Shown here: positions 1-64,000 of the stretch, piece after piece | Layout of the letters: the number at the start of each line of letters is the position of its first letter | How positions within the stretch are numbered: the stretch's first letter is position 1 | DNA from: Clostridia bacterium | GTDB taxonomy: Bacteria > Bacillota > Clostridia > Christensenellales > CAG-138 | Assembly: GCA_030533005.1 (NCBI GenBank) | Contig: JAUNJX010000006.1 | Span: 14,146-78,145, forward strand | Direction: 5' to 3' | Length of the DNA stretch: 64,000 bases | Position numbers and translations under genes: made by a program | The notes under the pieces: model-generated | What the model saw: the letters and a program-made list of their open reading frames with translations, nothing else | Told to the model about the DNA's origin: nothing | Databases searched by the model: none

Positions 1-346
1 CAACAACGCCAACGATGATGTTATCACAATGATTGATGGGGATCAAGATACGCTTGGCGTCGCTTTGGCCAATCGCTGTGGCCATAGCCGGCGTAATCTC
101 ACCGAACAAGGCGTCCGCGATGACGATACCGACTGGTCCTGCAATCACATCGGCTTTTCGGCAGCCCACAATCACGGCGTTTTCGCCTGTCGCCGCGCTA
201 TCCGCTCCTGCCTTTAGCATTGCGGAGGTCGCGGTGCTGTTGGCGCCGACAGCCGTAACCCTCGTCGTCGGTATGCTTTGTTTGATCGCAGCAACAAGCT
301 GCCTGCCGATCCCGCCGCCCTGTGCGTCAATGACTAATACGTTCAT
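1..346 (-). CDS. DUF3842-family protein (3' end runs off the window)
   Basis: Absent from the ORF track because there is no stop inside the window. Reverse translation from the ATG at 346 reads MNVLVIDAQGGGIGRQLVAAIKQSIPTTRVTAVGANSTATSAMLKAGADSAATGENAVIVGCRKADVIAGPVG... This glycine-rich N-terminus is as I remember for DUF3842 proteins. Confidence 0.55.
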   Translation of the reverse strand, partial: MNVLVIDAQGGGIGRQLVAAIKQSIPTTRVTAVGANSTATSAMLKAGADSAATGENAVIVGCRKADVIAGPVGIVIADALFGEITPAMATAIGQSDAKRILIPINHCDNIIVGVV

Positions 347-350
347 ATAC

Positions 351-719
351 TCACCCACTTTGTTTTGTTACTGTTAGTATAATGCCTTGTACCGTTCCAA
401 ACCAATAGATTTTTGACATCATCTCCTTTACAAGAACATCTCCCGTGATGAAGCCGCCCTCAAACGAGCGAAACAACAAGGCCAAATCATCATTTGCGAT
501 TGGCCCAATGACGATATCATATTTTAGGTCATGGTTGCAGGCAAGGCTTGAAAAGTCGGAAAAATCACGGCTACGGTTATTCATAATAAACATCGCCCAT
601 TCCATGGTAGGCTTATCAAAAATGCGTATGCGAAAATCCTCATCCAATGCCCGTTCGTCAAAATCATACGTCGTCACAAATGGGTTGCCGCCATAGATGC
701 GGGCGACGCGCTTAGCCAT
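351..719 (-). CDS. DUF3990 domain protein
   Basis: 122-aa ORF. The core ...YDIVIGPIANDDLALLFRSFEGGFI... matches the remembered DUF3990 signature. It lies 4 nt upstream of the DUF3842 gene. Confidence 0.65.
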   Translation of the reverse strand: MAKRVARIYGGNPFVTTYDFDERALDEDFRIRIFDKPTMEWAMFIMNNRSRDFSDFSSLACNHDLKYDIVIGPIANDDLALLFRSFEGGFITGDVLVKEMMSKIYWFGTVQGIILTVTKQSG

Positions 720-791
720 TGTGGCCGCCTATTCGCAGCTGGTCGTACAATAGAAGCAAATGTCACTACATCCATTATCCTTTTCTAAGGG

Positions 792-1325
792 CTATCCGAT
801 TATATGTTCATCCAGCGCATCAGCAAGTATCTCATCGACTGGCTTTTTCGGGATGAAGCAACCGATACGCGATAGTTCAGCGTTGACAGCCATTTTCAGC
901 AGTATAGGCATGTTCTTTGCAGCGATATCAATATCATCATCAAAACGCGTGTAATCAATCAAATGCTTGGCAAACTTCTGCGTAAGCTTGAAGGTAAATA
1001 ATGAAATATTCCATTCGGCAAAGAAGTCAAGTATGCTTTTAATTCCTCCAATATTGTAGCGCAATGATAGTGTTGGCAATATCTTTATGGCAAGAAACGC
1101 AAAGGCAAATCGAAACCATTCTGGGAAAAGACGATGCAAAGGCCATTTATCGAATGAATGAAAAGCTTCAGGAAGCAAGCAGGCAGTCGGGCCGCACAAT
1201 GAACACGCATGCAGAAATCGGGGGTAAACATACTGCTGCACCGTCCCCGGCATCCGTCTCCGACAGCATGACCCAATACCAGTCTTAACATAGATGAGCC
1301 TTGGCGGTAAAACAAGAACCGCCAA
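792..1325 (-). CDS. hypothetical protein, true start unclear
   Basis: 177-aa ORF in a lower-GC patch. Only the C-terminal ~80 codons look protein-like (FAKHLIDYTRFDDDIDIAAKNMPILLKMAVNAELSRIG). The N-terminal part is Cys/Arg-rich and probably untranslated. Confidence 0.25.
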   Translation of the reverse strand: MAVLVLPPRLIYVKTGIGSCCRRRMPGTVQQYVYPRFLHACSLCGPTACLLPEAFHSFDKWPLHRLFPEWFRFAFAFLAIKILPTLSLRYNIGGIKSILDFFAEWNISLFTFKLTQKFAKHLIDYTRFDDDIDIAAKNMPILLKMAVNAELSRIGCFIPKKPVDEILADALDEHIIG

Positions 1326-1346
1326 AGCCCATCTAACGCATTTGTA

Positions 1347-2948
1347 TTAAAATGCAGCGCGAAGCAGTACGCCTGGACGTGCACCGGTGTGTTCAGTCTC
1401 GTCCAGCACGGGAACGCCGTTAACGATTACATAGTCGAAACCCGAAGCGTAATGATAGGGATCATCCAGCGTGGAATTCTCCTTCAGATTATCCAGATCG
1501 AAAATGTTGATGTCAGCGAACGCGCCTTCCTGTATCATACCGCGACCCTTAAGTCGGTAATGAGAGGCGGTGAGGCCGGTCATCCTGCGTACGCATTCTT
1601 CTATGGAGAGAACCTTCATATCCCGGACGTAGGCGATAAGGAAGTGAATCATGCCCATATAGTGCAGGCAGAAGCCCAGAGAATCGGTCAATTCCTTGTT
1701 GCTCAGATCTGCGCTATAGCCGTCTACGGTCAGCATGAACTGAGGCTGCGCAATTTTCTGCAGCATATGCTCATCGCTGTATAGACGAGCCTTGAGGCAG
1801 TTTCCGCTCATTAGTTCACCGGATTTGGACAGTATCTCAAAGAAGCAGTCCCACTCATCCATACCAAGGCGTGCAGCCGCCTCCTTCATGGACAGGCCGT
1901 TAAGCTCGGGGAAGGGAACGTTGGACTGGATGCCGACGCGATCCCACTCTCCCTTGTGGATGAAGCGCCAATACCTGTCGCAATCCGTACGCAGGCGTTT
2001 GCGGATCTGGGGATCTTCAAGCTGCTTTGCCGCTGCGGCAGGGCCGTTCTCCATGATCCAAGGGGGAAGCAGCGTCTGCGCAATGCCAATGCCCCAAGGG
2101 AAGGGCGTCATTTCACCCAGCACATCCAGCCCTTCTTCCCTCGCCTTCTCCATCTTTTCTAAAGCATGCTCCCAGCCCATAGGGGGAACATTGGTGTTAT
2201 GGCGAACATTGAAATGGGAAATGGAGCCGCGGACGCCAGCCTTGCGCAATGCGGTAAGATATTCCTCTACTGCATCCTCGATGAATTCGTCCCTGTTGCG
2301 AATATGGGAGGAATATACGCCGTCAAATTCCTTGACCACAGAAAGCAGCTCGTCGATCTCTTCAGGATCGGTAGTGCGGCCCGGCGGGAATTCAATACCC
2401 GTAGACAACCCTAAGGCGCCTCCCTGCATAGCTTCTCGAAGCGCTTCCTTCATGATTTTCAACTGCTCGTCCGTAGCCCGGGGACCCTTGGCGTCGACCA
2501 ACAGGCGAAGGTTCGTGTGCGGGATAAACCAGCCTGTATTTTCTGAAACGCCATTGCCGTACAGCTGCTCGATAATTTTGGAGAAGGAACCCACGATCAC
2601 GTTCCTTTCCTTATAGCTGCCAAGGATGCCCGCGCCCTTGGCCATGGATTCCAGCGTGCGGGGCGCTATGCCCATGCCGCAGTGACCCACGATCTCGGCG
2701 GTGATGCCTTGGCGAATCGTGCTTTGCGCCAGAGGATTATCAGCGAGCGTATGGTCGGAGTGGCTGTGCGCATCAATAAAGCCCGGCGTAACATATTTGC
2801 CGGCAGCGTCAATAATTTTTGCCGCTTCCATATCGCCAAGATGCCCTATCTTCACGATGCGGTCGCCCTGAACAGCTATGTCCGCATGGTATGCGGCGTT
2901 GCCGGTACCGTCCACTATCCGGCAGTTTTTGATGAGGATATCAATCAT
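1347..2948 (-). CDS. D-aminoacylase-like amidohydrolase (N-acyl-D-amino-acid deacylase family)
   Basis: 533 aa. N-terminus MIDILIKNCRIVDGTG...GFIDAHSHSD is the metal-binding HxH motif and fold typical of D-aminoacylases. It is the last gene of the minus-strand operon. Confidence 0.85.
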   Translation of the reverse strand: MIDILIKNCRIVDGTGNAAYHADIAVQGDRIVKIGHLGDMEAAKIIDAAGKYVTPGFIDAHSHSDHTLADNPLAQSTIRQGITAEIVGHCGMGIAPRTLESMAKGAGILGSYKERNVIVGSFSKIIEQLYGNGVSENTGWFIPHTNLRLLVDAKGPRATDEQLKIMKEALREAMQGGALGLSTGIEFPPGRTTDPEEIDELLSVVKEFDGVYSSHIRNRDEFIEDAVEEYLTALRKAGVRGSISHFNVRHNTNVPPMGWEHALEKMEKAREEGLDVLGEMTPFPWGIGIAQTLLPPWIMENGPAAAAKQLEDPQIRKRLRTDCDRYWRFIHKGEWDRVGIQSNVPFPELNGLSMKEAAARLGMDEWDCFFEILSKSGELMSGNCLKARLYSDEHMLQKIAQPQFMLTVDGYSADLSNKELTDSLGFCLHYMGMIHFLIAYVRDMKVLSIEECVRRMTGLTASHYRLKGRGMIQEGAFADINIFDLDNLKENSTLDDPYHYASGFDYVIVNGVPVLDETEHTGARPGVLLRAAF

Positions 2949-3012
2949 GTCATTCTCCTTATTATACGAATTGGACTATTCTCCTGTTTCTACAAAAGCA
3001 GTCAGACCGTCA

Positions 3013-4308
3013 TCAGAAGCCCAACAGCAGGGTGCTGATTTGGGGAACAAAGGTGATGATCATCAGCGCGATGAAGAATACGATCATAAATGGCACTGCC
3101 TTTCTGGCTATGGTCATAACATTCAGGCCGGAAAAGCTGCTGGCAACATACAGGTTCACGCCCACAGGCGGCGTAACGAAACCGATAGCCAAGTTTACGA
3201 CCATGATGACGCCGAAGTGATAAGGGTTGATACCCAAGCTCATGGCAAGAGGCAGCAGCAGCGGCGTAAGGATCAGGATAGCGGAGGTGGTATCCATGAT
3301 CATACCTACGAACAGCAGCAAAAGGTTCATGCCCAGCAGGAATACCACCTTTGTATGGAAGAACCCGCTCAGGATCATGGTGACCTCTTGGGGGATCTGG
3401 AGCAGGGTGAGGCAGCGGGTAAATATGCTTGCTGCGGCTACTACCAGATTGATAGGCACACCGGACTCTACGCTTTCCTTCAATACGGAGGGGATATCCT
3501 TGATGGATATGGTCTTATATACAAACATGCTCAATATCAGTGCATACAACACGGATACGGCAGCCGCTTCCGTCGGGGTCATGATGCCGCCATAGATACC
3601 GCCCAAGATGATAACGGGCATGAGCAGCGCAAGGAAGCTTTCCTTAAACACGCTCAAAAATCCCGCCTTGTGCATCTCGTTGTAGGCCTCAGTCAGTTTT
3701 TGCTTATCCTCGCCTGTTCTCTTGCAGCGAAAATAGCAATAGATCATCAGGCAGGCGCCAATGAGCAGGCCCGGAAGAATGCCGGCAATAAACATGCCAC
3801 CGACCGACACCGTATTAGTTGCCGTACCATACATGATGAAGGGCACACTGGGTGGTATAATAACGCCTAGCCCGCCGGCTACGGCTACCAGAGCCACGGT
3901 GAAATCCTTTTCGTAACCCTTATCCGTAAGATAAGGGACCGACATCATACCCACCGCAGCAGTGGTCGCGGGGCCGGAACCGGATATGGCGCCATAAAAC
4001 AGACAGGTCGCAACCGTCGTGGAAGGCAGACCGCCGGTGAGTTTACCTATGAAATATGCAAAAAAATTAAACAGGCGTTTGGAGATACCGCCGCGGGACA
4101 TGATGACGCCCGCCATAACAAACAAGGGAACCGCCAGAATGGCGTAAACGTTAAGGCCAAGTACCAGATTCTTAAAGATAAAAATGCCATCGATGGGCAG
4201 CGCCGGGTTCATCAGACATGCGATAACGACAGTCAAAATAAGTGCGACTGCAATCGGGATGCCAATCACTAGGGAAGCAAGAAAAGTACACAGGATACTA
4301 CCTAGCAT
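3013..4308 (-). CDS. TRAP transporter large permease (DctM family)
   Basis: 431-aa polytopic membrane protein with typical DctM sequence. It overlaps the small permease gene by 11 nt. Confidence 0.9.
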   Translation of the reverse strand: MLGSILCTFLASLVIGIPIAVALILTVVIACLMNPALPIDGIFIFKNLVLGLNVYAILAVPLFVMAGVIMSRGGISKRLFNFFAYFIGKLTGGLPSTTVATCLFYGAISGSGPATTAAVGMMSVPYLTDKGYEKDFTVALVAVAGGLGVIIPPSVPFIMYGTATNTVSVGGMFIAGILPGLLIGACLMIYCYFRCKRTGEDKQKLTEAYNEMHKAGFLSVFKESFLALLMPVIILGGIYGGIMTPTEAAAVSVLYALILSMFVYKTISIKDIPSVLKESVESGVPINLVVAAASIFTRCLTLLQIPQEVTMILSGFFHTKVVFLLGMNLLLLFVGMIMDTTSAILILTPLLLPLAMSLGINPYHFGVIMVVNLAIGFVTPPVGVNLYVASSFSGLNVMTIARKAVPFMIVFFIALMIITFVPQISTLLLGF

Positions 4309-4804
4309 CTGTCATGCCCTCCTTCTTATTCTTTCTCATTTCGGTAAGCTTTTTATACCAGCTCTGAACCAATCTTATCAAAGACAAAACGCAGCCGAGC
4401 CAGAACGAGAGATACAGTATCCACATGGGCATCCGCATCGCCGGGCTGGTGGTGCCGTTTTCCATGATGCTGATCAAAGCCTTCATACCTTCTACGCTCA
4501 TATAGAGAAAGAAAAGCGTCATGACAAGCTCCGACAGGAAATTCATCACATTACGCACAGGCTTGGGAACGAGGTTGACCACAACGTCAACCCGCAGATG
4601 CGCGCCTGTTTTGGTGCTATAGGCAACGCCAACCAGCGAGAACCATACAAAGAGATAGCATCCCAGTTCTTCTACCCAAGTCAGAGAGCTGTTCAAAACA
4701 TAGCGGAAAAACACGGACAATATCATGCAAATAAACAGGCCAGCCAGCGCAACGGAGCAAATCAGAAGTTCGCCGTTTTTATCCAGCCATTTCAGTATTT
4801 TCAC
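4298..4804 (-). CDS. TRAP transporter small permease (DctQ family)
   Basis: 168 aa with 4 predicted TM helices, positioned between the DctP and DctM genes. Confidence 0.85.
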   Translation of the reverse strand: MKILKWLDKNGELLICSVALAGLFICMILSVFFRYVLNSSLTWVEELGCYLFVWFSLVGVAYSTKTGAHLRVDVVVNLVPKPVRNVMNFLSELVMTLFFLYMSVEGMKALISIMENGTTSPAMRMPMWILYLSFWLGCVLSLIRLVQSWYKKLTEMRKNKKEGMTDAR

Positions 4805-4881
4805 CTTCTACTCCTTTCTGCTGTGGGTATATCCCCTAGGGGATATACCCATCCTTCTCAGATCAAATTATTGGATCAGGA

Positions 4882-5958
4882 TTATTGATACTTAGCAACG
4901 CAGGCAAGGAGTGCATCCACCAGTTCGTCGCCGATGTCCGCGCGGATCTTCTTCTCCACTGTATCGCCAACGGCCGCCTTAAACTCAGCGCGAATAGCAT
5001 CACTCAACGGAAGACAAGTCATACCGCCCGCTTCGCATGCCGCTTTGTCGGACTCGAGACGCTCAGTACCAAGCGTATAGGCTTCGTTCAGGAAGTTAGC
5101 CGCAGCGGTATCAAAGATGGCCCGATCATCTTCGGAGAGGCCGTCATACCATTCGGTGCTTACGATCCAGCCAGAGACGTTCATGATATGACGTGTGTCA
5201 ACAAAATAGGTCTGTACTTCGTAGAACTTATTGTTGTTGATCTGGGCAACGGGGTTCTCCTGCGCGTCCACAGTGCCCTGCTGCAAAGAGGTGTAGAGCT
5301 GGCCGCCGCCCGCCATAGGCGTGGGGTTGGCGCCAAGAGCCGTCCACAACGCTACATGGTTCTGGTTCTCCATAACACGAACCTTCATGCCCTTCAGATC
5401 CGCCAAGGAGTTGACTTCCTTTTTGCAGGTCAGCCAGCGGTAGTCAGCCGTGTTCGCGCCCACAAAGTGCAGGCCGGCCTTAGCGAAAGCGGTATTCAAT
5501 ACATCCATAACATCCGGATCGTTGAGCGCCTTGGTGCCGACCTCAACGGTGGGGAACGCGTAAGGAAGGTCGAAGAGTTCGCACTCGGGAACAAAGTTGG
5601 CCAGAACGGAGCTGGCGGCCATGGTCATGGTAACGTTGTTGTTGCGGACATTCTCAACGTTCTCCATCTCGCCGCCCATGATGCCGTTAGCATAAATATC
5701 CACCTTCATGCGGCCGTTGCTTTTTTCTTCGATTTCCTTCTTGAAGTTCTGCAACGCGGTGTTTTCGGGACTGTCGTCAGCCAGTACGTTGGTTACAGAG
5801 ATGGTCATTACCTCCGCGGGATCGACCGCTGTGGCGGGTTCGGCTGCAGCGGGTTCAGTCGCGGCGGCGGGTTGAGCGGCCGCAGGAGCGCTTGTGCTGC
5901 ATGCTACGAACGAAAGCATCATTGCAGCTGCCATCATTAAACTTACCAGTTTCTTCAT
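4882..5958 (-). CDS. TRAP transporter substrate-binding lipoprotein (DctP family)
   Basis: 358 aa. Signal peptide with lipobox (MLSFVAC), an Ala/Pro-rich linker, then a DctP-like body (...YAFPT..., ...FYEVQ...). Confidence 0.9.
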   Translation of the reverse strand: MKKLVSLMMAAAMMLSFVACSTSAPAAAQPAAATEPAAAEPATAVDPAEVMTISVTNVLADDSPENTALQNFKKEIEEKSNGRMKVDIYANGIMGGEMENVENVRNNNVTMTMAASSVLANFVPECELFDLPYAFPTVEVGTKALNDPDVMDVLNTAFAKAGLHFVGANTADYRWLTCKKEVNSLADLKGMKVRVMENQNHVALWTALGANPTPMAGGGQLYTSLQQGTVDAQENPVAQINNNKFYEVQTYFVDTRHIMNVSGWIVSTEWYDGLSEDDRAIFDTAAANFLNEAYTLGTERLESDKAACEAGGMTCLPLSDAIRAEFKAAVGDTVEKKIRADIGDELVDALLACVAKYQ

Positions 5959-6052
5959 TGTTTCGATGTTCTCCTTTCGATGTCTTACTTATTGCTAATG
6001 GCGTTCGCCACATACAATCTTCATGTTCGAGCGTGGGCCTCCTGAATTTGGC

Positions 6053-7384
6053 TTACAGGTTCTTGCCGATCTCAATGATGCCTTCTCGCAAGGTATCCAC
6101 CACGCGGTCTATCTCCTTTTCGGTGATAATAAAGGGAGGGGCTATCTGCATCGCATCCCCCAGCACGCCATCCGCCGCGCCCAGCACGCCGCCGGTAACC
6201 AAGATGCCCTTCTTGAAACAATAGGCGGCCAGCTTTGCGCTGAAATTGAATCCGTCGGCGAACGGCGCCTTGGTGACCTTATCTTTGACGAACTCTATGC
6301 CCAGCATCAGTCCGATGCCACGAACCTGCCCAACATACGGGAGTGATTCCAAAGGCTTAAGCTGCTCAAGGAAGTAAGCGCCCATTTTTGCGGAATTTTC
6401 CACCAGCCCGTTATCTTTGATGTACTTGAGCACTGCGCTTGCGGTCGCGCACATAAGCGGGTTGCCGGAATAGGTGAAGCTATGGGTGAGTACGCCGGTT
6501 CCCTTTTCCAGTGCCTCTACGATCTTGCGATGTACGATCACGCCGCCTGCCGAGGTATAGCCGCTGCCCATGCCCTTTGCTACGCCTATCAGATCGGGGG
6601 TTATGCCGAAGTGATCCACCGCGAAGTTTTTGCCGGTGCGGCCAAAGCCACAGATGACTTCATCAACCGCGAGCAGCACATTGTACTTATCACATATCCT
6701 GCGAACCTCTTCAAAGTACTCTTTAGGCGGGATCATCGCCGCAGCCGTGGTACCGATGATCGGCTCCAGCACAAATGCGGAAACCGTATCTGCGCCTTCA
6801 TAGCGGATCACTCGCTCCAGCTCACGGGCACACTCGACACCACAGCCCGGATACTCTTTGTGGTAAGGGCAGCGATAGCAATTACAGGCGGGAATATGCG
6901 GGCTGTTGAATAAATAATTCTGGTACTTGGCTCGCCATGAGGGCCGACCGCCGATCGTCAGTGTGCCAAGGGTGTTGCCGTGATAGCTCTGCCATCTGGA
7001 GATGACCTTGCTCTTTCCGGCGTTTCCACATTCCAAGTGATACTGCCGCGCAATTTTGATAACGGATTCCATGGCTTCGGAACCGCCGCTGCACAGGAAC
7101 AGCTTGTCCATCCCCTCGGGCGCCATATCGATCACCTGCTTGGCCAGCCTTGCCCGCGCCTCGCTGGTGAAGGTGCCGCCATATACGAAGGTGACCTTCT
7201 CGCTCTGCTCCTGCATGGCGTCGATAACTTCCTTCACGCCATGACCGATGTTTACGACCGCTATGCCCGCTGCGCAATCCAGATATTCGTTTCCCTTGTC
7301 ATCATAGACATAGACGCCCTTTGCATGATCTACCACCGGAAGCTCGCTGTGCAGATTTGTGTACAAAATATTCTGATCGTTCAT
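6053..7384 (-). CDS. class-III (omega) aminotransferase, PLP-dependent
   Basis: 443 aa. Motifs VVNIGHG, SGSEAMESVIK and DEVICGFGRTGK are typical of aspartate-aminotransferase-family class III enzymes. Confidence 0.9.
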   Translation of the reverse strand: MNDQNILYTNLHSELPVVDHAKGVYVYDDKGNEYLDCAAGIAVVNIGHGVKEVIDAMQEQSEKVTFVYGGTFTSEARARLAKQVIDMAPEGMDKLFLCSGGSEAMESVIKIARQYHLECGNAGKSKVISRWQSYHGNTLGTLTIGGRPSWRAKYQNYLFNSPHIPACNCYRCPYHKEYPGCGVECARELERVIRYEGADTVSAFVLEPIIGTTAAAMIPPKEYFEEVRRICDKYNVLLAVDEVICGFGRTGKNFAVDHFGITPDLIGVAKGMGSGYTSAGGVIVHRKIVEALEKGTGVLTHSFTYSGNPLMCATASAVLKYIKDNGLVENSAKMGAYFLEQLKPLESLPYVGQVRGIGLMLGIEFVKDKVTKAPFADGFNFSAKLAAYCFKKGILVTGGVLGAADGVLGDAMQIAPPFIITEKEIDRVVDTLREGIIEIGKNL

Positions 7385-7451
7385 ACCTTTTCTCCTGTTC
7401 GTTATTGCAATAAATTTATGATTGAAAATAAGATGGTTTGTTCGCTATGGA

Positions 7452-8783
7452 TCATTCCACACCGTCTCCATAGCGAATCACCGCGCTTTGAGATGAAGGG
7501 AAGAAGCCGACCGATGGATTATCCTTGCCGGTAAGCTTAATTGCGTCCTCCAACGCCTCATCCATGTTTTCATAAGGAAGCATTTGCAGATCCAGCAGGT
7601 CTTGTTTATCCACCGTATCGCTGCAAACTACGATCTTCACGCCCATTTGCAGAATATCCAGCGTAGGCAGGGTATGATCCATTTGGATCTTATAATGATC
7701 CCAAGTATACTTGCGAGCGGCATCGTAATCCGTATGGAATTTGCGCAGAGGATCAACATAATCAAAGGAATTCATTCCTTCAGGGAAAGCGCCATAGAAA
7801 AGAACCACGGAATCCGGCGTGAGCAAATGCTGCAATGCAAATATGGCCTTTACGCCCTGATACATGTCGCAATTAAGCGGAGAGCCCGGCGTCACAACGA
7901 AAAGATCGATCTTCTTGGGGACGGTTATGTTGCAAAACTGCCGAAGGTATTCCACCGCAGCCATATGAGAGCCTTCCAACCCACCTACGAATACTTCGGA
8001 AGGCGCACCAGTTTGATCCACTACGAAGTTTACGCTGAAATCCACGCCGAACATTTTTGCTGTCTCCAGCATATCCAGATGTATGGGGTTATGATCCAGA
8101 TTGCCCGCGCCGGTACCGTCTGCAAAGATCATTTCGGGACGGTGATTGATGAGTATCGTCTCCTCGGCGGCCACACCGGGCAGTATGGACTTTCGCCCAC
8201 CGGAAAAACCCGCCATCTCATGTAGTTCGGTTTTCCCTACGGTCACCTTCACGTCGCATTGCTGTGCTTTCTTATTTACTTTGACAGGTGTGCCAAACGA
8301 AGTTCTGCCAAGGTATACCAATTTTTCTTCCGTATAAGGGTCATGGTTTTCGATATGAAGGCCGCGATTATAGAGTGTGTCGCCGATAAAATCGCGCATT
8401 TCTTCTTGAGTGGCGTCACGATGTACACCCAAAGCTACAAAGAAGGTTATATTTTCTTCGGGCACGCCCCCGGCCACCAGTTCATCCACCAAATACTCGG
8501 AAACCTTTGCCGTAGGCACGTTTCTAGTCGCGTCTGATATGATGATGGCAGCGGTGCTTGCATGCTTGCTCATCGCAATATCCCTGAGAGTCGGGCCTTC
8601 CAAAGGATGGGTTATCGCTTCAAAATACCTGTTCTCGTCCGTAAGATGCGGGGGCTTGCGTGCTTGAAACATGCCGGCGCAGTATTCATCAGGGATGCAA
8701 ATGCTGCGTTTTTCTTCGTGATCCATATAAACCGCCCTGTCACCTTCGCGCCTCAGTTCGTAAATATCCCGTTCCTCTAACAT
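7452..8783 (-). CDS. LarA-family nickel-pincer-dependent 2-hydroxyacid racemase/epimerase (DUF2088)
   Basis: 443 aa. TELHEMAGFSGGRKSILPG matches the His...Lys region that tethers the NPN cofactor in lactate racemase LarA. It is the first gene of the operon. Confidence 0.8.
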   Translation of the reverse strand: MLEERDIYELRREGDRAVYMDHEEKRSICIPDEYCAGMFQARKPPHLTDENRYFEAITHPLEGPTLRDIAMSKHASTAAIIISDATRNVPTAKVSEYLVDELVAGGVPEENITFFVALGVHRDATQEEMRDFIGDTLYNRGLHIENHDPYTEEKLVYLGRTSFGTPVKVNKKAQQCDVKVTVGKTELHEMAGFSGGRKSILPGVAAEETILINHRPEMIFADGTGAGNLDHNPIHLDMLETAKMFGVDFSVNFVVDQTGAPSEVFVGGLEGSHMAAVEYLRQFCNITVPKKIDLFVVTPGSPLNCDMYQGVKAIFALQHLLTPDSVVLFYGAFPEGMNSFDYVDPLRKFHTDYDAARKYTWDHYKIQMDHTLPTLDILQMGVKIVVCSDTVDKQDLLDLQMLPYENMDEALEDAIKLTGKDNPSVGFFPSSQSAVIRYGDGVE

Positions 8784-9145
8784 GCTTGCTGTTTCCCCCT
8801 TTTGACAAAATAGATCCTAATTCTTTGATTTAGACACATCGATAGCAGAGATATTGAATATTCTTAGCTTAGTGAAACTATTTATGAAAGTCAACATGAT
8901 ATATGTATCAAAATAAAACGTTATCTTTCATAGCCTGTACTTCAATGCCTTATACCGTTCCGCATTGCTCCAATCGCTCCAAATATAATGTCAGATTCCT
9001 ATATGGAGTAAAAAATATGCCCACGCTAAGCATAGGCATGAATAAGTTTTTAGTTTGTTTGCACATCGTCAGAAATGCAACCCAAAATATGTATTAAAAT
9101 AAAACATTTTTGCTCACCACCATCCGTTAACGCAGGCCGACGTCG

Positions 9146-10918
9146 TCATTTCAGCTTGCGCCATAGCGTACTTCTGCTGATACCAAGGCGCTTGGCGGCC
9201 ACGCTTTGATTCATTCCAACTTCTGCCAGCACCTGATGAATGATATCTTTTTCGATCTCATCCAACGGACGTTGAAGATCAATGGTCATGCCGAGAGCTG
9301 CTTCCACATGCGTAGACCAGCATTGCTGCATTTCCCGGGCCGCTTCTTCAGCGGTTATTAAATAGGAGTTGGAATTTTTGACAAGACGGGACATCGTTTT
9401 CTCAAACTGCACAAGATTCAGGGGCCAAGTGTAGGATTGCAGTATAGCCATAGCCTCCGGCTCAACGCCGCCCACGGATTTATTATTTTCAACATTCAGC
9501 TGATTGAGCAGCAGATTCACAAGCGTCGGAATATCCTCTCTACGCTCTCGAAGGGGCGGCAGGAATATCACGCTCTGGCTGAGCAATTCATATAAGGCAA
9601 GAGAAAATTGCTCTTTCATGACCAGCTCCTGAAGATCTACTACCGATGAACATATGATGCGATTGCGCTTATATAAAAGCGTATCGTCTATATATGCGCT
9701 CAACTGTGTTTGAATGTTAGGCGCAAGGCGATGGATGTTTTCAAAAAACACAGTACAGTCTTTTCCGTTTATCGGGCTACTTATGTTGGACGTAAACTGC
9801 GTCCATTGCCGATCTTGCAGCGTATCGCAGGAAATATGAATAAACATGCCGCTACGCCGACGGCTCTGAGAATGTATATAGCGTGCCAGCGCTGTTTTCT
9901 GCATCCCCTGTTCGCCTACAATGATGACCGATGCGTTGCTTTGTATCGCGTCCTCTATCATGTTGATCGTAGATTGGATCTTGGGTGCGAACAAAAACAG
10001 GCGCTTCCCTTGCGTCTTTTCTTCCAAATGCTCCACAGCAATACCGGGTATGATGGACGAGGTTTTATAGGACATCCTTATAAAGAAGCAACTATACTGG
10101 TTCCCATTATCCAGAAATATCTGGCCTGTGATTTCCAAAAGCTGATTGCAGCTCTTTTTATATGTGCGCAACTCACCCTGCTCCTGCAAAAGCGGCAGAT
10201 ACTTTTGCAGCGTTTCCATAAGCATCTCTTGATCCATCGTTTTCGCTAAATGATTGGATTGTATATAACGTCCGCTTCGATCAAATATAACGATGCCTAC
10301 CTGAATACAATCTACGATATCACGGTACAGCTTATAATATGCTTGATCACGAGCGATGTTTCTGCATAAAGCAATTGCTGATTCGAACGCAGCCGCTACG
10401 CTTTCCTTAGAGGATGCAATCAGTATGCTGAGCAACCCTACCTCCTCCGCTGTTTCAGAAGCGATCACGTCCCCCAATATCATTTGTACGCCCTGATCCC
10501 GCAGCTCCTCGATCTGCTGGCGCACGTTATTCATCGTTATCTCCCGAATGATGGGACGGTCATATTGCAACACATCGCACAGCCCACTAGCCATTCGAAT
10601 GATACTCCCATATCCAACCACCGCAAACGGTTCGCCGCACCGTTCCGCTAGTTTTAATGCGCGCAACATATCCAATGTGGATATTTCAATCTCAATCACC
10701 GGAATATCTACATGCTGACGAAGAAATTTGGCCGTACCGCCACGGGAAATGATCGCGTCAAATTTCTGTTGTGGAAAAGCGGCGACATATTCGATAGCCC
10801 GCTCTAAATTTCCCGTGAAAAAGTCCAGATGGATCTGCGCATACTCAGCGGCTACCATGGCAACCATATTTTGCAGCTCCTCATACGGTGCTACGGATAG
10901 TATCTGAATCGCCTTCAT
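9146..10918 (-). CDS. PrpR-N / PAS / degenerate sigma54-interaction (AAA+) / Fis-HTH transcriptional regulator
   Basis: 590 aa. PrpR-like N-terminal domain. The central module has GEQGMQKT in place of GESGTGKE, FFENI in place of LFLDEI, and no GAFTGA loop. C-terminal HTH: NQSVAAKRLGISRSTLWRKL. Confidence 0.85.
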   Translation of the reverse strand: MKAIQILSVAPYEELQNMVAMVAAEYAQIHLDFFTGNLERAIEYVAAFPQQKFDAIISRGGTAKFLRQHVDIPVIEIEISTLDMLRALKLAERCGEPFAVVGYGSIIRMASGLCDVLQYDRPIIREITMNNVRQQIEELRDQGVQMILGDVIASETAEEVGLLSILIASSKESVAAAFESAIALCRNIARDQAYYKLYRDIVDCIQVGIVIFDRSGRYIQSNHLAKTMDQEMLMETLQKYLPLLQEQGELRTYKKSCNQLLEITGQIFLDNGNQYSCFFIRMSYKTSSIIPGIAVEHLEEKTQGKRLFLFAPKIQSTINMIEDAIQSNASVIIVGEQGMQKTALARYIHSQSRRRSGMFIHISCDTLQDRQWTQFTSNISSPINGKDCTVFFENIHRLAPNIQTQLSAYIDDTLLYKRNRIICSSVVDLQELVMKEQFSLALYELLSQSVIFLPPLRERREDIPTLVNLLLNQLNVENNKSVGGVEPEAMAILQSYTWPLNLVQFEKTMSRLVKNSNSYLITAEEAAREMQQCWSTHVEAALGMTIDLQRPLDEIEKDIIHQVLAEVGMNQSVAAKRLGISRSTLWRKLK

Positions 10919-11005
10919 TCGTTTTTCCCTCCCAATATATTGCAGTCATTTACAACATTTATTTTATTATGAGACTATGGTATCATAATGTCAATGCTGG
11001 AAATC

Positions 11006-11034
11006 AAAAAGTGTTTCAAACGGCAACACTTTTT
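11006..11034. promoter_or_regulatory. 10-bp perfect inverted repeat (AAAAAGTGTT-N9-AACACTTTTT) in the divergent promoter region
   Basis: Read directly from the sequence. It lies between the regulator start (10918) and the pdxA-like start (11118). Confidence 0.4.
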
Positions 11035-11117
11035 AGCGTTCTTACCACTTGCAGTTCTGGGCAGTATTCTTAAAATAAAATATATGTCGTATAGCAATTA
11101 TCTAGGAGGCGAAATGA

Positions 11118-12143
11118 ATGAGAAAACGTATAGCGATCACAATGGGAGACGCGGCGGGGATCGGTGCGGAAATCACGGTAAAAGCGCTGTCTTCTTCCGA
11201 AGTCTATGAAAAAGCAATACCGGTCGTGTATGGCGACCGCGCTCCTTTGGAGGACGCTCTTTCGTTTTGCAAGCTGGATGGCCTTAAGCTCAAGGCCATC
11301 GAAAGTTGGGACGAGGCCGTTGGAGAATACGGCGTTATCGAATTTTTCGACGCCGGGCTGCTGGCGCCCGGCGCATGGGAATACAAAAAAAACCAAGCAG
11401 TTTCCGGCGATGCGTCGTTCCAGTATATCATTGCAGCGATCCGTGACGCCATGGATAAAAAGTGCGATGCTGTTGTCACGGGTCCCATCAGCAAGGAAGC
11501 CATACATATGGCGGGCCATAATTATTCTGGACATACAGAAATCTTTGCAGACTACACCAATACGCACAAATATTCCATGCTGCTTTCCGGCGGTAACCTC
11601 CGCGTGATCCATGTGACTACCCATGTTTCCATGGAGCAGGCATGTAAACTGATCACCATGGAACGGGAGCTGGATGTTATTCGTTTGGCCAAGCGCGGTA
11701 TGGCCCTGCTGGGATATGAAAATCCCCGCATCGCAGTGGCTGGCTTCAATGCCCACTGCTCTGAAAACGGACTCTTTGGCAATCAGGAGGCGCTGGCTAT
11801 AGAACCGGCTGTTCATGCGGCTCAGGCAGAAGGCATTTGCGTTGATGGACCCATACCTCCAGATACGGTCTTCTGCAAAGCGCTTGGCGGCATGTACGAC
11901 ATCGTTGTAGCACAATATCATGACCAAGGTCATATACCGATCAAGCTGCAGGGTTTTCGGCTGGATCCGAAAACCAATATGTATACTTCTATGAGCGGCA
12001 TCAACTGTACCATAGGTCTTCCTATTATCAGAACCTCTGTAGACCATGGCACGGCATACGGCAAAGCTGGTGAGGGCCGCGCAAACGAAGAAAGTATGCG
12101 CGATGCTATCGATGCGGCCATCACCATGGCCAATCATTTTTGA
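11118..12143 (+). CDS. PdxA-family NAD-dependent 4-phospho-hydroxyacid dehydrogenase (PdxA2-like)
   Basis: 341 aa. Motifs GDAAGIGAEI, GHTEIF, VTTHVS, QYHDQGHIPIK and TSVDHGTA are PdxA hallmarks. Confidence 0.9.
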   Translation: MRKRIAITMGDAAGIGAEITVKALSSSEVYEKAIPVVYGDRAPLEDALSFCKLDGLKLKAIESWDEAVGEYGVIEFFDAGLLAPGAWEYKKNQAVSGDASFQYIIAAIRDAMDKKCDAVVTGPISKEAIHMAGHNYSGHTEIFADYTNTHKYSMLLSGGNLRVIHVTTHVSMEQACKLITMERELDVIRLAKRGMALLGYENPRIAVAGFNAHCSENGLFGNQEALAIEPAVHAAQAEGICVDGPIPPDTVFCKALGGMYDIVVAQYHDQGHIPIKLQGFRLDPKTNMYTSMSGINCTIGLPIIRTSVDHGTAYGKAGEGRANEESMRDAIDAAITMANHF

Positions 12144-12178
12144 TCTTTGAATCGATCAATTGCTGACAGGAGAAGATT

Positions 12179-13537
12179 TTGAAAGTAATTATTATCGCTG
12201 ATGATTTTACCGGAGCTCTGGATACGGCTACCCAATTTTCTAAAATTGGTATCCGAACCGTAGTTTATCCATCTACGCAAGGGAAATTGCCCGATATTGA
12301 CAGCAACGTTCCCGTAGTTGTATTGAACTCGGAAAGTCGGCATCTTAAGCCTGTTGATGCTTATTCCAATGTATACGCCCTTACCCAGTGGGCGTTAACG
12401 CAACGTCCGTCAATCATCTATAAAAAAACCGACTCCGCTTTGCGTGGAAACATCGGCAGCGAGCTGCAGGCAGTATCCGACGCCAATATAAAGGGTAAGT
12501 CCATCTATTTCCTTCCCGGCTATCCGCAAAATGCCCGCACAACAGTGAATGGTATCCATTATTACGAAGGCATTCCCATAGCGGAAAGTGTTTTTGGCCA
12601 AGACCCTCTGGATCCCATTGCATATTCAGATGTGCAAATGATACTTAAGGCGCAGACAGATATGGAGAGCCGTATACTCAAAAGAGGAGAACCCCTACCT
12701 GCTGAAAGAGGTAATCCCTGCATATATATCTGTGACAGCCAGGTTTCTGAGGACATTCAGCACATCTGCCGGCAGTTGCCCCCAGCAAGCTCCGATGCGC
12801 CCTTGCTTCTGGCCGGCTGTGCCGGCTTTGCAGAGTATGTTGCCAAGAATCTGCTTCTTCAAGCATCCGCAAATGCCATGGGGCCGTATCAGCATCCCGC
12901 TCCCACCAAACTGCTTGTCGTTTCAGGCAGCCTCAATTCCATTACGATGGAGCAGTTGAGTTACAGTAAATCCTGCGGCATCACGTCGTTTTTGCTGCAT
13001 GAAGACGTTGAACTGTCTTCGGATTACACACAAACCGCAGCCTGCAGGCAATTTGTCGCGCAGATAAGGGATGTTCTTGATAAAAACAATGTTGTCATAC
13101 TGGAAACGGCAGGCGTGGATTATGTAAATGAATCCATACCCAAAGAAAAATACGCCGACATCAGCCAAGCCATTGCAACGCTGATAGAGTACACTGTGGC
13201 TGACATGGAAAACTATGCGTTAGCAGTCTTTGGCGGCGATACCCTGCAAGCTATCGCCAACCGGCTTTTTCCTTTTGGCATCATACCGCAGGAGGAAATA
13301 GAGCTTGGCGTACCTGTCGCCTATGCTATCGACCGAACCCATCAGAGTAATATCATTATCACCAAATCTGGCGGATTTGGCTCTCAGGATGTCATTCTAA
13401 AAATCATGCGATATTTGCACATTGATGTGCAACAGAATGAAAGCACAAAACACCCCATTAAAAGCAGCCAAATCTCTGTGGGAGCGCAATCAAGTTGCTC
13501 TGCGCAAGCAGACGTCATTTTTGAACACGGCGTATAG
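12179..13537 (+). CDS. four-carbon acid sugar kinase family protein (DUF1537, OtnK/DtnK-like)
   Basis: 452 aa with a TTG start after CAGGAGAAG. The N-terminus MKVIIIADDFTGALDTATQF is the family signature. Confidence 0.85.
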   Translation: MKVIIIADDFTGALDTATQFSKIGIRTVVYPSTQGKLPDIDSNVPVVVLNSESRHLKPVDAYSNVYALTQWALTQRPSIIYKKTDSALRGNIGSELQAVSDANIKGKSIYFLPGYPQNARTTVNGIHYYEGIPIAESVFGQDPLDPIAYSDVQMILKAQTDMESRILKRGEPLPAERGNPCIYICDSQVSEDIQHICRQLPPASSDAPLLLAGCAGFAEYVAKNLLLQASANAMGPYQHPAPTKLLVVSGSLNSITMEQLSYSKSCGITSFLLHEDVELSSDYTQTAACRQFVAQIRDVLDKNNVVILETAGVDYVNESIPKEKYADISQAIATLIEYTVADMENYALAVFGGDTLQAIANRLFPFGIIPQEEIELGVPVAYAIDRTHQSNIIITKSGGFGSQDVILKIMRYLHIDVQQNESTKHPIKSSQISVGAQSSCSAQADVIFEHGV

Positions 13538-13578
13538 CCATAATTCTTTATTTTATAGAAGAACAGGAGAGCACAACT

Positions 13579-14625
13579 ATGGAAAAAACAATGAAGGGTC
13601 TGATGAAACAGTTCCCTGAGACAGGCGCAACCTTCCGTGTCGATTTGCCTATCCCCGAACCCGCTGATAACGAGATATTGGTTAAGGTTCATTTTGCGGC
13701 AATCTGCGGCACCGACCAACATATATATGAATGGAATGAATGGGCGCAGGAAAGAGTACCCCTGCCCATGGTGTTCGGCCATGAATTTTCCGGTGAGATC
13801 ATAAAAGTCGGTAGCGGCGTTACCGCTTTCAGGGCGGGTGATCGTATTGCCGCAGAAACCCACATTCCCTGCAATAACTGCTACCAGTGCCGCACGGGCA
13901 ATATGCACAACTGTGAAAACATGAAAATTATAGGCGTTCATGTTGCAGGCGGCTTTTCTGATTATGCCGTCATTCCCCAAGATTGTGCATGGAAGCTGGA
14001 TGATTTTATTTCCTATCGTCATGCCGCTATGCTGGAGCCTATGGGCGTCGCGGTGCACGGCGTGATGTCTGACGACATTAATCTTAAGTCCGTTGTTATC
14101 CTAGGCTGTGGTCCTATCGGCGTTATGGCGGCGGGTGTTGCCGCAGCTGCTGGAGCAGCTCAGGTTATTGCCGTAGATGTGTTTGATAATAAGCTGGCCA
14201 TGGCTAAAAAGGTCGGCGCTAACATCTGCATCAATACCAAAACGCAGGACTTTATCGATGTCATCCTTAAGGAGACTAACGGCCAAGGTGCAGACGTCAT
14301 TGTTGACTATACCGGCGCGGTTGGCCTTATCGAAGTCGCATTTAAAGCCTTAAAAAAGGGCGGCCGGTTCACATTTGTTGGACTACCCAACAAGAAGCTG
14401 TCTTTGGATCTTACTAGCGCCGTTATTTATAAAGAGGCAAGAATGAACGGAGTTACCGGACGCTTGATGTATAAGACATGGTATCAGTGCATGGATATAC
14501 TCAGGCAGGGAACGTTCACGCTGGATGATGTTATCGGCGGTATATATGGCCTTGAGGATTACGAGAAGGCATTCCAAGATATCCGATCCGGCATTCCCGG
14601 TAAAATGCTGTTTGACCTTGAATAG
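13579..14625 (+). CDS. Zn-dependent MDR dehydrogenase, L-threonine 3-dehydrogenase-like
   Basis: 348 aa. AAICGTDQHIYEWNEWAQERVPLPMVFGHEFSGE closely parallels the Tdh catalytic-zinc region. Confidence 0.85.
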   Translation: MEKTMKGLMKQFPETGATFRVDLPIPEPADNEILVKVHFAAICGTDQHIYEWNEWAQERVPLPMVFGHEFSGEIIKVGSGVTAFRAGDRIAAETHIPCNNCYQCRTGNMHNCENMKIIGVHVAGGFSDYAVIPQDCAWKLDDFISYRHAAMLEPMGVAVHGVMSDDINLKSVVILGCGPIGVMAAGVAAAAGAAQVIAVDVFDNKLAMAKKVGANICINTKTQDFIDVILKETNGQGADVIVDYTGAVGLIEVAFKALKKGGRFTFVGLPNKKLSLDLTSAVIYKEARMNGVTGRLMYKTWYQCMDILRQGTFTLDDVIGGIYGLEDYEKAFQDIRSGIPGKMLFDLE

Positions 14626-14672
14626 TAAAAATCATTTTTTCATATGTGGATAGGCAGATACCAAGTTTTCCA

Positions 14673-14703
14673 AGCCGGGCTGCACTTTTTGCCGCCCGGC
14701 TTT
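14673..14703 (+). terminator. putative intrinsic terminator after the dehydrogenase gene
   Basis: AGCCGGGC-N13-GCCCGGCT followed by a short TTT. Confidence 0.45.
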
Positions 14704-14713
14704 ACTTGGCGCT

Positions 14714-14863
14714 TTAGAGGTAAGCACCCACCGCATGACCGCCCGTCACACTAAGAGGCAGGAGCATCTGCTGCCGGATCTCTCTGCATAACCGAACAAA
14801 CTCGTTTCGTGATAGTGCTTTCAAATCTTGCGGGGGGGTGATTTCATCCAAGACTTTGCACAT
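14714..14863 (-). pseudogene. dxs: 5' remnant of dxs (1-deoxy-D-xylulose-5-phosphate synthase), 49 codons
   Basis: Own translation: MCKVLDEITPPQDLKALSRNEFVRLCREIRQQMLLPLSVTGGHAVGAYL*. It follows the Dxs N-terminal pattern LDxIxxPxDLKxLSxxELxxLxxEIRxxxxxxVSxTGGH, then diverges and stops. About 580 codons are missing. Confidence 0.55.
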
Positions 14864-14945
14864 TGCTTTCCTTTCCTAAACAGCGGCTTATTACTTATGG
14901 TTGCCGTAAGCACAAGCAATGCCGGTGGCTTCAGGAACAGAAGAT

Positions 14946-15314
14946 TCATCCCATTGCCGCCGGGAATCCAAAAACAGTCATACATTCTATATCCAGCATA
15001 TCCATGAATAGTTGAAAAGTGGAGGAGTAACCATGGCACATGGCGGATCGATCTATCAAAACACCGTAAGGCGTATCGCTCCCGTCTGTCAATCCAGCGG
15101 CCACTACATCTTCCACTCGCATAAAATTGTTTTCGCTCAAATAGTGTACCTTCTGAACCGTTGTTGGTATAGGTGGTACAATTTTAACCGGTGTGTTTGT
15201 GTTATTGAAGAAAAGCGTTAGTCCAAGCACGGTTAAGGTCACCCGCGAAGTTATACCAGAACCCGAAGAACTCTTTAAGGGTGTCCCGCTTTCAAAACTC
15301 ACAGAATTGGCCAA
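14946..15314 (-). pseudogene. transglutaminase-like cysteine-protease core fragment
   Basis: PYGVLIDRSAMCHGYSSTFQLFMDMLDIECMTVFG resembles the Cys-containing core of transglutaminase-like domains. It stops before the expected His/Asp part, and the N-terminal half is non-homologous. It lies in a low-GC patch. Confidence 0.4.
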
Positions 15315-15531
15315 GCAAATCTATCACGGGTTATATTGCACGATAGATAAGTATGGATTTTTGGTTTTCCACCACAAATCAAACAGAGGACATCAAACCT
15401 TTCACACGCAAATGGTCTTGGATGAAGACGGAAAACTAAAAAATCTTGGTGGGCACTATCCCGGGCAATGGTGGTCTGGTGCAGATGAATTTGCCAAGAG
15501 AGCAAATGAAATATTCAAATTCAACGCATAA
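15193..15531 (+). CDS. hypothetical small protein
   Basis: 112-aa ORF with a GTG start. The protein-like C-terminal part reads YGFLVFHHKSNRGHQTFHTQMVLDEDGKLKNLGGHYPGQWWSGADEFAKRANEIF and is followed by a strong hairpin. It overlaps the opposite-strand fragment, so only one of the two is likely real. Confidence 0.35.
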   Translation: MFVLLKKSVSPSTVKVTREVIPEPEELFKGVPLSKLTELAKQIYHGLYCTIDKYGFLVFHHKSNRGHQTFHTQMVLDEDGKLKNLGGHYPGQWWSGADEFAKRANEIFKFNA

Positions 15532-15560
15532 AACGAACCATATTATAATCGGTAAAGCAA

Positions 15561-15603
15561 AGAGAGCTAACTGACTTAATCAAAATCAGTTAACTCTCTT
15601 TTT
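15561..15603. terminator. bidirectional intrinsic terminator
   Basis: AGAGAGCTAACTGA-N11-TCAGTTAACTCTCT with one mismatch, flanked by AAA and TTTTT. It lies between convergent genes (15531 + and guaA 15697 -). Confidence 0.6.
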
Positions 15604-15696
15604 ATGAATAATGAAAAAATGTTGCCATTTCGTTGCCACGAACGGCTTCATGCATCAAAAAGTCCAGTGTTTACGGGCTTTTTCAGGCCTCTGAAA

Positions 15697-17232
15697 TCAT
15701 TCCCACTCTATCGTTCCCGGCGGTTTGCTCGTGATATCATAGACCACGCGGTTCACATGCGGCACCTCGCCGATGATACGTTCGCTGATGCGGCGCAGCA
15801 CTGGATAGGGAAGCTCCGCCCACTCCACGGTCATGGCGTCTGTGGAGGTGACAGCGCGCACGCCGATCGCATAATCATAGGTGCGCTGATCGCCCATAAC
15901 GCCCACGCTGCGAAGGCCGGTAAAGACGGTAAAATATTGCCAGATATCGTTTTCCAGCCCCGCCTTGGCGACCTCGTCGCGCAGGATAAAATCGCTTTTG
16001 CGAAGAATGTCGAGCTTTTCCTCCGTAATATCCCCGATGACGCGGATGGCGAGACCCGGGCCGGGGAAGGGCTGCCGCCAAACCAGCTTGTGCGGGATGC
16101 CCAGATGCTCGCCCAAGGCGCGCACCTCGTCCTTAAAAAGCATGCGCAGCGGCTCGAGCAAGCCCTTAAAGCCAATGTCCTTTGGCAGCCCGCCTACGTT
16201 ATGATGGCTTTTGATGGTATCCGCCGCTCCCGTGCCGCTTTCAATCACATCCGGATAGATGGTGCCCTGCAAAAGATAGTCTGCGCCGCCCAGCTTGCGC
16301 GCCTCCTCCTCGAATACGCGGATGAATTCCGCACCAATGATCTTGCGCTTCTGCTCCGGTTCCGTCACGCCCGCAAGCTTTGCAAGAAACCGCGCGCGCG
16401 CGTCCACCGCGATGATGTTGAGCTTGAGGGTATCGCGGTAAAAGGCCATGACCTCCTCCGCCTCGTTAAGACGCAGCAGGCCGTGATCCACAAATATGCA
16501 GGTGAGCCTGTCGCCTATGGCCTGATGCACCAGCACGGATGCCACGGAGGAATCCACGCCGCCCGAAAGGGCGCCCAGCACCCTGCCGTCACCCACCTGG
16601 CTTCGCACGCTCTTTATAAGCGCATCCGCCATGCCCGCCGTGCTGTATGTGCAGCGGCAGCCGCAGATATTTTGCAGGAAATTGCGGAATATCAGCTCCC
16701 CCTGCGGCGTATGCGCAACCTCGGCGTGGAACTGGATGCCGTATAGCCGCCGCGCGTCATCCGCAAAGGCCGCTACGGGGCAATGCTCCGTTTGGGCGAT
16801 GCTCACAAAGCCCTGCGGCAGCGCCGTCACGGCGTCGTTATGGTTCATCCACACGATGTTGCCGTCTATGCCCGCAAAGAGAGGATGCTTTGCAAAGCGT
16901 ATGGCGGTGCGGCCATACTCCTTCACGTCGGCTGCACGAACCCCGCCGCCAAAGACCTTTACCATGTACTGCATGCCATAGCAGACGCCAAGTATCGGTA
17001 CGCCAAGGGAAAACACCTCGTCAAGGCAGGTCTTGGCGTCCGGCGCGTAGACGCTGTCCGGCCCGCCTGTCATGATAATGCCCGAAAGGGCGTCGCCTTT
17101 GATCTTGTCGATACCCGATTTGTGCGAGAGCAACTCGCTGAACACGCCCGCTTCCCGCACGCGCCGCGCGATCAACTGATTGTACTGCCCGCCAAAGTCC
17201 AGCACCACGATACGTTCCCTGTCCTGCGCCAT
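15697..17232 (-). CDS. guaA: GMP synthase (glutamine-hydrolysing)
   Basis: 511 aa with a GATase domain, ATP-PPase motif SGGVDSSV and the canonical C-terminal ...PPGTIEWE. Confidence 0.95.
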
Positions 17233-17280
17233 AGGATCACCTCAAAGCCTTCCTTTAGATTTTCATATTATAAAGCGTCA

Positions 17281-21013
<3,733 letters not shown>

Positions 21014-21064
21014 CTTTTCACCCTCCAAACATAGTTTTGCCCGCGCCGCCAAAGGTTTTGGGCA

Positions 21065-21099
21065 TAAAAAAAGAGCGTCGCAGATGCAATCTGCGGCGC
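21065..21099 (-). terminator. intrinsic terminator-like hairpin inside the glnN 5' leader (candidate attenuator)
   Basis: The RNA reads GCGCCGCAGAU-UGC-AUCUGCGACGC (10 of 11 bp) followed by UCUUUUUUUA. It sits between the predicted promoter and the glnN RBS. Confidence 0.55.
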
Positions 21100-21122
21100 C
21101 ATTGCCGTTTCTCAATGTTGGG

Positions 21123-21151
21123 ATTTTAGCACTGCGGCGCACGACTGTCAA
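21123..21151 (-). promoter_or_regulatory. sigma-A type promoter for glnN
   Basis: On the minus strand, TTGACA-17 nt-TAAAAT. Confidence 0.55.
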
Positions 21152-21169
21152 CACCTTTTTTGCGCATCG

Positions 21170-21886
21170 TCAGCCCAAGAGCTTATGTGAAAAACGCCGA
21201 TAGAACAGGATGCACCACAAAAGCGCCGTAAAGAACGCCGGAAGCAGCCACAGCAGCGCATGCTCCGTAATGGCCTTGGTCATCCAAAGGCTAGGCAGCA
21301 GCCCCGCCGCGTACTGCGCGGGAGCAGGCACCCAAATGGCCGCAGGGACGCCCAAGAGCATCAGGCCGGACAATTTGGTAAGCGCCATCCCTTCCACCTT
21401 GTTCTTGGCAAGCGCCGCCACCATCAGCGACACGCTCACGCCCAACAGCGCGGAAACAAGCGCCAAGAGCGTGATTGCAAGCAGGGAAAGCGGCGTCAGA
21501 TGAAAGAGCAAGGTGACGGCGATGCACCATAAAACCGACAGCACAGCCGGTATGCCGATACGGGAAAGAAGATACCCGCCCCGTCCCAGCGGCGTTACGC
21601 CAAGCGCACGGGAAATACCGCTGTCCTGCTCCCCCAGCACCACCATCACGCCGGAGAAGGAGAACATAACGGGCGTCATGCAGATAAGAAGCAGATCAAA
21701 AATCGTGTAGTAAGGCGACAGAATGGCCGTTTTCCCCAGCCTTGCACAAAGATACCCCTCCAACGCCGGCACGCCCAAGCGGAACATCAGCCCCATCAAA
21801 ATGGGTGCGATCACCATGGCAAAGAGCATAGCGTCCTGCCATATCTGCACAATCATCTGCTTTGTTGCGGCAAAAAGCGGCTTCAC
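21170..21886 (-). CDS. ABC-2 type exporter permease
   Basis: 238 aa with ~6 TM helices. It overlaps the upstream permease gene by 4 nt. Confidence 0.7.
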   Translation of the reverse strand: MKPLFAATKQMIVQIWQDAMLFAMVIAPILMGLMFRLGVPALEGYLCARLGKTAILSPYYTIFDLLLICMTPVMFSFSGVMVVLGEQDSGISRALGVTPLGRGGYLLSRIGIPAVLSVLWCIAVTLLFHLTPLSLLAITLLALVSALLGVSVSLMVAALAKNKVEGMALTKLSGLMLLGVPAAIWVPAPAQYAAGLLPSLWMTKAITEHALLWLLPAFFTALLWCILFYRRFSHKLLG

Positions 21887-22566
21887 AGGCTCACGCCCCC
21901 CATCGAAAGAAAGTTGCGCCGCACCGCGCTTTTACAAAGGAGAAACGCCCCTATGCACCAGCCCAGCAGCACGCATACGCACAGCAGCGGAGCGGTCGCA
22001 CCCCCATGGATCAGCTTCACCGCCGCCACGCCCGGATGCAGTATAAGAAGGGCAGGCTCCACGCCAAATAGGAGCATCGCGGGCGGAAGGCAGATAAAAA
22101 GCTCAAAGGGTATGGTGAAGATCAAAAACTGGTTGAGGGTGGCAACGCGCATGGCAACGATCAGCCCGCACATGGAAAAGAGGAAGGATGCAAACAGCAC
22201 GCCCAGCGCGCAGGACACATAATCGGCAACGCCGCCCATGGCTGCCAAAAGCATCCCCACCAGCAGCCCCACAAAGGCAAGCGACATCATCTTTGCAAGT
22301 ATATATTCACCGATCTCCACAGGGGACACCGCCAGCGCGCAATTGACGCGCTGGCTTTTTTCCAGCAGCACCAGCGCGCCCATAAAGAACAGACCCATGG
22401 CGGCCGGGTCGGTGAAGATCAGTATGGTGGCGACCGTACGCCTGACGGTTTGCGGCACCGCAAAGAGCAGCAGCGCATAAAGCAGGGTAAACACAAGGTA
22501 AATGAAATAAAACCCGTACTTCCACTGAAAGCGCACATCGCCGCGGAGCAAAGCAAGCAGTCTCAT
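21883..22566 (-). CDS. ABC-2 type exporter permease
   Basis: 227-aa polytopic protein. It overlaps the ATPase gene by 4 nt. Confidence 0.7.
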   Translation of the reverse strand: MRLLALLRGDVRFQWKYGFYFIYLVFTLLYALLLFAVPQTVRRTVATILIFTDPAAMGLFFMGALVLLEKSQRVNCALAVSPVEIGEYILAKMMSLAFVGLLVGMLLAAMGGVADYVSCALGVLFASFLFSMCGLIVAMRVATLNQFLIFTIPFELFICLPPAMLLFGVEPALLILHPGVAAVKLIHGGATAPLLCVCVLLGWCIGAFLLCKSAVRRNFLSMGGVSL

Positions 22567-23411
22567 TCCAGCGCCCTCCCCGTGACGTCCATGAAAATAT
22601 CGCCAAGATTCGGTTCGGCGGAGTGGATGGTGCTGATGCGCCCCGCCTTGAGCAGCCTTTGCAGCAGAGCGTCAGCGCCCGTCGCCTGTATGGAGCATGC
22701 GCCGCTTTGCTCGCGCCCGTCCTCCATATAGGTATAGCGCACGACGCCCGCACCCTTTTGCATGATCAGCGCGTGCGGCGTATCCAGCGCCTTGACGCTG
22801 CCACCCACGATAAAGGCCACGCGGTCGCAAAGCTCCTGCGCGTCCTGCATGTTGTGGGTGGTGAGAATCACGGTCTTGCCGTTTGCTTTTTCCTCCAAAA
22901 TGAGATCCTTCATCAGGCGCGCGTTGGCGGGATCCAAGCCGCTTGTGGGTTCATCCAGAAAAAGGATATCGGGATCGTTTACAAGCGCCCGCAAAAAGCT
23001 CAAGCGGCTTTTCATGCCCTTGGAATAATCGGATACCCTTTTATCCGCGTCGGGCAATAACACAAGGGACGCAAGCAGCGCGTCCGCAGGGCGCGTTTTC
23101 ACACTGTAGAGGGAGGCGAAAAATTGCAGGTTTTCCCGGGCTGTCAGCTTATCATAAAGGGCGGGGAACTCAAAATCCACCCCGATGCGCTCGTAGAAAT
23201 CCCGTTTATGCGTCTTGACCTCCGCGTCCAGCACCCGTACGCTGCCGCCATAGGCGGGAAGCTGCCCCGTGAGTATCTTTTGCAGGGTGGACTTTCCTGC
23301 GCCCGATGGGCCAAGAAAACCGAATATTTCCCCCTTTGCCACATGGAACGTCACGTCCGTGATAAACGGGCTTTTCGTGTAGCTGAAGGACAAGTCCCGT
23401 ATGTCGATCAT
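22563..23411 (-). CDS. ABC transporter ATP-binding protein
   Basis: 282 aa with Walker A GPSGAGKST, signature YSKGMKSRL and Walker B ILFLDEP. Confidence 0.9.
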   Translation of the reverse strand: MIDIRDLSFSYTKSPFITDVTFHVAKGEIFGFLGPSGAGKSTLQKILTGQLPAYGGSVRVLDAEVKTHKRDFYERIGVDFEFPALYDKLTARENLQFFASLYSVKTRPADALLASLVLLPDADKRVSDYSKGMKSRLSFLRALVNDPDILFLDEPTSGLDPANARLMKDLILEEKANGKTVILTTHNMQDAQELCDRVAFIVGGSVKALDTPHALIMQKGAGVVRYTYMEDGREQSGACSIQATGADALLQRLLKAGRISTIHSAEPNLGDIFMDVTGRALE

Positions 23412-23501
23412 GGTATGCCTCCCTCGCAGCTATGCCGCAGCCGCAGCTTTCATTCTCTATCAGCGTACCCATATTCCCATATTTTGTCAACAGCATGCAA
23501 A

Positions 23502-23529
23502 GGCGGCGCCGCATCATCGCGGCGCCGCC
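23502..23529 (-). terminator. intrinsic terminator after the YtrA-type ABC operon
   Basis: GGCGGCGCCGC-N6-GCGGCGCCGCC followed by TTTGC on the minus strand. A TTGACA-17-TACGCT promoter candidate for the next operon follows. Confidence 0.55.
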
Positions 23530-23546
23530 AAGGTAAGCTTATTTGC

Positions 23547-24398
23547 TTATTCGAGGTTCAGCTTGTTTTTGAGCATCCGATCCGTAATGTAGTACATCAC
23601 TGCGGTAATAACGACGCTCATGACCAAGGTAAAGGTGAATACGCCGTTCATGGCGCTAAAGTAGACGTTCCAGTCAACTTCCCCTGCCGACATCACCGTC
23701 AGCATCATGGCGCTGCTGATGACGCCGGAAACGGCGGAGATGATAAAGGTGACGAGAAAATAGAGGCAAACGGCGCAAAGTATCTTATGCTTGCGGGCAA
23801 GCTGGTTGCCCAGCGTCACCACGAAATCCACCATCACCACGGAAGCAACTGCGGAGATCAGCGTCAGCGCCACATACTGGATGATGAACCATGTGAGGTC
23901 GAATCCCGTGGAAAATTGTGCAAACTCCGCCTTGAGCTCCGCAAAGCCCTGCGCGATCTCCGCGCTGATCTTGGCGTCAAAGCCAAAGCCGATCAGGAGG
24001 AACAAACCAACGCCTATAAGCACCGCCAGAAGATTGATGAGTATCCAGATGGACCCTGTGATGACCTTGGAAAGCAGCACCTTTGAGGACGCAACGGGCA
24101 GTGTGAAGGTAAGATAGCCTTCGTCGCAAAAGCAGTTTTGATAATACTGCTTTCCTACAAGTATCTGCGTAATGATCGAGGACGCCGCGATCAGTATCAT
24201 CACAAGCGAAATAATGACCACCATGACGATCTGCATCGTGTGCGGTCCCTGCTGCTGATCGCCCATCATCTGTGCCGTGCGCACGAAATAGCTCATGCAA
24301 AAGCCCGCGAGGATGCCGCCCAGCAGTACGCCAAGCTGCAACGGCCACTGCAAGCGCCCTTGATCCCGAAAATCATATTTCATCAACTTGCTTAGCAT
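23547..24398 (-). CDS. ABC exporter membrane component (polytopic, family unclear)
   Basis: 283 aa with ~6 TM helices. It overlaps the ATPase gene by 7 nt. Confidence 0.6.
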   Translation of the reverse strand: MLSKLMKYDFRDQGRLQWPLQLGVLLGGILAGFCMSYFVRTAQMMGDQQQGPHTMQIVMVVIISLVMILIAASSIITQILVGKQYYQNCFCDEGYLTFTLPVASSKVLLSKVITGSIWILINLLAVLIGVGLFLLIGFGFDAKISAEIAQGFAELKAEFAQFSTGFDLTWFIIQYVALTLISAVASVVMVDFVVTLGNQLARKHKILCAVCLYFLVTFIISAVSGVISSAMMLTVMSAGEVDWNVYFSAMNGVFTFTLVMSVVITAVMYYITDRMLKNKLNLE

Positions 24399-25099
24399 TT
24401 GAATACCTCCCTGAACAGCGCGTCCAACGACTGCGCATTTTCTTCCCTGACCGCATCCGCGCTGCTTTCCATGACGATCTCGCCGTTTTTAAGGAACACA
24501 AACGCGTCCAGCACGTTTTCCACATCCGCGATCAGGTGCGTCGAGATCAGCACGCTTGCGGAAGGATCATAATTGCCTATGATGGTATTGAGGATATACT
24601 CCCGCGTGGCCGGATCGACGCCGCCGATAGGCTCGTCTAAAAGATACAGCTTCGCACGCCGGGACATGACCAGCACGATCTGCACCTTCTCCTTGTTGCC
24701 CTTGGAAAGCGTCTTTATGCGCGCATCCATGGGAACATTCAGAGTGGCTAACATCTCCTCCGCCCGCTTGCGGTCAAAATCCGCGTAAAAGTCCGCAAAA
24801 TAATCCACGCACTCGCTTACCTTCATCACGGGATTGAAATAAGGACGCTCCGGCAGATACGATACGACCGCCTTGGTTTCCTCGCCCACGCGCTTGCCGT
24901 CCACCAGCACCGTGCCCGCGTCCTCCCGCAGCACGCCCGCGAGAATCTTGATCAGCGTCGTCTTGCCGCTGCCGTTGGGGCCAAGCAAGCCCACGATCTT
25001 TCCGGCGGGCAGGGTAAAGCTCACGCCGTTCAAGGCCACGGTGGGCTTATAATTCTTCACTACATGATCGCATACAACGATCTTTTCTATCGCTTCCAT
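24392..25099 (-). CDS. ABC transporter ATP-binding protein
   Basis: 235 aa with Walker A GPNGSGKTT, signature LSKGNKEKV and Walker B LYLLDEP. Confidence 0.9.
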   Translation of the reverse strand: MEAIEKIVVCDHVVKNYKPTVALNGVSFTLPAGKIVGLLGPNGSGKTTLIKILAGVLREDAGTVLVDGKRVGEETKAVVSYLPERPYFNPVMKVSECVDYFADFYADFDRKRAEEMLATLNVPMDARIKTLSKGNKEKVQIVLVMSRRAKLYLLDEPIGGVDPATREYILNTIIGNYDPSASVLISTHLIADVENVLDAFVFLKNGEIVMESSADAVREENAQSLDALFREVFKC

Positions 25100-25100
25100 G

Positions 25101-25469
25101 TTATTCCCCCTTTACATCCTCTGCGGCAAGGAATTCCTGCGCTTCTTTTTTGCTGTAGCCCAGCGCCTCCATGCTCTTGATGAACTGCTTGGCGACCTCC
25201 ATCGCCTTCGTATCCCTCGCCATCTTGATAGCCTCCTCGTTTTCTGTAACCGATTTTCCGCTGTTGCGCTGCGTAATGATCAGTCCCATGCTCTCCAGCT
25301 CCGCCAGCGCGCGCTGCATCGTATTGGGATTTACGGCAGCCGTCACGGACAGATCACGGACGCTTGGCAGCCTCTCGCCACTGGAATAGTGGCCGCTTAC
25401 GATATCCGTCAAAATATGATCGACGATCTGCTTATAGATCGGCTGCTGCGGCAAAAATGTCCAACCCAT
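25101..25469 (-). CDS. GntR-family (YtrA-subfamily) transcriptional repressor
   Basis: 122 aa. PIYKQIVDHILTDIVSGHYSSGERLPSVRDLSVTAAVNPNTMQRALAELE is a winged-HTH GntR domain with the short C-terminal part typical of YtrA. It is the first gene of the GntR-ABC operon. Confidence 0.9.
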   Translation of the reverse strand: MGWTFLPQQPIYKQIVDHILTDIVSGHYSSGERLPSVRDLSVTAAVNPNTMQRALAELESMGLIITQRNSGKSVTENEEAIKMARDTKAMEVAKQFIKSMEALGYSKKEAQEFLAAEDVKGE

Positions 25470-25509
25470 GCTGTTCTCCCTTCCTGTGTCAGTGTCTTAA
25501 TTCATTGTT

Positions 25510-25527
25510 GTATTAAGTACTTAATAC
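25510..25527. promoter_or_regulatory. perfect 18-bp palindrome GTATTAAGTACTTAATAC, candidate YtrA/GntR operator
   Basis: Read directly. It lies 41 nt upstream of the GntR start codon, in the divergent region shared with glnA. Confidence 0.6.
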
Positions 25528-25610
25528 ACTATAGCACGAATGAAAAATTTGTCAAGCGGTAAACCCAAATTTTTGCATTGCCGAAATTCGCAAGGCGACG
25601 GCGCGTTTCC

Positions 25611-25639
25611 TTGACAAATCCGCCCCGTCATATTACTAT
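25611..25639 (+). promoter_or_regulatory. sigma-A type promoter for glnA
   Basis: TTGACA-17 nt-TACTAT, about 30 nt before the ATG at 25671. Confidence 0.5.
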
Positions 25640-25670
25640 ATTTTTCATATATTATTGGGAGGTCATCGGC

Positions 25671-26876
25671 ATGCAGTACACCCAACAGGATGTGATGGAT
25701 TATCTGCGGGAGGAGGACGTAAAGTTCATACGGCTTGTCTTTTGCGACGCGCTGGGCGTGGTCAAGAACATCTCCATTATGGAAAGCGAGCTGCCGCGCG
25801 CCTTTGCAAACGGCATCTCCTTTGATGCCTCAGCCATACGCGGCTTTTCGCAGGAGGAACGCTCCGATCTGTTTTTGCTGCCCGATCCCTCCACGCTGGC
25901 GCTGTTGCCCTGGCATCCGGCGCAGGGGCGCGTGGTGCGCATGTTCTGCGACGTCAAGTCGCCCGGCGGCGACGCATATGCGCTGGACACGCGATTTTTG
26001 CTCAAGCGCGCCGTAGAGGACGCCGCGCAGGCGGGCGTCTGCTGCGATATCGGCGCCGAATTTGAATTCTATCTTTTCCGCACGGACGCAAACGGCGCAC
26101 CCACGGATACGCCGATCGATCAGGCGGGCTATATGGATATGGCGCCGGAGGACGCGGGCGAGATCGTGCGGCGGGAAATCTGCCTGACCCTGGAGGAAAT
26201 GGGCATACGCCCCGAAACCTCCCACCATGAGGAGGGCCCGGGGCAAAACGAGATCGATTTTCGTTTCAGCGACCCCGTATCCGCCGCGGACAACGCCGTC
26301 ACCGTCAAAACCGTCATCAAAACCATCGCTGCGCGCAACGGCCTGTACGCCTCCTTCGAGCCAAAGCCCCTGGCGCGGCACGCGGGCAGCGGCATGCACA
26401 TCAACATATCGCCGCAGGGCGACTGCTTCCAAGCCTTTATGGCGGGCATACTGGAGCACGTCAGCGAGCTTACCATCTTCTTCAACCCCACCGTGAAATC
26501 CTATGAACGTCTGGGCGGCTACAAAGCGCCGCGCTACATCACATGGTCGCCTGAAAACCGCACGCCGCTGATCCGCATCCCTGCGGCAGAGGACGCGCGC
26601 AGGCGCATCGAGCTTCGCTCCCCCGACGCCATGGCCAATCCGTATCTTGCCTACGCCGTACTCATACAGGCGGGGCTGGACGGCGTAAGGCGCGGACTTA
26701 TACCGCCCGTGCCCTGCAACATCAACCTCTATACGGCCTCCGACGACATACTCTCCCGCTATGCCATGCTGCCAGCCACGCTGGAGGCCGCCGCCGCCTG
26801 CATGCAAAAAAGCGATTTCGTGCAGCGCCTGCTGCCCCCTCGCCTGATCCGCACCTACTGCGAGCTGGCGCGCTAG
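25671..26876 (+). CDS. glnA: type I-like glutamine synthetase (short, 401 aa)
   Basis: GGGAGG RBS before the ATG at 25671 (the ORF track starts earlier, at 25578). Motifs FDASAIRGF, EFEFYLF, HHEEGPGQNEIDF, GSGMHINIS and NRTPLIRIP. Confidence 0.9.
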   Translation: MQYTQQDVMDYLREEDVKFIRLVFCDALGVVKNISIMESELPRAFANGISFDASAIRGFSQEERSDLFLLPDPSTLALLPWHPAQGRVVRMFCDVKSPGGDAYALDTRFLLKRAVEDAAQAGVCCDIGAEFEFYLFRTDANGAPTDTPIDQAGYMDMAPEDAGEIVRREICLTLEEMGIRPETSHHEEGPGQNEIDFRFSDPVSAADNAVTVKTVIKTIAARNGLYASFEPKPLARHAGSGMHINISPQGDCFQAFMAGILEHVSELTIFFNPTVKSYERLGGYKAPRYITWSPENRTPLIRIPAAEDARRRIELRSPDAMANPYLAYAVLIQAGLDGVRRGLIPPVPCNINLYTASDDILSRYAMLPATLEAAAACMQKSDFVQRLLPPRLIRTYCELAR

Positions 26877-26880
26877 GGTC

Positions 26881-27462
26881 ATGCAGGAGCGGGCGCAAAA
26901 AAGCATACTGGTAGTATCCGGGACGGATAAGCTCAGGGAAGCGCTTTCGTCCTTATTGCCTTGCGCCGAATTCGTGCTATATACCGCCGCCTCCTGCGCC
27001 GAGGCGCGGCGCATGCTGCTGCGCTGCCAATACGACGTTATTCTTATCAGCGCCCCGCTCCCGGATGAATTCGGCACGACGTTCGCTTTGGATCTTGCGC
27101 AGCGCAATTCCTCCGGCGTCATTTTGCTGGTGCGCGGCTCCTTGTTTGAGGAAATATGCGCTAAGGTGGAAAGCTACGGCGTGCTGACGGTGGAAAAGCC
27201 CACGCCGCGCCCCGTCCTCTACGCCGCCATACGCATGGCCGCCGCCATGCGCGCGCGCCTTGCCCGCGCCGAAGCGCAAACACAAAGCCTGACCGCCAAA
27301 ATGGAAGAAATACGCATCGTCAACCGCGCCAAATGGGTGCTGATCAAATATCTCAATATCGACGAGGCGCAAGCCCACCGACACATCGAAAAGCAGGCCA
27401 TGGATCGGCGCTTATCCAAGCGGGAGGTCGCAGAAAAGATCATCAGCACCTATGAAGGATAA
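26881..27462 (+). CDS. ANTAR-domain RNA-binding antiterminator with pseudo-receiver domain
   Basis: 193 aa. The C-terminal EEIRIVNRAKWVLIKYLNIDEAQAHRHIEKQAMDRRLSKREVAEKII is an ANTAR domain. The N-terminal receiver-like fold has Ser where the phospho-acceptor Asp is expected (DVILISAP) and no acidic pair. Confidence 0.85.
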   Translation: MQERAQKSILVVSGTDKLREALSSLLPCAEFVLYTAASCAEARRMLLRCQYDVILISAPLPDEFGTTFALDLAQRNSSGVILLVRGSLFEEICAKVESYGVLTVEKPTPRPVLYAAIRMAAAMRARLARAEAQTQSLTAKMEEIRIVNRAKWVLIKYLNIDEAQAHRHIEKQAMDRRLSKREVAEKIISTYEG

Positions 27463-27467
27463 GCCTT

Positions 27468-28328
27468 TTACCCTGCAAGCTCCTCCTTGAAGCCTTCGCC
27501 GTGCACCTCGGCGGCGTTCTGGATGATGATGAACGCCGCAGGGTCTATGCGCTTGGCGATGCGCAGTGTTTCCGCCATCTGCCCCCGATGCAGCACCATC
27601 ATCAAAAGATCCTTTTCATTCCGCGTGTATCCCCCGCGCACGGTGAATTCCGTAAGCCCCAGTCCCTTTTCGCCCACCAATATTTCCTTGATTTCCGACG
27701 CCTTGTCCGTGATGAGCATAATGACCTTGGCGTTATCGAGACCCTGCATGATCGCGTCGATCAGCTTGCCCTGTATGAATATGGTCACGGCCGAATAGAG
27801 CGCCACCTCGATATCCCGAAATAAAATCACGGCGATCAAGACCACGCCCGCATCCACGATCGTCAGCAGCGTACCCGCGGGAATGTGCGGAAAGGGCTTG
27901 CGAAGGAGCATCACAAGAAGATCCGTGCCGCCCGTGGTCATGTTCCGCGTCATAAGAATACCCACGCCCAGACCCAGCGCCGCGCCGCCGTACACGGAGG
28001 CAAGCAGACGGTTTTCCGTATAAACGGGCAGTATCGGCGTAAACACATCGACGAATACGGAAAAGCATGCCGCCGCGATCACGGTCAGCAGCAGCTTTCG
28101 CCAGCCAAACGTACGCCATGCGGCCAGCAACAGCGGTATGTTGATGAGCATGGATAGCAAGCCTATCGGTATAGGCAGCAGCACGGCGACCGCCGTCGCC
28201 AAGCCCGAAACGCCGCCCGGCGCTATATTGTTGGGGATGGTGAATATGACCATGCCGGCCGCCATGATCACCGCAGAAAGCAACATCACGATCACATCCC
28301 ACACCAACGCTTTCTTTTCCTTACGCAT
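27468..28328 (-). CDS. YitT-family membrane protein (DUF2179 C-terminal domain)
   Basis: I prefer the start at 28328 (MRKEKKALVWDV..., GGAG 10 nt upstream). The product has 5 TM helices plus a DUF2179-like C-terminus. Confidence 0.8.
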   Translation of the reverse strand: MRKEKKALVWDVIVMLLSAVIMAAGMVIFTIPNNIAPGGVSGLATAVAVLLPIPIGLLSMLINIPLLLAAWRTFGWRKLLLTVIAAACFSVFVDVFTPILPVYTENRLLASVYGGAALGLGVGILMTRNMTTGGTDLLVMLLRKPFPHIPAGTLLTIVDAGVVLIAVILFRDIEVALYSAVTIFIQGKLIDAIMQGLDNAKVIMLITDKASEIKEILVGEKGLGLTEFTVRGGYTRNEKDLLMMVLHRGQMAETLRIAKRIDPAAFIIIQNAAEVHGEGFKEELAG

Positions 28329-28535
28329 CACAAACAGTCTCCGTTCTTCCCAAGTATTTTCATTTTGCCCGAAAGAGCACAGTGCTTTTCTTTTTTTATT
28401 CAATTTATGCGTGGTTTTGTTTTTTGAAAATGCTTCCCTGCCCCCGGTATGCTCATCCAGTCCGCGCGCAACGCGCAGGGCGCAGAATCTTTTACAGTAG
28501 ATAGTATAGCATAGAAACCATGCGTTTTACCACCC

Positions 28536-29660
28536 CTATGCTTCCACCTGCCGCTTGCCGGTATAGCGGAAAGCCGTAAAGGGACGATAGCTATAGCACA
28601 TCCCCGCTTCACCGCAAAGCGCGGGCGCTTTATCCATATAATACACCGTCACGTCCAGCCCGTCCTGCGTCCGCCGCGCCGTATAATCCAAAACGCCGTC
28701 ACAGGCAAAAAGCCGTTCGTCCAAAGCCGCGATGCGCGCATCCCGGCCGCGCACCCACAGGCGCTTAAGAAAGCTGCCGCAGGCGCAGGGCGCAAGCGTA
28801 AGCTTCGCCATATCCCCCGTTCGGTAGCGCAAAAGCGGCATAGCTTCCCTATTCAGCGTCGTCACCACCAGCTCGCCCCATTCGTCATAGACCACCTTTC
28901 CCTCCTTGACGATCTCCAGATACAGGTCATTTTCCCGTATGTGCATGCCGTCGTGCGCGCCGCAATCGATGGCGCAGCCATAGCCCGTTTCCGTCATGCC
29001 AAAATGCGAATACGCTTCCACCCCCATGCTTCGCAATCGCGCAAGCAGCGCGCGCGGCACATAGTCGGAGGAAAGCAGCGCCTTTTGCGGCAGCTCTTGC
29101 CCCCTTGCGCGCAAAAGCGCGCATAAGCACAGCATCTGCACGGGCGTGCCGACAACGCTTTGCGCCACGGGCAATGACGCCGCGTCCCGCAGCAAGCCCA
29201 CGCGCAAAGGCGTCGCACCCATACGCGCAAGTCCCCGCGCAAGCAAATCGCCCACGCCGTCCGGCGTTTCGCAGGGCAGGCACATGGCGCAGCTTTCCCC
29301 GCGCGCCGCCACAAGCCGCATGCCATGCGCAAAATAATCCACCGTATGCTCTAAATCGTCCCGCGTAAAATACAGCCGTTTGGGCGCGCCCGTCGTGCCG
29401 CTCGTCTGCTGGGTGACGATGCGCTGTATGCCGTCACTCGATACGCAGAGCATCCGCGCGCCCTGCTCTTTCAGATCGTCCGCCGTGATAAAAGGCAGCG
29501 CCTCAAAATCCGCAAGCGTCCGCACGGCGGGATAGTGCTTATAGAACAGCGACGCGCGCGCTTTCTCCACCGTTTGGGAAAGCAAAGCGGGCAGCGCCGC
29601 GCCATAAGCCGCCCTGCCCTCTATCCCATGCTTTTCCTTTATCCAATCATCCAGTATCAT
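28536..29660 (-). CDS. PaaK / coenzyme-F390-synthetase-like adenylate-forming enzyme
   Basis: 374 aa. P-loop-like TSGTTGAPKRLYFT and overall PaaK architecture. It is the last gene of the accessory operon and shares an ATGA overlap with the radical SAM gene. Confidence 0.8.
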   Translation of the reverse strand: MILDDWIKEKHGIEGRAAYGAALPALLSQTVEKARASLFYKHYPAVRTLADFEALPFITADDLKEQGARMLCVSSDGIQRIVTQQTSGTTGAPKRLYFTRDDLEHTVDYFAHGMRLVAARGESCAMCLPCETPDGVGDLLARGLARMGATPLRVGLLRDAASLPVAQSVVGTPVQMLCLCALLRARGQELPQKALLSSDYVPRALLARLRSMGVEAYSHFGMTETGYGCAIDCGAHDGMHIRENDLYLEIVKEGKVVYDEWGELVVTTLNREAMPLLRYRTGDMAKLTLAPCACGSFLKRLWVRGRDARIAALDERLFACDGVLDYTARRTQDGLDVTVYYMDKAPALCGEAGMCYSYRPFTAFRYTGKRQVEA

Positions 29661-30949
29661 CTGCCCCGGTACAGCGTCCTTCCGTCCGCAGCGCTCAAAT
29701 TATAAGCGCAAAACGGGATAAGCTCCACCTTGCCCTCTTTCCGCCGCACAACGTTGATATAGCAGCGCTTGAGCCGCTCTATGTCCAGCGTCCACGCGTC
29801 CATAAAGGCCATGGCGGATACGGCAAGCGTCTGATTTTCGAGCTTGTCTAAAAACGCGTCGAACACATCCGGCTGCGCCTTCGGTTCGCGCACGCGCCGC
29901 GCGCCCGACCAGCGTTTGGCCACGAATTTTCGTGACCGCGCCGACGCGTCCGCAGACGTTCCGCAGCCGCAGCCCGCGCCGCAGCGTTTGAGCGACCCGT
30001 CCTCATTTTGCATGAAGTTGGCGGAAAAGGAGCAATGCGCGTCCTCGGCGTTGCCCGGCGCAAAATCCACCGCGCGCATGCGTCCTTGCGTCTGCGTTTC
30101 TATATCGCAAAGCAGCTTCGGCAGCGTATAGCGTGCAGCGTCCACCTCACAGCGTCCAAAGCGGCTCATGGGCTGAAAGTGCACGCCGCGCACCGCAGGC
30201 ATGCGCGAAAGCGCATACTCCAGTATCGCGCCGACCTGATCGTCGTTGACGCCCGCCGCCACGGTAGGTACCAGCACCACGCCCACGCCCGCCTTTTCGC
30301 AATGCTCTATGGCCGCAAGCTTGGTTTGCAATAACGCTTTGCCGCGCAGGATTTCATAGCTGTGCTCATTCATGCCGTCAAATTGCAGAAAGACGCAGTT
30401 GAGACCCGCATCCGCAAGGCTCCGGATATAGGCTGCATCCTCCGCAATGCGGATTCCGTTGGTGTTAAGCTGAAAAAAGGAGAAGCCCTTCTCTTTGCCT
30501 ATGCGGATGATCTTAGCAAGATCGTCCCGTACGGTGGGCTCGCCGCCGGAAAGTTGGATGTTGAAGGGGCCGCCCATCTCCATCATCCCGTCAAAGCAGG
30601 CCGTGATATCCTCCATGGGCATATCCGCGCCCTGCCCGGCCTTTGCAAAGCACACAGGGCAGCCAAGGTTGCATCTTTGCGTCACCTCCAGCAGCACGCA
30701 GCATGTGCGCTGCGCGTGCGCCGGGCACAGCCCGCAATCGTAAGGGCAGCCCTTATCCTCCCCACGCGCCGGACGCACCGGCGCCACGGCGGGATGTTCT
30801 TCCCCCCACGCCGCATAATCCCCCTGCCATATGAGCGTTTTAAACGCGCCGTGCTCCGGGCAGGTTTTATATAGATAGGTGTCGCCGTTCTCCATGCGCC
30901 GCTGTGCTTGGAGCACACGCAGGCACACGGGACATACGCTTTGGGTCAT
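29657..30949 (-). CDS. radical SAM enzyme with N-terminal zinc-ribbon (MJ0619/Tes-like architecture)
   Basis: 430 aa. N-terminal CPVCLRVLQAQ...YKTCPEHGAF, CxxxCxxC cluster motif CNLGCPVC, and a C-terminal Cys-rich stretch CGAGCGCG. Confidence 0.85.
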   Translation of the reverse strand: MTQSVCPVCLRVLQAQRRMENGDTYLYKTCPEHGAFKTLIWQGDYAAWGEEHPAVAPVRPARGEDKGCPYDCGLCPAHAQRTCCVLLEVTQRCNLGCPVCFAKAGQGADMPMEDITACFDGMMEMGGPFNIQLSGGEPTVRDDLAKIIRIGKEKGFSFFQLNTNGIRIAEDAAYIRSLADAGLNCVFLQFDGMNEHSYEILRGKALLQTKLAAIEHCEKAGVGVVLVPTVAAGVNDDQVGAILEYALSRMPAVRGVHFQPMSRFGRCEVDAARYTLPKLLCDIETQTQGRMRAVDFAPGNAEDAHCSFSANFMQNEDGSLKRCGAGCGCGTSADASARSRKFVAKRWSGARRVREPKAQPDVFDAFLDKLENQTLAVSAMAFMDAWTLDIERLKRCYINVVRRKEGKVELIPFCAYNLSAADGRTLYRGR

Positions 30950-31236
30950 GTATTGATCTCCTCATCCAAAAAATGCTCGAATGCCTGCTTTTTCTCCTGC
31001 CACGCCGCATCCGGATAGCTTACCTTGAAGCGGGTGTCGCCCAGCACGCCCTTGATCTCCATGCCGCCGCCGCGCACAAAATAAAAGGGGCGGCGGTAAT
31101 TGCGCTTGATCTCGACCTCCCCGAAAGGAGAGAGCGCCGCTACAGCCGCCTCGTCCATCACAAAGGGGGACGCATAGGCATAGGTCTGCGCGTCCACAAA
31201 ACAGTTTTCGCTTTTTTCTACCTGAAAGGCGCTCAT
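30946..31236 (-). CDS. hypothetical 96-aa protein
   Basis: The ORF is coupled by ATGA overlaps on both sides. I recognise no motif. Confidence 0.6.
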   Translation of the reverse strand: MSAFQVEKSENCFVDAQTYAYASPFVMDEAAVAALSPFGEVEIKRNYRRPFYFVRGGGMEIKGVLGDTRFKVSYPDAAWQEKKQAFEHFLDEEINT

Positions 31237-32354
31237 GCAAGTATCTCCTTCACGGCCTGCACCACGCTCTCCACCTCCTCGCGGGAGGTGAAGCGGGACA
31301 TGGAAAGCCGCACCGAGCCGCGCGGGTCAAAGCCCGCATAGGGCGGCAGCAGCGGCGCGCAATGCAGTCCCGTGCGGCAGATGATATCGTAGGCTTCATT
31401 GAGCACCTCGCCCATATCCGCAGGCGGCATGGCAGAGGTGAACGCCATGACGGGCGTGCGCGCGCCTTCGACGCGCACGGGCACAGCGCCGGATGAGAGC
31501 AAGCCCTCCTCTAAAATCGCCATGTTGCGATCCAGCGCCGCCGCGTCCAAAGGATGCGCAGCAAGCCATTGCAGGCTGTACGCTAAGCCTTCCATGCCCT
31601 GCTCGTTGGGCGTGCCCGCCTCCAGACGCAAGGGCAGCGTTTCGGGCATCGTCCAGCTATCGGAATGTATGCCAGTGCCGCCTGTATAGACCGGCGAAAG
31701 CTTGATATCCTCCCTTACATACAGGCAGCCCGTCCCCTGTGGGCCAAGCAGATATTTATGCCCCGTGACGGCCAGCATGTCGATCCCCCACGCCTCGGGC
31801 AGCACAGGCACAAGCCCCATGGTCTGCGACGCGTCGAGCACCGTAACCGCGCCCGCCTTTTTGCAAACCGCCGCAAGCGCCGCTGCATCGTTGATGGCGC
31901 CCGTTACGTTGCTCGCGTGCAAAAACGCGCACAGACGCGGCGCATGTTCCTTTACGGCGCGGGATAAGGTTGCCTCGCTTAGCCGCCCGTCCTTTTGTAC
32001 GGGCAGCACGATAAAGTCCTTGATGCGCCCCTGTTGTTTCAGGGCATACAGCGGGCGCAGCATGGAATTATGCTCCGCAGCCGTCGTCAGCGCCACATCC
32101 TCTTTCTTCCACGGGAAGCCCAAGAGGGCGATGTTGAGTGCCTGCGTGGAATTCTGCGTATAGACGATGCGCGCTTTATCCTGCACGCCAAGCAATGCAG
32201 CAAGCAGCGCACGCGCGTCCAAGGCAGCGTTTTCTTCACCCGACGCGCGGTGCGAAGCACCCGGCAGCCGCTCCATCACCGCCGCCATATGCGCCCCTAA
32301 GCCGGGCGCTTTGGGAAAGCTGGTCGCGGCGTTGTTCCAATACAGCTTGCTCAT
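31233..32354 (-). CDS. class-V aminotransferase / cysteine-desulfurase-like (NifS/CsdA-like) enzyme
   Basis: I prefer the start at 32354 (MSKLYWNNAATSFPK...), which gives an ATGA overlap with the upstream stop. The region ...AVTGHKYLLGPQGTGCLY... contains the PLP-lysine context. Confidence 0.8.
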   Translation of the reverse strand: MSKLYWNNAATSFPKAPGLGAHMAAVMERLPGASHRASGEENAALDARALLAALLGVQDKARIVYTQNSTQALNIALLGFPWKKEDVALTTAAEHNSMLRPLYALKQQGRIKDFIVLPVQKDGRLSEATLSRAVKEHAPRLCAFLHASNVTGAINDAAALAAVCKKAGAVTVLDASQTMGLVPVLPEAWGIDMLAVTGHKYLLGPQGTGCLYVREDIKLSPVYTGGTGIHSDSWTMPETLPLRLEAGTPNEQGMEGLAYSLQWLAAHPLDAAALDRNMAILEEGLLSSGAVPVRVEGARTPVMAFTSAMPPADMGEVLNEAYDIICRTGLHCAPLLPPYAGFDPRGSVRLSMSRFTSREEVESVVQAVKEILA

Positions 32355-32773
32355 GCGAACACGCCCTTTTCCATCAGCATGTTCATGATAAACTCGAACG
32401 CATCCTGTACGATGGGCAGGCACACGGAAATGCTCTTGGAAAAATCGCCGTTTACGATATTTCGGCAATCACACCCGCCATGCTTTTGCGCGACGTTTTG
32501 CATAAACCACTCCACATAATCCGCGATCATCCTTTCCACGTCGGGATGCGCGGGCTCCTCCATATCGCCCTGCCCCGTAAAAAGGCCGATGATGGCGCAG
32601 CCCGCCGTGAGCACCCCGCAGGTATGCCCCGTGCGTCCCATACCGCGCGTAAGGCCGCTCATGGCGCGAACAAGATCGGCGTTTTCCATGCCTTGGGTGT
32701 CCAGCGCAAGCTGCATCATGATCTGGCTGCACGCCATACCCGCGCGCGCAAGCTCCAACATTCTCTCCTCCAT
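32351..32773 (-). CDS. C_GCAxxG_C_C family protein
   Basis: 140 aa from the ATG at 32773, preceded by an AGGAGG RBS. The family motif is seen as HTCGVLTAGC, plus downstream CDC and C residues. Confidence 0.8.
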   Translation of the reverse strand: MEERMLELARAGMACSQIMMQLALDTQGMENADLVRAMSGLTRGMGRTGHTCGVLTAGCAIIGLFTGQGDMEEPAHPDVERMIADYVEWFMQNVAQKHGGCDCRNIVNGDFSKSISVCLPIVQDAFEFIMNMLMEKGVFA

Positions 32774-32786
32774 GCTCCGCTTCCTC

Positions 32787-33335
32787 CTATATTTTCTGAT
32801 AGACCGCCAGCGTGTACCGCTTTGCGCCGCAAAGCGGAAAGGGTGCGTCGTTGTTCCATAACCAGCGCGCGCCAAAGGCGCGCAAGGCATCCGTAGCGTC
32901 CCGCTCCCGCAGCAGCGCAAAGCCCTCCATCGCTTCCGCTGCGCCCAAATCGCCCAGCAGCAGCAGCCCCTTTGGCGCGAGCACGCGCAAAAGCTCCTCG
33001 CGCGCCGCGTCCCATTTGCCCGTTTCCTGCAAGGGGTAGCGCATGCAGCCCATATGGGCGATAGAAAATGCGCCGTCAGCAAAGGGCAGCGCCGCCGCGT
33101 CCGCCTGTACAAATTGGGCTGGCGGGCAGCGCTTTTTCGCAATTTGCAGCGCCGCATCCACCAAGTCTATTCCCGTTACCTCACAACCCGCCCGCGCAAA
33201 TACGGCGGCGGCTTCGCCCGTGGAGCAGCCTATGTCCAATACGCTTCCCCGCGCCTCCCCCAAGAGCCAAAGGATGCAGAATACATCCTCCACGCCGCCG
33301 GCGCAAAGCCACGCGTCCGACGCGTACAGGCTCAT
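32787..33335 (-). CDS. class I SAM-dependent methyltransferase
   Basis: 182 aa with motif I VLDIGCSTGEAA and an acidic loop GIDLV. Confidence 0.8.
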   Translation of the reverse strand: MSLYASDAWLCAGGVEDVFCILWLLGEARGSVLDIGCSTGEAAAVFARAGCEVTGIDLVDAALQIAKKRCPPAQFVQADAAALPFADGAFSIAHMGCMRYPLQETGKWDAAREELLRVLAPKGLLLLGDLGAAEAMEGFALLRERDATDALRAFGARWLWNNDAPFPLCGAKRYTLAVYQKI

Positions 33336-33553
33336 TTATCCTCCAAGGCGCGCTCCACCTGCAAGATCTTGCCCAGCGCCAGCTCCTCGGGGATGAAATA
33401 CTGGCCGCACTGCGGGCAGACCGGCATTTCGATAGGGAAATCGTTGCCCATGTACATGAGCGTCACGGGGCCTTTTACCATTTCCACACCGCATTTTTCG
33501 CAGCGCAGCTCGCCCTTGGTAAGATCATAGCTTGCATGATAATTCGTGCTCAT
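33332..33553 (-). CDS. small zinc-ribbon protein (73 aa)
   Basis: MSTNYHASYDLTKGELRCEKCGVEMV...MPVCPQCGQYFIPEE. The ATG at 33553 makes an ATGA overlap with the upstream stop; the ORF track starts earlier. Confidence 0.7.
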   Translation of the reverse strand: MSTNYHASYDLTKGELRCEKCGVEMVKGPVTLMYMGNDFPIEMPVCPQCGQYFIPEELALGKILQVERALEDK

Positions 33554-35742
33554 ACGCGCACCTCCATACGGTGGCTGTAGGCTCGCTCCACCTGATACCC
33601 GTCCTTTTCGGGATGATAGTACACCCATACGGTGATATGGCCTATGCGTTTATGGGCGATAAAAAGCCCGGTTTCGCCGTGTAGCAGCTTATCGTTGGTG
33701 CGCTCCGCCGCCTCGACGGCCTCGCGGATATGCTGTTCGAGTATCAGCCGCTCCTCCAGCTTTTTGGCTACATCCTCGCTGTAGTAGAGCGGAAAATGCA
33801 GCAGCCACGGCTTCTCCTCCTCACCGTACACATCCTTCAAAATCCCAAGGCGCAGCCTCTCCCGGTTGTCGCGGCGTTGGGAATAGGTGGGCGGCTCATG
33901 CTCTGCCATGCCGTAGGCAAGCTCCAGGATATGCACGGCCTTGCCGCCGTTTTTGCTAAAGCGATCCCGGCAATTCATGCAGTAGGTCAAATACATCGCG
34001 CCATCGGGTGCCGCAAGCGCCGCAGCCTCGTTAGCGACCTCCGGGTTCGCGTATTGCGTATAGCCGCCAAAGCCGCAGCAGCCGGTGGTTGCCCCGCTGT
34101 ATTTCTGCTCCGTAACGATGCAGCCCATCCTGTGCAGCAGCTCGCGCACGGCGTCCCGTACAGCAGGCATATCCCGCGCGCCGCAGGCGTCGTGCACACA
34201 CACGTCGCAGGCGATATGCTCTATCGGCAGCGTTTCAAGCAAAATATCCCATATGCCGATGCAATCCGCCCACTCCAGCGTTTTCATGCAGGTGGGACAG
34301 GCGACGATCAGCTTAGGCTTACCCAAGCGCGCCCATTCCGCCTTGAGCTTTTCCTGCGTATCGGCAAAGAGCTGTTCCCTGCCTGCCCACAGCGCGCCTA
34401 TGCCGCAGCAGCCAAGCAGAATGCCCGTTTGCGATTCGCGCTTCAACAGATCGTCGAACACCCTTTTGACAAGCTCGGGCGCGGACGCGCCCAGCTGACA
34501 GCCCGGAAAAAAAAGATACTTGCATGTATCGCTTCCCGGCGCGGGCTTTGCCAAATACGACGGGCCGTTGCTGTCTGCAAGATCGTCCAAGGCAAAATCA
34601 AAGGGCCATTGGGGCATGTGATTGGTTGCAGCCATAACGGCGCGGGACTGCATGAGCAGCGCCCCCAGATTCATGCCGCCGGGGCACAGCTTTTCACACT
34701 GCCCGCAAAGGCTGCATGAATTGATGGCGGTATTCGCCGTGCGGTTGCCCATGCTCATGGAGATGTTGGTCACGACCTCACGGGTAAACTGCCGGGGATA
34801 GGTCTTATAATGCTGTAGAAAAGCGCATGCGTCCACGCAGCGCATGCAGGTGCATTGGATGCAGCGGGCAGCCTCGGCCTTTGCCCAATCCGCGTCCTTT
34901 TCCCCTGCCGCCATGCCCTGCGGCTCGACGCCCTCGGTTTTTACATACAGGGTCGTTGTAAAAGGCCCCTCCTGTTCACGCCCATAGCGCAGGTTGACCT
35001 TTTTGAGATATCGATCTACAGAGGTCGCGGCCTTCTTGCCGCCCGCGATACAGCAAAGCACGCCCGCATCCGGGTTTGCACAAGCGCCGCAGGCAAACAG
35101 CCTGCCGCCCGCCTCCACCTCGCCCGTATCCTCTATGATCTCGACCGGCGCATCCGCGCCCATGGCAAGGATCACCGCATCAAAATCCGCCGCGTTTTCC
35201 GGCTCCATATTTGTATGGTATTGGATCTCTATAGGATAGTCCGCAAGCACGGCACAGTCCGCGGCAAAGCAGGCAAGCGCCGCTTCGTCCGCCTTGAGCG
35301 TGCCGCCCAGCGCGTCCGATCTTTCAAACAGCGTGACATGCACGCCCTTTTTTCCTAACTCAAGCGCCGCCGTGACGCCGCTTACGCCGCCGCCGATCAC
35401 CGCCGCCGTATCGCTGCGCCGGGGCAAAAAGGATCTTCGCGCCTTTCGCGTGCCCTCGCGCACCGCCGCTTCCTCGATGGCGCGCATATCGATAGCGCCC
35501 CCCAAGTCCTTTCGCGCGCAAACCGCCATACAGGGTGCAGTGCACAGGGCGCTCAACGTGCGCGGCAAGGGCACGACCTTCGCGTACAGCTCCAGCGCCG
35601 CCGAAAAATCACCCTTGCTTACAGCCTCGCACACCGCGCGGCACTCCACATGCAACGGGCATCCCGCCATGGCAGGCGGGGGCTGCTGTTGGGTACAGCG
35701 CGCTTCGATCTCATATAGGGTTTTCTGGTCGATCATCTGCAT
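33550..35742 (-). CDS. multidomain FAD/NAD(P)-binding + 2x[4Fe-4S] + double CCG-domain oxidoreductase
   Basis: 730 aa from the ATG at 35742, with GGTGGAG 8 nt upstream. It has a GltD-like Cys cluster, dinucleotide fold VIGGGVSGVTAALEL, ferredoxin motifs CIQCTCMRCVDAC / CSLCGQCEKLCP, and CCG-type motifs (FFPGCQL, CPTCMKT, GCCGFGG). Confidence 0.85.
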   Translation of the reverse strand: MQMIDQKTLYEIEARCTQQQPPPAMAGCPLHVECRAVCEAVSKGDFSAALELYAKVVPLPRTLSALCTAPCMAVCARKDLGGAIDMRAIEEAAVREGTRKARRSFLPRRSDTAAVIGGGVSGVTAALELGKKGVHVTLFERSDALGGTLKADEAALACFAADCAVLADYPIEIQYHTNMEPENAADFDAVILAMGADAPVEIIEDTGEVEAGGRLFACGACANPDAGVLCCIAGGKKAATSVDRYLKKVNLRYGREQEGPFTTTLYVKTEGVEPQGMAAGEKDADWAKAEAARCIQCTCMRCVDACAFLQHYKTYPRQFTREVVTNISMSMGNRTANTAINSCSLCGQCEKLCPGGMNLGALLMQSRAVMAATNHMPQWPFDFALDDLADSNGPSYLAKPAPGSDTCKYLFFPGCQLGASAPELVKRVFDDLLKRESQTGILLGCCGIGALWAGREQLFADTQEKLKAEWARLGKPKLIVACPTCMKTLEWADCIGIWDILLETLPIEHIACDVCVHDACGARDMPAVRDAVRELLHRMGCIVTEQKYSGATTGCCGFGGYTQYANPEVANEAAALAAPDGAMYLTYCMNCRDRFSKNGGKAVHILELAYGMAEHEPPTYSQRRDNRERLRLGILKDVYGEEEKPWLLHFPLYYSEDVAKKLEERLILEQHIREAVEAAERTNDKLLHGETGLFIAHKRIGHITVWVYYHPEKDGYQVERAYSHRMEVRV

Positions 35743-35785
35743 TCGTTTTTCTCCACCTAACCGATCTGTTTCATATTGTAATTCC

Positions 35786-35794
35786 ATTATAGCA
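35786..35794 (-). promoter_or_regulatory. extended -10 element TGcTATAAT (candidate promoter of the accessory operon)
   Basis: Read on the minus strand, between the mop terminator and the RBS of the oxidoreductase gene. Confidence 0.4.
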
Positions 35795-35807
35795 CAGGCA
35801 TTGCATC

Positions 35808-35840
35808 AACAAAAGAAAGGGACGCCCGTTTGGGCGTCCC
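35808..35840 (-). terminator. intrinsic terminator after mop
   Basis: GGGACGCCC-AAAC-GGGCGTCCC (9-bp perfect stem) followed by TTTCTTTTG on the minus strand, 14 nt after the mop stop. Confidence 0.75.
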
Positions 35841-35853
35841 AATATAAGGTAGG

Positions 35854-38598
35854 TTACTTGCCCATCGCGTCGATGGCTGCCTTGACCTTTTCGGGCTTGG
35901 CGGGAATCTCGAACACGCGCGCGCCTGTAGCGTCATGGATGGCGGACAGGACGGCGGGATGCACGGCGGTGAGGGGGCCTTCGCCGCAGCCGGCAGCACC
36001 GTAGGGGCCGTCGGGACGGTAGGTCTCGGTGAAGATGAGGTTATAATCGTCGGGGATATCCAAGATGGTGGGGATACCCGCGCCAAGCAGCGTCGTATGC
36101 TTCTTATAATCCTCAAAGTCCTCGGTGAGCGCCAGACCCATGCCCTGTGCGCAGCCGCCGTAGGTGGAGCCTTCCACGACCAGCTTGTTGATGATGGTGC
36201 CGTAATCGGCAACGGTGGTGAACTTGATGATGCGGGTCTTGCCCGTCGCCATATCCACCTCCACCTCGGGGATAAAGAGCTGGTACATGTAATTGGAGAA
36301 GGGCGCGCCCTGTGCCGTGTCCGCGTCGCAGTCGGAGCACATGGAGGCCGTCCAGGAGCCCTCATAATAGGTGGGGATCTTCTCTGCTTCCATTTCGGCA
36401 TAGGTGCGATAGGTGCCATCGGGCTTCTTCATCGCCGCAAGCAGCATTTCGGAAGCTACGCGCACCGCGTTGCCGGTAACGGTGTTGGAGCGGCTGCCGC
36501 CCGCGGGGCCGGAGGCCGGGGTGTAGGCGGTGTCGTTCATCACGAGCTTGATGCGCTCCGGCGTGAAGCCCGCTGCGCGCAGCGTCTCATGCGCCATGGC
36601 GAGCGTACCCATATCAGCGCCCTGGCCGTGATCCTCCCAAGAATCGTATACGGTGACCGTATTGTCAGGATTGAGGCGGATGTTGGCGAACGAGCTATCC
36701 TTGCCGTCCAGACCGCAGCCGTATACGCCCACGGAGAAGCCAACGCCGTATTTCTTGCTGCCGTCGCTTTGAGCGTTCAGTTTCTTGGCGCGCTCCTTGG
36801 CCTCGTAATACACGGGGCGGGCTTTCTCAAACATGCCCTCTAAGCAGTACACCTCGGGGGTCTGGCCGGTAGGCGTGGTAGCGCCCTCACGGTAGATGTT
36901 CTTATAGCGCAGCTCGAAGGGATCCATGCCGAGCTTTTCCGCCAGCACATCCATGCAGACCTCGCTGCCCATGAAGGACTGCGGCGAGCCGTAGCCACGG
37001 AACGCGGAGCCCCATACATGGTTGGTGCATACGCAGTAGCTTGTGTTGCGGATATTGGGGATATCGTAGCCTGCACCCGTGAACTGGGAAAGGCGCATGG
37101 TCAGCAGATCGCCAAACTCGGAATACGGGCCGTGATCCACATAGTTTTCGCCCCACATACCCAAGAGCTTGCCGTCCTTGTTGGCGGCCATCTTGACGTG
37201 CATGAAGGCGGGAGAACGCTTGCCGGTGTAGGTCAGGTTCTGATACATATCATAGACCAGCGAAACGGGACGGCCATCCAGCGCCAAGCATGCCACACCC
37301 AGCAGGGATTCAGAGGTGGGGGAGAACTTGTAGCCGAAGGTGCCGCCGGCGTTGTTCTGGACGATGCGCAGCTTGTCGCCCTCGACGCCGATGCCGGTGC
37401 CGATCATGGCGGCATGCAGATGGATGCCGACGGACTTGGAGTGGATGGTCAGACGGCCTTCCTCATCCATGTAGGCATAGCCGCAGTCCGGCTCCAAATG
37501 CAGATGGGGCTGACGGGAGCAGTAGGATTCGATCTCGGCCACGCAATCGGCCTTTTGGAAGATGGGTTCTACCTCCTCGCCCTTGGCGCAGGTGGTATCG
37601 TAATAGACGTTGGGCGTGCCCGGATGGATCTCGATCGCGTCGGGCGCCTTTGCTTCCATCGCGCTCATGTAAGCGGGCAAGGGTTCGATGTCCACCTTGA
37701 CGGCCTTGGCGGCAGCCTTGGCATGCTCCACGGTATCCGCAGCGACCATGGCGACCGCGTCGCCGATCTGGAACACCTTCTCATCGCAGAGGATGGGACG
37801 ATCCCAGCCGTCGCCCTTGTTGTGGGTGGGGAAGAACACCAAACCGTTGATGCGGTTGTTGCCCTTGACGTCCTTGGCGGTAATGACCTTGTATACGCCG
37901 GGCATCTTTTCCGCTTCGGAGAAATCGATGCCCTTGATCTTGCCGTGCGGTATGTCAGACTGCACCAAGGCAAGGCGTGCGGTACCCTCGGGCATCTTGA
38001 GCGCGTCGTCCGCGCCGAAATCCCATGTGCCCATAACCTTCGCCATGGCGGAGGGGCGCACGAACTCGGTGCCTACGATCTTGTTGCCGACGGGCTTGAA
38101 GATCAGATCTTCCTTCTTCATTTCGCCGCGCATGACCTTGGCGGCGTCCATAACGGCGTCTACCAGAGGCTTATAGCCTGTGCAGCGGCAAAGGTTTTTG
38201 TGGTCGTAGAACCACTGGCGAACCTCCTCGCGGGTGGGGGAAGGATTCTCGGCCAACAGCGCCTTCGCGCTCATGATAAAGCCGGGCGAGCAGAAGCCGC
38301 ACTGCGCGCAGCCGTGACCCATCCATGCAAGCTGCAAGGGATGCAGGTTTTCGGGGCAGCCGACGCCTTCGATGGTCTCGATTTGCGTACCGTCCTCAAG
38401 CTTGCTCATCTTGAGGATACATGCACGCTGCGCCTTGCCGTTGACCAGCACCGTACAAGCGCCGCACTGGCCTACGCCGCAGGATATCTTACAGCCCGTA
38501 AGGTGCTCCTGTTCGCGCAGAACCTTGGCAAGGGTATCGTTGGGATCGACGATAATCGCCTTGCGCGCCCCATTGATCGTTAATACCTTTTTGATCAT
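35854..38598 (-). CDS. mop: molybdopterin-dependent aldehyde oxidoreductase, Mop type (2x[2Fe-2S] + Mo-pterin domains, no FAD domain)
   Basis: 914 aa. It is collinear with the Desulfovibrio gigas MOP sequence as I remember it (CGVGQCGACTV, GCAQCGFCSPGF, CRCTGYKP, GDGWDRPILCDEKVFQ, GGTFGYKFSPTSE, WGSAFRGYG). Confidence 0.9.
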   Translation of the reverse strand: MIKKVLTINGARKAIIVDPNDTLAKVLREQEHLTGCKISCGVGQCGACTVLVNGKAQRACILKMSKLEDGTQIETIEGVGCPENLHPLQLAWMGHGCAQCGFCSPGFIMSAKALLAENPSPTREEVRQWFYDHKNLCRCTGYKPLVDAVMDAAKVMRGEMKKEDLIFKPVGNKIVGTEFVRPSAMAKVMGTWDFGADDALKMPEGTARLALVQSDIPHGKIKGIDFSEAEKMPGVYKVITAKDVKGNNRINGLVFFPTHNKGDGWDRPILCDEKVFQIGDAVAMVAADTVEHAKAAAKAVKVDIEPLPAYMSAMEAKAPDAIEIHPGTPNVYYDTTCAKGEEVEPIFQKADCVAEIESYCSRQPHLHLEPDCGYAYMDEEGRLTIHSKSVGIHLHAAMIGTGIGVEGDKLRIVQNNAGGTFGYKFSPTSESLLGVACLALDGRPVSLVYDMYQNLTYTGKRSPAFMHVKMAANKDGKLLGMWGENYVDHGPYSEFGDLLTMRLSQFTGAGYDIPNIRNTSYCVCTNHVWGSAFRGYGSPQSFMGSEVCMDVLAEKLGMDPFELRYKNIYREGATTPTGQTPEVYCLEGMFEKARPVYYEAKERAKKLNAQSDGSKKYGVGFSVGVYGCGLDGKDSSFANIRLNPDNTVTVYDSWEDHGQGADMGTLAMAHETLRAAGFTPERIKLVMNDTAYTPASGPAGGSRSNTVTGNAVRVASEMLLAAMKKPDGTYRTYAEMEAEKIPTYYEGSWTASMCSDCDADTAQGAPFSNYMYQLFIPEVEVDMATGKTRIIKFTTVADYGTIINKLVVEGSTYGGCAQGMGLALTEDFEDYKKHTTLLGAGIPTILDIPDDYNLIFTETYRPDGPYGAAGCGEGPLTAVHPAVLSAIHDATGARVFEIPAKPEKVKAAIDAMGK

Positions 38599-38641
38599 GT
38601 TTTCTACTCTCCTCCTTGTTTTTAGTGGCTTTTATGTGAGT

Positions 38642-38660
38642 TGTTGAATCCGTTTCAACA
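38642..38660. promoter_or_regulatory. inverted repeat TGTTGAA-N5-TTCAACA in the mop divergent promoter region
   Basis: Read directly. It overlaps the candidate -35 regions of both divergent promoters (TGgTATACT at 38661-38669 on the plus strand; TTGAAA-16-CATAAA on the minus strand). Confidence 0.4.
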
Positions 38661-38696
38661 TGGTATACTGAAGCATCAAATCAGCAGGAGGTCACT

Positions 38697-39110
38697 ATGC
38701 AACACCCCAATGAGGAAATCGAGCTGCACATGGCGAACTGTATCGATTATCTTGCCGCCGTCGTCAACGCCCAAAATACGGCGGATTACGGTCAGCTTCA
38801 CGCAAAAATGCTCAACGCGCTCAATGCGCGGATGGATCTGATCTACGATAAGATCGAGACATCGCCCGAAAGCGATCAGCTGGCGGCGGAGGCGGTGACG
38901 ATGCTCGTCGAGCAGCCCCTTTCGGGTCGTATCTATACGCGCCATCTGCCCATGGACTACAAGGAAAACAGCAACGGCATCACCATACAGGGTGAGGATT
39001 TTCAGGGCAAGCCCGCTTCCATCGTGTTTTTATCCAATAACGCCGTTCAAAAAATCAAAGACCTGACCGGTCAGGGATGGGAAAAGCCGCGCTGCCATCA
39101 TGACGACTGA
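38697..39110 (+). CDS. hypothetical 137-aa protein, divergent from mop
   Basis: ORF with an AGGAGG RBS. The composition is protein-like, but I recognise no family motif. Confidence 0.55.
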   Translation: MQHPNEEIELHMANCIDYLAAVVNAQNTADYGQLHAKMLNALNARMDLIYDKIETSPESDQLAAEAVTMLVEQPLSGRIYTRHLPMDYKENSNGITIQGEDFQGKPASIVFLSNNAVQKIKDLTGQGWEKPRCHHDD

Positions 39111-39262
39111 TCGTCATAACAAAAACGGTCAAAAAGATACGCGGATTGAAACTGAATGATTAAGTTAATTTTATATGATATCCCGTCTACATTCAAGTTG
39201 TAATTGAATACAATTCGGTTGTTTTGCTTGGATTTAGCCGAAATAAGAGCAGCTTTCGCATG

Positions 39263-39303
39263 AACACAGCCCCGTGTGTACGCACGGGGCTGTGTTATTT
39301 TTT
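39263..39303 (+). terminator. intrinsic terminator
   Basis: AACACAGCCCCGTG-N6-CACGGGGCTGTGTT followed by ATTTTTTT. Confidence 0.65.
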
Positions 39304-39366
39304 TCACGATTTTTACGACTGTTCGGAAATATCGTATATGCGTTCAGCGATGTCGTCCCTCCAAGG

Positions 39367-42300
39367 CTACAGCGTCGTCTCGCCGGAAAAAACGAGCGCA
39401 ACGCCGCCGGTCAAGGTCACGGTATCATCGGTATACCGGATATAGAGATCGCCGCCCAGGAGCTTAACAAGGATGGTTTCGCCCTTTTGGCAGAAGCCGT
39501 TTTCCACTGCCGCCACCACAGCCGCGCACGCGCCGCTGCCGCAGGCCCAGGTTTCCCCGCTGCCCCGCTCCCATACCCGCATGCGAAGGGCGTTGTTGCC
39601 TAAAGGACGCACGAATTCCGTATTGACGCGTTCGGGGAAGATAGCGGCGTTTTCAAACAAGGGGCCGATAGCGGCCACATCCAGCGTATCCACATCGTCA
39701 TGGAACACCACGGCATGCGGATTGCCCATGGAAACGCAGGTGATCTCATACCCTTCGCCTATATCCACAGCCCGCTTTACAACGCGCGCGCCCGGCAGCG
39801 TCACGGGGATATCCGCAGCCAGCAGCGAGGGTCTGCCCATGTCCACCGTGGCGTGCGTCACCACGCCGTTTCGCTTGTGCAGACTGACGCGGCGTATGCC
39901 GCTGGGCGTTTCGATATCCATGCAGGTCTTATCCACAACGCCCTGATCGTAAGCGAGCTTTGCCGCACACCTCAGCGCGTTGCCGCCCACCTCGCCCGCG
40001 CTTCCGTCAAGGTTGTAGATATCCACGCGGATATCCGCCCTTTGGGACGGATACAGGAGTGCCACGCCCTCCGCGCCCACGCCAAAATGCCTGTCGCTTA
40101 GGCGCACGGCGAGCCCGGCCGGGTTCGCAATGTCATTATCCTTGCCCCAAACGCAGATATAATCGTTGCCGCACGCCTGCATCTTATAGAAGGTGATACG
40201 CTGACGCGCTTTGCGCAGCGCATTGATATCCACAAGCTCGATGTTGCTTTGGCTGTAGCGCTCCTTTAAGCTGCCCGCCACGGCGTTCGCGGTATCGATG
40301 CTCGTAAGGCAGGGTATGCTCTTTTCCACGGCCTTTCGCCGTATGCGCACGCTGTCCCGCGTGGGGATGCGCCCCTTGGCGGAGGTGGAGATCACATAAT
40401 CGATCTTGCCGCTGTCCAACAGCTCCAGTATCTGCTCGCTGCCCTCGTGAAGCTTGGGCACCTTGGTCACGGGGAAGCCAAAGTTCTCGATGGCGCGAGC
40501 CGTACCTGGCGTCGCGTACAGGGTGCAGCCCACGTTATAAAGCCGCTTTGCGGTAAAGCCGATCTCGTGCTGGTCGCTGTCGCGTACGGAGAGCAGCACG
40601 CCGCCCGCCCGCTTCATCTGATACCCCGCCGCCACAAGACCCTTATAGAGCGCCTCCGGCATGGTGGAGGCAAGGCTCAACACCTCGCCTGTGGACTTCA
40701 TTTCGGGGCCAAGCTGCGTATCCACATCCGTCAGCTTTTCAAAGGAAAACACAGGCACCTTGACCGCCACATACGGCGATACGGGATATAGACCCGTGCC
40801 GTAGCCGAGGTCTTGCAGCCTTTCCCCCAGCATCACGCGGGTCGCAAGCTCCACCATGGGCACGCCCGTCACCTTGCTGATGTAGGGTATGGTGCGCGAC
40901 GCCCTTGGGTTGACCTCGATGACATACAGCTCGTTTTGATAGATAAGATACTGCATGTTCACGAGGCCGACTGCGTGCAGACCCAGCGCAAGCTTGCGGG
41001 AGGATTCCACGATACAGCTTTGCATTTCATCGTCCACGTTCCACGCCGGATACACGGCGATAGAATCGCCCGAATGCACGCCCGCCCGCTCGATATGCTC
41101 CATAACGCCGGGAATGAGTATGTTTTCGCCGTCGCAGATGGCGTCCACCTCGATCTCCGTGCCCATCAGATATTGATCGATCAACACGGGATTGGTGATG
41201 CCTTGCGCAAGTATGATCGCCATGTATTCATGGATATCCGCGTCGTTGAAGGCGATGATCATGTTCTGCCCGCCCAGCACATAGGAGGGACGAAGCAATA
41301 CGGGGTAACCAAGATCATTCGCGGCCGCAATCGCCTCCTCCTCCGTCATAACGGTCTCACCCTTGGGGCGCTTGATGTTAAGCGCGTTCAAAAGCGCGTC
41401 AAAGCGTTCCCTGTCCTCCGCCGCGTCGATGCCGTCCGCGCCCGTGCCCAGTATGCGCACGCCTTGGTCGGATAAAAAGCGCGTAAGCTTGATGGCGGTC
41501 TGTCCCCCAAAGGCCACCACGGCGGCGCAGGGCTTTTCCGTCGCAATCACGCCCGCCACGTCCTCCGGCGTCAGGGGCTCAAAATACAGCCTGTCCGCCG
41601 TATCAAAATCCGTTGAGACCGTCTCGGGGTTATTGTTGACGATCACCACCTCATAGCCGCACGCCTTCAGCGCCCATACGCAGTGCACGGAGGCGTAGTC
41701 GAATTCGATCCCCTGCCCTATGCGGATGGGGCCGGAGCCGAACACCATCACGGTTTTGGCCGTGCTGTTGCGGGAGGCAAGAAACGCCGCGGCCTCGTTT
41801 TCCTCGTCATAGGAGGCGTAGAAATACGGTGTTTGCGCGGCAAACTCCGCCGCACAGGTGTCCACCATCCGGTATACCGGCAGGCGGGGCGCTTCGATGG
41901 GCTCCCCCGCTATGCGCGCTATGACCTTGTCGGGATATCCCGCCTTTTTGGCCGCAAGATACAGCGCCTGCGTCATAGGTTCCGCGCTCAAGCGTTCTTC
42001 GAGTGCAACAAGCTTGGCAAGCTTATACAAAAACCACCTGTCGATGCCCGTAGCCTCGTGGATCGTATCGATCGCAATGCCCGCGTGCAAGGACGCAAAC
42101 ACGGCAAACAGCCTTTGATCGTCGCAAACGCGCAGGCGCGCGCATAATTCGTCTTGAGAAAGCGCCATAAAGTCCGAACGCAGACAGTCATGGCCGATTT
42201 CAGCGCCGCGCACGGCCTTCATCAGCGCCTCCTCAAAGGTCGCGCCGATGGCCATGACCTCCCCCGTCGCCTTCATCTGCGTGCCAAGGGTGCGTTTGGC

Positions 42301-43401
42301 ATAAACGAATTTGTCAAAGGGCCATTTGGGGAACTTCACCACCACATAATCAAGCGCGGGCTCAAAGCAGGCGCAGGTCTTGCCCGTAACGGCATTGAGG
42401 ATCTCCGGCAGGCGATAGCCTATGGCGATCTTGGCCGCCACCTTGGCGATGGGGTAGCCGGTAGCCTTGGAGGCAAGCGCCGAAGAACGGCTCACGCGCG
42501 GATTGACCTCGATAACGGCATACTGGAAGGAATCCGGGTGCAGCGCAAACTGACAGTTGCAGCCCCCCTCGATGCCCAGCGCCGTGATGATATTGAGCGC
42601 GGCGCTCCGCAGCATCTGGTATTCCTTATCGGACAGCGTCACTGCGGGCGCGATCACGATGCTGTCCCCCGTATGCACGCCCACGGGATCGAAATTTTCC
42701 ATGGAGCAAACGGTGATCACGTTGCCCGCGCCATCCCGCATGACCTCGAACTCGATCTCCTTCCAGCCCGCGATGCACTGCTCCACCAGTATTTGACGGA
42801 TGGGGGAAAGGCGCAATCCGTTGTCCGCGATCCTTCGCAAGGCCGCCTCGTCCTCCACGATGCCGCCGCCGCTGCCGCCCAGCGTAAAGGCGGGGCGTAT
42901 GATGAGCGGATAGCCGATCTCGTTTGCAAACGCCACCGCGTCCTCGATGTCCTCCACCACCTTGGAAGGGATCACAGGCTCGCCGATGGAGGTCATGGTG
43001 TCCTTGAACATCTGCCTGTCCTCGGCCTTGTCAATGGTATCGGGCGTCGTGCCTAAGAGGCGTACATGGTGTTTTTCCAGGTAGCCTTCCTTGGCAAGCT
43101 GCATGGCAAGCGTCAGCCCCGTCTGCCCGCCGAGCGTGGGCAATATGCTGTCCGGCTTCTCCTTTTCGATGATGCGCTTGACGACGGTGGTGGTCAAAGG
43201 CTCTATGTATATCTTATCCGCCATATGCCTGTCCGTCATGATGGTGGCGGGGTTGGAATTGAGCAGCACCACCTCCACGCCCTCCTCCTTGAGCGCGCGG
43301 CAGGCCTGCGTGCCCGCATAGTCGAATTCCGCCGCCTGCCCGATCACGATGGGGCCGGAGCCGATCACAAGTACCCGCTGTATGCTTTTATCGCGCGGCA
43401 T
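39367..43401 (-). CDS. carB: carbamoyl-phosphate synthase large subunit fused in frame to a C-terminal DapF-like (diaminopimelate epimerase fold) domain
   Basis: 1344-aa uninterrupted ORF. The first ~1068 aa are canonical CarB (two ATP-grasp halves plus an MGS-like domain). The last 276 aa (39367-40197) align with DapF (FYKMQACGNDY, SMGNPHAV, ERGSGETWACGSGACAA). Confidence 0.9.
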   Translation of the reverse strand: MPRDKSIQRVLVIGSGPIVIGQAAEFDYAGTQACRALKEEGVEVVLLNSNPATIMTDRHMADKIYIEPLTTTVVKRIIEKEKPDSILPTLGGQTGLTLAMQLAKEGYLEKHHVRLLGTTPDTIDKAEDRQMFKDTMTSIGEPVIPSKVVEDIEDAVAFANEIGYPLIIRPAFTLGGSGGGIVEDEAALRRIADNGLRLSPIRQILVEQCIAGWKEIEFEVMRDGAGNVITVCSMENFDPVGVHTGDSIVIAPAVTLSDKEYQMLRSAALNIITALGIEGGCNCQFALHPDSFQYAVIEVNPRVSRSSALASKATGYPIAKVAAKIAIGYRLPEILNAVTGKTCACFEPALDYVVVKFPKWPFDKFVYAKRTLGTQMKATGEVMAIGATFEEALMKAVRGAEIGHDCLRSDFMALSQDELCARLRVCDDQRLFAVFASLHAGIAIDTIHEATGIDRWFLYKLAKLVALEERLSAEPMTQALYLAAKKAGYPDKVIARIAGEPIEAPRLPVYRMVDTCAAEFAAQTPYFYASYDEENEAAAFLASRNSTAKTVMVFGSGPIRIGQGIEFDYASVHCVWALKACGYEVVIVNNNPETVSTDFDTADRLYFEPLTPEDVAGVIATEKPCAAVVAFGGQTAIKLTRFLSDQGVRILGTGADGIDAAEDRERFDALLNALNIKRPKGETVMTEEEAIAAANDLGYPVLLRPSYVLGGQNMIIAFNDADIHEYMAIILAQGITNPVLIDQYLMGTEIEVDAICDGENILIPGVMEHIERAGVHSGDSIAVYPAWNVDDEMQSCIVESSRKLALGLHAVGLVNMQYLIYQNELYVIEVNPRASRTIPYISKVTGVPMVELATRVMLGERLQDLGYGTGLYPVSPYVAVKVPVFSFEKLTDVDTQLGPEMKSTGEVLSLASTMPEALYKGLVAAGYQMKRAGGVLLSVRDSDQHEIGFTAKRLYNVGCTLYATPGTARAIENFGFPVTKVPKLHEGSEQILELLDSGKIDYVISTSAKGRIPTRDSVRIRRKAVEKSIPCLTSIDTANAVAGSLKERYSQSNIELVDINALRKARQRITFYKMQACGNDYICVWGKDNDIANPAGLAVRLSDRHFGVGAEGVALLYPSQRADIRVDIYNLDGSAGEVGGNALRCAAKLAYDQGVVDKTCMDIETPSGIRRVSLHKRNGVVTHATVDMGRPSLLAADIPVTLPGARVVKRAVDIGEGYEITCVSMGNPHAVVFHDDVDTLDVAAIGPLFENAAIFPERVNTEFVRPLGNNALRMRVWERGSGETWACGSGACAAVVAAVENGFCQKGETILVKLLGGDLYIRYTDDTVTLTGGVALVFSGETTL

Positions 43402-44476
43402 GGGCTTTTCCCTCCTTCATGCTGTCACAAAAACGGTCAAACAGAAACGCCGTATCCTGCGGCCCCGCGCAGGCTTCGGGATGAAACTGCACGGAAAAGG
43501 CGGGGAACACCTCATAATCGATCCCCTCGCAGGTGCCGTCGTTGGCGTTGGTGAAGCTGACGCGGGCGCCCTTTGGCAGCGTATCGCCCATAACGCAGTA
43601 GCCGTGATTTTGGCTGGTGATGTACACGCGCCCCGTATCCTGCCTGCATGCGGGCTGGTTCGCGCCCCGGTGCCCGTATTTGAGCTTTTGCGTCCGCGCG
43701 CCAAAGGCGAGCGCCATCATCTGATGCCCCAGGCAGATGCCGAACATGGGTATGTTGGCGCTATACAGCTTTTGTATTTCCCGGATGATGGCGGTGTTCT
43801 CCGCCGGGTCGCCGGGGCCGTTGGATAGCATGACGCCGTCCGGCCGAAGGCTAAGGATGTGTTCCGCCGTGGCGGAGGCCGGCACGGTCACGACCTGCAG
43901 CCCGCGCCGCAGCAGCGAGCGCGCAATGTTGCGCTTGGCGCCGAAGTCCCAAAGCACCACGCGCATTCCCCCGTCCCCCTCCGTCGTTTCCGCCTTGGCC
44001 GTGACATGCTCCACCGCGTCCTCTATGGTATACGCGCGAAGCGCAGCAAGCGCTTCCGCGCTAAGCTCCGGCACGTCGCTTAGCCGCGCGTTCATCACCC
44101 CGTGCTCCCGCACGATGCGGGTGAGCCGCCGCACATCGATACCCGTAAGCGCAGGCACGTTTTGCGAAAGCAGGTAATCCTCCAGCCTGCCCGCCGCCCG
44201 GAAATTAGAAGGTGCATCACACATGTCACGCGCGATATAGGCACGAACATGGGATGCACCGCTTTCAAGATCCGCCGGGATCATACCGTAATTGCCGATT
44301 AAGGGGAATGTCTGCATGACGATCTGGCCGTAATAGCTTGGGTCGCTCAAGGTTTCCAGATACCCCGTCATACCCGTTGTAAATACAAGCTCGCCGCTCA
44401 CCTCATGCCACGCGCCACGGCGTTCGCCCGCGAAGGCCTGGCCGTTTTCCAGGATCAGATAGCCCGTCTCTCCCAT
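43388..44476 (-). CDS. carA: carbamoyl-phosphate synthase small (glutaminase) subunit
   Basis: I prefer the start at 44476 (GGAGGGG RBS; MGETGYLILENGQAFAGE...). GATase triad context GICLGHQ. It overlaps carB by 14 nt. Confidence 0.9.
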   Translation of the reverse strand: MGETGYLILENGQAFAGERRGAWHEVSGELVFTTGMTGYLETLSDPSYYGQIVMQTFPLIGNYGMIPADLESGASHVRAYIARDMCDAPSNFRAAGRLEDYLLSQNVPALTGIDVRRLTRIVREHGVMNARLSDVPELSAEALAALRAYTIEDAVEHVTAKAETTEGDGGMRVVLWDFGAKRNIARSLLRRGLQVVTVPASATAEHILSLRPDGVMLSNGPGDPAENTAIIREIQKLYSANIPMFGICLGHQMMALAFGARTQKLKYGHRGANQPACRQDTGRVYITSQNHGYCVMGDTLPKGARVSFTNANDGTCEGIDYEVFPAFSVQFHPEACAGPQDTAFLFDRFCDSMKEGKAHAAR

Positions 44477-44589
44477 TCTTCGCCCCTCCATGAATGAATT
44501 TTTATACATTTTCGCGCTTGCGGCATTTTTGCCTGTTTATCCGTCATTTTTTCAATTGCCGCAGCGTGTTTTTTCGCTCATTGTTGAAT

Positions 44590-44617
44590 ATTATACAGTT
44601 CCCCTGCAAATTTGCAA
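44590..44617 (-). promoter_or_regulatory. sigma-A type promoter for carAB
   Basis: Minus strand TTGCAA-16 nt-TATAAT. Confidence 0.45.
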
Positions 44618-44668
44618 GACTGAATATCTTTTTGTCTGCCACATCTTTTATGAGCTTTTCCACATAAA

Positions 44669-44700
44669 AGCACCCCGCCGTCCGAAAACGGCGGGGTGCT
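44669..44700 (-). terminator. intrinsic terminator after the thioredoxin-like gene
   Basis: Minus strand AGCACCCCGCCG-N8-CGGCGGGGTGCT followed by TTTTAT. Confidence 0.7.
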
Positions 44701-44714
44701 TGGCAAGCGAAACG

Positions 44715-45590
44715 TTACTGTACTGCATGCTGCTTCAGCCACGCTTGCAGCGCGTCGGCGCATTTGCGATTGGATTCTTCAAACGCTTCCGGCGATTCCG
44801 CAAGCTCCGGGAACAGCGTATTGAAGGAATCAAAGGCCGTGCTCTTGCCGTCCTTAAAATAGAGCAGAGAGGGCGTGCCGCGAATGCCCAGCGCCGCCTT
44901 GACGCCGTCCCACGTCTCCTGCGCGCCGTCCACCCTGTTGTTGATAGCCGTTTCATAGTCCTGCGTATAGAAATAATATGCGGGCGCCTGCAAGGCCGCG
45001 GAAGCAAGCACGCTTGTCAGATTCGGCGTGAACAGGCGGCACTGCGGGCAGGTGTCCCTGCCGATGTAGAGAAGAAACGCCTCGCCGCTTTGGATCTTTT
45101 GCTGCACCTGCTCGTAGGTCACGATGGTCATGCCGTGATCGTGGGGTGAAACAAGCCCGTTTTCAAAGAAGCGGTTGAAAACGACGCTTATATCGTTGCG
45201 GGAATCCCCCGATAGCAAGGTGGCCTCCTGCCCGCGGAAAAGCACCACGCCAAACAGGTTGCCGCCCAGTATCTCCTTTGCGTCCTTGTAGTCGTCGATG
45301 GGCATGGTATAAAAGCCGCATTGGAGAAGCTCTGCATATTCCGTGACCAGCACGGAAAGCGCCGCTTGCAGCTGCGTTTCCATCTCGCTGTTCCTTTTGC
45401 CGATGAAATAAACGGCAACCGGCTCGTTCGTCTCGCGCAGCGCGTCCAGCTCCTTCGCCGTGATGGCGCCGCCCACCGTCGGGACGCCCGTACCCGTCGC
45501 CTGCGGCGCGGCGCCCGGCGTCGCACAGCCCGCAACGCACAGCAGCAGCATAGCCAATATCATCAAGCTCGCTCGTTTTCCAAATCGCAT
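44715..45590 (-). CDS. thioredoxin-fold lipoprotein
   Basis: 291 aa with lipobox LCVAGC and a redox motif GRDTCPQCRLF in the C-terminal thioredoxin-like domain. Confidence 0.75.
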   Translation of the reverse strand: MRFGKRASLMILAMLLLCVAGCATPGAAPQATGTGVPTVGGAITAKELDALRETNEPVAVYFIGKRNSEMETQLQAALSVLVTEYAELLQCGFYTMPIDDYKDAKEILGGNLFGVVLFRGQEATLLSGDSRNDISVVFNRFFENGLVSPHDHGMTIVTYEQVQQKIQSGEAFLLYIGRDTCPQCRLFTPNLTSVLASAALQAPAYYFYTQDYETAINNRVDGAQETWDGVKAALGIRGTPSLLYFKDGKSTAFDSFNTLFPELAESPEAFEESNRKCADALQAWLKQHAVQ

Positions 45591-45681
45591 AAGGCGCCTC
45601 CCTATCCTTCACCAAGGTTGGTTTTCATCATTATAGCAGATACGCGCACGGCTCGCAATTCCATGGGAGCCCGCCGCATCT

Positions 45682-46443
45682 TTATTGCCCCTTCCGCGAC
45701 GCGATCAGCATTTGTATTTCGTTGTCCGAGGCGGGCTTGCCCGAAAAATCCGCGAATACATCCGTCACCTCCATATGCCGCGCCCGGAGGATGGCGTCTA
45801 TCTCCGCCTCGCCGTACAGCCGCGTCGGATTTCCTTCTTCGATGGCGACGCGGGGCAGACGCGCGCCGTAGGCGACGTCGCATTGCCCATAGAGCATGAT
45901 CCGGCTTTGCTTATCCCACTCGAACCTGGAGAGGGTAAGCCCGTTTTCCCCCGCATCCCAAAGCTGGCAGGGAAAGTGCGTATCGGCGTAGCCCGCGTTC
46001 ATGATATCCATAAAATGCCTGCCGCCCGGCTTGAGCGCGCGTGATGCGACGTCGAATATCCTGAGGTTTTCCGCATCGTTTTCCAAATACCCTATCGCAC
46101 CGTCCGCCATATTGAGAACCACGTCGAATTCACCCGCAAACGTTACGTCGCGGATATCCGAGAGGATAAAGCGCGCATCCAGCCCCTCCCGCTTGGCCTG
46201 TTCCGCCGCGTCCGCAACATAAGCTGGGGTAATATCCACGCCCGTCACAAAAAACCCACGCCGCGCAAAGGCCAGCGCATGCCTGCCAAAGCCGCACGCC
46301 AGATCCAGTATCCGCTCATGCCCCTTTAGCTGCAGCGTCCTGCAGATGAAATCCACCTGCCGCGCCGTATCCTCCACCCATGACTGCGCCTTGATGTCCA
46401 ACGACCATATCCTCTTATACCAATCGCTTTCCGCCGCACGCAT
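45682..46443 (-). CDS. class I SAM-dependent methyltransferase
   Basis: 253 aa with motif I ILDLACGFGRHA and an acidic loop GVDIT. Confidence 0.85.
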   Translation of the reverse strand: MRAAESDWYKRIWSLDIKAQSWVEDTARQVDFICRTLQLKGHERILDLACGFGRHALAFARRGFFVTGVDITPAYVADAAEQAKREGLDARFILSDIRDVTFAGEFDVVLNMADGAIGYLENDAENLRIFDVASRALKPGGRHFMDIMNAGYADTHFPCQLWDAGENGLTLSRFEWDKQSRIMLYGQCDVAYGARLPRVAIEEGNPTRLYGEAEIDAILRARHMEVTDVFADFSGKPASDNEIQMLIASRKGQ

Positions 46444-46765
46444 ACCCTATCACTTCCCCCTTTGGAAAAAGCTTTTCTGTCCAAAGAGTATAGCTTATCT
46501 CTCCGCCATGCGCAACGTGGGCGCGCAGCGCGCTTCCGCCGATCCTCCATCTTAACGACGATCGTTAAGGCTTTGTATGAAAGATAGGCTTTTAGCCTTT
46601 TTCCCCTCCCGCCGCGTTCAGAAGGCGTCGTTTTTTGCTGTTTTACACCCATTTCACGTTTTCTGCCGTTGTGCAAACGGCGGAAACCTTATATAATAAA
46701 AAGTAATAGCAACACAGAACATATCCGCAAACGAATGTACAAACGAAAGGAGGGGATCGTATCGA

Positions 46766-48298
46766 ATGAAGTTTTCTCATAACACAATTCTAATGGAAAA
46801 GTTAAGCGAGGCACTGAAATCCGTATTACCGGTCGCCATGATTCTTTTTCTGCTGTGCTTTAGCATCGTGCCCGTACCCAACAGCATCCTGATGTCCTTT
46901 GTGGTCGGCACCATTCTGCTCATCGTCGGCATGGGACTTTTCACCTTGGGAACCGACCTTGCCATGACGCCCATAGGCGAACATATAGGCTCCGCCGTGT
47001 CGCGCTCCCGCAGCATGTGGCAGATCGTCGCCATCAGCCTTTTGGTGGGCGTAATGATCACCATTTCAGAGCCTGATCTGCATGTGCTCGCCCAGCAGGT
47101 GCCCAACATCCCCAACGCCGTCATCATTGGCGCCGTATCGGCGGGCGTGGGCGTATTCCTGGTAATTGCGATGCTGCGCATCTTTCTGCGCGTGCCGCTG
47201 CAATACCTGCTGATCGGCTTTTACATCGTCGTTTTCATACTGGCGAAATTCGTGCCAAGGGAATATCTCTCCACCGCCTTTGACTCCGGCGGCGTCACCA
47301 CGGGTCCTATGACGGTGCCCTTCATCATGGCGCTGGGCGTGGGCGTCGCCATGAGCCGCAGCGACGGAAACGCGCAGGAGGACAGCTTCGGCCTTGTCGC
47401 GCTCTGCTCCATAGGCCCTATCCTTGCCGTGCTTTTCCTGGGCATATTTTACCGCACCGGCGGCGGGGCGTATGCCCCCGTTTCCGTACCGGATATCGAA
47501 AACTCGCGGGAGCTGTGGAGGCTTTTTGCTATTGCCTTCCCCGCATATTTCAAGGAGGTCGCTATAGCGCTCCTTCCCATCGCGCTGTTCTTTGCGCTCT
47601 TTCAGGTCGTAAAGCTGCACGTTCCCAAAACGGAGCTTTTGCGCATCGGCGTGGGCATGCTCTACACCTATTTGGGGCTGGTGCTCTTTCTTACGGGCGC
47701 AAACGTGGGCTTCATGCCGCTTGGCAACTATGTCGGGCAGCTGATAGGGAATCTTCCCAACAATTGGATCATCATACCCATCGGCATGGTCATAGGTTAT
47801 TTTATTGTAAGCGCGGAGCCTGCCGTGCATGTGCTCAACAAGCAGGTGGAGGAAATGACCTCGGGCGCGATCCCGCACCGTGCGATGGGTCTGAGCCTGT
47901 CCGTCGGCGTGGCCGTATCCGTGGGGCTTGCCATGATGCGGGTGCTGACGGGACTTCCCATCATGTACCTGCTGATCCCGGGATACGCGATCTCCCTGCT
48001 TTTGAGCTTTTTTGTGCCGCCCATCTTCACCTCCATCGCGTTTGACTCGGGCGGCGTAGCCTCAGGCCCCATGACGGCAACCTTCCTGCTGCCGCTTGCG
48101 ATGGGGCTGTGCACAGCCGTGGGCGGCAACGTGGCGGTAGACGCTTTCGGCGTGGTCGCCATGGTCGCCATGACGCCGCTGATCACCATTCAGATCATGG
48201 GTCTTATCTTCAAGCTGCGCGCGCAGAAAACGGTGAAGGAGCCCGAAAAAACCGAGCAGGAAGAACAGATCATCACCTTTGAGGAGGATGCAGAATGA
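46766..48298 (+). CDS. DUF1538 membrane protein (two DUF1538 repeats)
   Basis: 510-aa polytopic protein. The internally duplicated motif FDSGGVTTGPMTVPFIMALG / FDSGGVASGPMTATFLLPLA is as remembered for DUF1538. Confidence 0.8.
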   Translation: MKFSHNTILMEKLSEALKSVLPVAMILFLLCFSIVPVPNSILMSFVVGTILLIVGMGLFTLGTDLAMTPIGEHIGSAVSRSRSMWQIVAISLLVGVMITISEPDLHVLAQQVPNIPNAVIIGAVSAGVGVFLVIAMLRIFLRVPLQYLLIGFYIVVFILAKFVPREYLSTAFDSGGVTTGPMTVPFIMALGVGVAMSRSDGNAQEDSFGLVALCSIGPILAVLFLGIFYRTGGGAYAPVSVPDIENSRELWRLFAIAFPAYFKEVAIALLPIALFFALFQVVKLHVPKTELLRIGVGMLYTYLGLVLFLTGANVGFMPLGNYVGQLIGNLPNNWIIIPIGMVIGYFIVSAEPAVHVLNKQVEEMTSGAIPHRAMGLSLSVGVAVSVGLAMMRVLTGLPIMYLLIPGYAISLLLSFFVPPIFTSIAFDSGGVASGPMTATFLLPLAMGLCTAVGGNVAVDAFGVVAMVAMTPLITIQIMGLIFKLRAQKTVKEPEKTEQEEQIITFEEDAE

Positions 48299-48984
48299 AC
48301 GCATTTCGATGGTTGCTACTCGTCGCCCGCCGGGATCAAAGCGAGGCGTACATAGATTGTCTGACAAGAAACGGCGCCGGGATGGTGTTCGGCTCTCTCT
48401 GTCAGGGCGCCGCCAAGGAAAAGACGCTAGATCTATTGGGGCTGGAGGCAAAGGAAAAGGTGCTGCTTTCCACGCTGGTCTCCCTGCAAAGCGCACGGAC
48501 GCTGATGCGCCGTTTGGTCAGTGAAATGCGCATCGACGCGCCCAACAGCGGCATCGCGCTGAGCGTCAACGTAAACGGCGTCAGCGGCACGTCGGCGCTG
48601 CATTATCTGTGCGGCGACCGTTTGATTCAGGAAGGAGATGTAAACGAAATGAAGGATCATCCTTATTCTCTTATCATTGCCATCGCGGACAAGGGACAAT
48701 CGGAGCTGGTGCTGGACGCGGCTCGCAGCGCGGGCGCTTCCGGCGGTACGCTCATCTACGCCAAGGAGATCGGCGCAAACCCCGGCATGAAGTTTTTCGG
48801 CGTTTCCATCGCGGAGGAAAAAGAGCATATCTATCTTGTGGTTTCCGCTGCCAAACGCGACGGCGTGCTGCGCGCGATCATGGACAAGGCGGGCGTCCAC
48901 TCCCCCGCCCATGCCGTAGCCTTCTCGCTGCCGGTAGACAAGGCCGTAGGGCTGACAATCCCCACGGAGGAGGACGAACAGTAA
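48295..48984 (+). CDS. tandem P-II-like (GlnB-fold) protein
   Basis: 229 aa sharing a 4-nt ATGA overlap with the DUF1538 gene. Two ~100-aa halves each resemble P-II family proteins (…LLLVARRDQSEAYIDCL…; …LIIAIADKGQSELVLDAARSAGASGGT…). Confidence 0.65.
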   Translation: MNAFRWLLLVARRDQSEAYIDCLTRNGAGMVFGSLCQGAAKEKTLDLLGLEAKEKVLLSTLVSLQSARTLMRRLVSEMRIDAPNSGIALSVNVNGVSGTSALHYLCGDRLIQEGDVNEMKDHPYSLIIAIADKGQSELVLDAARSAGASGGTLIYAKEIGANPGMKFFGVSIAEEKEHIYLVVSAAKRDGVLRAIMDKAGVHSPAHAVAFSLPVDKAVGLTIPTEEDEQ

Positions 48985-49000
48985 CCGCAACGCCAAGGCA

Positions 49001-49031
49001 AAGACCGCTCATGCCACGAGCGGTCTTTTTT
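49001..49031 (+). terminator. intrinsic terminator
   Basis: AAGACCGCTC-N7-GAGCGGTCTT followed by TTTTT. Confidence 0.75.
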
Positions 49032-49041
49032 CTGTGGGCGG

Positions 49042-49070
49042 TTGCAAAAAAGGACAACATACATTACAAT
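49042..49070 (+). promoter_or_regulatory. sigma-A type promoter
   Basis: TTGCAA-17 nt-TACAAT, upstream of the DMT-like gene. Confidence 0.5.
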
Positions 49071-49124
49071 AAACCCCATCGCGCGGCTTTGCCCGCGCGT
49101 TTACCCGAGAGGAGCTAAACGCAC

Positions 49125-49550
49125 ATGTGGAATTTACTTTGGCCGATCATGACGGTCGTGGCGGCAAATTGCCTGTATAACATCTGCACCAAGCAAACGC
49201 CCGGCGACGTCAACGCGTTTGCGTCTTTAAGCGTCACCTACCTGATCGCCTCCGCCCTTTCCGTGGCCGCTTTCTTCCTCTCCCATGCGCACAAAAGCTA
49301 CCTACAGGAGATCAGCAGGCTCAATTGGACGTCTATAGCGCTGGGTCTGTCCATCGTGGCGCTGGAATTCGGCTACATCAGCATCTATCGAGCCGGGTGG
49401 AAGGTAAGCCTCGGCTCTCTGGTCGCCAACATCAGCCTTGCCTGCATCCTGCTCTTTGTCGGACTGTTGTTTTATAAGGAAACGCTCTCGCCCAAGCAAC
49501 TGCTCGGCATGGCTGTGTGCGTAGTCGGGCTGATCCTTTTAGGCGAATGA
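49125..49550 (+). CDS. small DMT/EamA-like membrane protein
   Basis: 141 aa with 4-5 TM helices and an EamA-like half-transporter pattern. Confidence 0.6.
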   Translation: MWNLLWPIMTVVAANCLYNICTKQTPGDVNAFASLSVTYLIASALSVAAFFLSHAHKSYLQEISRLNWTSIALGLSIVALEFGYISIYRAGWKVSLGSLVANISLACILLFVGLLFYKETLSPKQLLGMAVCVVGLILLGE

Positions 49551-49566
49551 ACGGAGGGTATGCAAC

Positions 49567-50727
49567 ATGACAGGCTTGCTTTTAGCGGTGATCTACCTGT
49601 CCTTTATCAGCCTAGGTCTGCCCGATTCCCTGCTGGGCGCCGCATGGCCCACGATGTATGGCGGGTTTGGCGTGCCCGTTTCGTATGCGGGCATGGTTTC
49701 CATGATCATTGCCGCGGGCACGATCGTATCCAGCCTGCAAAGCGACAGGCTCACCAAAAAGCTCGGCGCAGGGAAGGTCACGGCGCTGAGCGTGGCGCTC
49801 ACCGCCGCAGCCCTCTTTGGTTTTTCTATCAGCCATTCCTTCTGGATGCTGTGCCTATGGGCGATCCCTTACGGCCTTGGCGCCGGAAGCGTAGACGCCT
49901 CGCTCAACAACTATGTCGCGCTGCACTACGCAAGCCGCCATATGAGCTGGCTGCATTGCATGTGGGGCATCGGCGCCTCCGCAGGCCCTTACATCATGGG
50001 ATATGCGCTAACCGGCGGACAGGGCTGGAACCTCGGCTATCGCTATGTCGCCATATTGCAGGTCGTTTTGACCGCCATACTGTTTTTCAGCCTGCCGCTT
50101 TGGAAAAGCCGCCCCGCCGCAACGGATGAATGCGGCGCAGCAGCGCAGGCACTCACCCTGCGGCAGATATGCATGATCCCGGGCGCAAAGGCGATCATGA
50201 TCACGTTTTTCTGCTATTGTGCTTTGGAGCAGACCGCCGGGCTTTGGGCCAGCAGCTATCTGGTGCTGCATACCGGGCTGTCCCCGGAGACAGCCGCCAA
50301 CTATGCTAGCCTTTTCTTTATCGGCATCACAGCCGGCCGCGCGCTGAGCGGTTTTTTGACGTTCAAGCTCAACGACGCGCAGATGATACGCCTCGGGCAA
50401 GGGATCATCGCAGCCGGCCTTGCAGCGCTCCTGCTGCCCTTCGGCGCGGCTTCCTCCCTCGCCGGCCTGATCCTCGTCGGCCTTGGCTGCGCGCCGATCT
50501 ATCCCTGCATCATCCACTCCACGCCGGAACACTTCGGCGCAGAAAACTCGCAGGCCATCATAGGCGTGCAGATGGCCAGCGCCTATATCGGCATCTGCGT
50601 GATGCCGCCGTTGTTTGGCCTGATCGCCGGCCATATCAGCGTTGCGCTGTTCCCTGCATATCTGTTTTTGATACTGGGCTTCATGGTCTTTACACACGAA
50701 AGGCTGCTGCGGCAAAGCCACGCATAG
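49567..50727 (+). CDS. MFS transporter
   Basis: 386 aa with ~12 TM helices. Confidence 0.85.
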   Translation: MTGLLLAVIYLSFISLGLPDSLLGAAWPTMYGGFGVPVSYAGMVSMIIAAGTIVSSLQSDRLTKKLGAGKVTALSVALTAAALFGFSISHSFWMLCLWAIPYGLGAGSVDASLNNYVALHYASRHMSWLHCMWGIGASAGPYIMGYALTGGQGWNLGYRYVAILQVVLTAILFFSLPLWKSRPAATDECGAAAQALTLRQICMIPGAKAIMITFFCYCALEQTAGLWASSYLVLHTGLSPETAANYASLFFIGITAGRALSGFLTFKLNDAQMIRLGQGIIAAGLAALLLPFGAASSLAGLILVGLGCAPIYPCIIHSTPEHFGAENSQAIIGVQMASAYIGICVMPPLFGLIAGHISVALFPAYLFLILGFMVFTHERLLRQSHA

Positions 50728-50766
50728 ACCTTTCAAAGATAGCTGCGCCTTGTAAAAGATATGAAA

Positions 50767-50795
50767 TTGACTTTGCTGACGGCAGGTGGTATACT
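50767..50795 (+). promoter_or_regulatory. sigma-A type promoter of the Mn riboswitch-mntP unit
   Basis: TTGACT-17 nt-TATACT. Confidence 0.6.
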
Positions 50796-50802
50796 ATTTT
50801 CA

Positions 50803-50925
50803 CTTCATGAGGGAGTAGTCGGCGCAGTCCCCTGCGCGGCAAGCCAACATACTGGCCGTTTCGGTCTGGCTTTTCTTAAATGACAAGACTCATGTATGGC
50901 GATTGCCATACTTGGGTCTTTTTTA
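50803..50925 (+). promoter_or_regulatory. yybP-ykoY: yybP-ykoY (Mn2+) riboswitch with terminator expression platform
   Basis: Conserved blocks GGGAGUAG, GCCAACAUAC and GACAAGAC. P1 is CAUGAG/CUCAUG. The terminator AGACTCATGTATGGC-N3-GCCATACTTGGGTCT plus TTTTTT shares the 3' P1 strand. It lies directly upstream of mntP. Confidence 0.85.
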
Positions 50926-50960
50926 TACACAAGCATGCGTACAATCCAAGGGAGGTATAT

Positions 50961-51530
50961 ATGGGATTCTATGAGCTGTTTTTGATCGCGGTGGGTCTAT
51001 CCATGGATGCGTTCGCCGTCGCCGTGTGCAAGGGCTTGAACATGCCAAGGCTCAACTACAGGCAGGGCGTCGTGATCGCCCTGTTCTTCGGCGTATTTCA
51101 GGCGGTCATGCCATTGATCGGCTGGTTTTTGGGGCAGCAGTTCGCATCCAGCATCAGCGCGTTCGATCATTGGATCGCTTTCGCGCTGCTATCCTTCATC
51201 GGCGGCAAAATGATCCTGGAGGCGCTGAAAAAAGATACGGGCGATGAGGCTTCGGCGCGGTTCGATCTCACGGAGATCCTGATTCTGGCCATCGCCACCA
51301 GCATCGACGCGCTTGCCGTGGGCATCACCTTCGCGTTTCTCAACGTCAGCATCGGTTCTTCCGTATGTTTGATCGGCGCGACCACGTTTGTGCTGTCCTT
51401 CATCGGCGTGCTGGTAGGGCACAAATTCGGCGCAAAATACAAGAACAAGGCGGAGCTCTTTGGCGGCGTCATACTCGTGCTCATCGGCGTCAAGATACTA
51501 TTGGAGCACCTTGGCGTGATCGGCTTTTAA
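50961..51530 (+). CDS. mntP: manganese efflux pump MntP
   Basis: ATG at 50961 after a GGGAGG RBS. MGFYELFLIAVGLSMDAFAVAV... and ...IATSIDALAVG... are MntP repeats. Confidence 0.9.
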   Translation: MGFYELFLIAVGLSMDAFAVAVCKGLNMPRLNYRQGVVIALFFGVFQAVMPLIGWFLGQQFASSISAFDHWIAFALLSFIGGKMILEALKKDTGDEASARFDLTEILILAIATSIDALAVGITFAFLNVSIGSSVCLIGATTFVLSFIGVLVGHKFGAKYKNKAELFGGVILVLIGVKILLEHLGVIGF

Positions 51531-51565
51531 GCATCCCGCAAGCCCTTTTCTTTTATCACGCCCGG

Positions 51566-52435
51566 TCAGCTTGCTTCGCCGCTTTTTATAAGCGTTGCGA
51601 TAACCAGCTCGGGCGGGTTGTTGATCCGCAGGGGAACGATGCTGCGCCCCAAGCCCCGGCTTACGATCATGGTCGTGCTGCCGCTTGTAAAGCTGCCCGC
51701 CGCATAACGGGGGAAAAATCCCTGATTCGGCGCGAATACGCCGCCGCTAAACGGAATTCTCCATTGTCCGCCATGGGCGTGCCCGCAAAATGCCAGCTCC
51801 ACGCCCGCCTCACAATAGGTCTTGAACAGCTCCGGCCTGTGCGAAAGCAAAACGGTATACGCATCCTGTGCGTCAAGCTGCCGCAGCACACGCAGTTCAT
51901 CTTGCATATCTTCATAGGGATTTTCCACAGCGCGAAACGCGGGATCGTCCAGCCCGATGAGCTGTATCGTTTCTCCGCCGCGATAAAGACGCGCCGGCGC
52001 ATCATGCAGCACATGCACGCCCGCTTCTTCCATTTGCGCTTCCAGCGTCTTGTACGCGCCGTGATACAGGCGCGCCTCATGATTGCCCGTCACATAATAG
52101 ACCGGCGCGATGGCGGCAGCCTGCCGCATCGCTTGCATCGCTGCGTCCACATCCGTATGCCGGGAATCGATCAAATCGCCCGTCACCACGATGATATCCG
52201 GCGCTGCGTCTTTGAGCTTTGCGATCAAGCGCTGCTGCTGTTTTCCAAAGCGGGTATTGTGTAGATCCGAAAGCTGTGCAATGGCAAACCCGTCAAACGC
52301 ATCAGGAATGCGGGCGTCCTCTATAAAAAAGCGAGTTGTGCCGATGGCCGTATTGCCCCGATAAAGCCATACGCCCGCAAGGGCAAGCAGCGCCGCGATG
52401 CACAGCATACGAAAAACCGGCCTGTATCGGTTCAC
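51566..52435 (-). CDS. membrane-anchored metallophosphoesterase (YkuE-like)
   Basis: 289 aa with motifs LSDLH, VTGDL, GNHE and GHAHGG. Confidence 0.85.
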   Translation of the reverse strand: MNRYRPVFRMLCIAALLALAGVWLYRGNTAIGTTRFFIEDARIPDAFDGFAIAQLSDLHNTRFGKQQQRLIAKLKDAAPDIIVVTGDLIDSRHTDVDAAMQAMRQAAAIAPVYYVTGNHEARLYHGAYKTLEAQMEEAGVHVLHDAPARLYRGGETIQLIGLDDPAFRAVENPYEDMQDELRVLRQLDAQDAYTVLLSHRPELFKTYCEAGVELAFCGHAHGGQWRIPFSGGVFAPNQGFFPRYAAGSFTSGSTTMIVSRGLGRSIVPLRINNPPELVIATLIKSGEAS

Positions 52436-53079
52436 TTTGCAGTCTTGCCGGCCTTTTTGATTGGATGCCGGATCACGGTTTTGCGTTTTGCCGCGTCGCC
52501 CTTTCTGGGATCGGACAAATAGATCTCGTGATGCAGCCTTGCATCCGTCATATCGTTCACATAGCCTTGCTTTCGGAGGTAATCGTCCATCAGCGCTACG
52601 GTGGCCGGTTCGTCGTCAAAGCTGCCGATGTGCATGATCTGCACGCACAAGCCTTCCTCAATCGTAAGATACTCCGCCTTGGAGCAATCCATTTTCTTTT
52701 TTCTTTCCGCCTCCGCCACAGCCCAAGCGAAATCCGCCTCGGTAATAAAGTCGGGGAGGCGTATCACGGATATCCAGTTGAATTTCTCCTTGCTGGCGTA
52801 ATCCACGCCGTCCATGCCCTCCTGCCACCAAAAACCCTCCAGCGGCGGCACGACGTAATCAAAATACCCGTCGATCTTATGGTCGCCCTTATAGCTCATT
52901 TTCAGCGTATAAGCTATGGCATACAAAACGCCCACCGCCTGCTGATACGCGCCGCCCTCCTCGTTGGGATTGCCGCTGCCGCGCACGGCGATATAGCGCA
53001 TGACGGGCACCTCTACGATCTCCGGCTTGTTTTTCGGCTGATAGAATTCTTTGTATTCTTTTTTATAATCAAATGCCAT
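52432..53079 (-). CDS. GyrI-like small-molecule-binding domain protein
   Basis: I prefer the start at 53079 ([25 protein letters not shown]...), a typical N-terminus for this family. Confidence 0.75.
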   Translation of the reverse strand: MAFDYKKEYKEFYQPKNKPEIVEVPVMRYIAVRGSGNPNEEGGAYQQAVGVLYAIAYTLKMSYKGDHKIDGYFDYVVPPLEGFWWQEGMDGVDYASKEKFNWISVIRLPDFITEADFAWAVAEAERKKKMDCSKAEYLTIEEGLCVQIMHIGSFDDEPATVALMDDYLRKQGYVNDMTDARLHHEIYLSDPRKGDAAKRKTVIRHPIKKAGKTAK

Positions 53080-55903
53080 CGTTTTCTTCCTGCGCTTTCC
53101 CTTCCTCCATCTCCTCCGGCTTGGATATCGCAAGGATACCCGACATAAGGGAGGCCATGTATTTGACGGTTTCCGCTATCTGCTGCGCGCTGCTTGCGAT
53201 CGCCGCCTTGTCGTCAAGCTGGGTCTGCATAAGCTCGGCAAGGCCGGCGATGGCGTCCATGGGCGTACGCATCTGCTGCGACATGCGGGAAAGGAAGTCG
53301 CTCTTGGCCTCGTTCGCCTGCTGCGCAAGGGAAAGCTGCGCCTCCGCGTCCCGCAGCTTGAGCTGCCCCTGCTTTTGCGCGGTGATATCGACAAAGGTGA
53401 TGACGCTGCCGAGTATTTTATTATCCGTCGTGCGGAAGGGGACGATGCGCATAAAGAAGGTCTTGCCCCGGCGCGTGAGCACCTCGCGTTCCTCCGCCGC
53501 AAGCGTCTCAATGACGGTATGGCACAGATCGGAAATGTTCAATTCCGGGAAGTGATAGGAAATAAAGTCGATGGGGCGGCCGATATCCTGATCCAGCACA
53601 TTGAACTCCGTCGCCACATAATTGGTAAAGCGGCGAAGGTTCAGCTTGCTGTCCACAAAGATGATGCCGATCAGCGTCGTAGCCAGGAAGTTCGTAATAT
53701 CGTCGCTCATTTCCGCAAGCTCCGTCAGCTTCAGCTGATATTCGGAGTTCACGGTATACAGCTCCTCATTGACGGACTGCAATTCCTCGTTGGAGCTTTG
53801 CAGCTCCTCGTTGGCGGTCAGCAGCTCCTCGTTGGACGCCTGCAATTCCTCGTTGACACATTCCTGCTCGGTCACGCTCCTGGTCAGCCTGTCATGCACC
53901 TTGGTCAGCTCCTGCTCCAGATCCGTGATGCGCTGCGCCGCCATGTGATTGATATCATAGGGCGTGGATTCGGGAATGGCCTCGCTTTGCTTGACCTCGG
54001 CAAAGACCAGCGCATACAGCCTGTCCGCCTCCTCCTTAGGTCTGCTGATGGGCAGCGCTGTAAGATTGAGCACGCCCGCGTACATATCGCCCGAAAAGTG
54101 GATGCCCGTATACTGCACCATCTTCTGTTTTTCACGAGCCTCCTTCAACGCGGTCGAAACGGGAATACGGAGCGACTCCTCAATGATATCGAAAAGCGCG
54201 CTTGTCACCCGGCCGACGGGGAAGGAAATATAGTTCTTGCTGTTGCCGTATACATAGACCAGCTCGTTCTTCTCGTTGACGACGAGACAGGCCGGCATAA
54301 AGCGTTCCAAAAGCTCCGTATTGATCGCCATCTGATCGGATATGTTCTCCTGCCCGGCGCCATCCCGTCCGCCGGCGGAGGGTGGCTCGGGATCCATATA
54401 GGCTTCGTCGTCGATCATGTTTTGCAGGTAAGGCACCGCCTTGGCGCCGGGTATTTTCACCTTGCTGTGATGGGTGAATATCTTTGCCATGGCGTCCACG
54501 ACGGGGAACACCTCCGTATAGGTGCCCACCGCCTCGGATTTACCAAGGAACAGATAGCCGCCGTCCTTGAGGGCTGCATGGAAAATGGAAAACAGATCCT
54601 TTTGCAGCACAGGCTGGAAATAGATCATCAGATTGCGGCAGGAGATCAGGTCAAGGCGAGCAAAGGGCGGATCCTGAATGACGTTGTGCGGCGAGAAGAT
54701 CAGCATCTTGCGCACGTCCCGGTTGATGGTGTAATTATTGCCCTTGCGGGAGAAATAGCGGCTGAGCCTTGCCGTGGAAACAGAGCTTGCGATGCTGGTA
54801 CCGTACACGCCCTTACCCGCGGTAGCCACCGCTTCGGCGTCCAGATCGGTCGCAAATATCTTGACCTCGCGCCTAAGCTTCAGCGTTTCCATGACCTCGC
54901 AGAAAAGGATGGCGATGGAATACGCCTCCTCGCCTGTGGAGCAGCCCGCGACCCATACGCGAATAGGCTCCTCTTCCTTGCTGTTCGCCACGATATTGGT
55001 GACTGCCTTTTCCTTTAAGCACTCAAAAAATTCCGGCTCCCTAAAGAAGTTCGTAACGCCGATGAGCACTTCCTTGGCCAGTATCTTCGCCTCATCCGGC
55101 CGTTCGCCAAGATAGTCCACATAGTCGGCAAGCGTTTCCTTGCGCGCGAGCAGCATCCGCCGCTCGACCCTGCGCAGCAGCGTCGCCCTTTTATAATGGG
55201 TAAAGTTGATGTCGCTGGCTTTTCTAAGCGCATAATAGATGCGACCCATCAGCTCATCATCGATCTCCCGCTCCGTCTTGTCATGCAGGTTACCCCCTTT
55301 GGCAGCAAGAGACACATGCTCAAGCTCCAAAGCAATCTCCTCGGGCGTACCAAGGAAATCCACCAGCCCCGTACGCACAGCGCTCTTTGGCATGCCGTCA
55401 AACTTGGAATTTTCCGGGCTTTGGACGATGACCATGCCATCGTTTTCCTTGATGCTCTTGATGCCGTTGGTGCCGTCCGAGCCGGTGCCCGAAAGCACGA
55501 CGGCGATCGCGTTGGCGCCGACATTTTCAGCCAAGGATCGGAAAAAGGTATCGATGGGAAGATGCAGCTCGCCGCTTTTCTGTTCGTCAAGGCACAGACT
55601 CCCATCCGAGATGTACAAGGTCTTGCGCGGCGGGATCACATAAACGCAATCCGGATTGATCGCCATGTGATCCTCCGCCTGAATGACGGGCATGGAGGTG
55701 TTCTTGGAGAGGATTTCGCTCAACAGGCTTTTGTAATCCGGCGAAAGATGCTGAATCAAAACATAGGAAAAGCCAAGATCGGCCGGCAGCGCCGTCAAGA
55801 GGTTCTGCAAGGCTTCCAGCCCGCCCGCGGACGCGCCGATGCCTACGATAAAAGGCTCATCCTGCTTTTTTGCCGCCTTGACCAGCGAACTGTCCTTATC
55901 CAT
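53069..55903 (-). CDS. CheB methylesterase - CheR methyltransferase - PAS - coiled coil - PAS - HisKA-like fusion protein (no HATPase domain)
   Basis: 944 aa from the ATG at 55903 (GAGGTGG RBS). It has a CheB core ([12 protein letters not shown]), a CheR SAM domain ([14 protein letters not shown]), the NEEL-repeat coiled coil ([30 protein letters not shown]), and a terminal DHp-like helix [21 protein letters not shown]. Confidence 0.85.
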
Positions 55904-56146
55904 TGTTTCCACCTCTCTAAATCTCAAAACTTTCTTTGGTATAAATGATGTACACCTATGTAACAAGTAGGCACAAGCATGTGCGCATGCATTTTTGTAT
56001 ATAGAACAAGCAATTTTACTATGTTTATATTATATAGTGATTTTTGCATGAATTCAACAGGCAATATGCGACGCCGCGCGCTTTATCCCGTCCCGCCCTT
56101 ATGCTATAATCGGTATGCACGACAACCAAACGCGGAGGATGGAAGC

Positions 56147-57478
56147 ATGGAACAAGAAACGTTGCGAATCAACGGCATACCGGCCGTCGTCTACGGCAGC
56201 GAGGCGGACGGCGTTTTCCTTTTTGTGCACGGAAAGAACGGCAATAAGGAGGAGGCGGAGGATTTCGCCCAAAGCGTCTCAAACAAAGACTGGCAGGTGC
56301 TTGGCGTGGATCTGCCGGAGCACGGCGCGCGCCAGGCGGAAAAGGACACGCTCAAGCCGTGGCTGGTCATCCCGGAGCTGCGGGGCGTGATGCAATACGC
56401 AAAACAGCGCTGGCAAAGGATAGGCTTAAGAGCCAACAGCATCGGCGCATGGTTCAGCATGCTAAGCTTTGCGGGAGAAGCGCTCGAAAGGTGTCTGTTC
56501 GTTTCGCCTATTCTTGATATGGAGCGGTTGATCATCGACATGACGGGCTGGGCCGGCGTATCCGAAGCGCAGCTTCAGGAACAGGGCGAGATCGGTACTT
56601 CTTTCGGCGAAACGCTGTCATGGCGGTATCTGGAGTTTGCCCGGCAGCATCCGATTGCGGATTGGAACGCCCCCACGGCGATACTGTATGCCGGCAAAGA
56701 TACCCTTACCGCCAGAGAAACCGCAGAAGCCTTCGCAAAGCGTTTTCATTGCGATCTTTCCATCATGGAAAACGGCGAGCACTGGTTCCACACGCCGGAA
56801 CAGATGGAGGTTTTGCATAGCTGGACGGACGCGCAGATCAGCCGTATCCCGAAAAGCACACCGGCAGAAGCGGAAAACGTCACGCTGCGATTTGCAGCCG
56901 CTGCGGACAGCGCGGCGCTGCGCGACATTTACGCGCAATATATCGACACGACCATCACATTTGAATACGCATTGCCGACGGAAGCGGAATTCGCAAGGCG
57001 CATAGACGACGTCATGGCCTGTTACCCGTATCTCGTGTGCGAGCAAGCCGGAAAGGTCATAGGCTACGCCTACGCGCACAGGCACAGGGAGCGGGAAGCG
57101 TATCAATGGAACGCGGAGCTGTCCGTCTATCTCGCCCCCTCCCATAGAGGCAAGGGACTTGGCAAAATGCTCTTTCACGCCCTGCTCGGGCTGCTGCGGC
57201 TGCAAGGCGTCAAGACGGTCTACAGCGGCGTCGCCATGCCGAATGAAGCAAGCGAAGGGCTGCATGCAAGCATGGGCTTTTCCCGCCTGGGCACCTACCA
57301 CAATACCGGCTATAAATGCGGCGGGTGGCACGACGTCACATGGTTTGAAAAGCAGCTCAACGCCCTCGATGCGTCCCCTGCGCCCATCCTGCCCATAAAC
57401 GAGCTTTCAGTGGCGGCGGTAGGCGCCGTTTTGGAGAGCGCCGCGCGCGGCGGCGCAAGCGCTCACTTGAGCAAATAA
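56147..57478 (+). CDS. alpha/beta hydrolase fused to a PAT/MnaT-like GNAT N-acetyltransferase
   Basis: 443 aa from the ATG at 56147 (GGAGGA RBS, TGcTATAAT at 56102-56110). The N-terminal half is hydrolase-like (FVHGKNGNKEE..., NSIGAW). The C-terminal half is TLRFAAAADSAALRDIYAQYI...RGKGLGKML...GGWHDVTWFEKQL, typical of phosphinothricin/methionine-sulfoximine acetyltransferases. Confidence 0.8.
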   Translation: MEQETLRINGIPAVVYGSEADGVFLFVHGKNGNKEEAEDFAQSVSNKDWQVLGVDLPEHGARQAEKDTLKPWLVIPELRGVMQYAKQRWQRIGLRANSIGAWFSMLSFAGEALERCLFVSPILDMERLIIDMTGWAGVSEAQLQEQGEIGTSFGETLSWRYLEFARQHPIADWNAPTAILYAGKDTLTARETAEAFAKRFHCDLSIMENGEHWFHTPEQMEVLHSWTDAQISRIPKSTPAEAENVTLRFAAAADSAALRDIYAQYIDTTITFEYALPTEAEFARRIDDVMACYPYLVCEQAGKVIGYAYAHRHREREAYQWNAELSVYLAPSHRGKGLGKMLFHALLGLLRLQGVKTVYSGVAMPNEASEGLHASMGFSRLGTYHNTGYKCGGWHDVTWFEKQLNALDASPAPILPINELSVAAVGAVLESAARGGASAHLSK

Positions 57479-57861
57479 ATGGAGCCTTCCTTCCGGCAAT
57501 TTATTTTCTGATAGTAGGCGTCATTGCCTGACATAACATAAACGGGACGATCCGGATACGCCTGCTGCAAGCACCGCATCAGTTTTTCGCCAAGGCCGTT
57601 CCCGCGGTATTTTTCGTTTACCAACAGGTCGCAGACATAGATGAACAGCGCGTCCGCAAGCGAGCGGGAATAGCCGCACACCTTACCGTCCGCCAAGGCG
57701 AGATAGGTGATGGAATCCGCAAAAGATTTTCTATATCGCGCGGCGTTGGGTTCCTCCCAGTATATCCTCCAATCCTCCCCTTCTTGCCTGATAAGCTCCA
57801 TAAGTTCGTCCTCATAGCAAGGAGCATACTCGATGATCTCAAACACTGTCTTACCCTCCAT
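57463..57861 (-). CDS. GNAT-family N-acetyltransferase
   Basis: 132 aa with the acetyl-CoA loop VNEKYRGNGLGEKLM. Confidence 0.8.
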   Translation of the reverse strand: MEGKTVFEIIEYAPCYEDELMELIRQEGEDWRIYWEEPNAARYRKSFADSITYLALADGKVCGYSRSLADALFIYVCDLLVNEKYRGNGLGEKLMRCLQQAYPDRPVYVMSGNDAYYQKINCRKEGSIYLLK

Positions 57862-57997
57862 GTAGCATATGCGCCGCTTATGCTTGATCGGCTTCTGAAA
57901 AAAATTTGCAGGAATGCATGGCCTGTGCTATACTGTTCTTGACCACTTTTGATTTGATAGTTTGCCTCATATACTGCCATCTCAAAGGGGATCATGA

Positions 57998-58261
57998 TTG
58001 GAGGCGACCATGCCTGATACCATCCATGATCCTGCTAAAGATGAGCAGGATATCCAAGGCTCTCAAGCTGATAACCAAACTTCCCTGGCCGTTGAAGTCG
58101 CCCTTTCCTATGTCGAATATTCCAAGGACGTCGTGAAAGCCGCCGGCAAACAGGTGCAAGACGCGCGGCAGAGTATCGTTTCCGCGCGCGAATACCTCAA
58201 AAACATCGAAGCGGGACGCAGACGCCTGCCCGAGAATCAAGAGAACATAAAGGACGACTGA
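57998..58261 (+). CDS. hypothetical 87-aa hydrophilic protein
   Basis: Only an ORF. It is followed by an 11-bp-stem hairpin (58283-58318). Confidence 0.3.
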   Translation: MEATMPDTIHDPAKDEQDIQGSQADNQTSLAVEVALSYVEYSKDVVKAAGKQVQDARQSIVSAREYLKNIEAGRRRLPENQENIKDD

Positions 58262-58335
58262 TCCTTCGCCCGACAAGGCGTCAACAGAACCGGCGCGCTG
58301 CCTCGCTCCGGTTCTGTTCCTATTGCCGCAGGATG

Positions 58336-58746
58336 CTAGGCAGGCTGAATGATATGCGCTTGAAATAAAGCCTCAAAGGTGTTTGCCGCGCCGCCGTGCT
58401 CGACGATCTTTCCGTTTTGCACCTTATCGACGTCAACGCCGGTAATGGTCAATCTCTTGTTCGTGGGCTTCATCCCCAGCCATTCGCCCTGATGCGTGCC
58501 CTCCATGATGAATTCGGAGATCACATAATCGCCGTCATGATATTGGCGAATGATCCGCATGGTGTAATCCGGGTAGGTCTTTTTCACGTCGATCAAATGC
58601 TGCTTCATCCCCTCGAGACCAAGCAGGACAGTCTGTTCCCCTATCCGCAGTACGCAATCCTCCGCTATATAAGCGGCCACCTCGTCAAGCAAATGCTCCG
58701 ACACGACCCTTTCATAGAAATATCGCACAGCTTCCTTATCGCTCAT
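58336..58746 (-). CDS. SnoaL-like ester cyclase family protein
   Basis: 136 aa. The N-terminal ...AVRYFYERVVSEHLLDEVAAYIAEDCV... and C-terminal ...GKIVEHGGAANT... are typical of the family. Confidence 0.75.
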   Translation of the reverse strand: MSDKEAVRYFYERVVSEHLLDEVAAYIAEDCVLRIGEQTVLLGLEGMKQHLIDVKKTYPDYTMRIIRQYHDGDYVISEFIMEGTHQGEWLGMKPTNKRLTITGVDVDKVQNGKIVEHGGAANTFEALFQAHIIQPA

Positions 58747-58798
58747 TTTATCTAGCTCCTATTTATTTCATCTTAATAATCCGGCATAACCCGGCCGT

Positions 58799-58918
58799 TT
58801 AATAGCCCGGCCATCCGCGCACCATATTCTCATAGCAGGAGGTTCCAATGCGGATGCACGCAAACGCCGCCAAAAGAAGCAGCAACACGAGCAGCACGCC
58901 CTTCCATCGGCTATCCAT
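58799..58918 (-). CDS. possible 39-aa single-TM micro-protein
   Basis: Own translation: MDSRWKGVLLVLLLLLAAFACIRIGTSCYENMVRGWPGY. A GGGGGTGAG RBS-like sequence lies upstream. It is below the ORF-track cutoff. Confidence 0.3.
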   Translation of the reverse strand: MDSRWKGVLLVLLLLLAAFACIRIGTSCYENMVRGWPGY

Positions 58919-58930
58919 ATTTCTCACCCC

Positions 58931-59050
58931 CTAATCCCAGCCCGTCAGCGCATGCAGCCAGTTTTCCACCTCCGGAAATATATGGATAACGGCTATGGCA
59001 GCTGCGGCCAAAACGATCAATGCTATGAGTATCATAACGGATTTCCTCAT
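58931..59050 (-). CDS. possible 39-aa single-TM micro-protein
   Basis: Own translation: MRKSVMILIALIVLAAAAIAVIHIFPEVENWLHALTGWD. A GGAGG RBS lies 8 nt upstream. It sits directly upstream of the other micro-ORF. Confidence 0.3.
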   Translation of the reverse strand: MRKSVMILIALIVLAAAAIAVIHIFPEVENWLHALTGWD

Positions 59051-59238
59051 CCGAAGCGCCTCCTAAATGCAGATCGGCGGCGCTGTTACCCGCTGCCCTT
59101 TGGGCATTATACCACAAGGAATACAAACGGGCTACATGCCGTGATCCTTTATTGGGGCCGGCAATGATGGTGCACGGCAATGCACCCCTTTGCATTTAGG
59201 GGTGCATTGGTTGGTATGCTATGCGATCCTTCGTGCGA

Positions 59239-60057
59239 TCACTTTCGCTTGACAGGATAGCAGACCTCGGTCACGAGCTCGTCGGGATTCTGCGTTTGCG
59301 CGGGGCTGACGTGGTAGATGCAGAACATGGGGCCGTTAAACGCATAGCCGTTGTCGTTCACCCAGTTGGCTACCGCATGGTTTACGGCGTTGAGCTGGTC
59401 ATAGCTTCCCTTATAGGTGGCGGAGGCAACCTCGATGGGAGAAACGGTCTTGAACACCACATGCTCGGTGTTCTCATAGCGTCCCTTTACCATGACCTGA
59501 ATCTCCACATCCACATCGTTCTCTTTGTAACCCTCGTCGTGAAAAACGGCAGCGCTGCAGCAGTTTTCCGCAAACTGCATCTTAAGCTGCTCCGTTTCCG
59601 ACATCATCGTGTTCCAAAGAAGCTGCTCATGGCTGTAGGAGGGTATGATCTGGCGGACGCTTGCGACATAGCGCTCCGGCATGGTTTTCAATGATACGTT
59701 GTAATTCATAGCAGTTTTATCCTTTCTCAGCCGTTCTATGGCCGTTTCAAGGAGCAGCAGACGTTGCTTCGTTTCCTCGGCCTCCGCTTGCAGTTCCATA
59801 TGCTTTACCGTCAGGAATTCGGCGAGCGCGTGCGGATCGTTATAGCATTGCAGTATCTCGCCGATCGCAGCAAGGCCGAAGCCCATATCCCGCAGGGAGG
59901 CGATCCGTCCGGCGACAGGAAGCTGATCCTCCGCGTAGTAGCGGTAGCCTGTAAAACCGTCTGTTGCTTTGGGTATAAGCAGACCCATTTCATCGTAATG
60001 CCGAAGCATCCGTATGCTGATCCTTGAAAGTCTTGAAAAATCACCTATTTTTAGCAT
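59239..60057 (-). CDS. MerR-family regulator with GyrI-like effector-binding domain
   Basis: 272 aa with the N-terminal HTH MLKIGDFSRLSRISIRMLRHYDEMGLL, a coiled coil, and a C-terminal GyrI-like domain. Confidence 0.9.
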   Translation of the reverse strand: MLKIGDFSRLSRISIRMLRHYDEMGLLIPKATDGFTGYRYYAEDQLPVAGRIASLRDMGFGLAAIGEILQCYNDPHALAEFLTVKHMELQAEAEETKQRLLLLETAIERLRKDKTAMNYNVSLKTMPERYVASVRQIIPSYSHEQLLWNTMMSETEQLKMQFAENCCSAAVFHDEGYKENDVDVEIQVMVKGRYENTEHVVFKTVSPIEVASATYKGSYDQLNAVNHAVANWVNDNGYAFNGPMFCIYHVSPAQTQNPDELVTEVCYPVKRK

Positions 60058-60097
60058 TCTTTTTCCTCACATATATGTGTTTTTTGAGCTCGCTATC

Positions 60098-60128
60098 AGT
60101 ATAAAGTCTGTCACAGTGGTAGAGTCAA
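60098..60128 (-). promoter_or_regulatory. MerR-type promoter with 19-nt spacer
   Basis: Minus strand TTGACT-19 nt-TATACT. The spacer contains the partial dyad ACTGT-G-ACAGA. Confidence 0.5.
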
Positions 60129-60220
60129 TAGGCGGATGAAAAATATTTCTTCCGCCCGAAACGAAAAGTATTATGGGTGGGCAAACGTAAGCCCTGCGCC
60201 ACACACAGTAATAAGGCACA

Positions 60221-61018
60221 TCATTTTTCAAACAGAATGGGTAAGCCCTCCGCACATATAGGAAATGCGGTTTCCAAGGGATTATCGCGTTGATGCTGTA
60301 TGTGTAAATGCGGCTCTGATGTGGTTCCGGAGTTGCCGACCTTGCCAATCACCTGACCTTGCTTAACATGGTCTCCTATCTTTACCGATATGCTGTCCTG
60401 CTGCAAATGCGCTAAAATGAGATATGTGCCGGTAGTATCTATTTCAATAAATATGTAGTTGCCTAAAGCGCTGCTAAACGCATCCGTGTTCGGGATGATA
60501 TCCGGTTCTTTGTTTTCCAAACCAATGACCGTTCCCGAAATCGGCGCAGCAATATCACAGCTGAAAATTCCATAATCATCCAAATTCTCACTGCCAATAT
60601 CATATGGATTTTTCAATATGTCATATGCATAGCACTCTGAAGGCCACATAGCATGCGTTTTATATCCTTTCCCGCCAAATAGCACTGCATCTTCAACCGG
60701 CAGGGTCATTGCAACAGCGTCGTTTGGATTCGCATGCGTTGGGTACGTCACCGGGGAGACGCCGATTAAAACGGTAATCGGCAACGCAATAAGGAGTAAA
60801 ACAACAGTAAAAGCAATATTCCAAAGAACATTTTTCTTTTTATGCAACGCGATCATGAAAACAGGCACTTGAACCAGCAATGTGATGATTGCCGCGGGCG
60901 CAAGAATACATACCGCAATATTCCAAGCATAAGCACCGGCTTGACCGCCGACAAACCAAATGCAGCCTGTACAAACACAAGCAACTGCGCACAGAAATAC
61001 CGTTGCGGTTTTTTTCAT
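60221..61018 (-). CDS. membrane-anchored M23-family metallopeptidase
   Basis: 265 aa with 3 N-terminal TM helices. LAHLQQDS...GQVIGKVGNSGTTSEPHLHIQ is the M23 HxxxD/HxH region. The gene is lower in GC than its surroundings. Confidence 0.85.
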   Translation of the reverse strand: MKKTATVFLCAVACVCTGCIWFVGGQAGAYAWNIAVCILAPAAIITLLVQVPVFMIALHKKKNVLWNIAFTVVLLLIALPITVLIGVSPVTYPTHANPNDAVAMTLPVEDAVLFGGKGYKTHAMWPSECYAYDILKNPYDIGSENLDDYGIFSCDIAAPISGTVIGLENKEPDIIPNTDAFSSALGNYIFIEIDTTGTYLILAHLQQDSISVKIGDHVKQGQVIGKVGNSGTTSEPHLHIQHQRDNPLETAFPICAEGLPILFEK

Positions 61019-61155
61019 CGTTTCACTCCGTAAAACATTCCCAATTCCCTTACATTTTCCGATTTTTCGATTTGCCTATGCCGCACAAGCGAACGCACCC
61101 CTTGCATGCCGAAGTGCACACCCGCTGCTGGCGGCTGCTTTTGTTTGCACTTTTT

Positions 61156-61818
61156 CTATTGATCCGCTAAAAAATCCAATATCAATTCCGCGATCTTCTT
61201 TTTGTGTACGATATAACTCCCGTGTCCATGCATACGCATGATGCGCATGCTGCTCCCGGGTATGTTCGCAGCGATAAACGCCGTATCGGCACGCTTGACC
61301 ATATCGTGCCCGCCTGCCAGCACGAGCGTAGGCGCCTTGATCCGCTGCAGCATTTCGCCCGTAATGTGCGGTTCTCGCAGCATCATATCCATCTTGGCGT
61401 CGTGCAGGCGCCCGTTCAGGCGCACAAAGAACCTTCTCCACCCGTCCCGTATCCCTTGCGGGCTGGTATTCGCCCCGCTCACGATCAATGCGGACAAAAG
61501 CGACGGATCGTCGCAGGCGAGCAGCAGCCCTATGATGCCACCATCGCTAAAGCCGTACAAAGCCGGCTTCACAAGCCCCAATGCAGCGATAAAGCAGCGC
61601 ACATCCTCCTTCATGTCGTCGTAATGATAACACGCGGCTGCATCGCTCAAGCCGTGACCGCGGCTGTCTATCGCGTAGACCGTGTATCGCGCGGACAGCA
61701 AGGGGATCGCCTTGTCGAATATCCTATGCGTTTCGCCATTGCCGTGCAGCAGGATAAGCGGCCTGCCCGCGCCGCATGTCTCATAATACAAATTGATTCC
61801 GTTAACGTTTATTTTCAT
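61156..61818 (-). CDS. alpha/beta hydrolase
   Basis: 220 aa from the ATG at 61818 (MKINVNGINLYYETCGAGRPLILLHGNG...), with nucleophile elbow GFSDGG. Confidence 0.85.
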   Translation of the reverse strand: MKINVNGINLYYETCGAGRPLILLHGNGETHRIFDKAIPLLSARYTVYAIDSRGHGLSDAAACYHYDDMKEDVRCFIAALGLVKPALYGFSDGGIIGLLLACDDPSLLSALIVSGANTSPQGIRDGWRRFFVRLNGRLHDAKMDMMLREPHITGEMLQRIKAPTLVLAGGHDMVKRADTAFIAANIPGSSMRIMRMHGHGSYIVHKKKIAELILDFLADQ

Positions 61819-61961
61819 TCGCTTTTCTTGCGCATAGCAGAGACCTGCTCCATTTTTCCACGGGGCACCACGGAAAACACGTTTCGGTATGATATATGTC
61901 AGGTAAAAAGATAGACCTGATCGATCAGGGTCGGTTTTCGGGCCAAACGAATCCGCTTGCA

Positions 61962-62216
61962 TCAGCTGCGGCGCAAACTACCACATGAACCAAAAACGGC
62001 GGCCGCAGTTCTGGCACTCGTACTCATGGAAATCCCCATGTCGGCAGCGTCGATGCGGTCGAAATCAGTAGACCCGCAAAATTGGCAAGGATGGTAGGAG
62101 CCGACGCCGGGTTCATACTCGCCCTCCCCCTCGCCGCCAGACACCTGCCGGAGCGCTTCCTCGATCATGGGGTCAATGGTTTTTTCAGTATCCCTGCTGT
62201 GCCTCCTTCCGTTCAC
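61962..62216 (-). pseudogene. decayed paralog of the small Cys-rich double-glycine-leader gene
   Basis: The 5' 70 nt are ~90 % identical to the copy at 62463-62532. The ATG is AGG here (62193-62195), and the second CxxC half (HEYECQNCGRRFWFMW*) is only readable after a 1-nt frame change at the run of four G (coding strand) at 62044-62047. Confidence 0.5.
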
Positions 62217-62285
62217 TTTACTTTGTATCAGGGCAAGGGGGCTACGATCCCCTGACGATCCCCGGAGGTTTATCCACAGCCCCGG

Positions 62286-62516
62286 CTACGGAATAAACGG
62301 TACGGCGAGGGCACAGAACCGGCAGCCGCAGCTCTGGCACTCGTACAGCCAGAGATCCCCGCCGACGACCTGGAGGATGTTGAAATGATTATCTCCGCAT
62401 TTTTTGCATCGTCGGGCGAGTTTGAAGTTGGGGTCATAATCGACCTCGCCCTCGCCGGCGGCCACCTGCTGGAGCGCTTCCTCGATCAAGGGGTTGATGT
62501 TTTTTTCAGTATCCAT
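62286..62516 (-). CDS. small Cys-rich protein with double-glycine-type leader (76 aa)
   Basis: [33 protein letters not shown]|EGEVDYDPNFKLARRCKKCGDNHFNILQVVGGDLWLYECQSCGCRFCALAVPFIP. Confidence 0.65.
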   Translation of the reverse strand: MDTEKNINPLIEEALQQVAAGEGEVDYDPNFKLARRCKKCGDNHFNILQVVGGDLWLYECQSCGCRFCALAVPFIP

Positions 62517-62570
62517 GCTGTGCCTCCTTCCGATCGCTTTGTTTTGTACCCTTTGTTGGGCGCCGCCCGC

Positions 62571-62774
62571 TCAAGAATACCGGTAGGTTACCATAACGTC
62601 CGTGCTGCCGCAGAACGGGCAGACTTCTTCCTTCGTGATGGCTGGCATGCCGCAGGATCGGCACTCGATCTCAAAGAACCCGTTCGCCTCGTAGCCGCCG
62701 CCTACCCTGTTAAGATACTCGTCCACCAGCTTTTGTTTTTCCGGGGGAATGTTGTTGATGTCCACTCGTTCCAT
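62571..62774 (-). CDS. small Cys-rich protein with double-glycine-type leader (67 aa)
   Basis: AGGAGG RBS 8 nt before the ATG at 62774. MERVDINNIPPEKQKLVDEYLNRVGGG|YEANGFFEIECRSCGMPAITKEEVCPFCGSTDVMVTYRYS. Confidence 0.65.
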   Translation of the reverse strand: MERVDINNIPPEKQKLVDEYLNRVGGGYEANGFFEIECRSCGMPAITKEEVCPFCGSTDVMVTYRYS

Positions 62775-62904
62775 GCTGCGTACCTCCTGCTCTTTTATTC
62801 TTTTATACGTTTCAGCATACCAGATGTTAGGAGAAAAATATATAGTTTTAAACAGATCAAAACCGATTTTATCCGGGCTTTTGGCTTGGCTAAAGACCAC
62901 CATC

Positions 62905-64000
62905 TTACGCCCTTATTCTGCGCCTTATGACAAGCCCGATCCCCGCAGCCATCGCCATGATCGCCCATGCCAGCGGCATGCTTCCCGTAGCGGGCACATT
63001 CATGATCGCCGTGACCGCCATTGTAAAGGGTGTTGTAAAGCTCCCCGTATACTGCCCGTCGGTGAACTGCACGCGGATGGCGTGCGCGCCGTCTTTCAGC
63101 GTGGCAAGATAGGCGGGCGTAAACGCGATGATGGTGCTGCCGCAGTCCACGGAATAATCGCTGTCTTTTCTAAGCTGCACGCCGTCCACGCTGACGCTGG
63201 TAAGCTTCGCGCAATCCGCCTGCACGGTGAGCGTGCTGCCGTTCCATTGGCCGGAGTACGCGTTGCCCGTGTAGGCGACGCCGCCCGCTATGCTGCTGCC
63301 GCTGCGGGAGGGCGGCGTATCCGCATATGTCGCCGTCACCGTGACCGCGCCCGCTGGCATGGCGAAGGTGGTCTGGCTGGCGGTTTTGTCCGCAAAGACA
63401 ACACCATCTCTGTTCGCTGTCCATTTCTCGAATTGCTTTCCGGCTGCGGGTGCGTCCGCCGTGATGCTCACGCTCTCGCCCGCGGTATACGCGCCGCCGC
63501 CCGTGCCGTTTATGACTGTGACGGTATAGGTTGTGGGCGGCGCGGGCGTCACCGTCACGATAGCCGTCGCGGTTTTGCTGCTGTCGCCCTGATCGGTAAC
63601 CTTTAGCGTATAGGTCGTGGTCGCCGTGGGCGAAACCGTCACCTTCTGCGTCGTGTTCGTCAGTCCGCCGCCACTCCATGCGTAGGTATATTCACCCGTG
63701 CCGCCCGTCGCGTTGGCGGTAAGCTCCGTGCTCTGCCCCGCTAAGATGGACAGACCCGGATCGCCAGTTACATTGACGCTCAACCCGCCGTTGACCACAA
63801 ACGTAGGAGAGAACGTCGCGCTGCCGCCCTGCGTGGTGGATACGGTGATCGCGCCCGCGTATGTGCCCGCGCCAAGTCCGAGTTCCGGCTGCACGCTGAA
63901 ATCGCGCGTCGCGTTGGGCGCGAGCGGGTCGCTCCAGTTGTCCGGCGTTGTGACCTCGTAGCCGGTGCTGGCGGTGGGGCTGTTCAGCGTCACCGCGCTG
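62905..64000 (-). CDS. sortase-anchored cell-surface protein with Ig-like / InlB-B-type repeats (5' end outside the window)
   Basis: The open frame reaches the window edge. It has repeats rich in T/G/V (YTVTVINGTGGGAYTAGESVSITA...). The C-terminal sorting signal is NVPATG, a hydrophobic helix and RRRIRA. Confidence 0.8.
   Translation of the reverse strand, partial: SAVTLNSPTASTGYEVTTPDNWSDPLAPNATRDFSVQPELGLGAGTYAGAITVSTTQGGSATFSPTFVVNGGLSVNVTGDPGLSILAGQSTELTANATGGTGEYTYAWSGGGLTNTTQKVTVSPTATTTYTLKVTDQGDSSKTATAIVTVTPAPPTTYTVTVINGTGGGAYTAGESVSITADAPAAGKQFEKWTANRDGVVFADKTASQTTFAMPAGAVTVTATYADTPPSRSGSSIAGGVAYTGNAYSGQWNGSTLTVQADCAKLTSVSVDGVQLRKDSDYSVDCGSTIIAFTPAYLATLKDGAHAIRVQFTDGQYTGSFTTPFTMAVTAIMNVPATGSMPLAWAIMAMAAGIGLVIRRRIRA

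Follow-up and report, generated by a model that had tools for sequence, protein, structure and literature searches.

A conserved gene neighbourhood of a Mop-type aldehyde oxidoreductase: a candidate flavo-Fe-S redox partner and a TrsS-centred branch possibly linked to its cofactor

To our knowledge, the native high-resolution structures of the aldehyde oxidoreductases of D. gigas and D. desulfuricans show nothing beyond an ordinary Mo-MCD cofactor and two [2Fe-2S] clusters, and we know of no physiological substrate of Mop. The D. gigas enzyme has been reported to be active without a sulfido ligand, as an acknowledged 'exception', and in the quest for its 'missing flavo-domain' flavodoxin ranks as no more than a 'putative' physiological partner (PMC10223205). 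For the sulfuration of the molybdenum cofactor (Moco), XdhC/NifS4 provide a precedent (PMC2997495). In catalysis by the tetraether lipid synthase Tes, a bond forms between the substrate radical and a sulfide of a cluster (PMC13459092).

The locus described here lies in a 64-kb stretch of DNA (the window) and consists of nine genes on the minus strand, running from 38598 down to 28536 in the order mop, g1 to g8. The initial annotation had described nine genes, the eight after mop being joined by six ATGA overlaps and one 13-nt gap, which is borne out by all coordinates checked: the junctions at 33550-53, 33332-35, 32351-54, 31233-36, 30946-49 and 29657-60 all read ATGA on the minus strand, and g3 and g4 are separated by 13 nt, GAGGAAGCGGAGC. 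The mop gene (35854-38598, minus strand) encodes a molybdopterin (MCD-type) aldehyde oxidoreductase of 914 residues, which scores 1539 bits against NF045668 (pterin_aldehy; cut-off 1100) and aligns end to end with the D. gigas and D. desulfuricans enzymes (1194 and 1200 bits; PDB 1VLB/1SIJ and 1DGJ). Its Pfam domains are Fer2, Fer2_2, Ald_Xan_dh_C, MoCoBD_1 and MoCoBD_2; as annotated initially, it has two [2Fe-2S] domains, and the Pfam scan found no FAD-binding domain. It also matches TIGR03313 (XdhD-type). A terminator-like hairpin on the minus strand (35809-35840) directly follows the mop stop codon; the 9-bp stem noted earlier was recovered by a terminator scanner (35840-35819, eight G-C pairs, then TTTCTTTTGT). 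The TGcTATAAT element at 35786-35794 (minus strand, 5' of g1) indeed reads TGCTATAAT, a consensus match only, and since no good -35 hexamer accompanies it, for which reason a promoter scan passed over it, we grade it as an extended -10-like element only; g1 itself is preceded by a Shine-Dalgarno sequence, GGTGGAG. In all 56 loci measured, mop is set off from its downstream neighbour by a non-coding gap (median 136 nt), and by a crude test about 20 of these 56 have a hairpin and T-run after mop.

Gene order was compared in loci extending about 10 kb to each side, including 49 TrsS-anchored loci with full flanks; counts are raw and ignore kinship. Among these 49, mop occurs in 42, the g1 family (DICL) and the DVU_1557 family in 44 each, and the C-GCAxxG-C-C and DVU_1553 families in 43 each. 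TrsS-anchored loci with mop come from Bacillota, Acidobacteriota, Fusobacteriales and Anaerolinea, in line with the synteny across phyla suggested by the initial annotation, and the accessory set is kept despite rearrangement (L009, L032, L066, L085). Chance falls far short of explaining the arrangement: these genes, in this order, return in dozens of loci across several phyla. The co-occurrence is also specific to orthologues of Mop: in Mop-anchored metagenome loci, 5/5 orthologues sharing 45% identity or more have the set beside them, against 0/24 of the more distant Fe-S/Moco relatives (26-39% identity). The eight accessory genes, all present here, are not one fixed unit as had been implied, the NifS-like gene (g5) being found in only 21/49 loci; the core comprises DICL, DVU_1557, the methyltransferase, C-GCAxxG-C-C, TrsS and DVU_1553. 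The neighbourhood is already catalogued by NCBI family names, as verified by matches above the curated NCBIfam cut-offs for diclust_near_Sec, DVU_1557, DVU_1555, TrsS, DVU_1553 and Mop (pterin_aldehy). The names given in the initial annotation (DVU_1553, DVU_1555, DVU_1556 and DVU_1557) proved real and matching, with g3 falling below the DVU_1556 cut-off, and DVU_1559 is the D. vulgaris Aor (PMC10920352). For the accessory families, the literature, like the initial annotation, gave no experimental function.

A further recurrent neighbour, c8 (38697-39110, plus strand), lies outside the stretch annotated initially, yet is part of the conserved neighbourhood. This small beta-rich ORF of 137 residues is divergent from mop, has a C-terminal tail of the type G-x-G-x-D...C(-x-x-H), and has no match in Pfam or NCBIfam. 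It occurs in 35/49 full-flank loci and in 34 of the 42 with mop, placed divergently from mop, co-directionally upstream of it or within the operon.

The gene following mop, g1 (DICL; 33550-35742, minus strand), encodes a flavo-Fe-S protein of 730 residues with 37 cysteines (773.6 bits against NF045663, diclust_near_Sec; cut-off 530; Pfam Fer4_20, NAD_binding_8, Fer4_17 and CCG). Its parts are an N-terminal Fe-S region of the GltD type, a single FAD-type Rossmann fold, a ferredoxin domain with 2x[4Fe-4S] and two HdrD-type CCG motifs; to the C-terminal stretch of about 130 residues no domain is assigned. The Fe-S, FAD-type and CCG parts of the initial annotation stand, but an NAD(P)H site is apparently absent: the protein has only one Rossmann beta-alpha-beta unit (residues 107-152), and the roughly 175 residues left before the dicluster domain suggest that GltD's NAD(P)H sub-domain is missing. 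DICL also matches TIGR03315 (YgfK). Next comes g2 (33332-33553, minus strand), a DVU_1557-family protein of 73 residues (95.6 bits against NF045645, cut-off 60; Pfam DUF7479), in agreement with the CxxC...CxxC zinc-ribbon noted earlier. With mop followed by DICL in 52/53 loci and DICL by DVU_1557 in 65/65, the three form a nearly invariant gene triplet, a detail that is new. DICL may supply the FAD-less Mop with its flavin and Fe-S wire, the role that YgfK presumably has for XdhD in E. coli. Electrons from aldehyde oxidation would then leave DICL via its CCG module (HdrD-type) and reach an acceptor of the thiol/disulfide kind, which may reside on the small cysteine proteins DVU_1557, C-GCAxxG-C-C or c8.

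The hub of the remaining genes is g7 (TrsS; 29657-30949, minus strand), annotated initially as a radical SAM enzyme; its 430 residues score 587 bits against NF045646 (TrsS; cut-off 490). It is a paralogue of the tetraether lipid synthase Tes/GDGT-MAS (PDB 7TOL, E 2.4e-79; TM 0.79 for the predicted structure), and its positions invariant in alignments fit the four Tes centres: C6/C9/C30/H33 and C68/C72/C75/H78 (3Cys+His each), C93/C97/C100 (radical SAM) and M380/C396/C414 (3Cys+Met). The three genes that complete the core were assigned largely as before. The 182-residue g3 (32787-33335, minus strand) is a class-I SAM methyltransferase by Pfam (Methyltransf_25/11) and, in a comparison of 81 sequences (the window and 80 loci), groups with the methyltransferases from 55 of them, although at 72.6 bits against NF045667 (cut-off 155) it is a short, divergent relative of the DVU_1556 family. 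The DVU_1555-family C-GCAxxG-C-C protein g4 (32351-32773, minus strand; 140 residues, 6 Cys) scores 153.3 bits against NF045669 (cut-off 103; PF09719), and the PaaK-like adenylate-forming ligase g8 (28536-29660, minus strand; 374 residues) scores 333.7 bits against NF045666 (DVU_1553; cut-off 300), with phenylacetate-CoA ligases and AjiA1 as PDB matches. Family members named as selenoproteins exist for both TrsS and C-GCAxxG-C-C (PMC13188914).

TrsS is followed by the DVU_1553 ligase in 62/66 loci, and judging from HMM matches it is naturally fused to several of its neighbours, again a new detail. HMM-confirmed fusions join it to NF045665 (P0137), a MocA-like domain (P0133), the DVU_1556-type methyltransferase NF045667 (P0140, P0144), the DVU_1553 ligase NF045666 (P0141), a DUF5714/MbdU-like domain (P0142) and g6 (P0014); the ligase is fused to TrsS in P0166, P0169 and P0170 as well. 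Some of these proteins are metagenomic, and gene-calling errors are possible in principle, but several independent architectures recur. TrsS and its fusion partners would share one substrate, possibly a carboxylate adenylated by the ligase and methylated by the methyltransferase; TrsS itself may perform a Tes-type radical C-H activation, with the intermediate parked on a sulfide of the C-terminal [4Fe-4S] cluster.

In many loci the stretch from C-GCAxxG-C-C to TrsS also includes genes for NF045664 (named 'XdhC family aldehyde oxidoreductase maturation factor') and NF045665, an NTP transferase of the MocA+HD type; an NTP transferase occurs in 40/49 full-flank loci, in 31/49 the ligase is succeeded by a CobC-like histidine-phosphatase gene, and ModE, ModA and MoeA-like genes are nearby in some. 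Since MocA- and XdhC-type genes are interleaved, the MocA type sometimes being fused to TrsS, the product of the TrsS branch would most likely be a cofactor component or maturation step needed by Mop. A metabolic pathway, in which TrsS and the methyltransferase make or modify an aldehyde, Mop oxidizes it to an acid and DVU_1553 turns the acid into an acyl-adenylate or CoA thioester, while DICL and the small cysteine proteins carry electrons, is rather unlikely in our view. It would match the carboxylate product class of Mop to the substrate class of PaaK-like ligases, it employs typical tailoring enzymes (radical SAM enzymes, methyltransferases, ligases), the CobC-like and NTP transferase genes could serve small-molecule nucleotide chemistry, and Mop is not known to have a particular physiological substrate or more than a 'putative' redox partner. 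However, no conserved transporter, thioesterase, CoA-transferase or downstream catabolic gene was found at the locus, the nameable interleaved genes are Moco maturation factors, the ligase is bound to TrsS by adjacency and fusion and not to Mop, and mop is transcriptionally punctuated from the remaining genes. The Moco maturation genes inside the operon elsewhere and the fusion of TrsS to an NTP transferase favour the putative maturation and electron-transfer module proposed initially over a purely catabolic pathway; the NifS-sulfido part of that proposal fares less well.

The NifS-like class-V aminotransferase g5 (31233-32354, minus strand; 373 residues) is, in agreement with its families and best PDB matches (cysteine desulfurases, CsdA), a type-II (SufS/CsdA-like) cysteine desulfurase or selenocysteine-lyase-like PLP enzyme with HK and GLHCAP motifs, below the cut-offs of both TIGR01977 (299 bits, cut-off 377) and SclA (226 bits, cut-off 525). 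It is followed by g6 (30946-31236, minus strand), a beta-rich domain of 96 residues considered at first to lack recognizable motifs. Alignments show it to be homologous to a domain at the N-terminus of the longer TrsS proteins, with one invariant cysteine (C12); the AlphaFold2 model (pLDDT 88) has no significant match among PDB folds. Fusions of g6 and TrsS number 14 among the best 120 TrsS relatives, and in Blautia producta DSM 2950 the two form one 565-residue ORF. By homology, g6 is a split-off, free-standing TrsS N-terminal domain that always travels with the NifS-like gene, likewise a new detail. The NifS-like gene is optional, and its presence does not depend on XdhC in the locus (odds ratio 1.1, p=1). 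In every case g6 comes next (25/25), and after g6 TrsS (26/26), so the NifS-like product more likely serves TrsS than a sulfido ligand of Mop. Where present, it may load sulfur onto Cys12 of g6, from which the C-terminal [4Fe-4S] cluster of TrsS would be supplied or mended.

Resembling selenium-dependent molybdenum hydroxylases, Mop could instead receive a labile S or Se on its molybdenum from the NifS-like/g6/TrsS proteins and XdhC-type chaperones, lost in aerobic purification. The best families of g5, the named selenoproteins, the XdhC/NifS4 precedent and the 'exception' of D. gigas would fit, but we consider it quite improbable: g5 and g6 occur in under half of the loci, published kinetics need no sulfido (PMC10223205), no selD homologue was detected in the window or 80 loci with a SelD sequence as query, the aligned regions of the 80 loci hold no in-frame TGA, and the ligase and methyltransferase are left unexplained. 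It is very improbable that TrsS is a bacterial tetraether/membrane-spanning-lipid synthase like Tes with only an incidental or indirect linkage to mop, despite its strong likeness to GDGT-MAS, acidobacterial loci in the set (L064, L070) and the fact that it would pass the BLAST criterion used to nominate 'bacterial Tes homologs' as brGDGT synthases (PMC8941075), as it scores 327.6 bits against the Tes model (cut-off 450) while exceeding its own cut-off, carries a hypervariable Cys-rich insert between the radical-SAM core and C-terminal domain, keeps a clade-specific mop linkage across phyla and rearrangements, and is fused to an NTP transferase, methyltransferase or ligase, with no lipid-biosynthesis domain among fusion partners or scanned recurrent neighbours.

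With a probability of roughly 0.4, we propose that DICL is the missing redox partner of Mop and that a sulfur-fed branch centred on TrsS makes or matures a Mop-linked cofactor. Several observations speak against this: a PaaK-type ligase would find no obvious carboxylate on Moco, the terminator between mop and DICL would be odd for a stoichiometric redox subunit, and the 64 kb contain no XdhC-type, DVU_1551-type or CobC-like genes. In a few loci (L010, L016, L022, L028) TrsS occurs without the other genes. Given the ordinary Mo-MCD structures and the activity without sulfido, a tailored pterin or ligand would have to be labile or not reside on Mop. The terminator after mop would allow much stronger expression of the structural gene than of the accessory genes. 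Tentatively, the nine genes together with c8 may represent one instance of a widely conserved, Mop-dedicated system with two sub-modules.

The nine genes of the cluster run on the minus strand from 38598 to 28536, as could be established by ORF listing and direct reading, and the finer features described for them in the initial annotation are also present. The aldehyde oxidoreductase gene mop ends at 35854 and is followed by a terminator, a 9-bp hairpin (8 GC) with a T-rich tail at 35840-35809 on the minus strand, and by a TGcTATAAT element, read as TGCTATAAT at 35786-35794. The best start of g1, the first of the eight accessory genes g1-g8, lies at 35742, downstream of GGTGGAG, yielding a protein of 730 residues. 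All six ATGA stop/start overlaps claimed for the cluster are real, and the single 13-nt gap lies between g3 and g4. Searched against Rfam with gathering thresholds, the whole window returned no RNA family, and hence no Moco or other riboswitch, and ARAGORN detected no tRNA in the window.

Mop scores 1539 bits against the curated equivalog NF045668 (cut-off 1100). Its residues 1-910 align with residues 1-906 of 1SIJ/1VLB, and it aligns end-to-end with D. gigas MOP and D. desulfuricans MOD (1VLB, 1DGJ), to which it is a full-length orthologue with identical domain order. The Pfam domains Fer2, Fer2_2, Ald_Xan_dh_C, MoCoBD_1 and MoCoBD_2 are found in a single chain, and the same scan gave neither FAD_binding_5 nor CO_deh_flav_C, confirming two [2Fe-2S] domains and the absence of an FAD domain, as in those two enzymes. 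Judged from these matches, it is a Mop-type molybdopterin aldehyde oxidoreductase, and putatively a Mo-MCD enzyme. After about 40 years of study, the redox partner of the D. gigas enzyme is named only as 'putative', with flavodoxin in that role; the enzyme is an exception to the sulfido rule, reportedly needing no sulfido ligand, and the word 'operon' is absent from its review (PMC10223205). No discussion of genes accessory to D. gigas MOP or D. desulfuricans MOD was found in the searchable literature on the enzyme.

The DVU_155x family names given in the initial annotation proved to be real NCBIfam names. Curated cut-offs are passed by g2 (NF045645, the DVU_1557 zinc-ribbon family; 95.6 bits versus 60; Pfam DUF7479), g4 (NF045669, DVU_1555 C-GCAxxG-C-C; 153.3 versus 103) and g8 (NF045666, the PaaK-like ligase DVU_1553; 333.7 versus 300), and likewise by g1 (NF045663, 'diclust_near_Sec', here DICL; 773.6 versus 530) and g7 (NF045646, 'radical SAM (seleno)protein TrsS'; 587 versus 490). 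A 2026 review (PMC13188914) credits TrsS to Haft & Tolstoy 2025 (mSystems). The g3 product reaches the DVU_1556 methyltransferase model NF045667 only below its cut-off (72.6 bits versus 155), covering just positions 23-126 of the 213 in the profile; its gene occupies the expected position, and by sequence it groups with the methyltransferases of related loci. For g8, an assignment as PaaK phenylacetate-CoA ligase was rejected in favour of NF045666 (77 bits versus 646 for TIGR02155, 97 versus 700 for NF041878), and g4 found no match among PDB sequences. All named equivalogs are sub-threshold for g5 (TIGR01977 299 versus 377, SclA 226 versus 525, SufS 157 versus 475, CsdA 129 versus 494); Pfam Aminotran_5 matches at 200.9 bits, and in the PDB it best matches cysteine desulfurases and CsdA. 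Its 'GHKYL' and 'TGLHCAP' motifs we take to be those of the PLP lysine and the catalytic Cys loop of the class-V family, and by sequence g5 is a type-II desulfurase-like enzyme (SufS/CsdA).

A GltD-like FeS/FAD-NAD(P) module had been described for DICL. A single Rossmann beta-alpha-beta, apparently of the FAD type, is present, whereas the NAD(P)H domain of GltD is apparently missing, since the spacing leaves no space for a second nucleotide domain. GltD itself was rejected as an assignment, with matches spanning only about residues 3-203 and all scores far below the cut-offs.

The near-consecutive numbers of the NCBIfam models suggest that NCBI curators derived these families from one neighbourhood, and DVU_1559 encodes the Aor of D. 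vulgaris (PMC10920352). Compared with DVU_1551-DVU_1559 of D. vulgaris Hildenborough (NF045663-NF045669, NF045645, NF045646), Mop, DICL, DVU_1557, DVU_1555, TrsS and DVU_1553 of the present locus pass the cut-offs, and the gene order agrees by locus-tag numbering. The locus differs in having a short, sub-threshold methyltransferase and an optional NifS-like/g6 pair, and in lacking the DVU_1551 NTP transferase and an XdhC-type factor, neither of which was found by tblastn in the 64-kb window. The locus is an instance of an already catalogued neighbourhood of uncharacterised gene families. In agreement with the earlier statement that no experimental function is known for them, literature searches with the DVU locus tags, and with C-GCAxxG in combination with radical SAM, XdhC or aldehyde oxidoreductase, gave no functional study, and in a broad text search 'TrsS' was matched only by acronyms of other meaning. 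New, we believe, are the assignment of g6, the network of fusions, the division into sub-modules and the clade specificity.

A scan anchored on TrsS, with one genome per species, gave at least 590 confirmed matches, from which 80 loci were kept, 49 of them with full flanks. The hosts of these 80 loci belong to Bacillota (Clostridia, Negativicutes, Tissierellia, Peptococcaceae), Acidobacteriota, Fusobacteriales, Nitrospirota and Anaerolinea, bearing out the suspected synteny across phyla; Nitrospirota is represented by L076 alone, a contig of 2.8 kb with only TrsS and a partial ligase gene, and the link to sulfate reducers is based on the DVU family names. Among the matches listed, hosts of TrsS include Blautia, Ruminococcus and Intestinibacter from the human gut. 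In the 49 full-flank loci, mop was found 42 times, DICL and DVU_1557 44 times each, C-GCAxxG-C-C and DVU_1553 43 times each, the DVU_1551 NTP transferase 40 times and an XdhC-type factor 25 times. The usual order is mop-DICL-1557-(methyltransferase)-C-GCAxxG-C-C-[XdhC type, DVU_1551 NTP transferase]-[NifS-like, g6]-TrsS-1553-[CobC-like phosphatase]. Adjacency counts point to sub-modules within the neighbourhood, as DICL follows mop in 52 of 53 cases, DVU_1557 follows DICL in 65 of 65, g6 follows the NifS-like gene in 25 of 25, TrsS follows g6 in 26 of 26 and DVU_1553 follows TrsS in 62 of 66. The association outlasts rearrangement, with TrsS lying upstream of the mop gene in two loci (L032, L066) and the order DICL-1557-mop-TrsS in L085; in a few loci TrsS occurs alone. 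A non-coding gap is always present 3' of mop (median 136 nt), and about one third of the loci have a hairpin and T-run there.

Anchoring on Mop instead, a metagenome scan covered relatives from 68% down to 26% identity. DICL, DVU_1557 and TrsS accompany all five Mop orthologues that have at least 45% identity and sufficient flank, whereas these three and C-GCAxxG-C-C were found beside none of the 24 fused Fe-S/Moco relatives of 26-39% identity, for each of which 8 kb or more of downstream sequence was available; the loci of these distant relatives gave only generic XdhC-like or MocA-like matches. The initial annotation would have been refuted by a lack of co-occurrence with mop-type genes, and this contrast, like the 42 of 49 TrsS-anchored loci, shows the co-occurrence to exist.

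Additional genes accompany the cluster in some loci. A histidine-phosphatase resembling alpha-ribazole-phosphatase follows the ligase in 31 of the 49 loci (e.g. L004 12723-13337; TIGR03162, 152.8 bits versus 162.9) and the DVU_1551 transferase includes an HD phosphohydrolase domain; taken together, these suggest that the pathway may involve phosphate or nucleotide chemistry. A small Nitro_FeMo-Co (NifX/NifB-like) protein is inserted in a rearranged form of the cluster (L009 8838-9239; also L019 and L034, Pelotomaculum). The TrsS loci L009 and L019 share one Pelotomaculum MAG contig (JBMNHK010000004.1), and in one of the two there is no mop within 10 kb. In L024 (6666-7439) and related Oscillospiraceae loci, a DUF5714 protein like 'metal-binding double selenoprotein MbdU', weakly similar to C-GCAxxG-C-C proteins, is encoded 3' of DVU_1553.

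The conserved neighbourhood also includes c8, a small plus-strand ORF divergent from mop (38697-39110), present in 35 of the 49 full-flank loci at variable position. Its family (L002-L080) is unannotated and was matched by no Pfam or NCBIfam model; a core of about 80 residues has the conserved pattern D..TG....R.LP....E..N...L.GE and a C-terminal G.G.D...C tail. A word-indexed homologue search gave only three matches for c8 and only nine for g6. Between c8 and the next ORF, a perfect 15-bp hairpin with T-runs (39263-39296) looks like a bidirectional terminator bounding the cluster on the c8 side. That ORF (39367-43401, minus strand, 1344 aa) comprises, by Pfam, a complete carbamoyl-phosphate synthase large subunit (CarB) with a C-terminal DapF (diaminopimelate epimerase), and could be a true fusion or the result of a lost stop codon. 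It belongs to flanks of nitrogen and pyrimidine housekeeping genes unrelated to the cluster, with CarA, CTP synthase, YitT, an ANTAR regulator and two glutamine synthetases. The latter, of type III (18920-21154, minus strand) and type I (25668-26876, plus strand), lie less than 8 kb apart, the ANTAR response regulator (26881-27462, plus strand) coming after the second one. The G+C content is 0.46-0.53 at positions 1-16000 versus 0.53-0.61 at 16001-64000, and this step at about 16 kb may be a border between regions of differing origin.

The 96-residue g6 product aligns with an N-terminal extension of about 95 residues in long TrsS proteins, and such g6+TrsS fusions make up 14 of the 120 closest TrsS relatives among the matches listed, including a single 565-residue ORF in the complete Blautia producta genome. 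It has a single invariant Cys (C12), and its model (pLDDT 88) gave no significant match in a fold search against the PDB, weak matches being TBP half-domain-like and McrD-like (E >0.1). Other TrsS fusions were identified in a search of 50%-identity representatives, in which the g6-seeded profile took in the TrsS columns of the fusions, making it effectively a TrsS/Tes search. TrsS was found fused to the DVU_1551 NTP transferase (P0137; 429 and 635 bits, both above cut-off), to a MocA-like domain (P0133), to the DVU_1556 methyltransferase in either order (P0140, P0144), to DVU_1553 (P0141 and three others) and, at its C-terminus, to DUF5714/MbdU-like domains with weak C-GCAxxG-C-C similarity (P0142, P0154). 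In the 670-residue TrsS of Blautia pseudococcoides (P0041), a Cys-rich repeat linker (TAECCNR/TAECCDN, alignment columns ~100-210) separates the g6-like domain from the TrsS core, and many homologues have hypervariable CC/CCCC-rich inserts at TrsS residues ~320-365; linker and inserts may bind metal or sulfur.

TrsS is related to the archaeal lipid enzyme GDGT-MAS/Tes (E 2.4e-79), on which its predicted model superposes with a TM-score of 0.79 (7TOL). The four metal centres of Tes are a rubredoxin-like 3Cys+His site, an N-terminal 3Cys+His cluster, a CX3CX2C radical SAM cluster and a C-terminal 3Cys+Met cluster, on whose sulfide the first substrate radical is parked (PMC13459092). The invariant residues of TrsS (C6/C9/C30/H33; C68/C72/C75/H78; C93/C97/C100; M380 with C396/C414) fit these centres in kind and order as candidate ligands, with a radical SAM core and, putatively, a rubredoxin-like N-terminus and N- and C-terminal cluster motifs as in Tes. 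TrsS differs in staying below the cut-off of the Tes model (327.6 bits versus 450), in its Cys-rich variable insert, in being bacterial, and in its place within a molybdoenzyme operon and its fusion to enzymes outside lipid synthesis. No in-frame TGA, the mark of a selenocysteine form, was found in g7 or opposite Cys in the aligned regions of the 80 loci; the '(seleno)protein' family name permits Cys forms. Neither the window nor the 80 loci gave a selD-like gene with an approximate SelD sequence as query.

Each part of the neighbourhood resembles a known system in some respects. In E. coli XdhD-YgfK(-YgfM), an FAD-less fused Fe-S/Moco protein is encoded beside a large GltD-like Fe-S flavoprotein. 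Mop and DICL match the corresponding TIGR03313 and TIGR03315, both far below cut-off, but DICL adds an HdrD-type dicluster and two CCG motifs and seemingly has no NAD(P)H sub-domain. By domain content alone, the ferredoxin dicluster, the two CCG motifs and the adjoining small Cys-rich proteins resemble HdrD/DsrK proteins, which act on (hetero)disulfides or DsrC, although DICL has a different N-terminus and no membrane partner. The single invariant Cys of g6 and its constant place beside a type-II desulfurase recall SufE/CsdE/SufU and the sulfur-acceptor logic described for MOSC proteins (PMC2997495), but g6 has no sequence or significant fold similarity to these, and its fusion partner is a radical SAM enzyme. 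Cmo-type genes, too, are radical SAM genes kept beside an aldehyde oxidoreductase, in their case tungsten AOR, and with the tungsten cofactor oxidoreductase maturase TIGR04317 the likeness is in concept only, as TrsS belongs to another radical SAM family (56 bits versus 380) and Mop to another oxidoreductase family. As in the XdhC/NifS4 and PaoD/MocA maturation systems, many of the related loci have Moco genes within the operon (a MocA+HD transferase, NF045665, and NF045664, 'XdhC family aldehyde oxidoreductase maturation factor') and a cysteine desulfurase is encoded here; however, six further core genes have no counterpart there. The initial annotation had pointed to NifS-like enzymes as Moco sulfurases. 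This logic is weakened, since the gene tracks TrsS and g6, independently of XdhC (odds ratio 1.1, p=1), and Mop of D. gigas reportedly has no sulfido need (PMC10223205).

We propose, with a probability of about 0.4, a two-part system dedicated to Mop, in which DICL would be the redox partner and TrsS the hub of cofactor supply or maturation. DICL and DVU_1557 would form the missing flavin/Fe-S partner, as suggested by the XdhD/YgfK parallel with its weak TIGR03313/TIGR03315 matches and by flavodoxin being just a putative partner (PMC10223205). The branch centred on TrsS would serve in cofactor supply or maturation, Moco factors being interleaved with and fused to it, and the desulfurase with the single-Cys carrier g6, wired to TrsS, might feed or repair its C-terminal-type cluster. 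Native Mop structures show an ordinary MCD, which argues against this two-part system, as do the lack of a carboxylate on Moco for the g8 ligase and the few loci with TrsS alone. The same holds for the sulfido ligand being reportedly unneeded (PMC10223205).

A possible though doubtful alternative is that Mop catalyses a single step of a small-molecule pathway. Rather unlikely, in our estimate, is a further form of the cofactor idea, in which the TrsS hub, with the ligase, methyltransferase, MocA-type NTP transferase, C-GCAxxG-C-C/DUF5714 protein and sulfur-fed g6 as members, would make an undescribed nucleotide-linked or sulfur-containing cofactor component or labile ligand for the Mop orthologues in vivo, and DICL, not flavodoxin, would be the physiological acceptor of Mop. 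Classical Mop enzymes were purified in air, so that such a component would have gone undetected. A labile S or Se ligand on Mop we consider improbable.

The similarity to GDGT-MAS would let TrsS pass the filter (BLASTP e <1e-50, identity >20%) by which 456 'bacterial Tes homologs' were listed as candidate brGDGT synthases (PMC8941075), but the linkage to mop argues that such matches are not lipid enzymes, and lipid synthesis is a most improbable role for TrsS. Lipid-biomarker inference from bacterial Tes homologs should leave out mop-linked TrsS. Mop orthologues have six to ten uncharacterised genes firmly linked to them, and the fusion and adjacency data name candidates among them, i.e. DICL as the 'missing flavin' partner, a sulfur relay from the NifS-like enzyme via g6 to TrsS, and a radical SAM hub. 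If the TrsS hub does make an undescribed Mop cofactor component, molybdoenzyme cofactor chemistry would have taken over a Tes-type radical SAM enzyme from lipid chemistry.

What the first reader, a model, noticed from the sequence alone, without database searches (positions are those of the whole stretch)
29657..30949. Radical SAM enzyme with pterin-methylase/Tes-like N-terminal zinc ribbon encoded beside a pterin-dependent enzyme
Seen: N-terminal SVCPVCLRVLQAQRRMENGDTYLYKTCPEHGAFKTLIWQGD, followed by the CNLGCPVC radical SAM motif and a C-terminal Cys cluster (CGAGCGCG).

Recollection: this CPxC...K(T)CPEHG ribbon immediately before the radical SAM core is the architecture of the archaeal MJ0619 family (C-methylation of 6-hydroxymethyl-dihydropterin in methanopterin synthesis) and of the related tetraether synthase Tes.

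Inference: a member of a family that acts on pterins sits in an operon downstream of a molybdopterin enzyme, together with a separate SAM methyltransferase and an adenylating enzyme. That raises the possibility of a covalently modified (for example methylated) pterin cofactor, or of a modification on the Mop protein itself.
Basis: partly seen in the sequence, partly recalled or inferred. Interest (0 to 1): 0.65.

Follow-up and report, generated by a model that had tools for sequence, protein, structure and literature searches.

The report
TrsS radical SAM beside aldehyde oxidoreductase
This gene encodes a member of the already catalogued TrsS family, a bacterial cousin of the archaeal lipid-coupling enzyme Tes that almost always sits in one operon with a molybdenum aldehyde oxidoreductase; its reaction is still unknown, but the idea that its family acts on pterins rests on an annotation that has since been overturned.

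Summary
It passes the curated NCBIfam model for "radical SAM (seleno)protein TrsS" (587 bits, cutoff 490) and fails the Tes model (328 bits, cutoff 450). Its only close structural relative is GDGT-MAS/MJ0619 (TM 0.80). That enzyme was reassigned in 2022 from pterin methylase to lipid C-C coupling, so the premise "a family that acts on pterins" no longer holds.

The link to the Mop-type aldehyde oxidoreductase is real and strong. Mop lies upstream in 45 of 49 relatives, and 3 of 3 Mop orthologues chosen without knowledge of their neighbours carry TrsS. In other genomes TrsS is fused to the adenylating enzyme, to a methyltransferase, to a MocA-like NTP transferase, and to the 96-aa protein encoded just upstream here. 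NCBI already curates this neighbourhood (the DVU_1551-1557 families).

Crystal structures of the D. gigas orthologue show an ordinary cytidine dinucleotide cofactor, which argues against a methylated pterin. My best reading is a Tes-like radical enzyme inside a Mop-linked accessory module that probably handles sulfur or selenium. The substrate is unknown. This is a new member of a known family and of moderate interest.

The parts
29657..30949 (-). trsS: radical SAM (seleno)protein TrsS, Cys form, 430 aa
   Evidence: NCBIfam NF045646 gives 587 bits against a cutoff of 490, covering residues 2-428. Pfam finds PF23545 and PF04055. Foldseek's top hit is 7TOL with TM 0.80. There is no in-frame TGA.
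30824..30946 (-). N-terminal Cys3His ribbon (residues 2-42; C6, C9, C30, H33), predicted to bind a rubredoxin-like mononuclear iron
   Evidence: PF23545 matches with E 1.9e-18. The spacing is identical to the GDGT-MAS site C9X2C12X20C33X2H36.
30716..30748 (-). C68-x3-C72-x2-C75 plus H78: predicted N-terminal auxiliary [4Fe-4S] site
   Evidence: These residues are invariant in the family alignment. They align with C73/C77/C80 plus His of GDGT-MAS.
30698..30703 (-). Cys83-Cys84 pair just before strand beta-1; specific to TrsS (Ile-Leu in GDGT-MAS)
   Evidence: Invariant in the 16-sequence alignment, although some distant representatives have C-T or C-S here. Its role is unknown.
30215..30688 (-). 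Radical SAM core (residues 88-245), including C93-x3-C97-x2-C100 at 30650-30673 and the GGEP SAM-binding motif
   Evidence: PF04055 matches with E 8e-19. The motif residues are invariant.
29696..30034 (-). C-terminal domain holding C306, the C327/C329 loop, M380, C396 and C414: predicted second auxiliary cluster, reduced relative to Tes
   Evidence: Residues 367-418 align with GDGT-MAS 446-494 (chain numbering). Met439 aligns with M380, Cys438 with A379 and Tyr459 with V400. Residues 301-366 have no counterpart alignment. The model has low pLDDT over residues 325-339.
30946..31236 (-). 96-aa partner protein with no family assignment; has an invariant N11-C12-F13 motif
   Evidence: It overlaps trsS by the 4-nt ATGA. 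It is homologous to the N-terminal domain fused to Blautia TrsS (E 1e-20). It co-occurs with the class V aminotransferase in 18 of 18 loci where either is present. The model has pLDDT 89 and no PDB fold match.
31233..32354 (-). Class V aminotransferase of cysteine desulfurase / selenocysteine lyase type, 373 aa
   Evidence: PF00266 matches with E 5e-59. TIGR01977 gives 299 bits (below the 377 cutoff) and SclA gives 225 bits (below the 525 cutoff). The PLP-lysine motif GHK and the catalytic cysteine motif LHCA are both present.
32351..32773 (-). DVU_1555 family C-GCAxxG-C-C protein
   Evidence: NF045669 gives 153 bits against a cutoff of 103. The ATG start at 32773 was refined.
32787..33335 (-). 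Class I SAM methyltransferase, 182 aa
   Evidence: PF13649 and PF08241 match. The DVU_1556 model gives only 73 bits, below the 155 cutoff. Methyltransferase::TrsS fusions exist elsewhere.
33332..33553 (-). DVU_1557 family small redox protein (DUF7479)
   Evidence: NF045645 gives 94 bits against a cutoff of 60. In L082 this domain is fused to the C-terminus of the dicluster oxidoreductase.
33550..35787 (-). Pyridine nucleotide-disulfide oxidoreductase / dicluster-binding protein with a CCG domain
   Evidence: NF045663 gives 773 bits against a cutoff of 530. Pfam finds Fer4_20, NAD_binding_8, Fer4_17 and CCG.
35819..35840 (-). Terminator-like hairpin between mop and the accessory genes (9 pairs, 8 of them G-C, then a T run)
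   Evidence: Found by the consensus scan. This is a pattern match only.
35854..38598 (-). Mop-type molybdopterin-dependent aldehyde oxidoreductase, 914 aa
   Evidence: NF045668 gives 1539 bits against a cutoff of 1100. It is a full-length orthologue of PDB 1VLB/1SIJ and 1DGJ.
28536..29660 (-). DVU_1553 family AMP-dependent ligase (PaaK-like), 374 aa
   Evidence: NF045666 gives 334 bits against a cutoff of 300. It overlaps trsS by ATGA. TrsS::ligase fusions occur in four independent clusters.

Best explanation
The gene encodes a Cys-type member of the TrsS family. TrsS is a bacterial offshoot of the Tes/GDGT-MAS radical SAM lineage.

Shown:
- It keeps the rubredoxin-like Cys3His iron site, the N-terminal auxiliary [4Fe-4S] site and the SAM-cleaving [4Fe-4S] site of GDGT-MAS.
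- Its C-terminal domain is shortened. That domain lacks the second lipid pocket and the conserved Tyr459 of GDGT-MAS, but retains Met380, Cys396 and Cys414 and adds invariant Cys306 and the Cys327/Cys329 loop.
- It is translationally coupled to a 96-aa single-cysteine protein upstream and a PaaK-like adenylating enzyme downstream.
- The whole set lies in one operon behind a Mop-type aldehyde oxidoreductase, and this arrangement is conserved across several phyla.

Inferred:
- TrsS cleaves SAM to a 5'-deoxyadenosyl radical and abstracts a hydrogen from its substrate, which is not a membrane lipid.
- The substrate radical is captured at the C-terminal cluster or cysteines, as in the carbon-sulfur intermediate of GDGT-MAS. 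Without a second substrate pocket, the reaction ends as carbon-sulfur (or, in selenoprotein members, carbon-selenium) chemistry rather than lipid tail coupling.
- The cysteine desulfurase-like enzyme loads sulfur or selenium onto Cys12 of the 96-aa protein, which delivers it to TrsS.
- The ligase and the methyltransferase act on the same substrate.
- The module serves the Mop enzyme, more probably in maturation, activation or repair of its active site than in free metabolism.

It is not a pterin C-methylase.
For: Family identity: NF045646 gives 587 bits against a cutoff of 490 over the full length, while Tes gives 327.6 bits against 450.

Architecture: Pfam finds PF23545 and PF04055. The match to 7TOL has E 2.4e-79 over residues 2-300 and again over 367-418. 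Foldseek gives TM 0.80 and 33% identity to 7TOL; the next hit, MoaA, has TM 0.42. Metal-ligand residues are invariant.

Operon: six of eight gene junctions are ATGA overlaps.

Synteny: among 49 loci with enough upstream flank, Mop is present in 45, the dicluster oxidoreductase in 46, DVU_1557 in 45 and C-GCAxxG in 42. The ligase is present in 59 of 67 loci with enough downstream flank. All 3 Mop orthologues picked without knowledge of context carry TrsS downstream.

Fusions: TrsS is fused to the AMP ligase in 4 clusters, to a methyltransferase in 2, to an NTP transferase (with or without HD) in 2, and to DUF5714 (MbdU-like) in 2. The 96-aa domain is fused to Blautia TrsS (E 1e-20).

Sulfur/selenium supply: the aminotransferase and the 96-aa gene are present together in 18 loci and never singly. 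The aminotransferase has the PLP lysine and the catalytic cysteine. The 96-aa family has one invariant cysteine.

Link to Mo cofactor handling in relatives: XdhC 'aldehyde oxidoreductase maturation factor' NF045664 and the MocA-like NF045665 lie inside the cluster, with a molybdate-type ABC transporter alongside in L084.

Carbon-sulfur intermediate in the relative: PMC9433317 abstract.
Against: No biochemical or genetic data exist for any TrsS, so substrate and product are unknown.

As isolated, D. gigas AOR needs no sulfido ligand and shows no sulfur at Mo beyond the dithiolene. There is therefore no known sulfur- or selenium-containing feature of Mop for the module to build.

TrsS is not strictly tied to Mop. 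It stands alone among housekeeping genes in L016. L091 has a methyltransferase-DUF7479-aminotransferase-TrsS-TrsS-ligase module with no Mop within 6 kb.

The aminotransferase and 96-aa pair is absent from 31 of 49 loci.

Fusions between genes that are adjacent in an operon show co-function only loosely.

This window lacks XdhC, the NTP transferase and the phosphatase that are found in relatives.

The model's C-terminal cysteine loop has low confidence, so I could not check whether the proposed cluster ligands sit together in space.
Confidence: 0.45

Rival explanations
1. One reading: TrsS is a pterin C-methylase, or another enzyme that modifies pterins, and it covalently alters the molybdopterin cofactor of Mop.
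For: Synteny with Mop is tight. XdhC and a MocA-like NTP transferase lie inside the cluster in relatives, and NTP-transferase::TrsS fusions exist. The Pfam ribbon domain still carries the old HMPTM name.
Against: The pterin methylase activity of MJ0619 could not be corroborated, and the structure shows a narrow hydrophobic pocket judged unlikely to bind a pterin (PMC9433317). The D. gigas AOR structure at 1.28 A shows unmodified pyranopterin cytidine dinucleotide (PMC3877041), and the window's Mop is its orthologue. TrsS has no cobalamin domain or other recognisable methyl-donor module. A separate class I methyltransferase already covers ordinary methylation.
Confidence: 0.07
2. TrsS, the ligase and the methyltransferase form a small-molecule pathway, either catabolic or detoxifying, possibly acting on an organo-sulfur, organo-selenium or metalloid compound. 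Mop oxidises an aldehyde intermediate of that pathway. The module does not mature Mop.
For: The physiological substrate of Mop is unknown, and the enzyme accepts many aldehydes. A PaaK-like ligase could activate the acid that Mop produces. Modules without Mop exist (L091; L016). Many cluster members are selenoproteins in other species, and one fused domain resembles the 'metal-binding' MbdU. XdhC and MocA-like genes would accompany any operon that contains Mop.
Against: No transporter, regulator or further catabolic enzyme is conserved in the cluster. The ligase is fused to TrsS rather than to Mop. A terminator-like hairpin separates mop from the accessory genes, which fits low-level accessory expression, but that evidence is weak.
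Confidence: 0.22
3. TrsS is a protein-modifying maturase. It acts on Mop itself or on a partner protein (the DVU_1557, C-GCAxxG-C-C or 96-aa protein), for example by making a thioether or selenoether crosslink or by modifying a cysteine.
For: Small cysteine-rich proteins are always adjacent. The 96-aa domain is fused to TrsS in Blautia, and many members carry Cys-Cys-rich inserts. Many radical SAM enzymes with auxiliary clusters act on peptides (hits).
Against: No SPASM, twitch or RiPP-recognition domain was detected. DUF7479 is a domain of the oxidoreductase in some genomes, so it is not a precursor peptide. D. gigas AOR structures report no modified residue. The adenylating enzyme, the NTP transferase and the phosphatase point towards a small molecule.
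Confidence: 0.12
4. TrsS is a bacterial tetraether or membrane-spanning lipid synthase that couples lipid tails as Tes does.
For: Its closest solved relative is GDGT-MAS. Bacterial homologues of unknown role were noted by Lloyd et al.. Bacillota make membrane-spanning lipids.
Against: It fails the Tes model cutoff. It lacks alignment to the roughly 115-residue lipid-pocket segment, and the strictly conserved Tyr459 is Val400 here. The context is a molybdoenzyme operon with no lipid genes. Bacterial membrane-spanning lipid synthesis is attributed to Mss, which co-occurs with ger.
Confidence: 0.05

Closest known systems
TrsS, 'radical SAM (seleno)protein TrsS' (NCBIfam NF045646; named in Haft & Tolstoy 2025, mSystems 10:e0141724, cited in PMC13188914)
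   Same: The protein matches the full length of the model above the curated cutoff. It has the same two Pfam domains and the same gene neighbourhood: Mop-type AOR NF045668, dicluster oxidoreductase NF045663 and the DVU_1553/1555/1557 families.
   Different: This is a Cys form with no in-frame TGA. It lacks the Cys-Cys-rich acidic insert that many members carry. Its closest relative is only 81% identical. Its cluster has the aminotransferase and 96-aa pair but lacks XdhC, the DVU_1551 NTP transferase and the phosphatase within 64 kb.
GDGT-MAS / Tes (MJ0619; PDB 7TOL, 7TOM), the archaeal tetraether lipid synthase
   Same: It shares the rubredoxin-like Cys3His site with identical spacing, the N-terminal [4Fe-4S] site (CX3CX2C plus His), the radical SAM core, the Met439-equivalent residue (M380) and two C-terminal cysteines. 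The fold match has TM 0.80 at 33% identity.
   Different: It scores below the Tes model cutoff. The segment between the core and the C-terminal cluster is about 66 residues instead of about 115, so the second lipid pocket is missing. Tyr459 is replaced by Val and Cys438 by Ala. It has an extra invariant Cys83-Cys84 pair, Cys306 and a Cys327/329 loop. The host is bacterial and the context is a molybdoenzyme operon, not lipid genes.
Sulfur-inserting radical SAM enzymes that use an auxiliary cluster as sulfur donor (LipA, BioB, MiaB/RimO)
   Same: This comparison concerns how it may work, not membership. All have a radical SAM core plus an auxiliary Fe-S cluster close to the substrate. Here a dedicated cysteine desulfurase-type enzyme and a single-cysteine carrier accompany the gene in many genomes. 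The relative GDGT-MAS forms a substrate carbon to cluster sulfur bond.
   Different: There is no sequence-level membership in any of these families (one search lists none of them). The sulfur-donor role is inferred, not shown.
Moco maturation for xanthine oxidase family enzymes (XdhC with NifS4 in Rhodobacter; ABA3-type Moco sulfurase; MocA)
   Same: A class V cysteine desulfurase-like enzyme lies beside a xanthine oxidase family enzyme. XdhC and MocA-like genes lie inside the same cluster in relatives.
   Different: Those systems need no radical SAM enzyme, adenylating enzyme or methyltransferase. D. gigas AOR does not need the sulfido ligand that those systems install.
MoaA (GTP 3',8-cyclase), the radical SAM enzyme of pterin cofactor synthesis
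   Same: It is the next-best radical SAM core match (77 bits; fold TM 0.42) and is the only pterin-pathway radical SAM enzyme among the hits.
   Different: The score is far below the cutoffs (231-325 bits). MoaA lacks the ribbon and N-cluster domains, and its C-terminal domain is different.

Membership tests
TrsS (NCBIfam NF045646) | Whole-protein score at or above the curated cutoff, over the full model length | tested here: met
   587 bits against a cutoff of 490; residues 2-428 match model positions 3-441 of 441.
TrsS (NCBIfam NF045646) | Domain architecture: HMPTM-type ribbon followed by a radical SAM core | tested here: met
   PF23545 covers residues 2-42 and PF04055 covers 88-245. All 120 listed homologues have the same two domains.
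TrsS (NCBIfam NF045646) | Conserved neighbourhood with the Mop-type AOR and the DVU_155x accessory families | tested here: met
   All of these families are found in the window above their cutoffs, except the methyltransferase.
TrsS (NCBIfam NF045646) | Cys or Sec at the family's selenocysteine position | not testable with these tools
   The Sec position could not be located. None of the 80 close loci has an in-frame TGA. Four truncated gene calls turned out to be start-codon miscalls or an assembly gap. The paper that describes the site is not held.
Tes / GDGT-MAS (NCBIfam NF045702; PDB 7TOL) | Whole-protein score at or above the curated cutoff | tested here: not met
   327.6 bits against a cutoff of 450; only residues 2-331 align.
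Tes / GDGT-MAS (NCBIfam NF045702; PDB 7TOL) | Rubredoxin-like C-x2-C-x20-C-x2-H site, N-terminal CX3CX2C plus His cluster, and radical SAM CX3CX2C | tested here: met
   C6/C9/C30/H33, C68/C72/C75/H78 and C93/C97/C100, compared.
Tes / GDGT-MAS (NCBIfam NF045702; PDB 7TOL) | C-terminal domain with a second hydrophobic lipid pocket | tested here: not met
   Residues 301-366 do not align with chain residues 333-445; about 66 residues stand in place of about 115. The pocket itself was not examined in three dimensions.
Tes / GDGT-MAS (NCBIfam NF045702; PDB 7TOL) | Tyr459, strictly conserved in about 1000 archaeal homologues | tested here: not met
   It aligns with Val400 (alignment, chain numbering equals native plus 20; conservation statement).
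Class D radical SAM pterin methylase (the original MJ0619 annotation) | Demonstrated methylation of a pterin by the founding member | tested here: not met
   From the literature: the activity could not be corroborated and the enzyme was reassigned to lipid coupling (PMC9433317).
MoaA | Score above the curated cutoff | tested here: not met
   75-78 bits against cutoffs of 231-325.
SPASM/twitch peptide maturases | A SPASM or twitch C-terminal domain, or an equivalog score | tested here: not met
   There is no SPASM Pfam hit. All such NCBIfam models score below 70 bits against cutoffs above 265.
Mss (bacterial membrane-spanning lipid synthase) | Sequence similarity to characterised Mss and co-occurrence with ger | not tested
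No ger or plsA-like gene lies in the cluster.

The most novel reading that the evidence does not exclude
TrsS, the adenylating enzyme, the methyltransferase and (in relatives) the MocA-like NTP transferase with HD domain and the phosphatase together build or repair a labile sulfur- or selenium-containing feature of the Mop active site or cofactor. This feature has never been seen because Mop enzymes have only been studied after aerobic purification. If so, bacterial Tes homologues would be metallocofactor maturases rather than lipid enzymes.
Probability: 0.15. Interest if true: 0.85.

Novelty: new member of a known kind. Interest (0 to 1): 0.4.

Why it matters
Two open questions meet at this locus. 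Lloyd et al. 2022 noted that GDGT-MAS homologues occur in bacteria that make no biphytanyl lipids and left their role open. The Desulfovibrio-type aldehyde oxidoreductase has been studied for forty years, yet its physiological substrate, its redox partner and the reason it needs no sulfido ligand remain unsettled.

The conserved operon, the gene fusions and the paired desulfurase and carrier genes make a concrete, testable proposal: the bacterial Tes homologues work with this molybdoenzyme. The family and its neighbourhood are already curated and published, so this window adds one more member rather than a discovery.

Practical value of the present work:
- It corrects an out-of-date premise (MJ0619 as a pterin methylase).
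- It shows that the 96-aa ORF belongs to the system.
- It lists which accessory genes are core and which are optional.

Tried and rejected
1. Locating the selenocysteine site of the family. Many representatives start at 'VLLEVT', right after Cys83-Cys84, or near residue 25, after the first CxxC. I suspected hidden UGA codons. Reading the DNA showed in-frame read-through with no TGA in L082, L089 and L091, and an assembly gap inside a Cys-Cys repeat in L090. These are gene-caller artefacts, so I dropped the idea.

2. Reading the paper that named TrsS (Haft & Tolstoy 2025). It is not held. The 2022 preprint by Haft & Gwadz does not mention this system.

3. Searching the literature for DVU1552-DVU1559, and for 'GCAxxG' with 'aldehyde oxidoreductase' or 'radical SAM'. 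No functional data were found.

4. Fold search for the 96-aa protein. No match reached E of 0.001 or better; the weak TBP-half-like and McrD hits were not taken as evidence.

5. Measuring distances between C-terminal cysteines in the model. The coordinates are not exposed.

6. Public sequencing runs for habitat or transcription. None were listed.

7. Searching the window for XdhC, the NTP transferase, the phosphatase and DUF364. None were found.

8. tRNA-Sec in the window. There are no tRNA genes at all, so nothing can be said about selenium use by this organism.


Full report
OBSERVATION

The ORF at 29657-30949 on the minus strand is real. It encodes 430 aa, starts at ATG behind a GAGGAG ribosome-binding site, and overlaps both neighbouring genes by the 4-nt sequence ATGA.
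- an N-terminal C6-x2-C9-x20-C30-x2-H33 ribbon (Pfam PF23545, E 1.9e-18);
- the radical SAM motif C93-x3-C97-x2-C100 inside a PF04055 core (E 8e-19);
- CGAGCGC at residues 323-329.

In a family alignment the ligand residues of all these sites are invariant or nearly so. The exception is C323, the first cysteine of the C-terminal run.

WHAT IT IS

Against the curated NCBIfam library, the protein matches the equivalog model 'radical SAM (seleno)protein TrsS' (NF045646) over its full length, at 587 bits against a cutoff of 490. The tetraether synthase model Tes (NF045702) reaches only 327.6 bits against a cutoff of 450 and covers only residues 2-331. Everything else, MoaA included, scores below 80 bits.

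The only close solved relative is GDGT-MAS from Methanocaldococcus jannaschii, the product of mj0619. The sequence match has E 2.4e-79 over residues 2-300 plus a second short stretch at 367-418. An AlphaFold model (pTM 0.84) matches 7TOL with TM 0.80 at 33% identity. The next hit is MoaA at TM 0.42.

The family is large, with about 8000 hits at E of 1e-20 or better, and RefSeq already names its members TrsS. The closest relative is 81% identical and comes from an Eubacteriales metagenome-assembled genome.

THE PTERIN PREMISE

They are the same protein. Lloyd et al. 2022 report that they could not corroborate the pterin methylase activity. Their structure shows a narrow hydrophobic pocket unlikely to bind methanopterin, and the enzyme couples phytanyl tails through an intermediate carbon-sulfur bond to an auxiliary cluster (PMC9433317). 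They also note that the 'ribbon' binds a rubredoxin-like iron. The inference 'a family that acts on pterins sits beside a pterin enzyme' therefore has no basis. The same paper remarks that bacterial homologues of unknown role exist.

HOW TrsS DIFFERS FROM Tes

From the alignment (chain numbering equals native plus 20), the three N-terminal metal sites are conserved, Met439 aligns with Met380, and two C-terminal cysteines align with Cys396 and Cys414. The differences are these:
- Cys438 is Ala379.
- The strictly conserved Tyr459 is Val400.
- The roughly 115-residue segment that forms the second lipid pocket is replaced by about 66 residues that do not align.
- TrsS adds an invariant Cys83-Cys84 pair, invariant Cys306 and the Cys327/Cys329 loop.
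- Many members carry Cys-Cys-rich acidic inserts. This one does not.

THE NEIGHBOURHOOD

Nine co-directional genes run from 38598 down to 28536:
1. Mop-type aldehyde oxidoreductase (NF045668, 1539 bits);
2. a pyridine nucleotide-disulfide oxidoreductase / dicluster protein with a CCG domain (NF045663);
3. a DVU_1557 family small redox protein;
4. a class I methyltransferase;
5. a DVU_1555 family C-GCAxxG-C-C protein;
6. a class V aminotransferase of cysteine desulfurase type;
7. a 96-aa protein with no family;
8. TrsS;
9. a DVU_1553 family PaaK-like AMP ligase.

Six of the eight junctions are ATGA overlaps. A terminator-like hairpin lies between mop and the rest. The flanking genes are unrelated: a CarB fusion upstream and a YitT-type membrane protein downstream.

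CONSERVATION

I fetched 80 genomic loci carrying TrsS relatives, from Clostridia, Negativicutes, Synergistaceae and others. Among the 49 with at least 8 kb upstream, Mop is present on the same strand in 45, the dicluster oxidoreductase in 46, DVU_1557 in 45 and C-GCAxxG in 42. The ligase follows TrsS in 59 of 67 loci with enough downstream flank. In the reverse direction, three Mop orthologues chosen only for lineage and contig length all carry the accessory set, TrsS included, downstream.

The link is not absolute. In L016, TrsS sits alone among housekeeping genes. L091 has a methyltransferase-DUF7479-aminotransferase-TrsS-TrsS-ligase module with no Mop within 6 kb.

FUSIONS

Among representatives of 50%-identity clusters, TrsS is fused to:
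- the AMP-binding ligase (four clusters);
- a class I methyltransferase at either end (two);
- a MobA/MocA-like NTP transferase, with or without an HD domain (two);
- DUF5714 (two), a domain that resembles the 'metal-binding double selenoprotein MbdU'.

In Blautia the N-terminus of TrsS carries a domain homologous to the window's separate 96-aa protein (E 1e-20). That small protein and the aminotransferase are present together in 18 loci and never singly. The small protein has one invariant cysteine in an N-C-F motif. Its model is confident (pLDDT 89), but no solved fold matches it. The aminotransferase has both the PLP lysine and the catalytic cysteine of desulfurases.

LINK TO MOLYBDENUM COFACTOR HANDLING

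In many relatives the cluster also holds XdhC and an NTP transferase. NCBI names the XdhC an 'aldehyde oxidoreductase maturation factor' (NF045664, 432 bits). The NTP transferase belongs to the DVU_1551 family, and its N-terminal half resembles the cytidylyltransferase MocA (145 bits, below the 186 cutoff). A CobC-like phosphatase is often present as well. In L084 a molybdate-type ABC transporter lies alongside. None of these genes is present anywhere in this 64-kb window.

EVIDENCE AGAINST A MODIFIED COFACTOR

The window's Mop is a full-length orthologue of the crystallised D. gigas and D. desulfuricans enzymes (about 1200 bits). The D. gigas enzyme at 1.28 A contains ordinary pyranopterin cytidine dinucleotide. 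Anomalous scattering shows only the two dithiolene sulfurs near Mo, and the enzyme needs no sulfido ligand (PMC3877041; PMC10223205). That argues against a methylated pterin. It also leaves no known sulfur feature for an accessory system to install.

Two cautions apply. Those enzymes were purified in air. I also did not verify that D. gigas has the accessory genes. The family names point to D. vulgaris DVU_1551-1557, and I know from memory, not from a tool, that DVU1559 is its aldehyde oxidoreductase.

MECHANISM

Shown:
- family identity;
- the four predicted metal sites;
- the reduced C-terminal domain;
- translational coupling with the 96-aa protein and the ligase;
- conserved operon membership and the fusions.

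Inferred:
- TrsS makes a 5'-deoxyadenosyl radical and abstracts a hydrogen from a substrate that is not a membrane lipid.
- The radical is captured at the C-terminal cluster or cysteines, as in the carbon-sulfur intermediate of GDGT-MAS. Without a second substrate pocket, the chemistry ends in carbon-sulfur (or carbon-selenium) bond formation.
- The desulfurase-like enzyme and the 96-aa carrier supply the chalcogen.
- The ligase and the methyltransferase work on the same molecule.
- The module serves Mop.

I give this 0.45 overall. The identity part is near certain and the chemistry is speculative.

The rivals are:
- a stand-alone small-molecule pathway in which Mop oxidises an aldehyde intermediate (0.22);
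- a protein-modifying maturase (0.12);
- lipid tail coupling (0.05). Bacterial membrane-spanning lipids are attributed to a different enzyme, Mss, which co-occurs with ger.

NOVELTY

The family has a curated model and a name. The neighbourhood is covered by a block of NCBIfam models (NF045663-NF045669), and a 2025 paper is cited for it. This is therefore a new member of a known kind whose function is unknown. I could not read that paper, so I cannot say whether the 96-aa partner, its strict pairing with the aminotransferase, or the list of fusions has been described before.

Noticed in passing
window 30946-31236 (-): A 96-aa protein with no Pfam or NCBIfam family. It has an invariant N-C-F cysteine, a confident predicted fold with no PDB match, is fused to TrsS in Blautia, and is always paired with the class V aminotransferase. 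It may be an undescribed sulfur or selenium carrier.
   Followed up: yes
P0041 / L023 about 9700-10000; L090 2500-2900: Blautia TrsS proteins carry a tandem Cys-Cys repeat linker (TAECC-D/N-N/R, more than 12 copies) between the 96-aa domain and the ribbon. The repeat breaks assemblies: L090 has a run of N there. Many other TrsS proteins have Cys-Cys-rich acidic inserts near residue 355. The purpose is unknown; metal or chalcogen binding is a guess.
   Followed up: partly
window 35819-35840 (-): A strong terminator-like hairpin (9 pairs, 8 of them G-C, then a T run) lies in the 66-nt gap between the mop stop codon and the next gene. It could set a high Mop to low accessory-gene expression ratio. 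This is a pattern match only.
   Followed up: no
window 33550-35787 (-): The dicluster oxidoreductase (GltD-like NAD(P)/FAD module, 4Fe-4S dicluster and HdrD-like CCG domain) follows Mop in nearly every locus. It could be the 'missing' flavin partner of Mop. Alternatively, together with the two small cysteine proteins, it could act as a reductase that reverses the dithiolene oxidation reported to inactivate D. gigas AOR (PMC3877041).
   Followed up: no
L091 2856-9974: A variant module of methyltransferase, DUF7479 (168 aa), a 204-aa unknown, a class V aminotransferase, two tandem TrsS-like genes and the ligase, next to an aldo-keto reductase and a cupin, with no Mop within 6 kb.
   Followed up: partly
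L082 7576-7870; L089 about 20560-20854; L091 about 5905-6001: Metagenome gene callers repeatedly start TrsS at an internal GTG/ATG (Val85 or about residue 25), although the upstream frame is open and encodes the ribbon. Many database entries for this family are therefore N-terminally truncated and lose the PF23545 domain.
   Followed up: yes
window 1-64000: This cluster lacks the XdhC maturation factor, the DVU_1551 NTP transferase and the CobC-like phosphatase that sit inside the cluster in many relatives. None is found anywhere in the window.
   Followed up: yes
window 39367-43401 (-): A 1344-aa protein is a fusion of the carbamoyl-phosphate synthase large subunit with a C-terminal diaminopimelate epimerase domain (PF01678, E 1e-49).
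   Followed up: partly
window 8000-16000: G+C drops to 0.46-0.47 here, against 0.55-0.61 over most of the window. This may be acquired DNA. I did not examine it.
   Followed up: no
window 25668-27462 (+): A glutamine synthetase gene is followed directly by a response-regulator-like protein with an ANTAR RNA-binding domain. This looks like an antitermination-controlled nitrogen unit and is unrelated to the finding.
   Followed up: no

What the first reader, a model, noticed from the sequence alone, without database searches (positions are those of the whole stretch)
61962..62903. Three tandem paralogous small genes encoding double-glycine-type leaders fused to CxxC-rich cores
Seen: three consecutive minus-strand small genes, each with a strong RBS.
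- C: ...KQKLVDEYLNRVGGG-YEANGFFEIECRSCGMPAITKEEVCPFCGSTDVMVTYRYS
- B: ...NPLIEEALQQVAAG-EGEVDYDPNFKLARRCKKCGDNHFNILQVVGGDLWLYECQSCGCRFCALAVPFIP
- A (decayed): ...DPMIEEALRQVSGG-EGEGEYEPGVGSYHPCQFCGSTDFDRIDAADMG(fs)DFHEYECQNCGRRFWFMW

Counting back from the GG/AG, all three have a hydrophobic residue at -4, Leu at -7, Glu at -9 and a hydrophobic residue at -12. This is close to the classic bacteriocin/lanthipeptide double-glycine leader pattern. The cores carry 4-6 Cys in CxxC pairs.

The genes sit between a sortase-anchored surface protein and an alpha/beta hydrolase, a membrane M23 peptidase and a MerR regulator, in a lower-GC stretch.

Inference: they may be precursors of exported Cys-rich peptides (RiPP or class II bacteriocin-like, possibly metal-binding).

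Caveats: no C39-peptidase ABC exporter, radical SAM maturase or lanthionine synthetase is in the window. CxxC...CxxC with YECxxCG / CPxCGS also resembles intracellular FmdB-type zinc ribbons.
Basis: partly seen in the sequence, partly recalled or inferred. Interest (0 to 1): 0.65.

Follow-up and report, generated by a model that had tools for sequence, protein, structure and literature searches.

The report
Zinc-ribbon mini-proteins with bacteriocin-type leaders
Two intact small genes and one broken copy in a gut Oscillospiraceae-like genome encode a short N-terminal segment resembling the double-glycine export leader of bacteriocins, fused to a four-cysteine zinc-ribbon-like domain; this rare combination may mark a new kind of exported mini-protein, but no exporter was found near any family member.

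Summary
On the minus strand lie C (62571-62774, 67 aa), B (62286-62516, 76 aa) and A (61978-62195). A is a pseudogene: its start codon is ATG->AGG and one G is missing from a G-run. C is under purifying selection (12 synonymous vs 2 non-synonymous changes against an orthologue).

The family is very rare: about eight clusters among billions of proteins. All relatives keep V(-4), L/V/I(-7), L/I/M(-12) and a Gly at -1. These are the positions a C39 peptidase reads.

- The N-termini of two relatives pass NCBI's cut-off for the bacteriocin double-glycine leader model TIGR01847. The three window genes do not.
- C and A/B share only this leader module (hhalign 93%); their cores do not align.
- In a related MAG, recombination between the two leaders fused a B-type leader to an A-type core.
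- The cores match C4 zinc ribbons weakly but consistently. They are acidic.

No C39-ABC exporter, immunity gene or maturase lies next to any member. I examined about seven distinct contexts, including the 64-kb window, which has no ABC ATPase. One subfamily sits directly upstream of an ECF sigma factor.

Best reading (about 0.45): leader-bearing zinc-ribbon mini-proteins, cleaved and exported in trans. Main rival (about 0.37): uncleaved cytoplasmic zinc-ribbon proteins.

The parts
62571..62774 (-). Gene C, 67 aa. Leader-like residues 1-27 (62694-62774) end in RVGGG. The core has two CxxC knuckles (CRSC, CPFC).
   Evidence: Orthologues at 97% and 78% identity. dN/dS 0.036 and 0.195.
62783..62787 (-). 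GGAGG ribosome-binding site of C, 8 nt before the ATG.
   Evidence: Conserved in L006 and L002.
62775..62871 (-). Upstream region of C, conserved across genomes and probably holding the promoter (TGnTATGCT, an extended -10-like site).
   Evidence: blastn and alignment with L006 and L002. The consensus scan found no site here, so the promoter is inferred.
62286..62516 (-). Gene B, 76 aa. Leader-like residues 1-21 (62454-62516) end in QVAAG. The core has CKKC...CQSC plus two extra Cys.
   Evidence: AF2: helix 9-22, then three strands at 45-70 with pLDDT 72-82.
62523..62527 (-). GGAGG ribosome-binding site of B, 6 nt before the ATG. The 54-nt C-B spacer has no terminator-like site.
61978..62195 (-). 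Pseudogene A, a paralogue of B (leader 62133-62195).
62193..62195 (-). Lost start codon of A: AGG where B and the L006 orthologue have ATG.
62034..62037 (-). Frameshift site in A: a run of 4 G where the L006 orthologue has 5.
61916..61929 (-). Terminator-like hairpin (CCTGATCGATCAGG plus a T-rich tail) after A. It coincides with the downstream end of the cassette shared with L006.
61919..62871 (-). The whole cassette shared with an uncultured Oscillospiraceae MAG. Both flanks are unrelated there.

Best explanation
C and B (and formerly A) are precursors of small leader-bearing zinc-ribbon proteins.

Proposed mechanism. An 18-27-residue N-terminal amphipathic helix ending in Gly-Gly (Ala-Gly in B) acts as a double-glycine-type secretion leader. 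A C39 peptidase domain of an ABC exporter (PCAT) encoded elsewhere in the genome docks on the hydrophobic residues at -12, -7 and -4. It cuts after the Gly at -1 and exports the 40-55-residue acidic core. The core folds around a metal bound by four cysteines. C and B are co-transcribed from a promoter upstream of C.

Locus behaviour. The locus evolves like a bacteriocin or accessory-peptide locus: duplication, divergent cores behind conserved leaders, recombination between leaders, gene decay, and movement between genomic contexts.

Shown: gene structure, purifying selection on C, conservation of the leader determinants, the leader-model matches of relatives, the zinc-ribbon-like core, the recombinant, and the pseudogene lesions.

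Inferred: cleavage, export, metal binding, and any extracellular role (antagonism, signalling or metal capture).
For: 1. Leader determinants are kept in all about 12 distinct sequences of four subfamilies: Gly at -1 (12/12), Gly at -2 (10/12), V at -4, L/V/I at -7, L/I/M at -12. In the PCAT1-CtA and LahT structures, L(-7) and L(-12) form the hydrophobic knot, -4 sets specificity, and the helix spans -10 to -4 (PMC6959990).
2. Leader-only scans: P0018 scores 19.2 bits and P0010 16.6 bits against the TIGR01847 cut-off of 15.7. Further sub-threshold hits go only to class IIb bacteriocin, EntF induction factor, lanthipeptide leader and RiPP models.
3. hhalign of the C family against the A/B family aligns only the 14 leader columns (Prob 93%, E 3.5e-7). 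The module is shared and the cores differ.
4. Within subfamilies the leader varies except at the key positions. Residues +1 to +4 after GG are the most variable part, and the Cys knuckles are invariant.
5. A versus B: in the leader pN 0.11 < pS 0.20; in the first half of the core pN 0.49 > pS 0.22.
6. L006 carries a B-type leader fused to an A-type core, with the junction right after the GG codons.
7. The cassette sits in unrelated flanks in different genomes, and the family is extremely rare and patchy.
8. Size fits a known PCAT substrate: CtA is 24 + 66 residues, and specificity lies in the leader alone.
9. The proteins have no signal peptide or TM segment, and there is no Rfam, phage or defence-system match.
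Against: - No C39-ABC exporter, immunity-like protein or maturase lies within reach of any member. Contexts examined: the window (64 kb, no ORF with both Walker A and LSGGQ), L002, L006, L007/L008, L013, L014 and L004.
- The window's own A, B and C leaders hit no leader model.
- B and the L006 chimera have Ala at -2. From my own knowledge of the ComA and LahT work, this is the least tolerant position.
- By my count from the sequences, the cores are acidic (net about -1 to -4) and beta-rich, unlike cationic class II bacteriocins.
- CPxCG / YxCxxCG knuckles are typical of intracellular zinc ribbons.
- The P0017/P0021 subfamily is coupled to an ECF sigma gene 17-18 nt downstream, which also fits an intracellular regulator.
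- A leaderless relative of the core exists (P0015).
- Amphipathic helices ending in GG are not rare, so the HMM E-values overstate specificity.
Confidence: 0.45

Rival explanations
1. These are cytoplasmic, uncleaved small zinc-ribbon proteins. The N-terminal helix is a partner-binding motif, the GG-x-G stretch is a flexible linker to a C4 zinc ribbon, and the protein acts as a regulator or adaptor. In one subfamily it may work with or on an ECF sigma factor.
For: - The core profile matches C4 zinc ribbons over both knuckles: aIF2-beta 5e-4, L37Ae 1e-3, RPA12, RPB9.
- There are weak Pfam and NCBIfam hits to Lar, ECs_2282, FmdB, IS1595 and YgiT ribbons.
- The best Foldseek zinc-ribbon match is NrdR (prob 0.92), though not significant.
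- There is no exporter in any context.
- P0017/P0021 lie 17-18 nt upstream of an ECF sigma gene on more than 10 contigs.
- The cores are acidic, B has Ala at -2, and a leaderless relative exists (P0015).
Against: - It does not explain why the conserved positions coincide with the C39 recognition set (-12, -7, -4, -2, -1).
- It does not explain why two relatives pass TIGR01847, or why all weak N-terminal hits are to bacteriocin or RiPP leaders.
- It does not explain why C and A/B share only this module.
- It does not explain why recombination exchanges cores behind leaders.
- The sigma link is limited to one closely related set of contigs. It is absent from the window, L002, L006, L007 and L013.
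- No member reaches the cut-off of any zinc-ribbon family.
Confidence: 0.37
2. These are RiPP precursors. The leader recruits a modifying enzyme (radical SAM, ATP-grasp or similar) that crosslinks the Cys-rich or Asp/Glu/Thr-rich core before removal at the GG site.
For: - In L014 the peptide gene follows an ATPgrasp_ST protein and a 440-aa protein. The 440-aa protein has PP-loop-like (SCGVDS) and CGECYAC motifs and ends 29 nt upstream of the peptide gene.
- The P0018 leader gives a weak hit to TIGR04497, 'ATP-grasp target RiPP' (E 0.12).
- A radical SAM gene lies 3 kb from the C homologue in L002.
Against: - There is no maturase in the window or in L006, L007 or L013.
- The L002 radical SAM gene is separated by four genes on the other strand and sits next to a TetR gene.
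- ATPgrasp_ST is described by Pfam as sugar-transfer associated.
- CPxCG knuckles and predicted beta-hairpins point to metal binding rather than thioether or ester crosslinks.
- All RiPP-model hits are far below cut-off.
Confidence: 0.08
3. C and B form a class IIb-like two-peptide bacteriocin pair.
For: - The two genes are adjacent and differ in sequence, each has its own RBS, and there is no terminator between them.
- C is paired with an A/B-type gene in both the window and L006.
- The P0017 and P0018 leaders give weak hits to TIGR03949.
Against: - C stands alone in L002, and the A/B-type relatives stand alone elsewhere.
- The cores are acidic, with no GxxxG helix motifs.
- No immunity gene is present.
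- All hits are below cut-off.
Confidence: 0.05

Closest known systems
Double-glycine (bacteriocin-type, TIGR01847 / ComC-like) leader peptides exported by C39-peptidase ABC transporters (PCAT/AMS), e.g. CtA-PCAT1, ComC-ComAB, LahA-LahT
   Same: - The leader is 18-27 residues long.
- It forms a helix with hydrophobic residues at -12, -7 and -4 and Gly at -2 and -1.
- Two relatives pass the TIGR01847 cut-off.
- Cargo size is 40-55 aa, compared with 66 aa for CtA.
- Paralogues keep conserved leaders while their cores diverge.
   Different: - No PCAT is nearby.
- The window's own leaders fall below the model threshold.
- B has Ala-Gly.
- Glu sits at -9/-10 rather than -8.
- The cargo is a zinc-ribbon-like, acidic domain. 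I found no description of this combination.
Small C4 zinc-ribbon proteins (FmdB/Zn_ribbon_8, Lar, ECs_2282, archaeal CPxCG mini-proteins)
   Same: Two CxxC(G) knuckles sit on beta-hairpins. The motifs are CPxCGS and Y-E-C-x-x-C-G-x-x-F. The proteins are 60-80 aa long.
   Different: - No family cut-off is reached.
- The knuckle order is reversed relative to FmdB.
- All members carry a conserved N-terminal helix-GG extension that these families lack.
Streptococcal blp/com-type bacteriocin loci
   Same: - The small genes lie in tandem.
- Leader-mediated recombination produces chimeras.
- Pseudogenes are frequent.
- Export in trans by a distant transporter is known. This comparison rests on my own knowledge.
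   Different: There are no immunity genes and no two-component regulation. The cores are not cationic or helical, and the lineage is different (Oscillospiraceae-like).

Membership tests
Double-glycine leader / PCAT substrates | Gly-Gly (or Gly-Ala/Ser) at -2/-1 | tested here: inconclusive
   C has GGG and A has GG, but B has Ala-Gly. Relatives: 10 of 12 have GG.
Double-glycine leader / PCAT substrates | Hydrophobic residues at -4, -7 and -12 on a short helix | tested here: met
   V / L / L or M in A, B and C and in all relatives. AF2 predicts a helix at residues 9-22, at low pLDDT. Criterion taken from PMC6959990.
Double-glycine leader / PCAT substrates | Score at or above the curated cut-off of TIGR01847 (15.7 bits) | tested here: not met
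   The window's A, B and C give no hit. The relatives P0018 (19.2 bits) and P0010 (16.6 bits) pass when the leader is scanned alone.
Double-glycine leader / PCAT substrates | Cognate C39-ABC exporter in the locus or genome | tested here: not met
   None was found in the 64-kb window or within 10 kb in about seven distinct contexts. The rest of the genome could not be read.
Double-glycine leader / PCAT substrates | Cleavage after GG and export | not testable with these tools
   This needs biochemistry or peptidomics. No sequencing run holding the locus could be listed.
C4 zinc ribbon (FmdB PF09723 / TIGR02605, Lar TIGR03655, ECs_2282 NF047912) | Score at or above the family cut-off | tested here: not met
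   Best scores: A 25.6 against 37 (ECs_2282), C 24.9 against 39.6 (Lar), A 17.6 against 34.4 (PF09723).
C4 zinc ribbon (fold class) | Two CxxC knuckles on beta-hairpins, with four invariant Cys | tested here: met
   C37, C40, C60, C63 and G41, G64 are invariant. The profile matches aIF2-beta, L37Ae and RPA12 ribbons. AF2 predicts three strands at pLDDT 72-82. Foldseek gives nothing significant.
C4 zinc ribbon (fold class) | Zinc binding | not testable with these tools
   This needs a metal analysis.
Class IIb two-peptide bacteriocins (TIGR03949) | Model score at or above 21.5; cationic helical cores with GxxxG; an adjacent immunity gene | tested here: not met
   Best score is 16.4 bits, for a relative's leader only. 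The cores are acidic and beta-rich, and no immunity-like gene is present.
RiPP precursors (lanthi-, sacti-/ranthi-, graspetides) | An adjacent maturase (LanM/LanBC, rSAM-SPASM, ATP-grasp) conserved across the family | tested here: not met
   None is present in the window. An ATP-grasp occurs only in L014, and an rSAM lies 3 kb away in L002. Neither is conserved.
Zinc-binding anti-sigma factors (ZAS) | HxxxCxxC motif and pairing with a sigma gene | tested here: not met
   There is no HxxxCxxC motif. Sigma adjacency is found only in the P0017/P0021 subfamily, not in the window.

The most novel reading that the evidence does not exclude
A previously undescribed class of PCAT cargo: metal-stabilised (Cys4 zinc-ribbon) mini-proteins exported by strict anaerobes through a double-glycine leader. 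In these proteins a metal site would take the structural role that disulfides play in secreted peptides of aerobes. They could act as antagonistic, signalling or metal-scavenging factors, and in one subfamily they would be wired to an ECF sigma factor.
Probability: 0.35. Interest if true: 0.7.

Novelty: new variant of a known kind. Interest (0 to 1): 0.45.

Why it matters
Suppose the leader is functional. These would then be the first double-glycine-leader cargos whose mature part is a zinc-ribbon fold. That would widen what PCAT transporters are thought to export. It would also raise the question of whether a folded or metal-loaded domain can pass through the transporter, or loads its metal outside the cell. 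And it would add a peptide class from uncultured gut Oscillospiraceae that standard bacteriocin and RiPP miners miss, because no transporter or maturase is adjacent.

Suppose instead the leader is not cleaved. The family would then be a useful warning: the double-glycine consensus, even above the TIGR01847 cut-off, can occur on intracellular proteins.

Tried and rejected
- Pfam, NCBIfam, PHROGs and PADLOC scans of the peptides: nothing above cut-off, and no phage or defence link.
- Rfam scan of 58-64 kb: no RNA family.
- Word-indexed homologue searches with B and with C: only the query itself and two C orthologues.
- Exhaustive profile search of 1.84 billion representatives: 14 hits, of which only P0008, P0010, P0017 and perhaps P0015 are real. 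The rest are C2H2 finger arrays (P0005, P0011) or 'GMGDLxxYExQ' repeat proteins.
- Scans of genome, metagenome and viral contigs: only L012 (the same locus as L006).
- The source contig of 79 kb could not be retrieved beyond the window.
- No sequencing runs could be listed, so there is no expression or read-level check of the A lesions.
- tblastn against plasmids and phages: only chance zinc-knuckle matches.
- Foldseek against the PDB: no hit below E 0.08.
- The 70-aa 'second GG peptide' after the sigma gene in L004 looked like support. Its counterpart in L016/L017 diverges before the GG site, so I give it little weight.
- The lipoprotein Peptidase_C39_2 in L013 is 5 kb away with unrelated genes between, and it is not a PCAT. 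I treat it as coincidental.
- Literature search: no paper describes GG leaders on zinc ribbons, and none mentions DUF7005.

Full report
**What is there**

Three small genes lie head to tail on the minus strand at the right end of the window.

- C (62571-62774, 67 aa) has an ATG start and a GGAGG site 8 nt upstream.
- B (62286-62516, 76 aa) has an ATG start and a GGAGG site 6 nt upstream.
- The third copy, A (61978-62195), is a pseudogene with two lesions. Behind an intact RBS its start codon reads AGG. A G-run at 62034-62037 has four G where the orthologue has five, which shifts the frame.

A Logan assembly of run SRR24915808 is identical over 59170-62740. I could not check the lesions at read level, because no run could be listed.

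A and B are clear paralogues: 48% identical in protein, about 74% in DNA, with near-identical RBS and leader DNA. C is a different matter. A profile-profile comparison aligns only 14 columns, the leader segment (KLVDEYLNRVGGG against PLIEEALQQVAAG), at Prob 93% and E 3.5e-7. The cores do not align.

They are a surface protein ending in a sortase-type signal, an alpha/beta hydrolase, a membrane M23 peptidase and a MerR/GyrI-like regulator. The 'lower-GC stretch' applies only to the M23 gene (0.44). The three small genes have GC 0.52-0.59, like the rest of the window.

**Are they real genes?**

C has orthologues at 97% identity (L006, an uncultured Oscillospiraceae MAG, GCA_964408655.1) and at 78% (L002, P0004). 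Against L006 there are 12 synonymous and 2 non-synonymous changes (dN/dS 0.036). Against L002 dN/dS is 0.195. C is therefore a protein-coding gene under purifying selection.

B has no close relative apart from A. The exhaustive profile search and a profile-seeded search did find the same architecture at 27-38% identity: P0010 and P0019 (74-76 aa), and P0017, P0018, P0021 and P0024 (63-80 aa). The family is extremely rare. There are about eight 90%-identity clusters, in collections of 5.8 billion clusters and 1.84 billion representatives.

**The N-terminal module**

Counting back from the last Gly, every sequence has the same pattern:

- V at -4
- L, V or I at -7
- L, I or M at -12
- Gly at -1
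- Gly at -2 in all but B and the L006 chimera, which have Ala

A Pro at -11 or -13 caps the helix. These are the determinants seen in the PCAT1-CtA and LahT structures: a helix from -10 to -4, a hydrophobic knot formed by L(-7) and L(-12), specificity set by -4, and a narrow cleft for GG (PMC6959990).

Within subfamilies the other leader positions drift. For example, MEDKVILKKEEVAQVSGG, MEDKKNLNEEQLAQVSGG and MEEKVILKKEEISKVSGG sit in front of almost identical cores. The first four residues after GG are the most variable part of the protein (YEAN / NKAN / STEG; DGST / IGFG).

Scanned alone, the leader of P0018 scores 19.2 bits and that of P0010 16.6 bits against TIGR01847, the NCBI model for the bacteriocin double-glycine leader, whose cut-off is 15.7. 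All remaining weak hits go to class IIb bacteriocins, the EntF induction factor, a lanthipeptide leader and RiPP precursors. The window's own three leaders hit nothing. Membership by that model is therefore met by relatives only.

**The core**

All A/B-type members keep C37, C40, G41, C60, C63, G64 and F67 (B numbering) and a Y-[DE]-P motif ahead of the first knuckle.

- No Pfam or NCBIfam zinc-ribbon family reaches its cut-off. All sub-threshold hits are zinc ribbons: Lar, ECs_2282, FmdB, IS1595, YgiT.
- A family profile matches solved C4 ribbons over both knuckles: aIF2-beta 5e-4, L37Ae 1e-3, RPA12, RPB9.
- AlphaFold2 with a six-sequence alignment gives an N-terminal helix (residues 9-22, low confidence) and a three-stranded sheet at 45-70 with pLDDT 72-82.
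- Foldseek finds nothing significant. The best ribbon-like match is NrdR.
- By my count from the sequences, the cores are acidic (net about -1 to -4).
- None of the proteins has a signal peptide or a membrane segment.

**Locus dynamics**

The stretch 61919-62871 is shared with L006, but both flanks are unrelated there. C with its about 70-100 bp upstream region is shared with L002, again in a different setting.

L006 has only two genes: C, and a chimera whose leader is B-type and whose core is A-type. Relative to the window, 320 bp between the two leaders are missing, and the junction lies directly after the GG codons. This is the expected product of recombination between the two leader repeats. 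The chimera carries its own +1 frameshift at the junction.

The A-type core is thus disabled by different lesions in two lineages. Its nine differences between them are all non-synonymous and spare the Cys. Between A and B, the leader shows pN 0.11 < pS 0.20, while the first half of the core shows pN 0.49 > pS 0.22. These counts are small. Conserved leaders, fast-evolving cores, leader-mediated chimeras and decay are what one sees in bacteriocin loci (my own knowledge of blp-type loci).

**Context**

This is the weak point of the export hypothesis.

- The 64-kb window holds housekeeping genes. No ORF has both a Walker A and an ABC signature.
- No PCAT, immunity-like protein or conserved maturase lies within 10 kb in L002, L006, L007/L008, L013 or L014.
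- The neighbours differ everywhere.

One subfamily (P0017/P0021) is always followed, 17-18 nt later, by an ECF sigma gene. Where enough upstream sequence is present, it is preceded 29 nt earlier by a 440-aa PP-loop-like protein. In L014 the whole string is DUF218 - GNAT - PTE - ATPgrasp_ST - 440 aa - peptide - sigma - lyase. These contigs are near-identical to one another, so they count as one observation.

In L013 a lipoprotein of the Peptidase_C39_2 type lies 5 kb upstream and a CPBP protease 2 kb downstream. I treat both as coincidental.

**Verdict**

The sequence facts are solid. On function, two readings remain close.

I favour leader-bearing zinc-ribbon mini-proteins that are cut at the GG site and exported in trans (0.45). 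This reading alone explains four things together:

- why the conserved positions are the C39 recognition set;
- why relatives pass the leader model;
- why C and A/B share only that module;
- why recombination swaps cores behind leaders.

The main rival is an uncleaved cytoplasmic zinc-ribbon protein whose N-terminal helix binds a partner (0.37). It is favoured by the missing exporter, the typical intracellular CPxCG knuckles, the acidic cores, Ala at -2 in B, and the sigma coupling.

A RiPP reading (0.08) and a two-peptide bacteriocin reading (0.05) have little support. I found no paper describing double-glycine leaders on zinc ribbons. If the favoured reading is right, this is a new variant of a known kind.

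A search of the complete genomes for a PCAT and an in-vitro C39 cleavage assay would settle it.

Noticed in passing
window 60221-61018: The membrane M23 peptidase gene has GC 0.44, against 0.54-0.58 around it, which suggests recent acquisition. The hydrolase-M23-MerR block is absent downstream of the cassette in the related MAG L006.
   Followed up: partly
L006 502-721 (GCA_964408655.1, uncultured Oscillospiraceae): A chimeric gene joins a B-type leader to an A-type core. It corresponds to a 320-bp deletion between the two leader repeats, and it has its own +1 frameshift at the junction.
   Followed up: yes
L004 91-1416; L014 2304-6252; L015-L023: A zinc-ribbon/GG gene lies 17-18 nt upstream of an ECF sigma gene. 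In L014 an ATPgrasp_ST protein and a 440-aa protein with PP-loop-like SCGVDS and CGECYAC motifs precede it. After the sigma gene comes either a small 'SRIEEML...' protein (plus DUF7005 in L004) or a Lyase_1 gene.
   Followed up: partly
L013 4216-4995 and 12106-12954: A lipoprotein of the Peptidase_C39_2 type (lipobox LVLCAC, catalytic YTCGCAS) lies 5 kb upstream of a family member. A CPBP/Rce1-like intramembrane protease lies 2 kb downstream, and an ABC-2 pair 5 kb downstream.
   Followed up: partly
window 58336-58746 and L002 4624-5040: A SnoaL-like gene (72% nt identity) lies directly upstream of the C homologue in L002. In the window it sits 4 kb away on the other side of the cassette. This looks like residual synteny that has been rearranged.
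   Followed up: no
window 39367-43401: A single 1344-aa ORF joins a carbamoyl-phosphate synthase large chain (with MGS domain) to a C-terminal diaminopimelate epimerase domain. This looks like an unusual fusion.
   Followed up: no
P0009, P0012, P0016 (hits): These secreted-looking proteins are built of repeats 'GMGDL[HR]xYE[AS]Q'. The repeat resembles the 'MGDFHEYECQ' stretch of the A core. Their origin and meaning are unknown, and the resemblance is probably coincidental.
   Followed up: no
P0015 (68 aa, Logan contig of 1437 bp): A leaderless relative of the A/B-type core (CPRCGDKDY...WQYECLNCGTRL). It shows that the ribbon also occurs without the helix-GG module.
   Followed up: no
window 53069-55966 and 55979-57478: Two multi-domain fusions lie about 5-9 kb from the cassette: a CheB-CheR-PAS-HisKA protein (965 aa), and a protein with a marginal Hydrolase_4 match (26.9 bits against a cut-off of 27) plus a GNAT domain (499 aa).
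   Followed up: no
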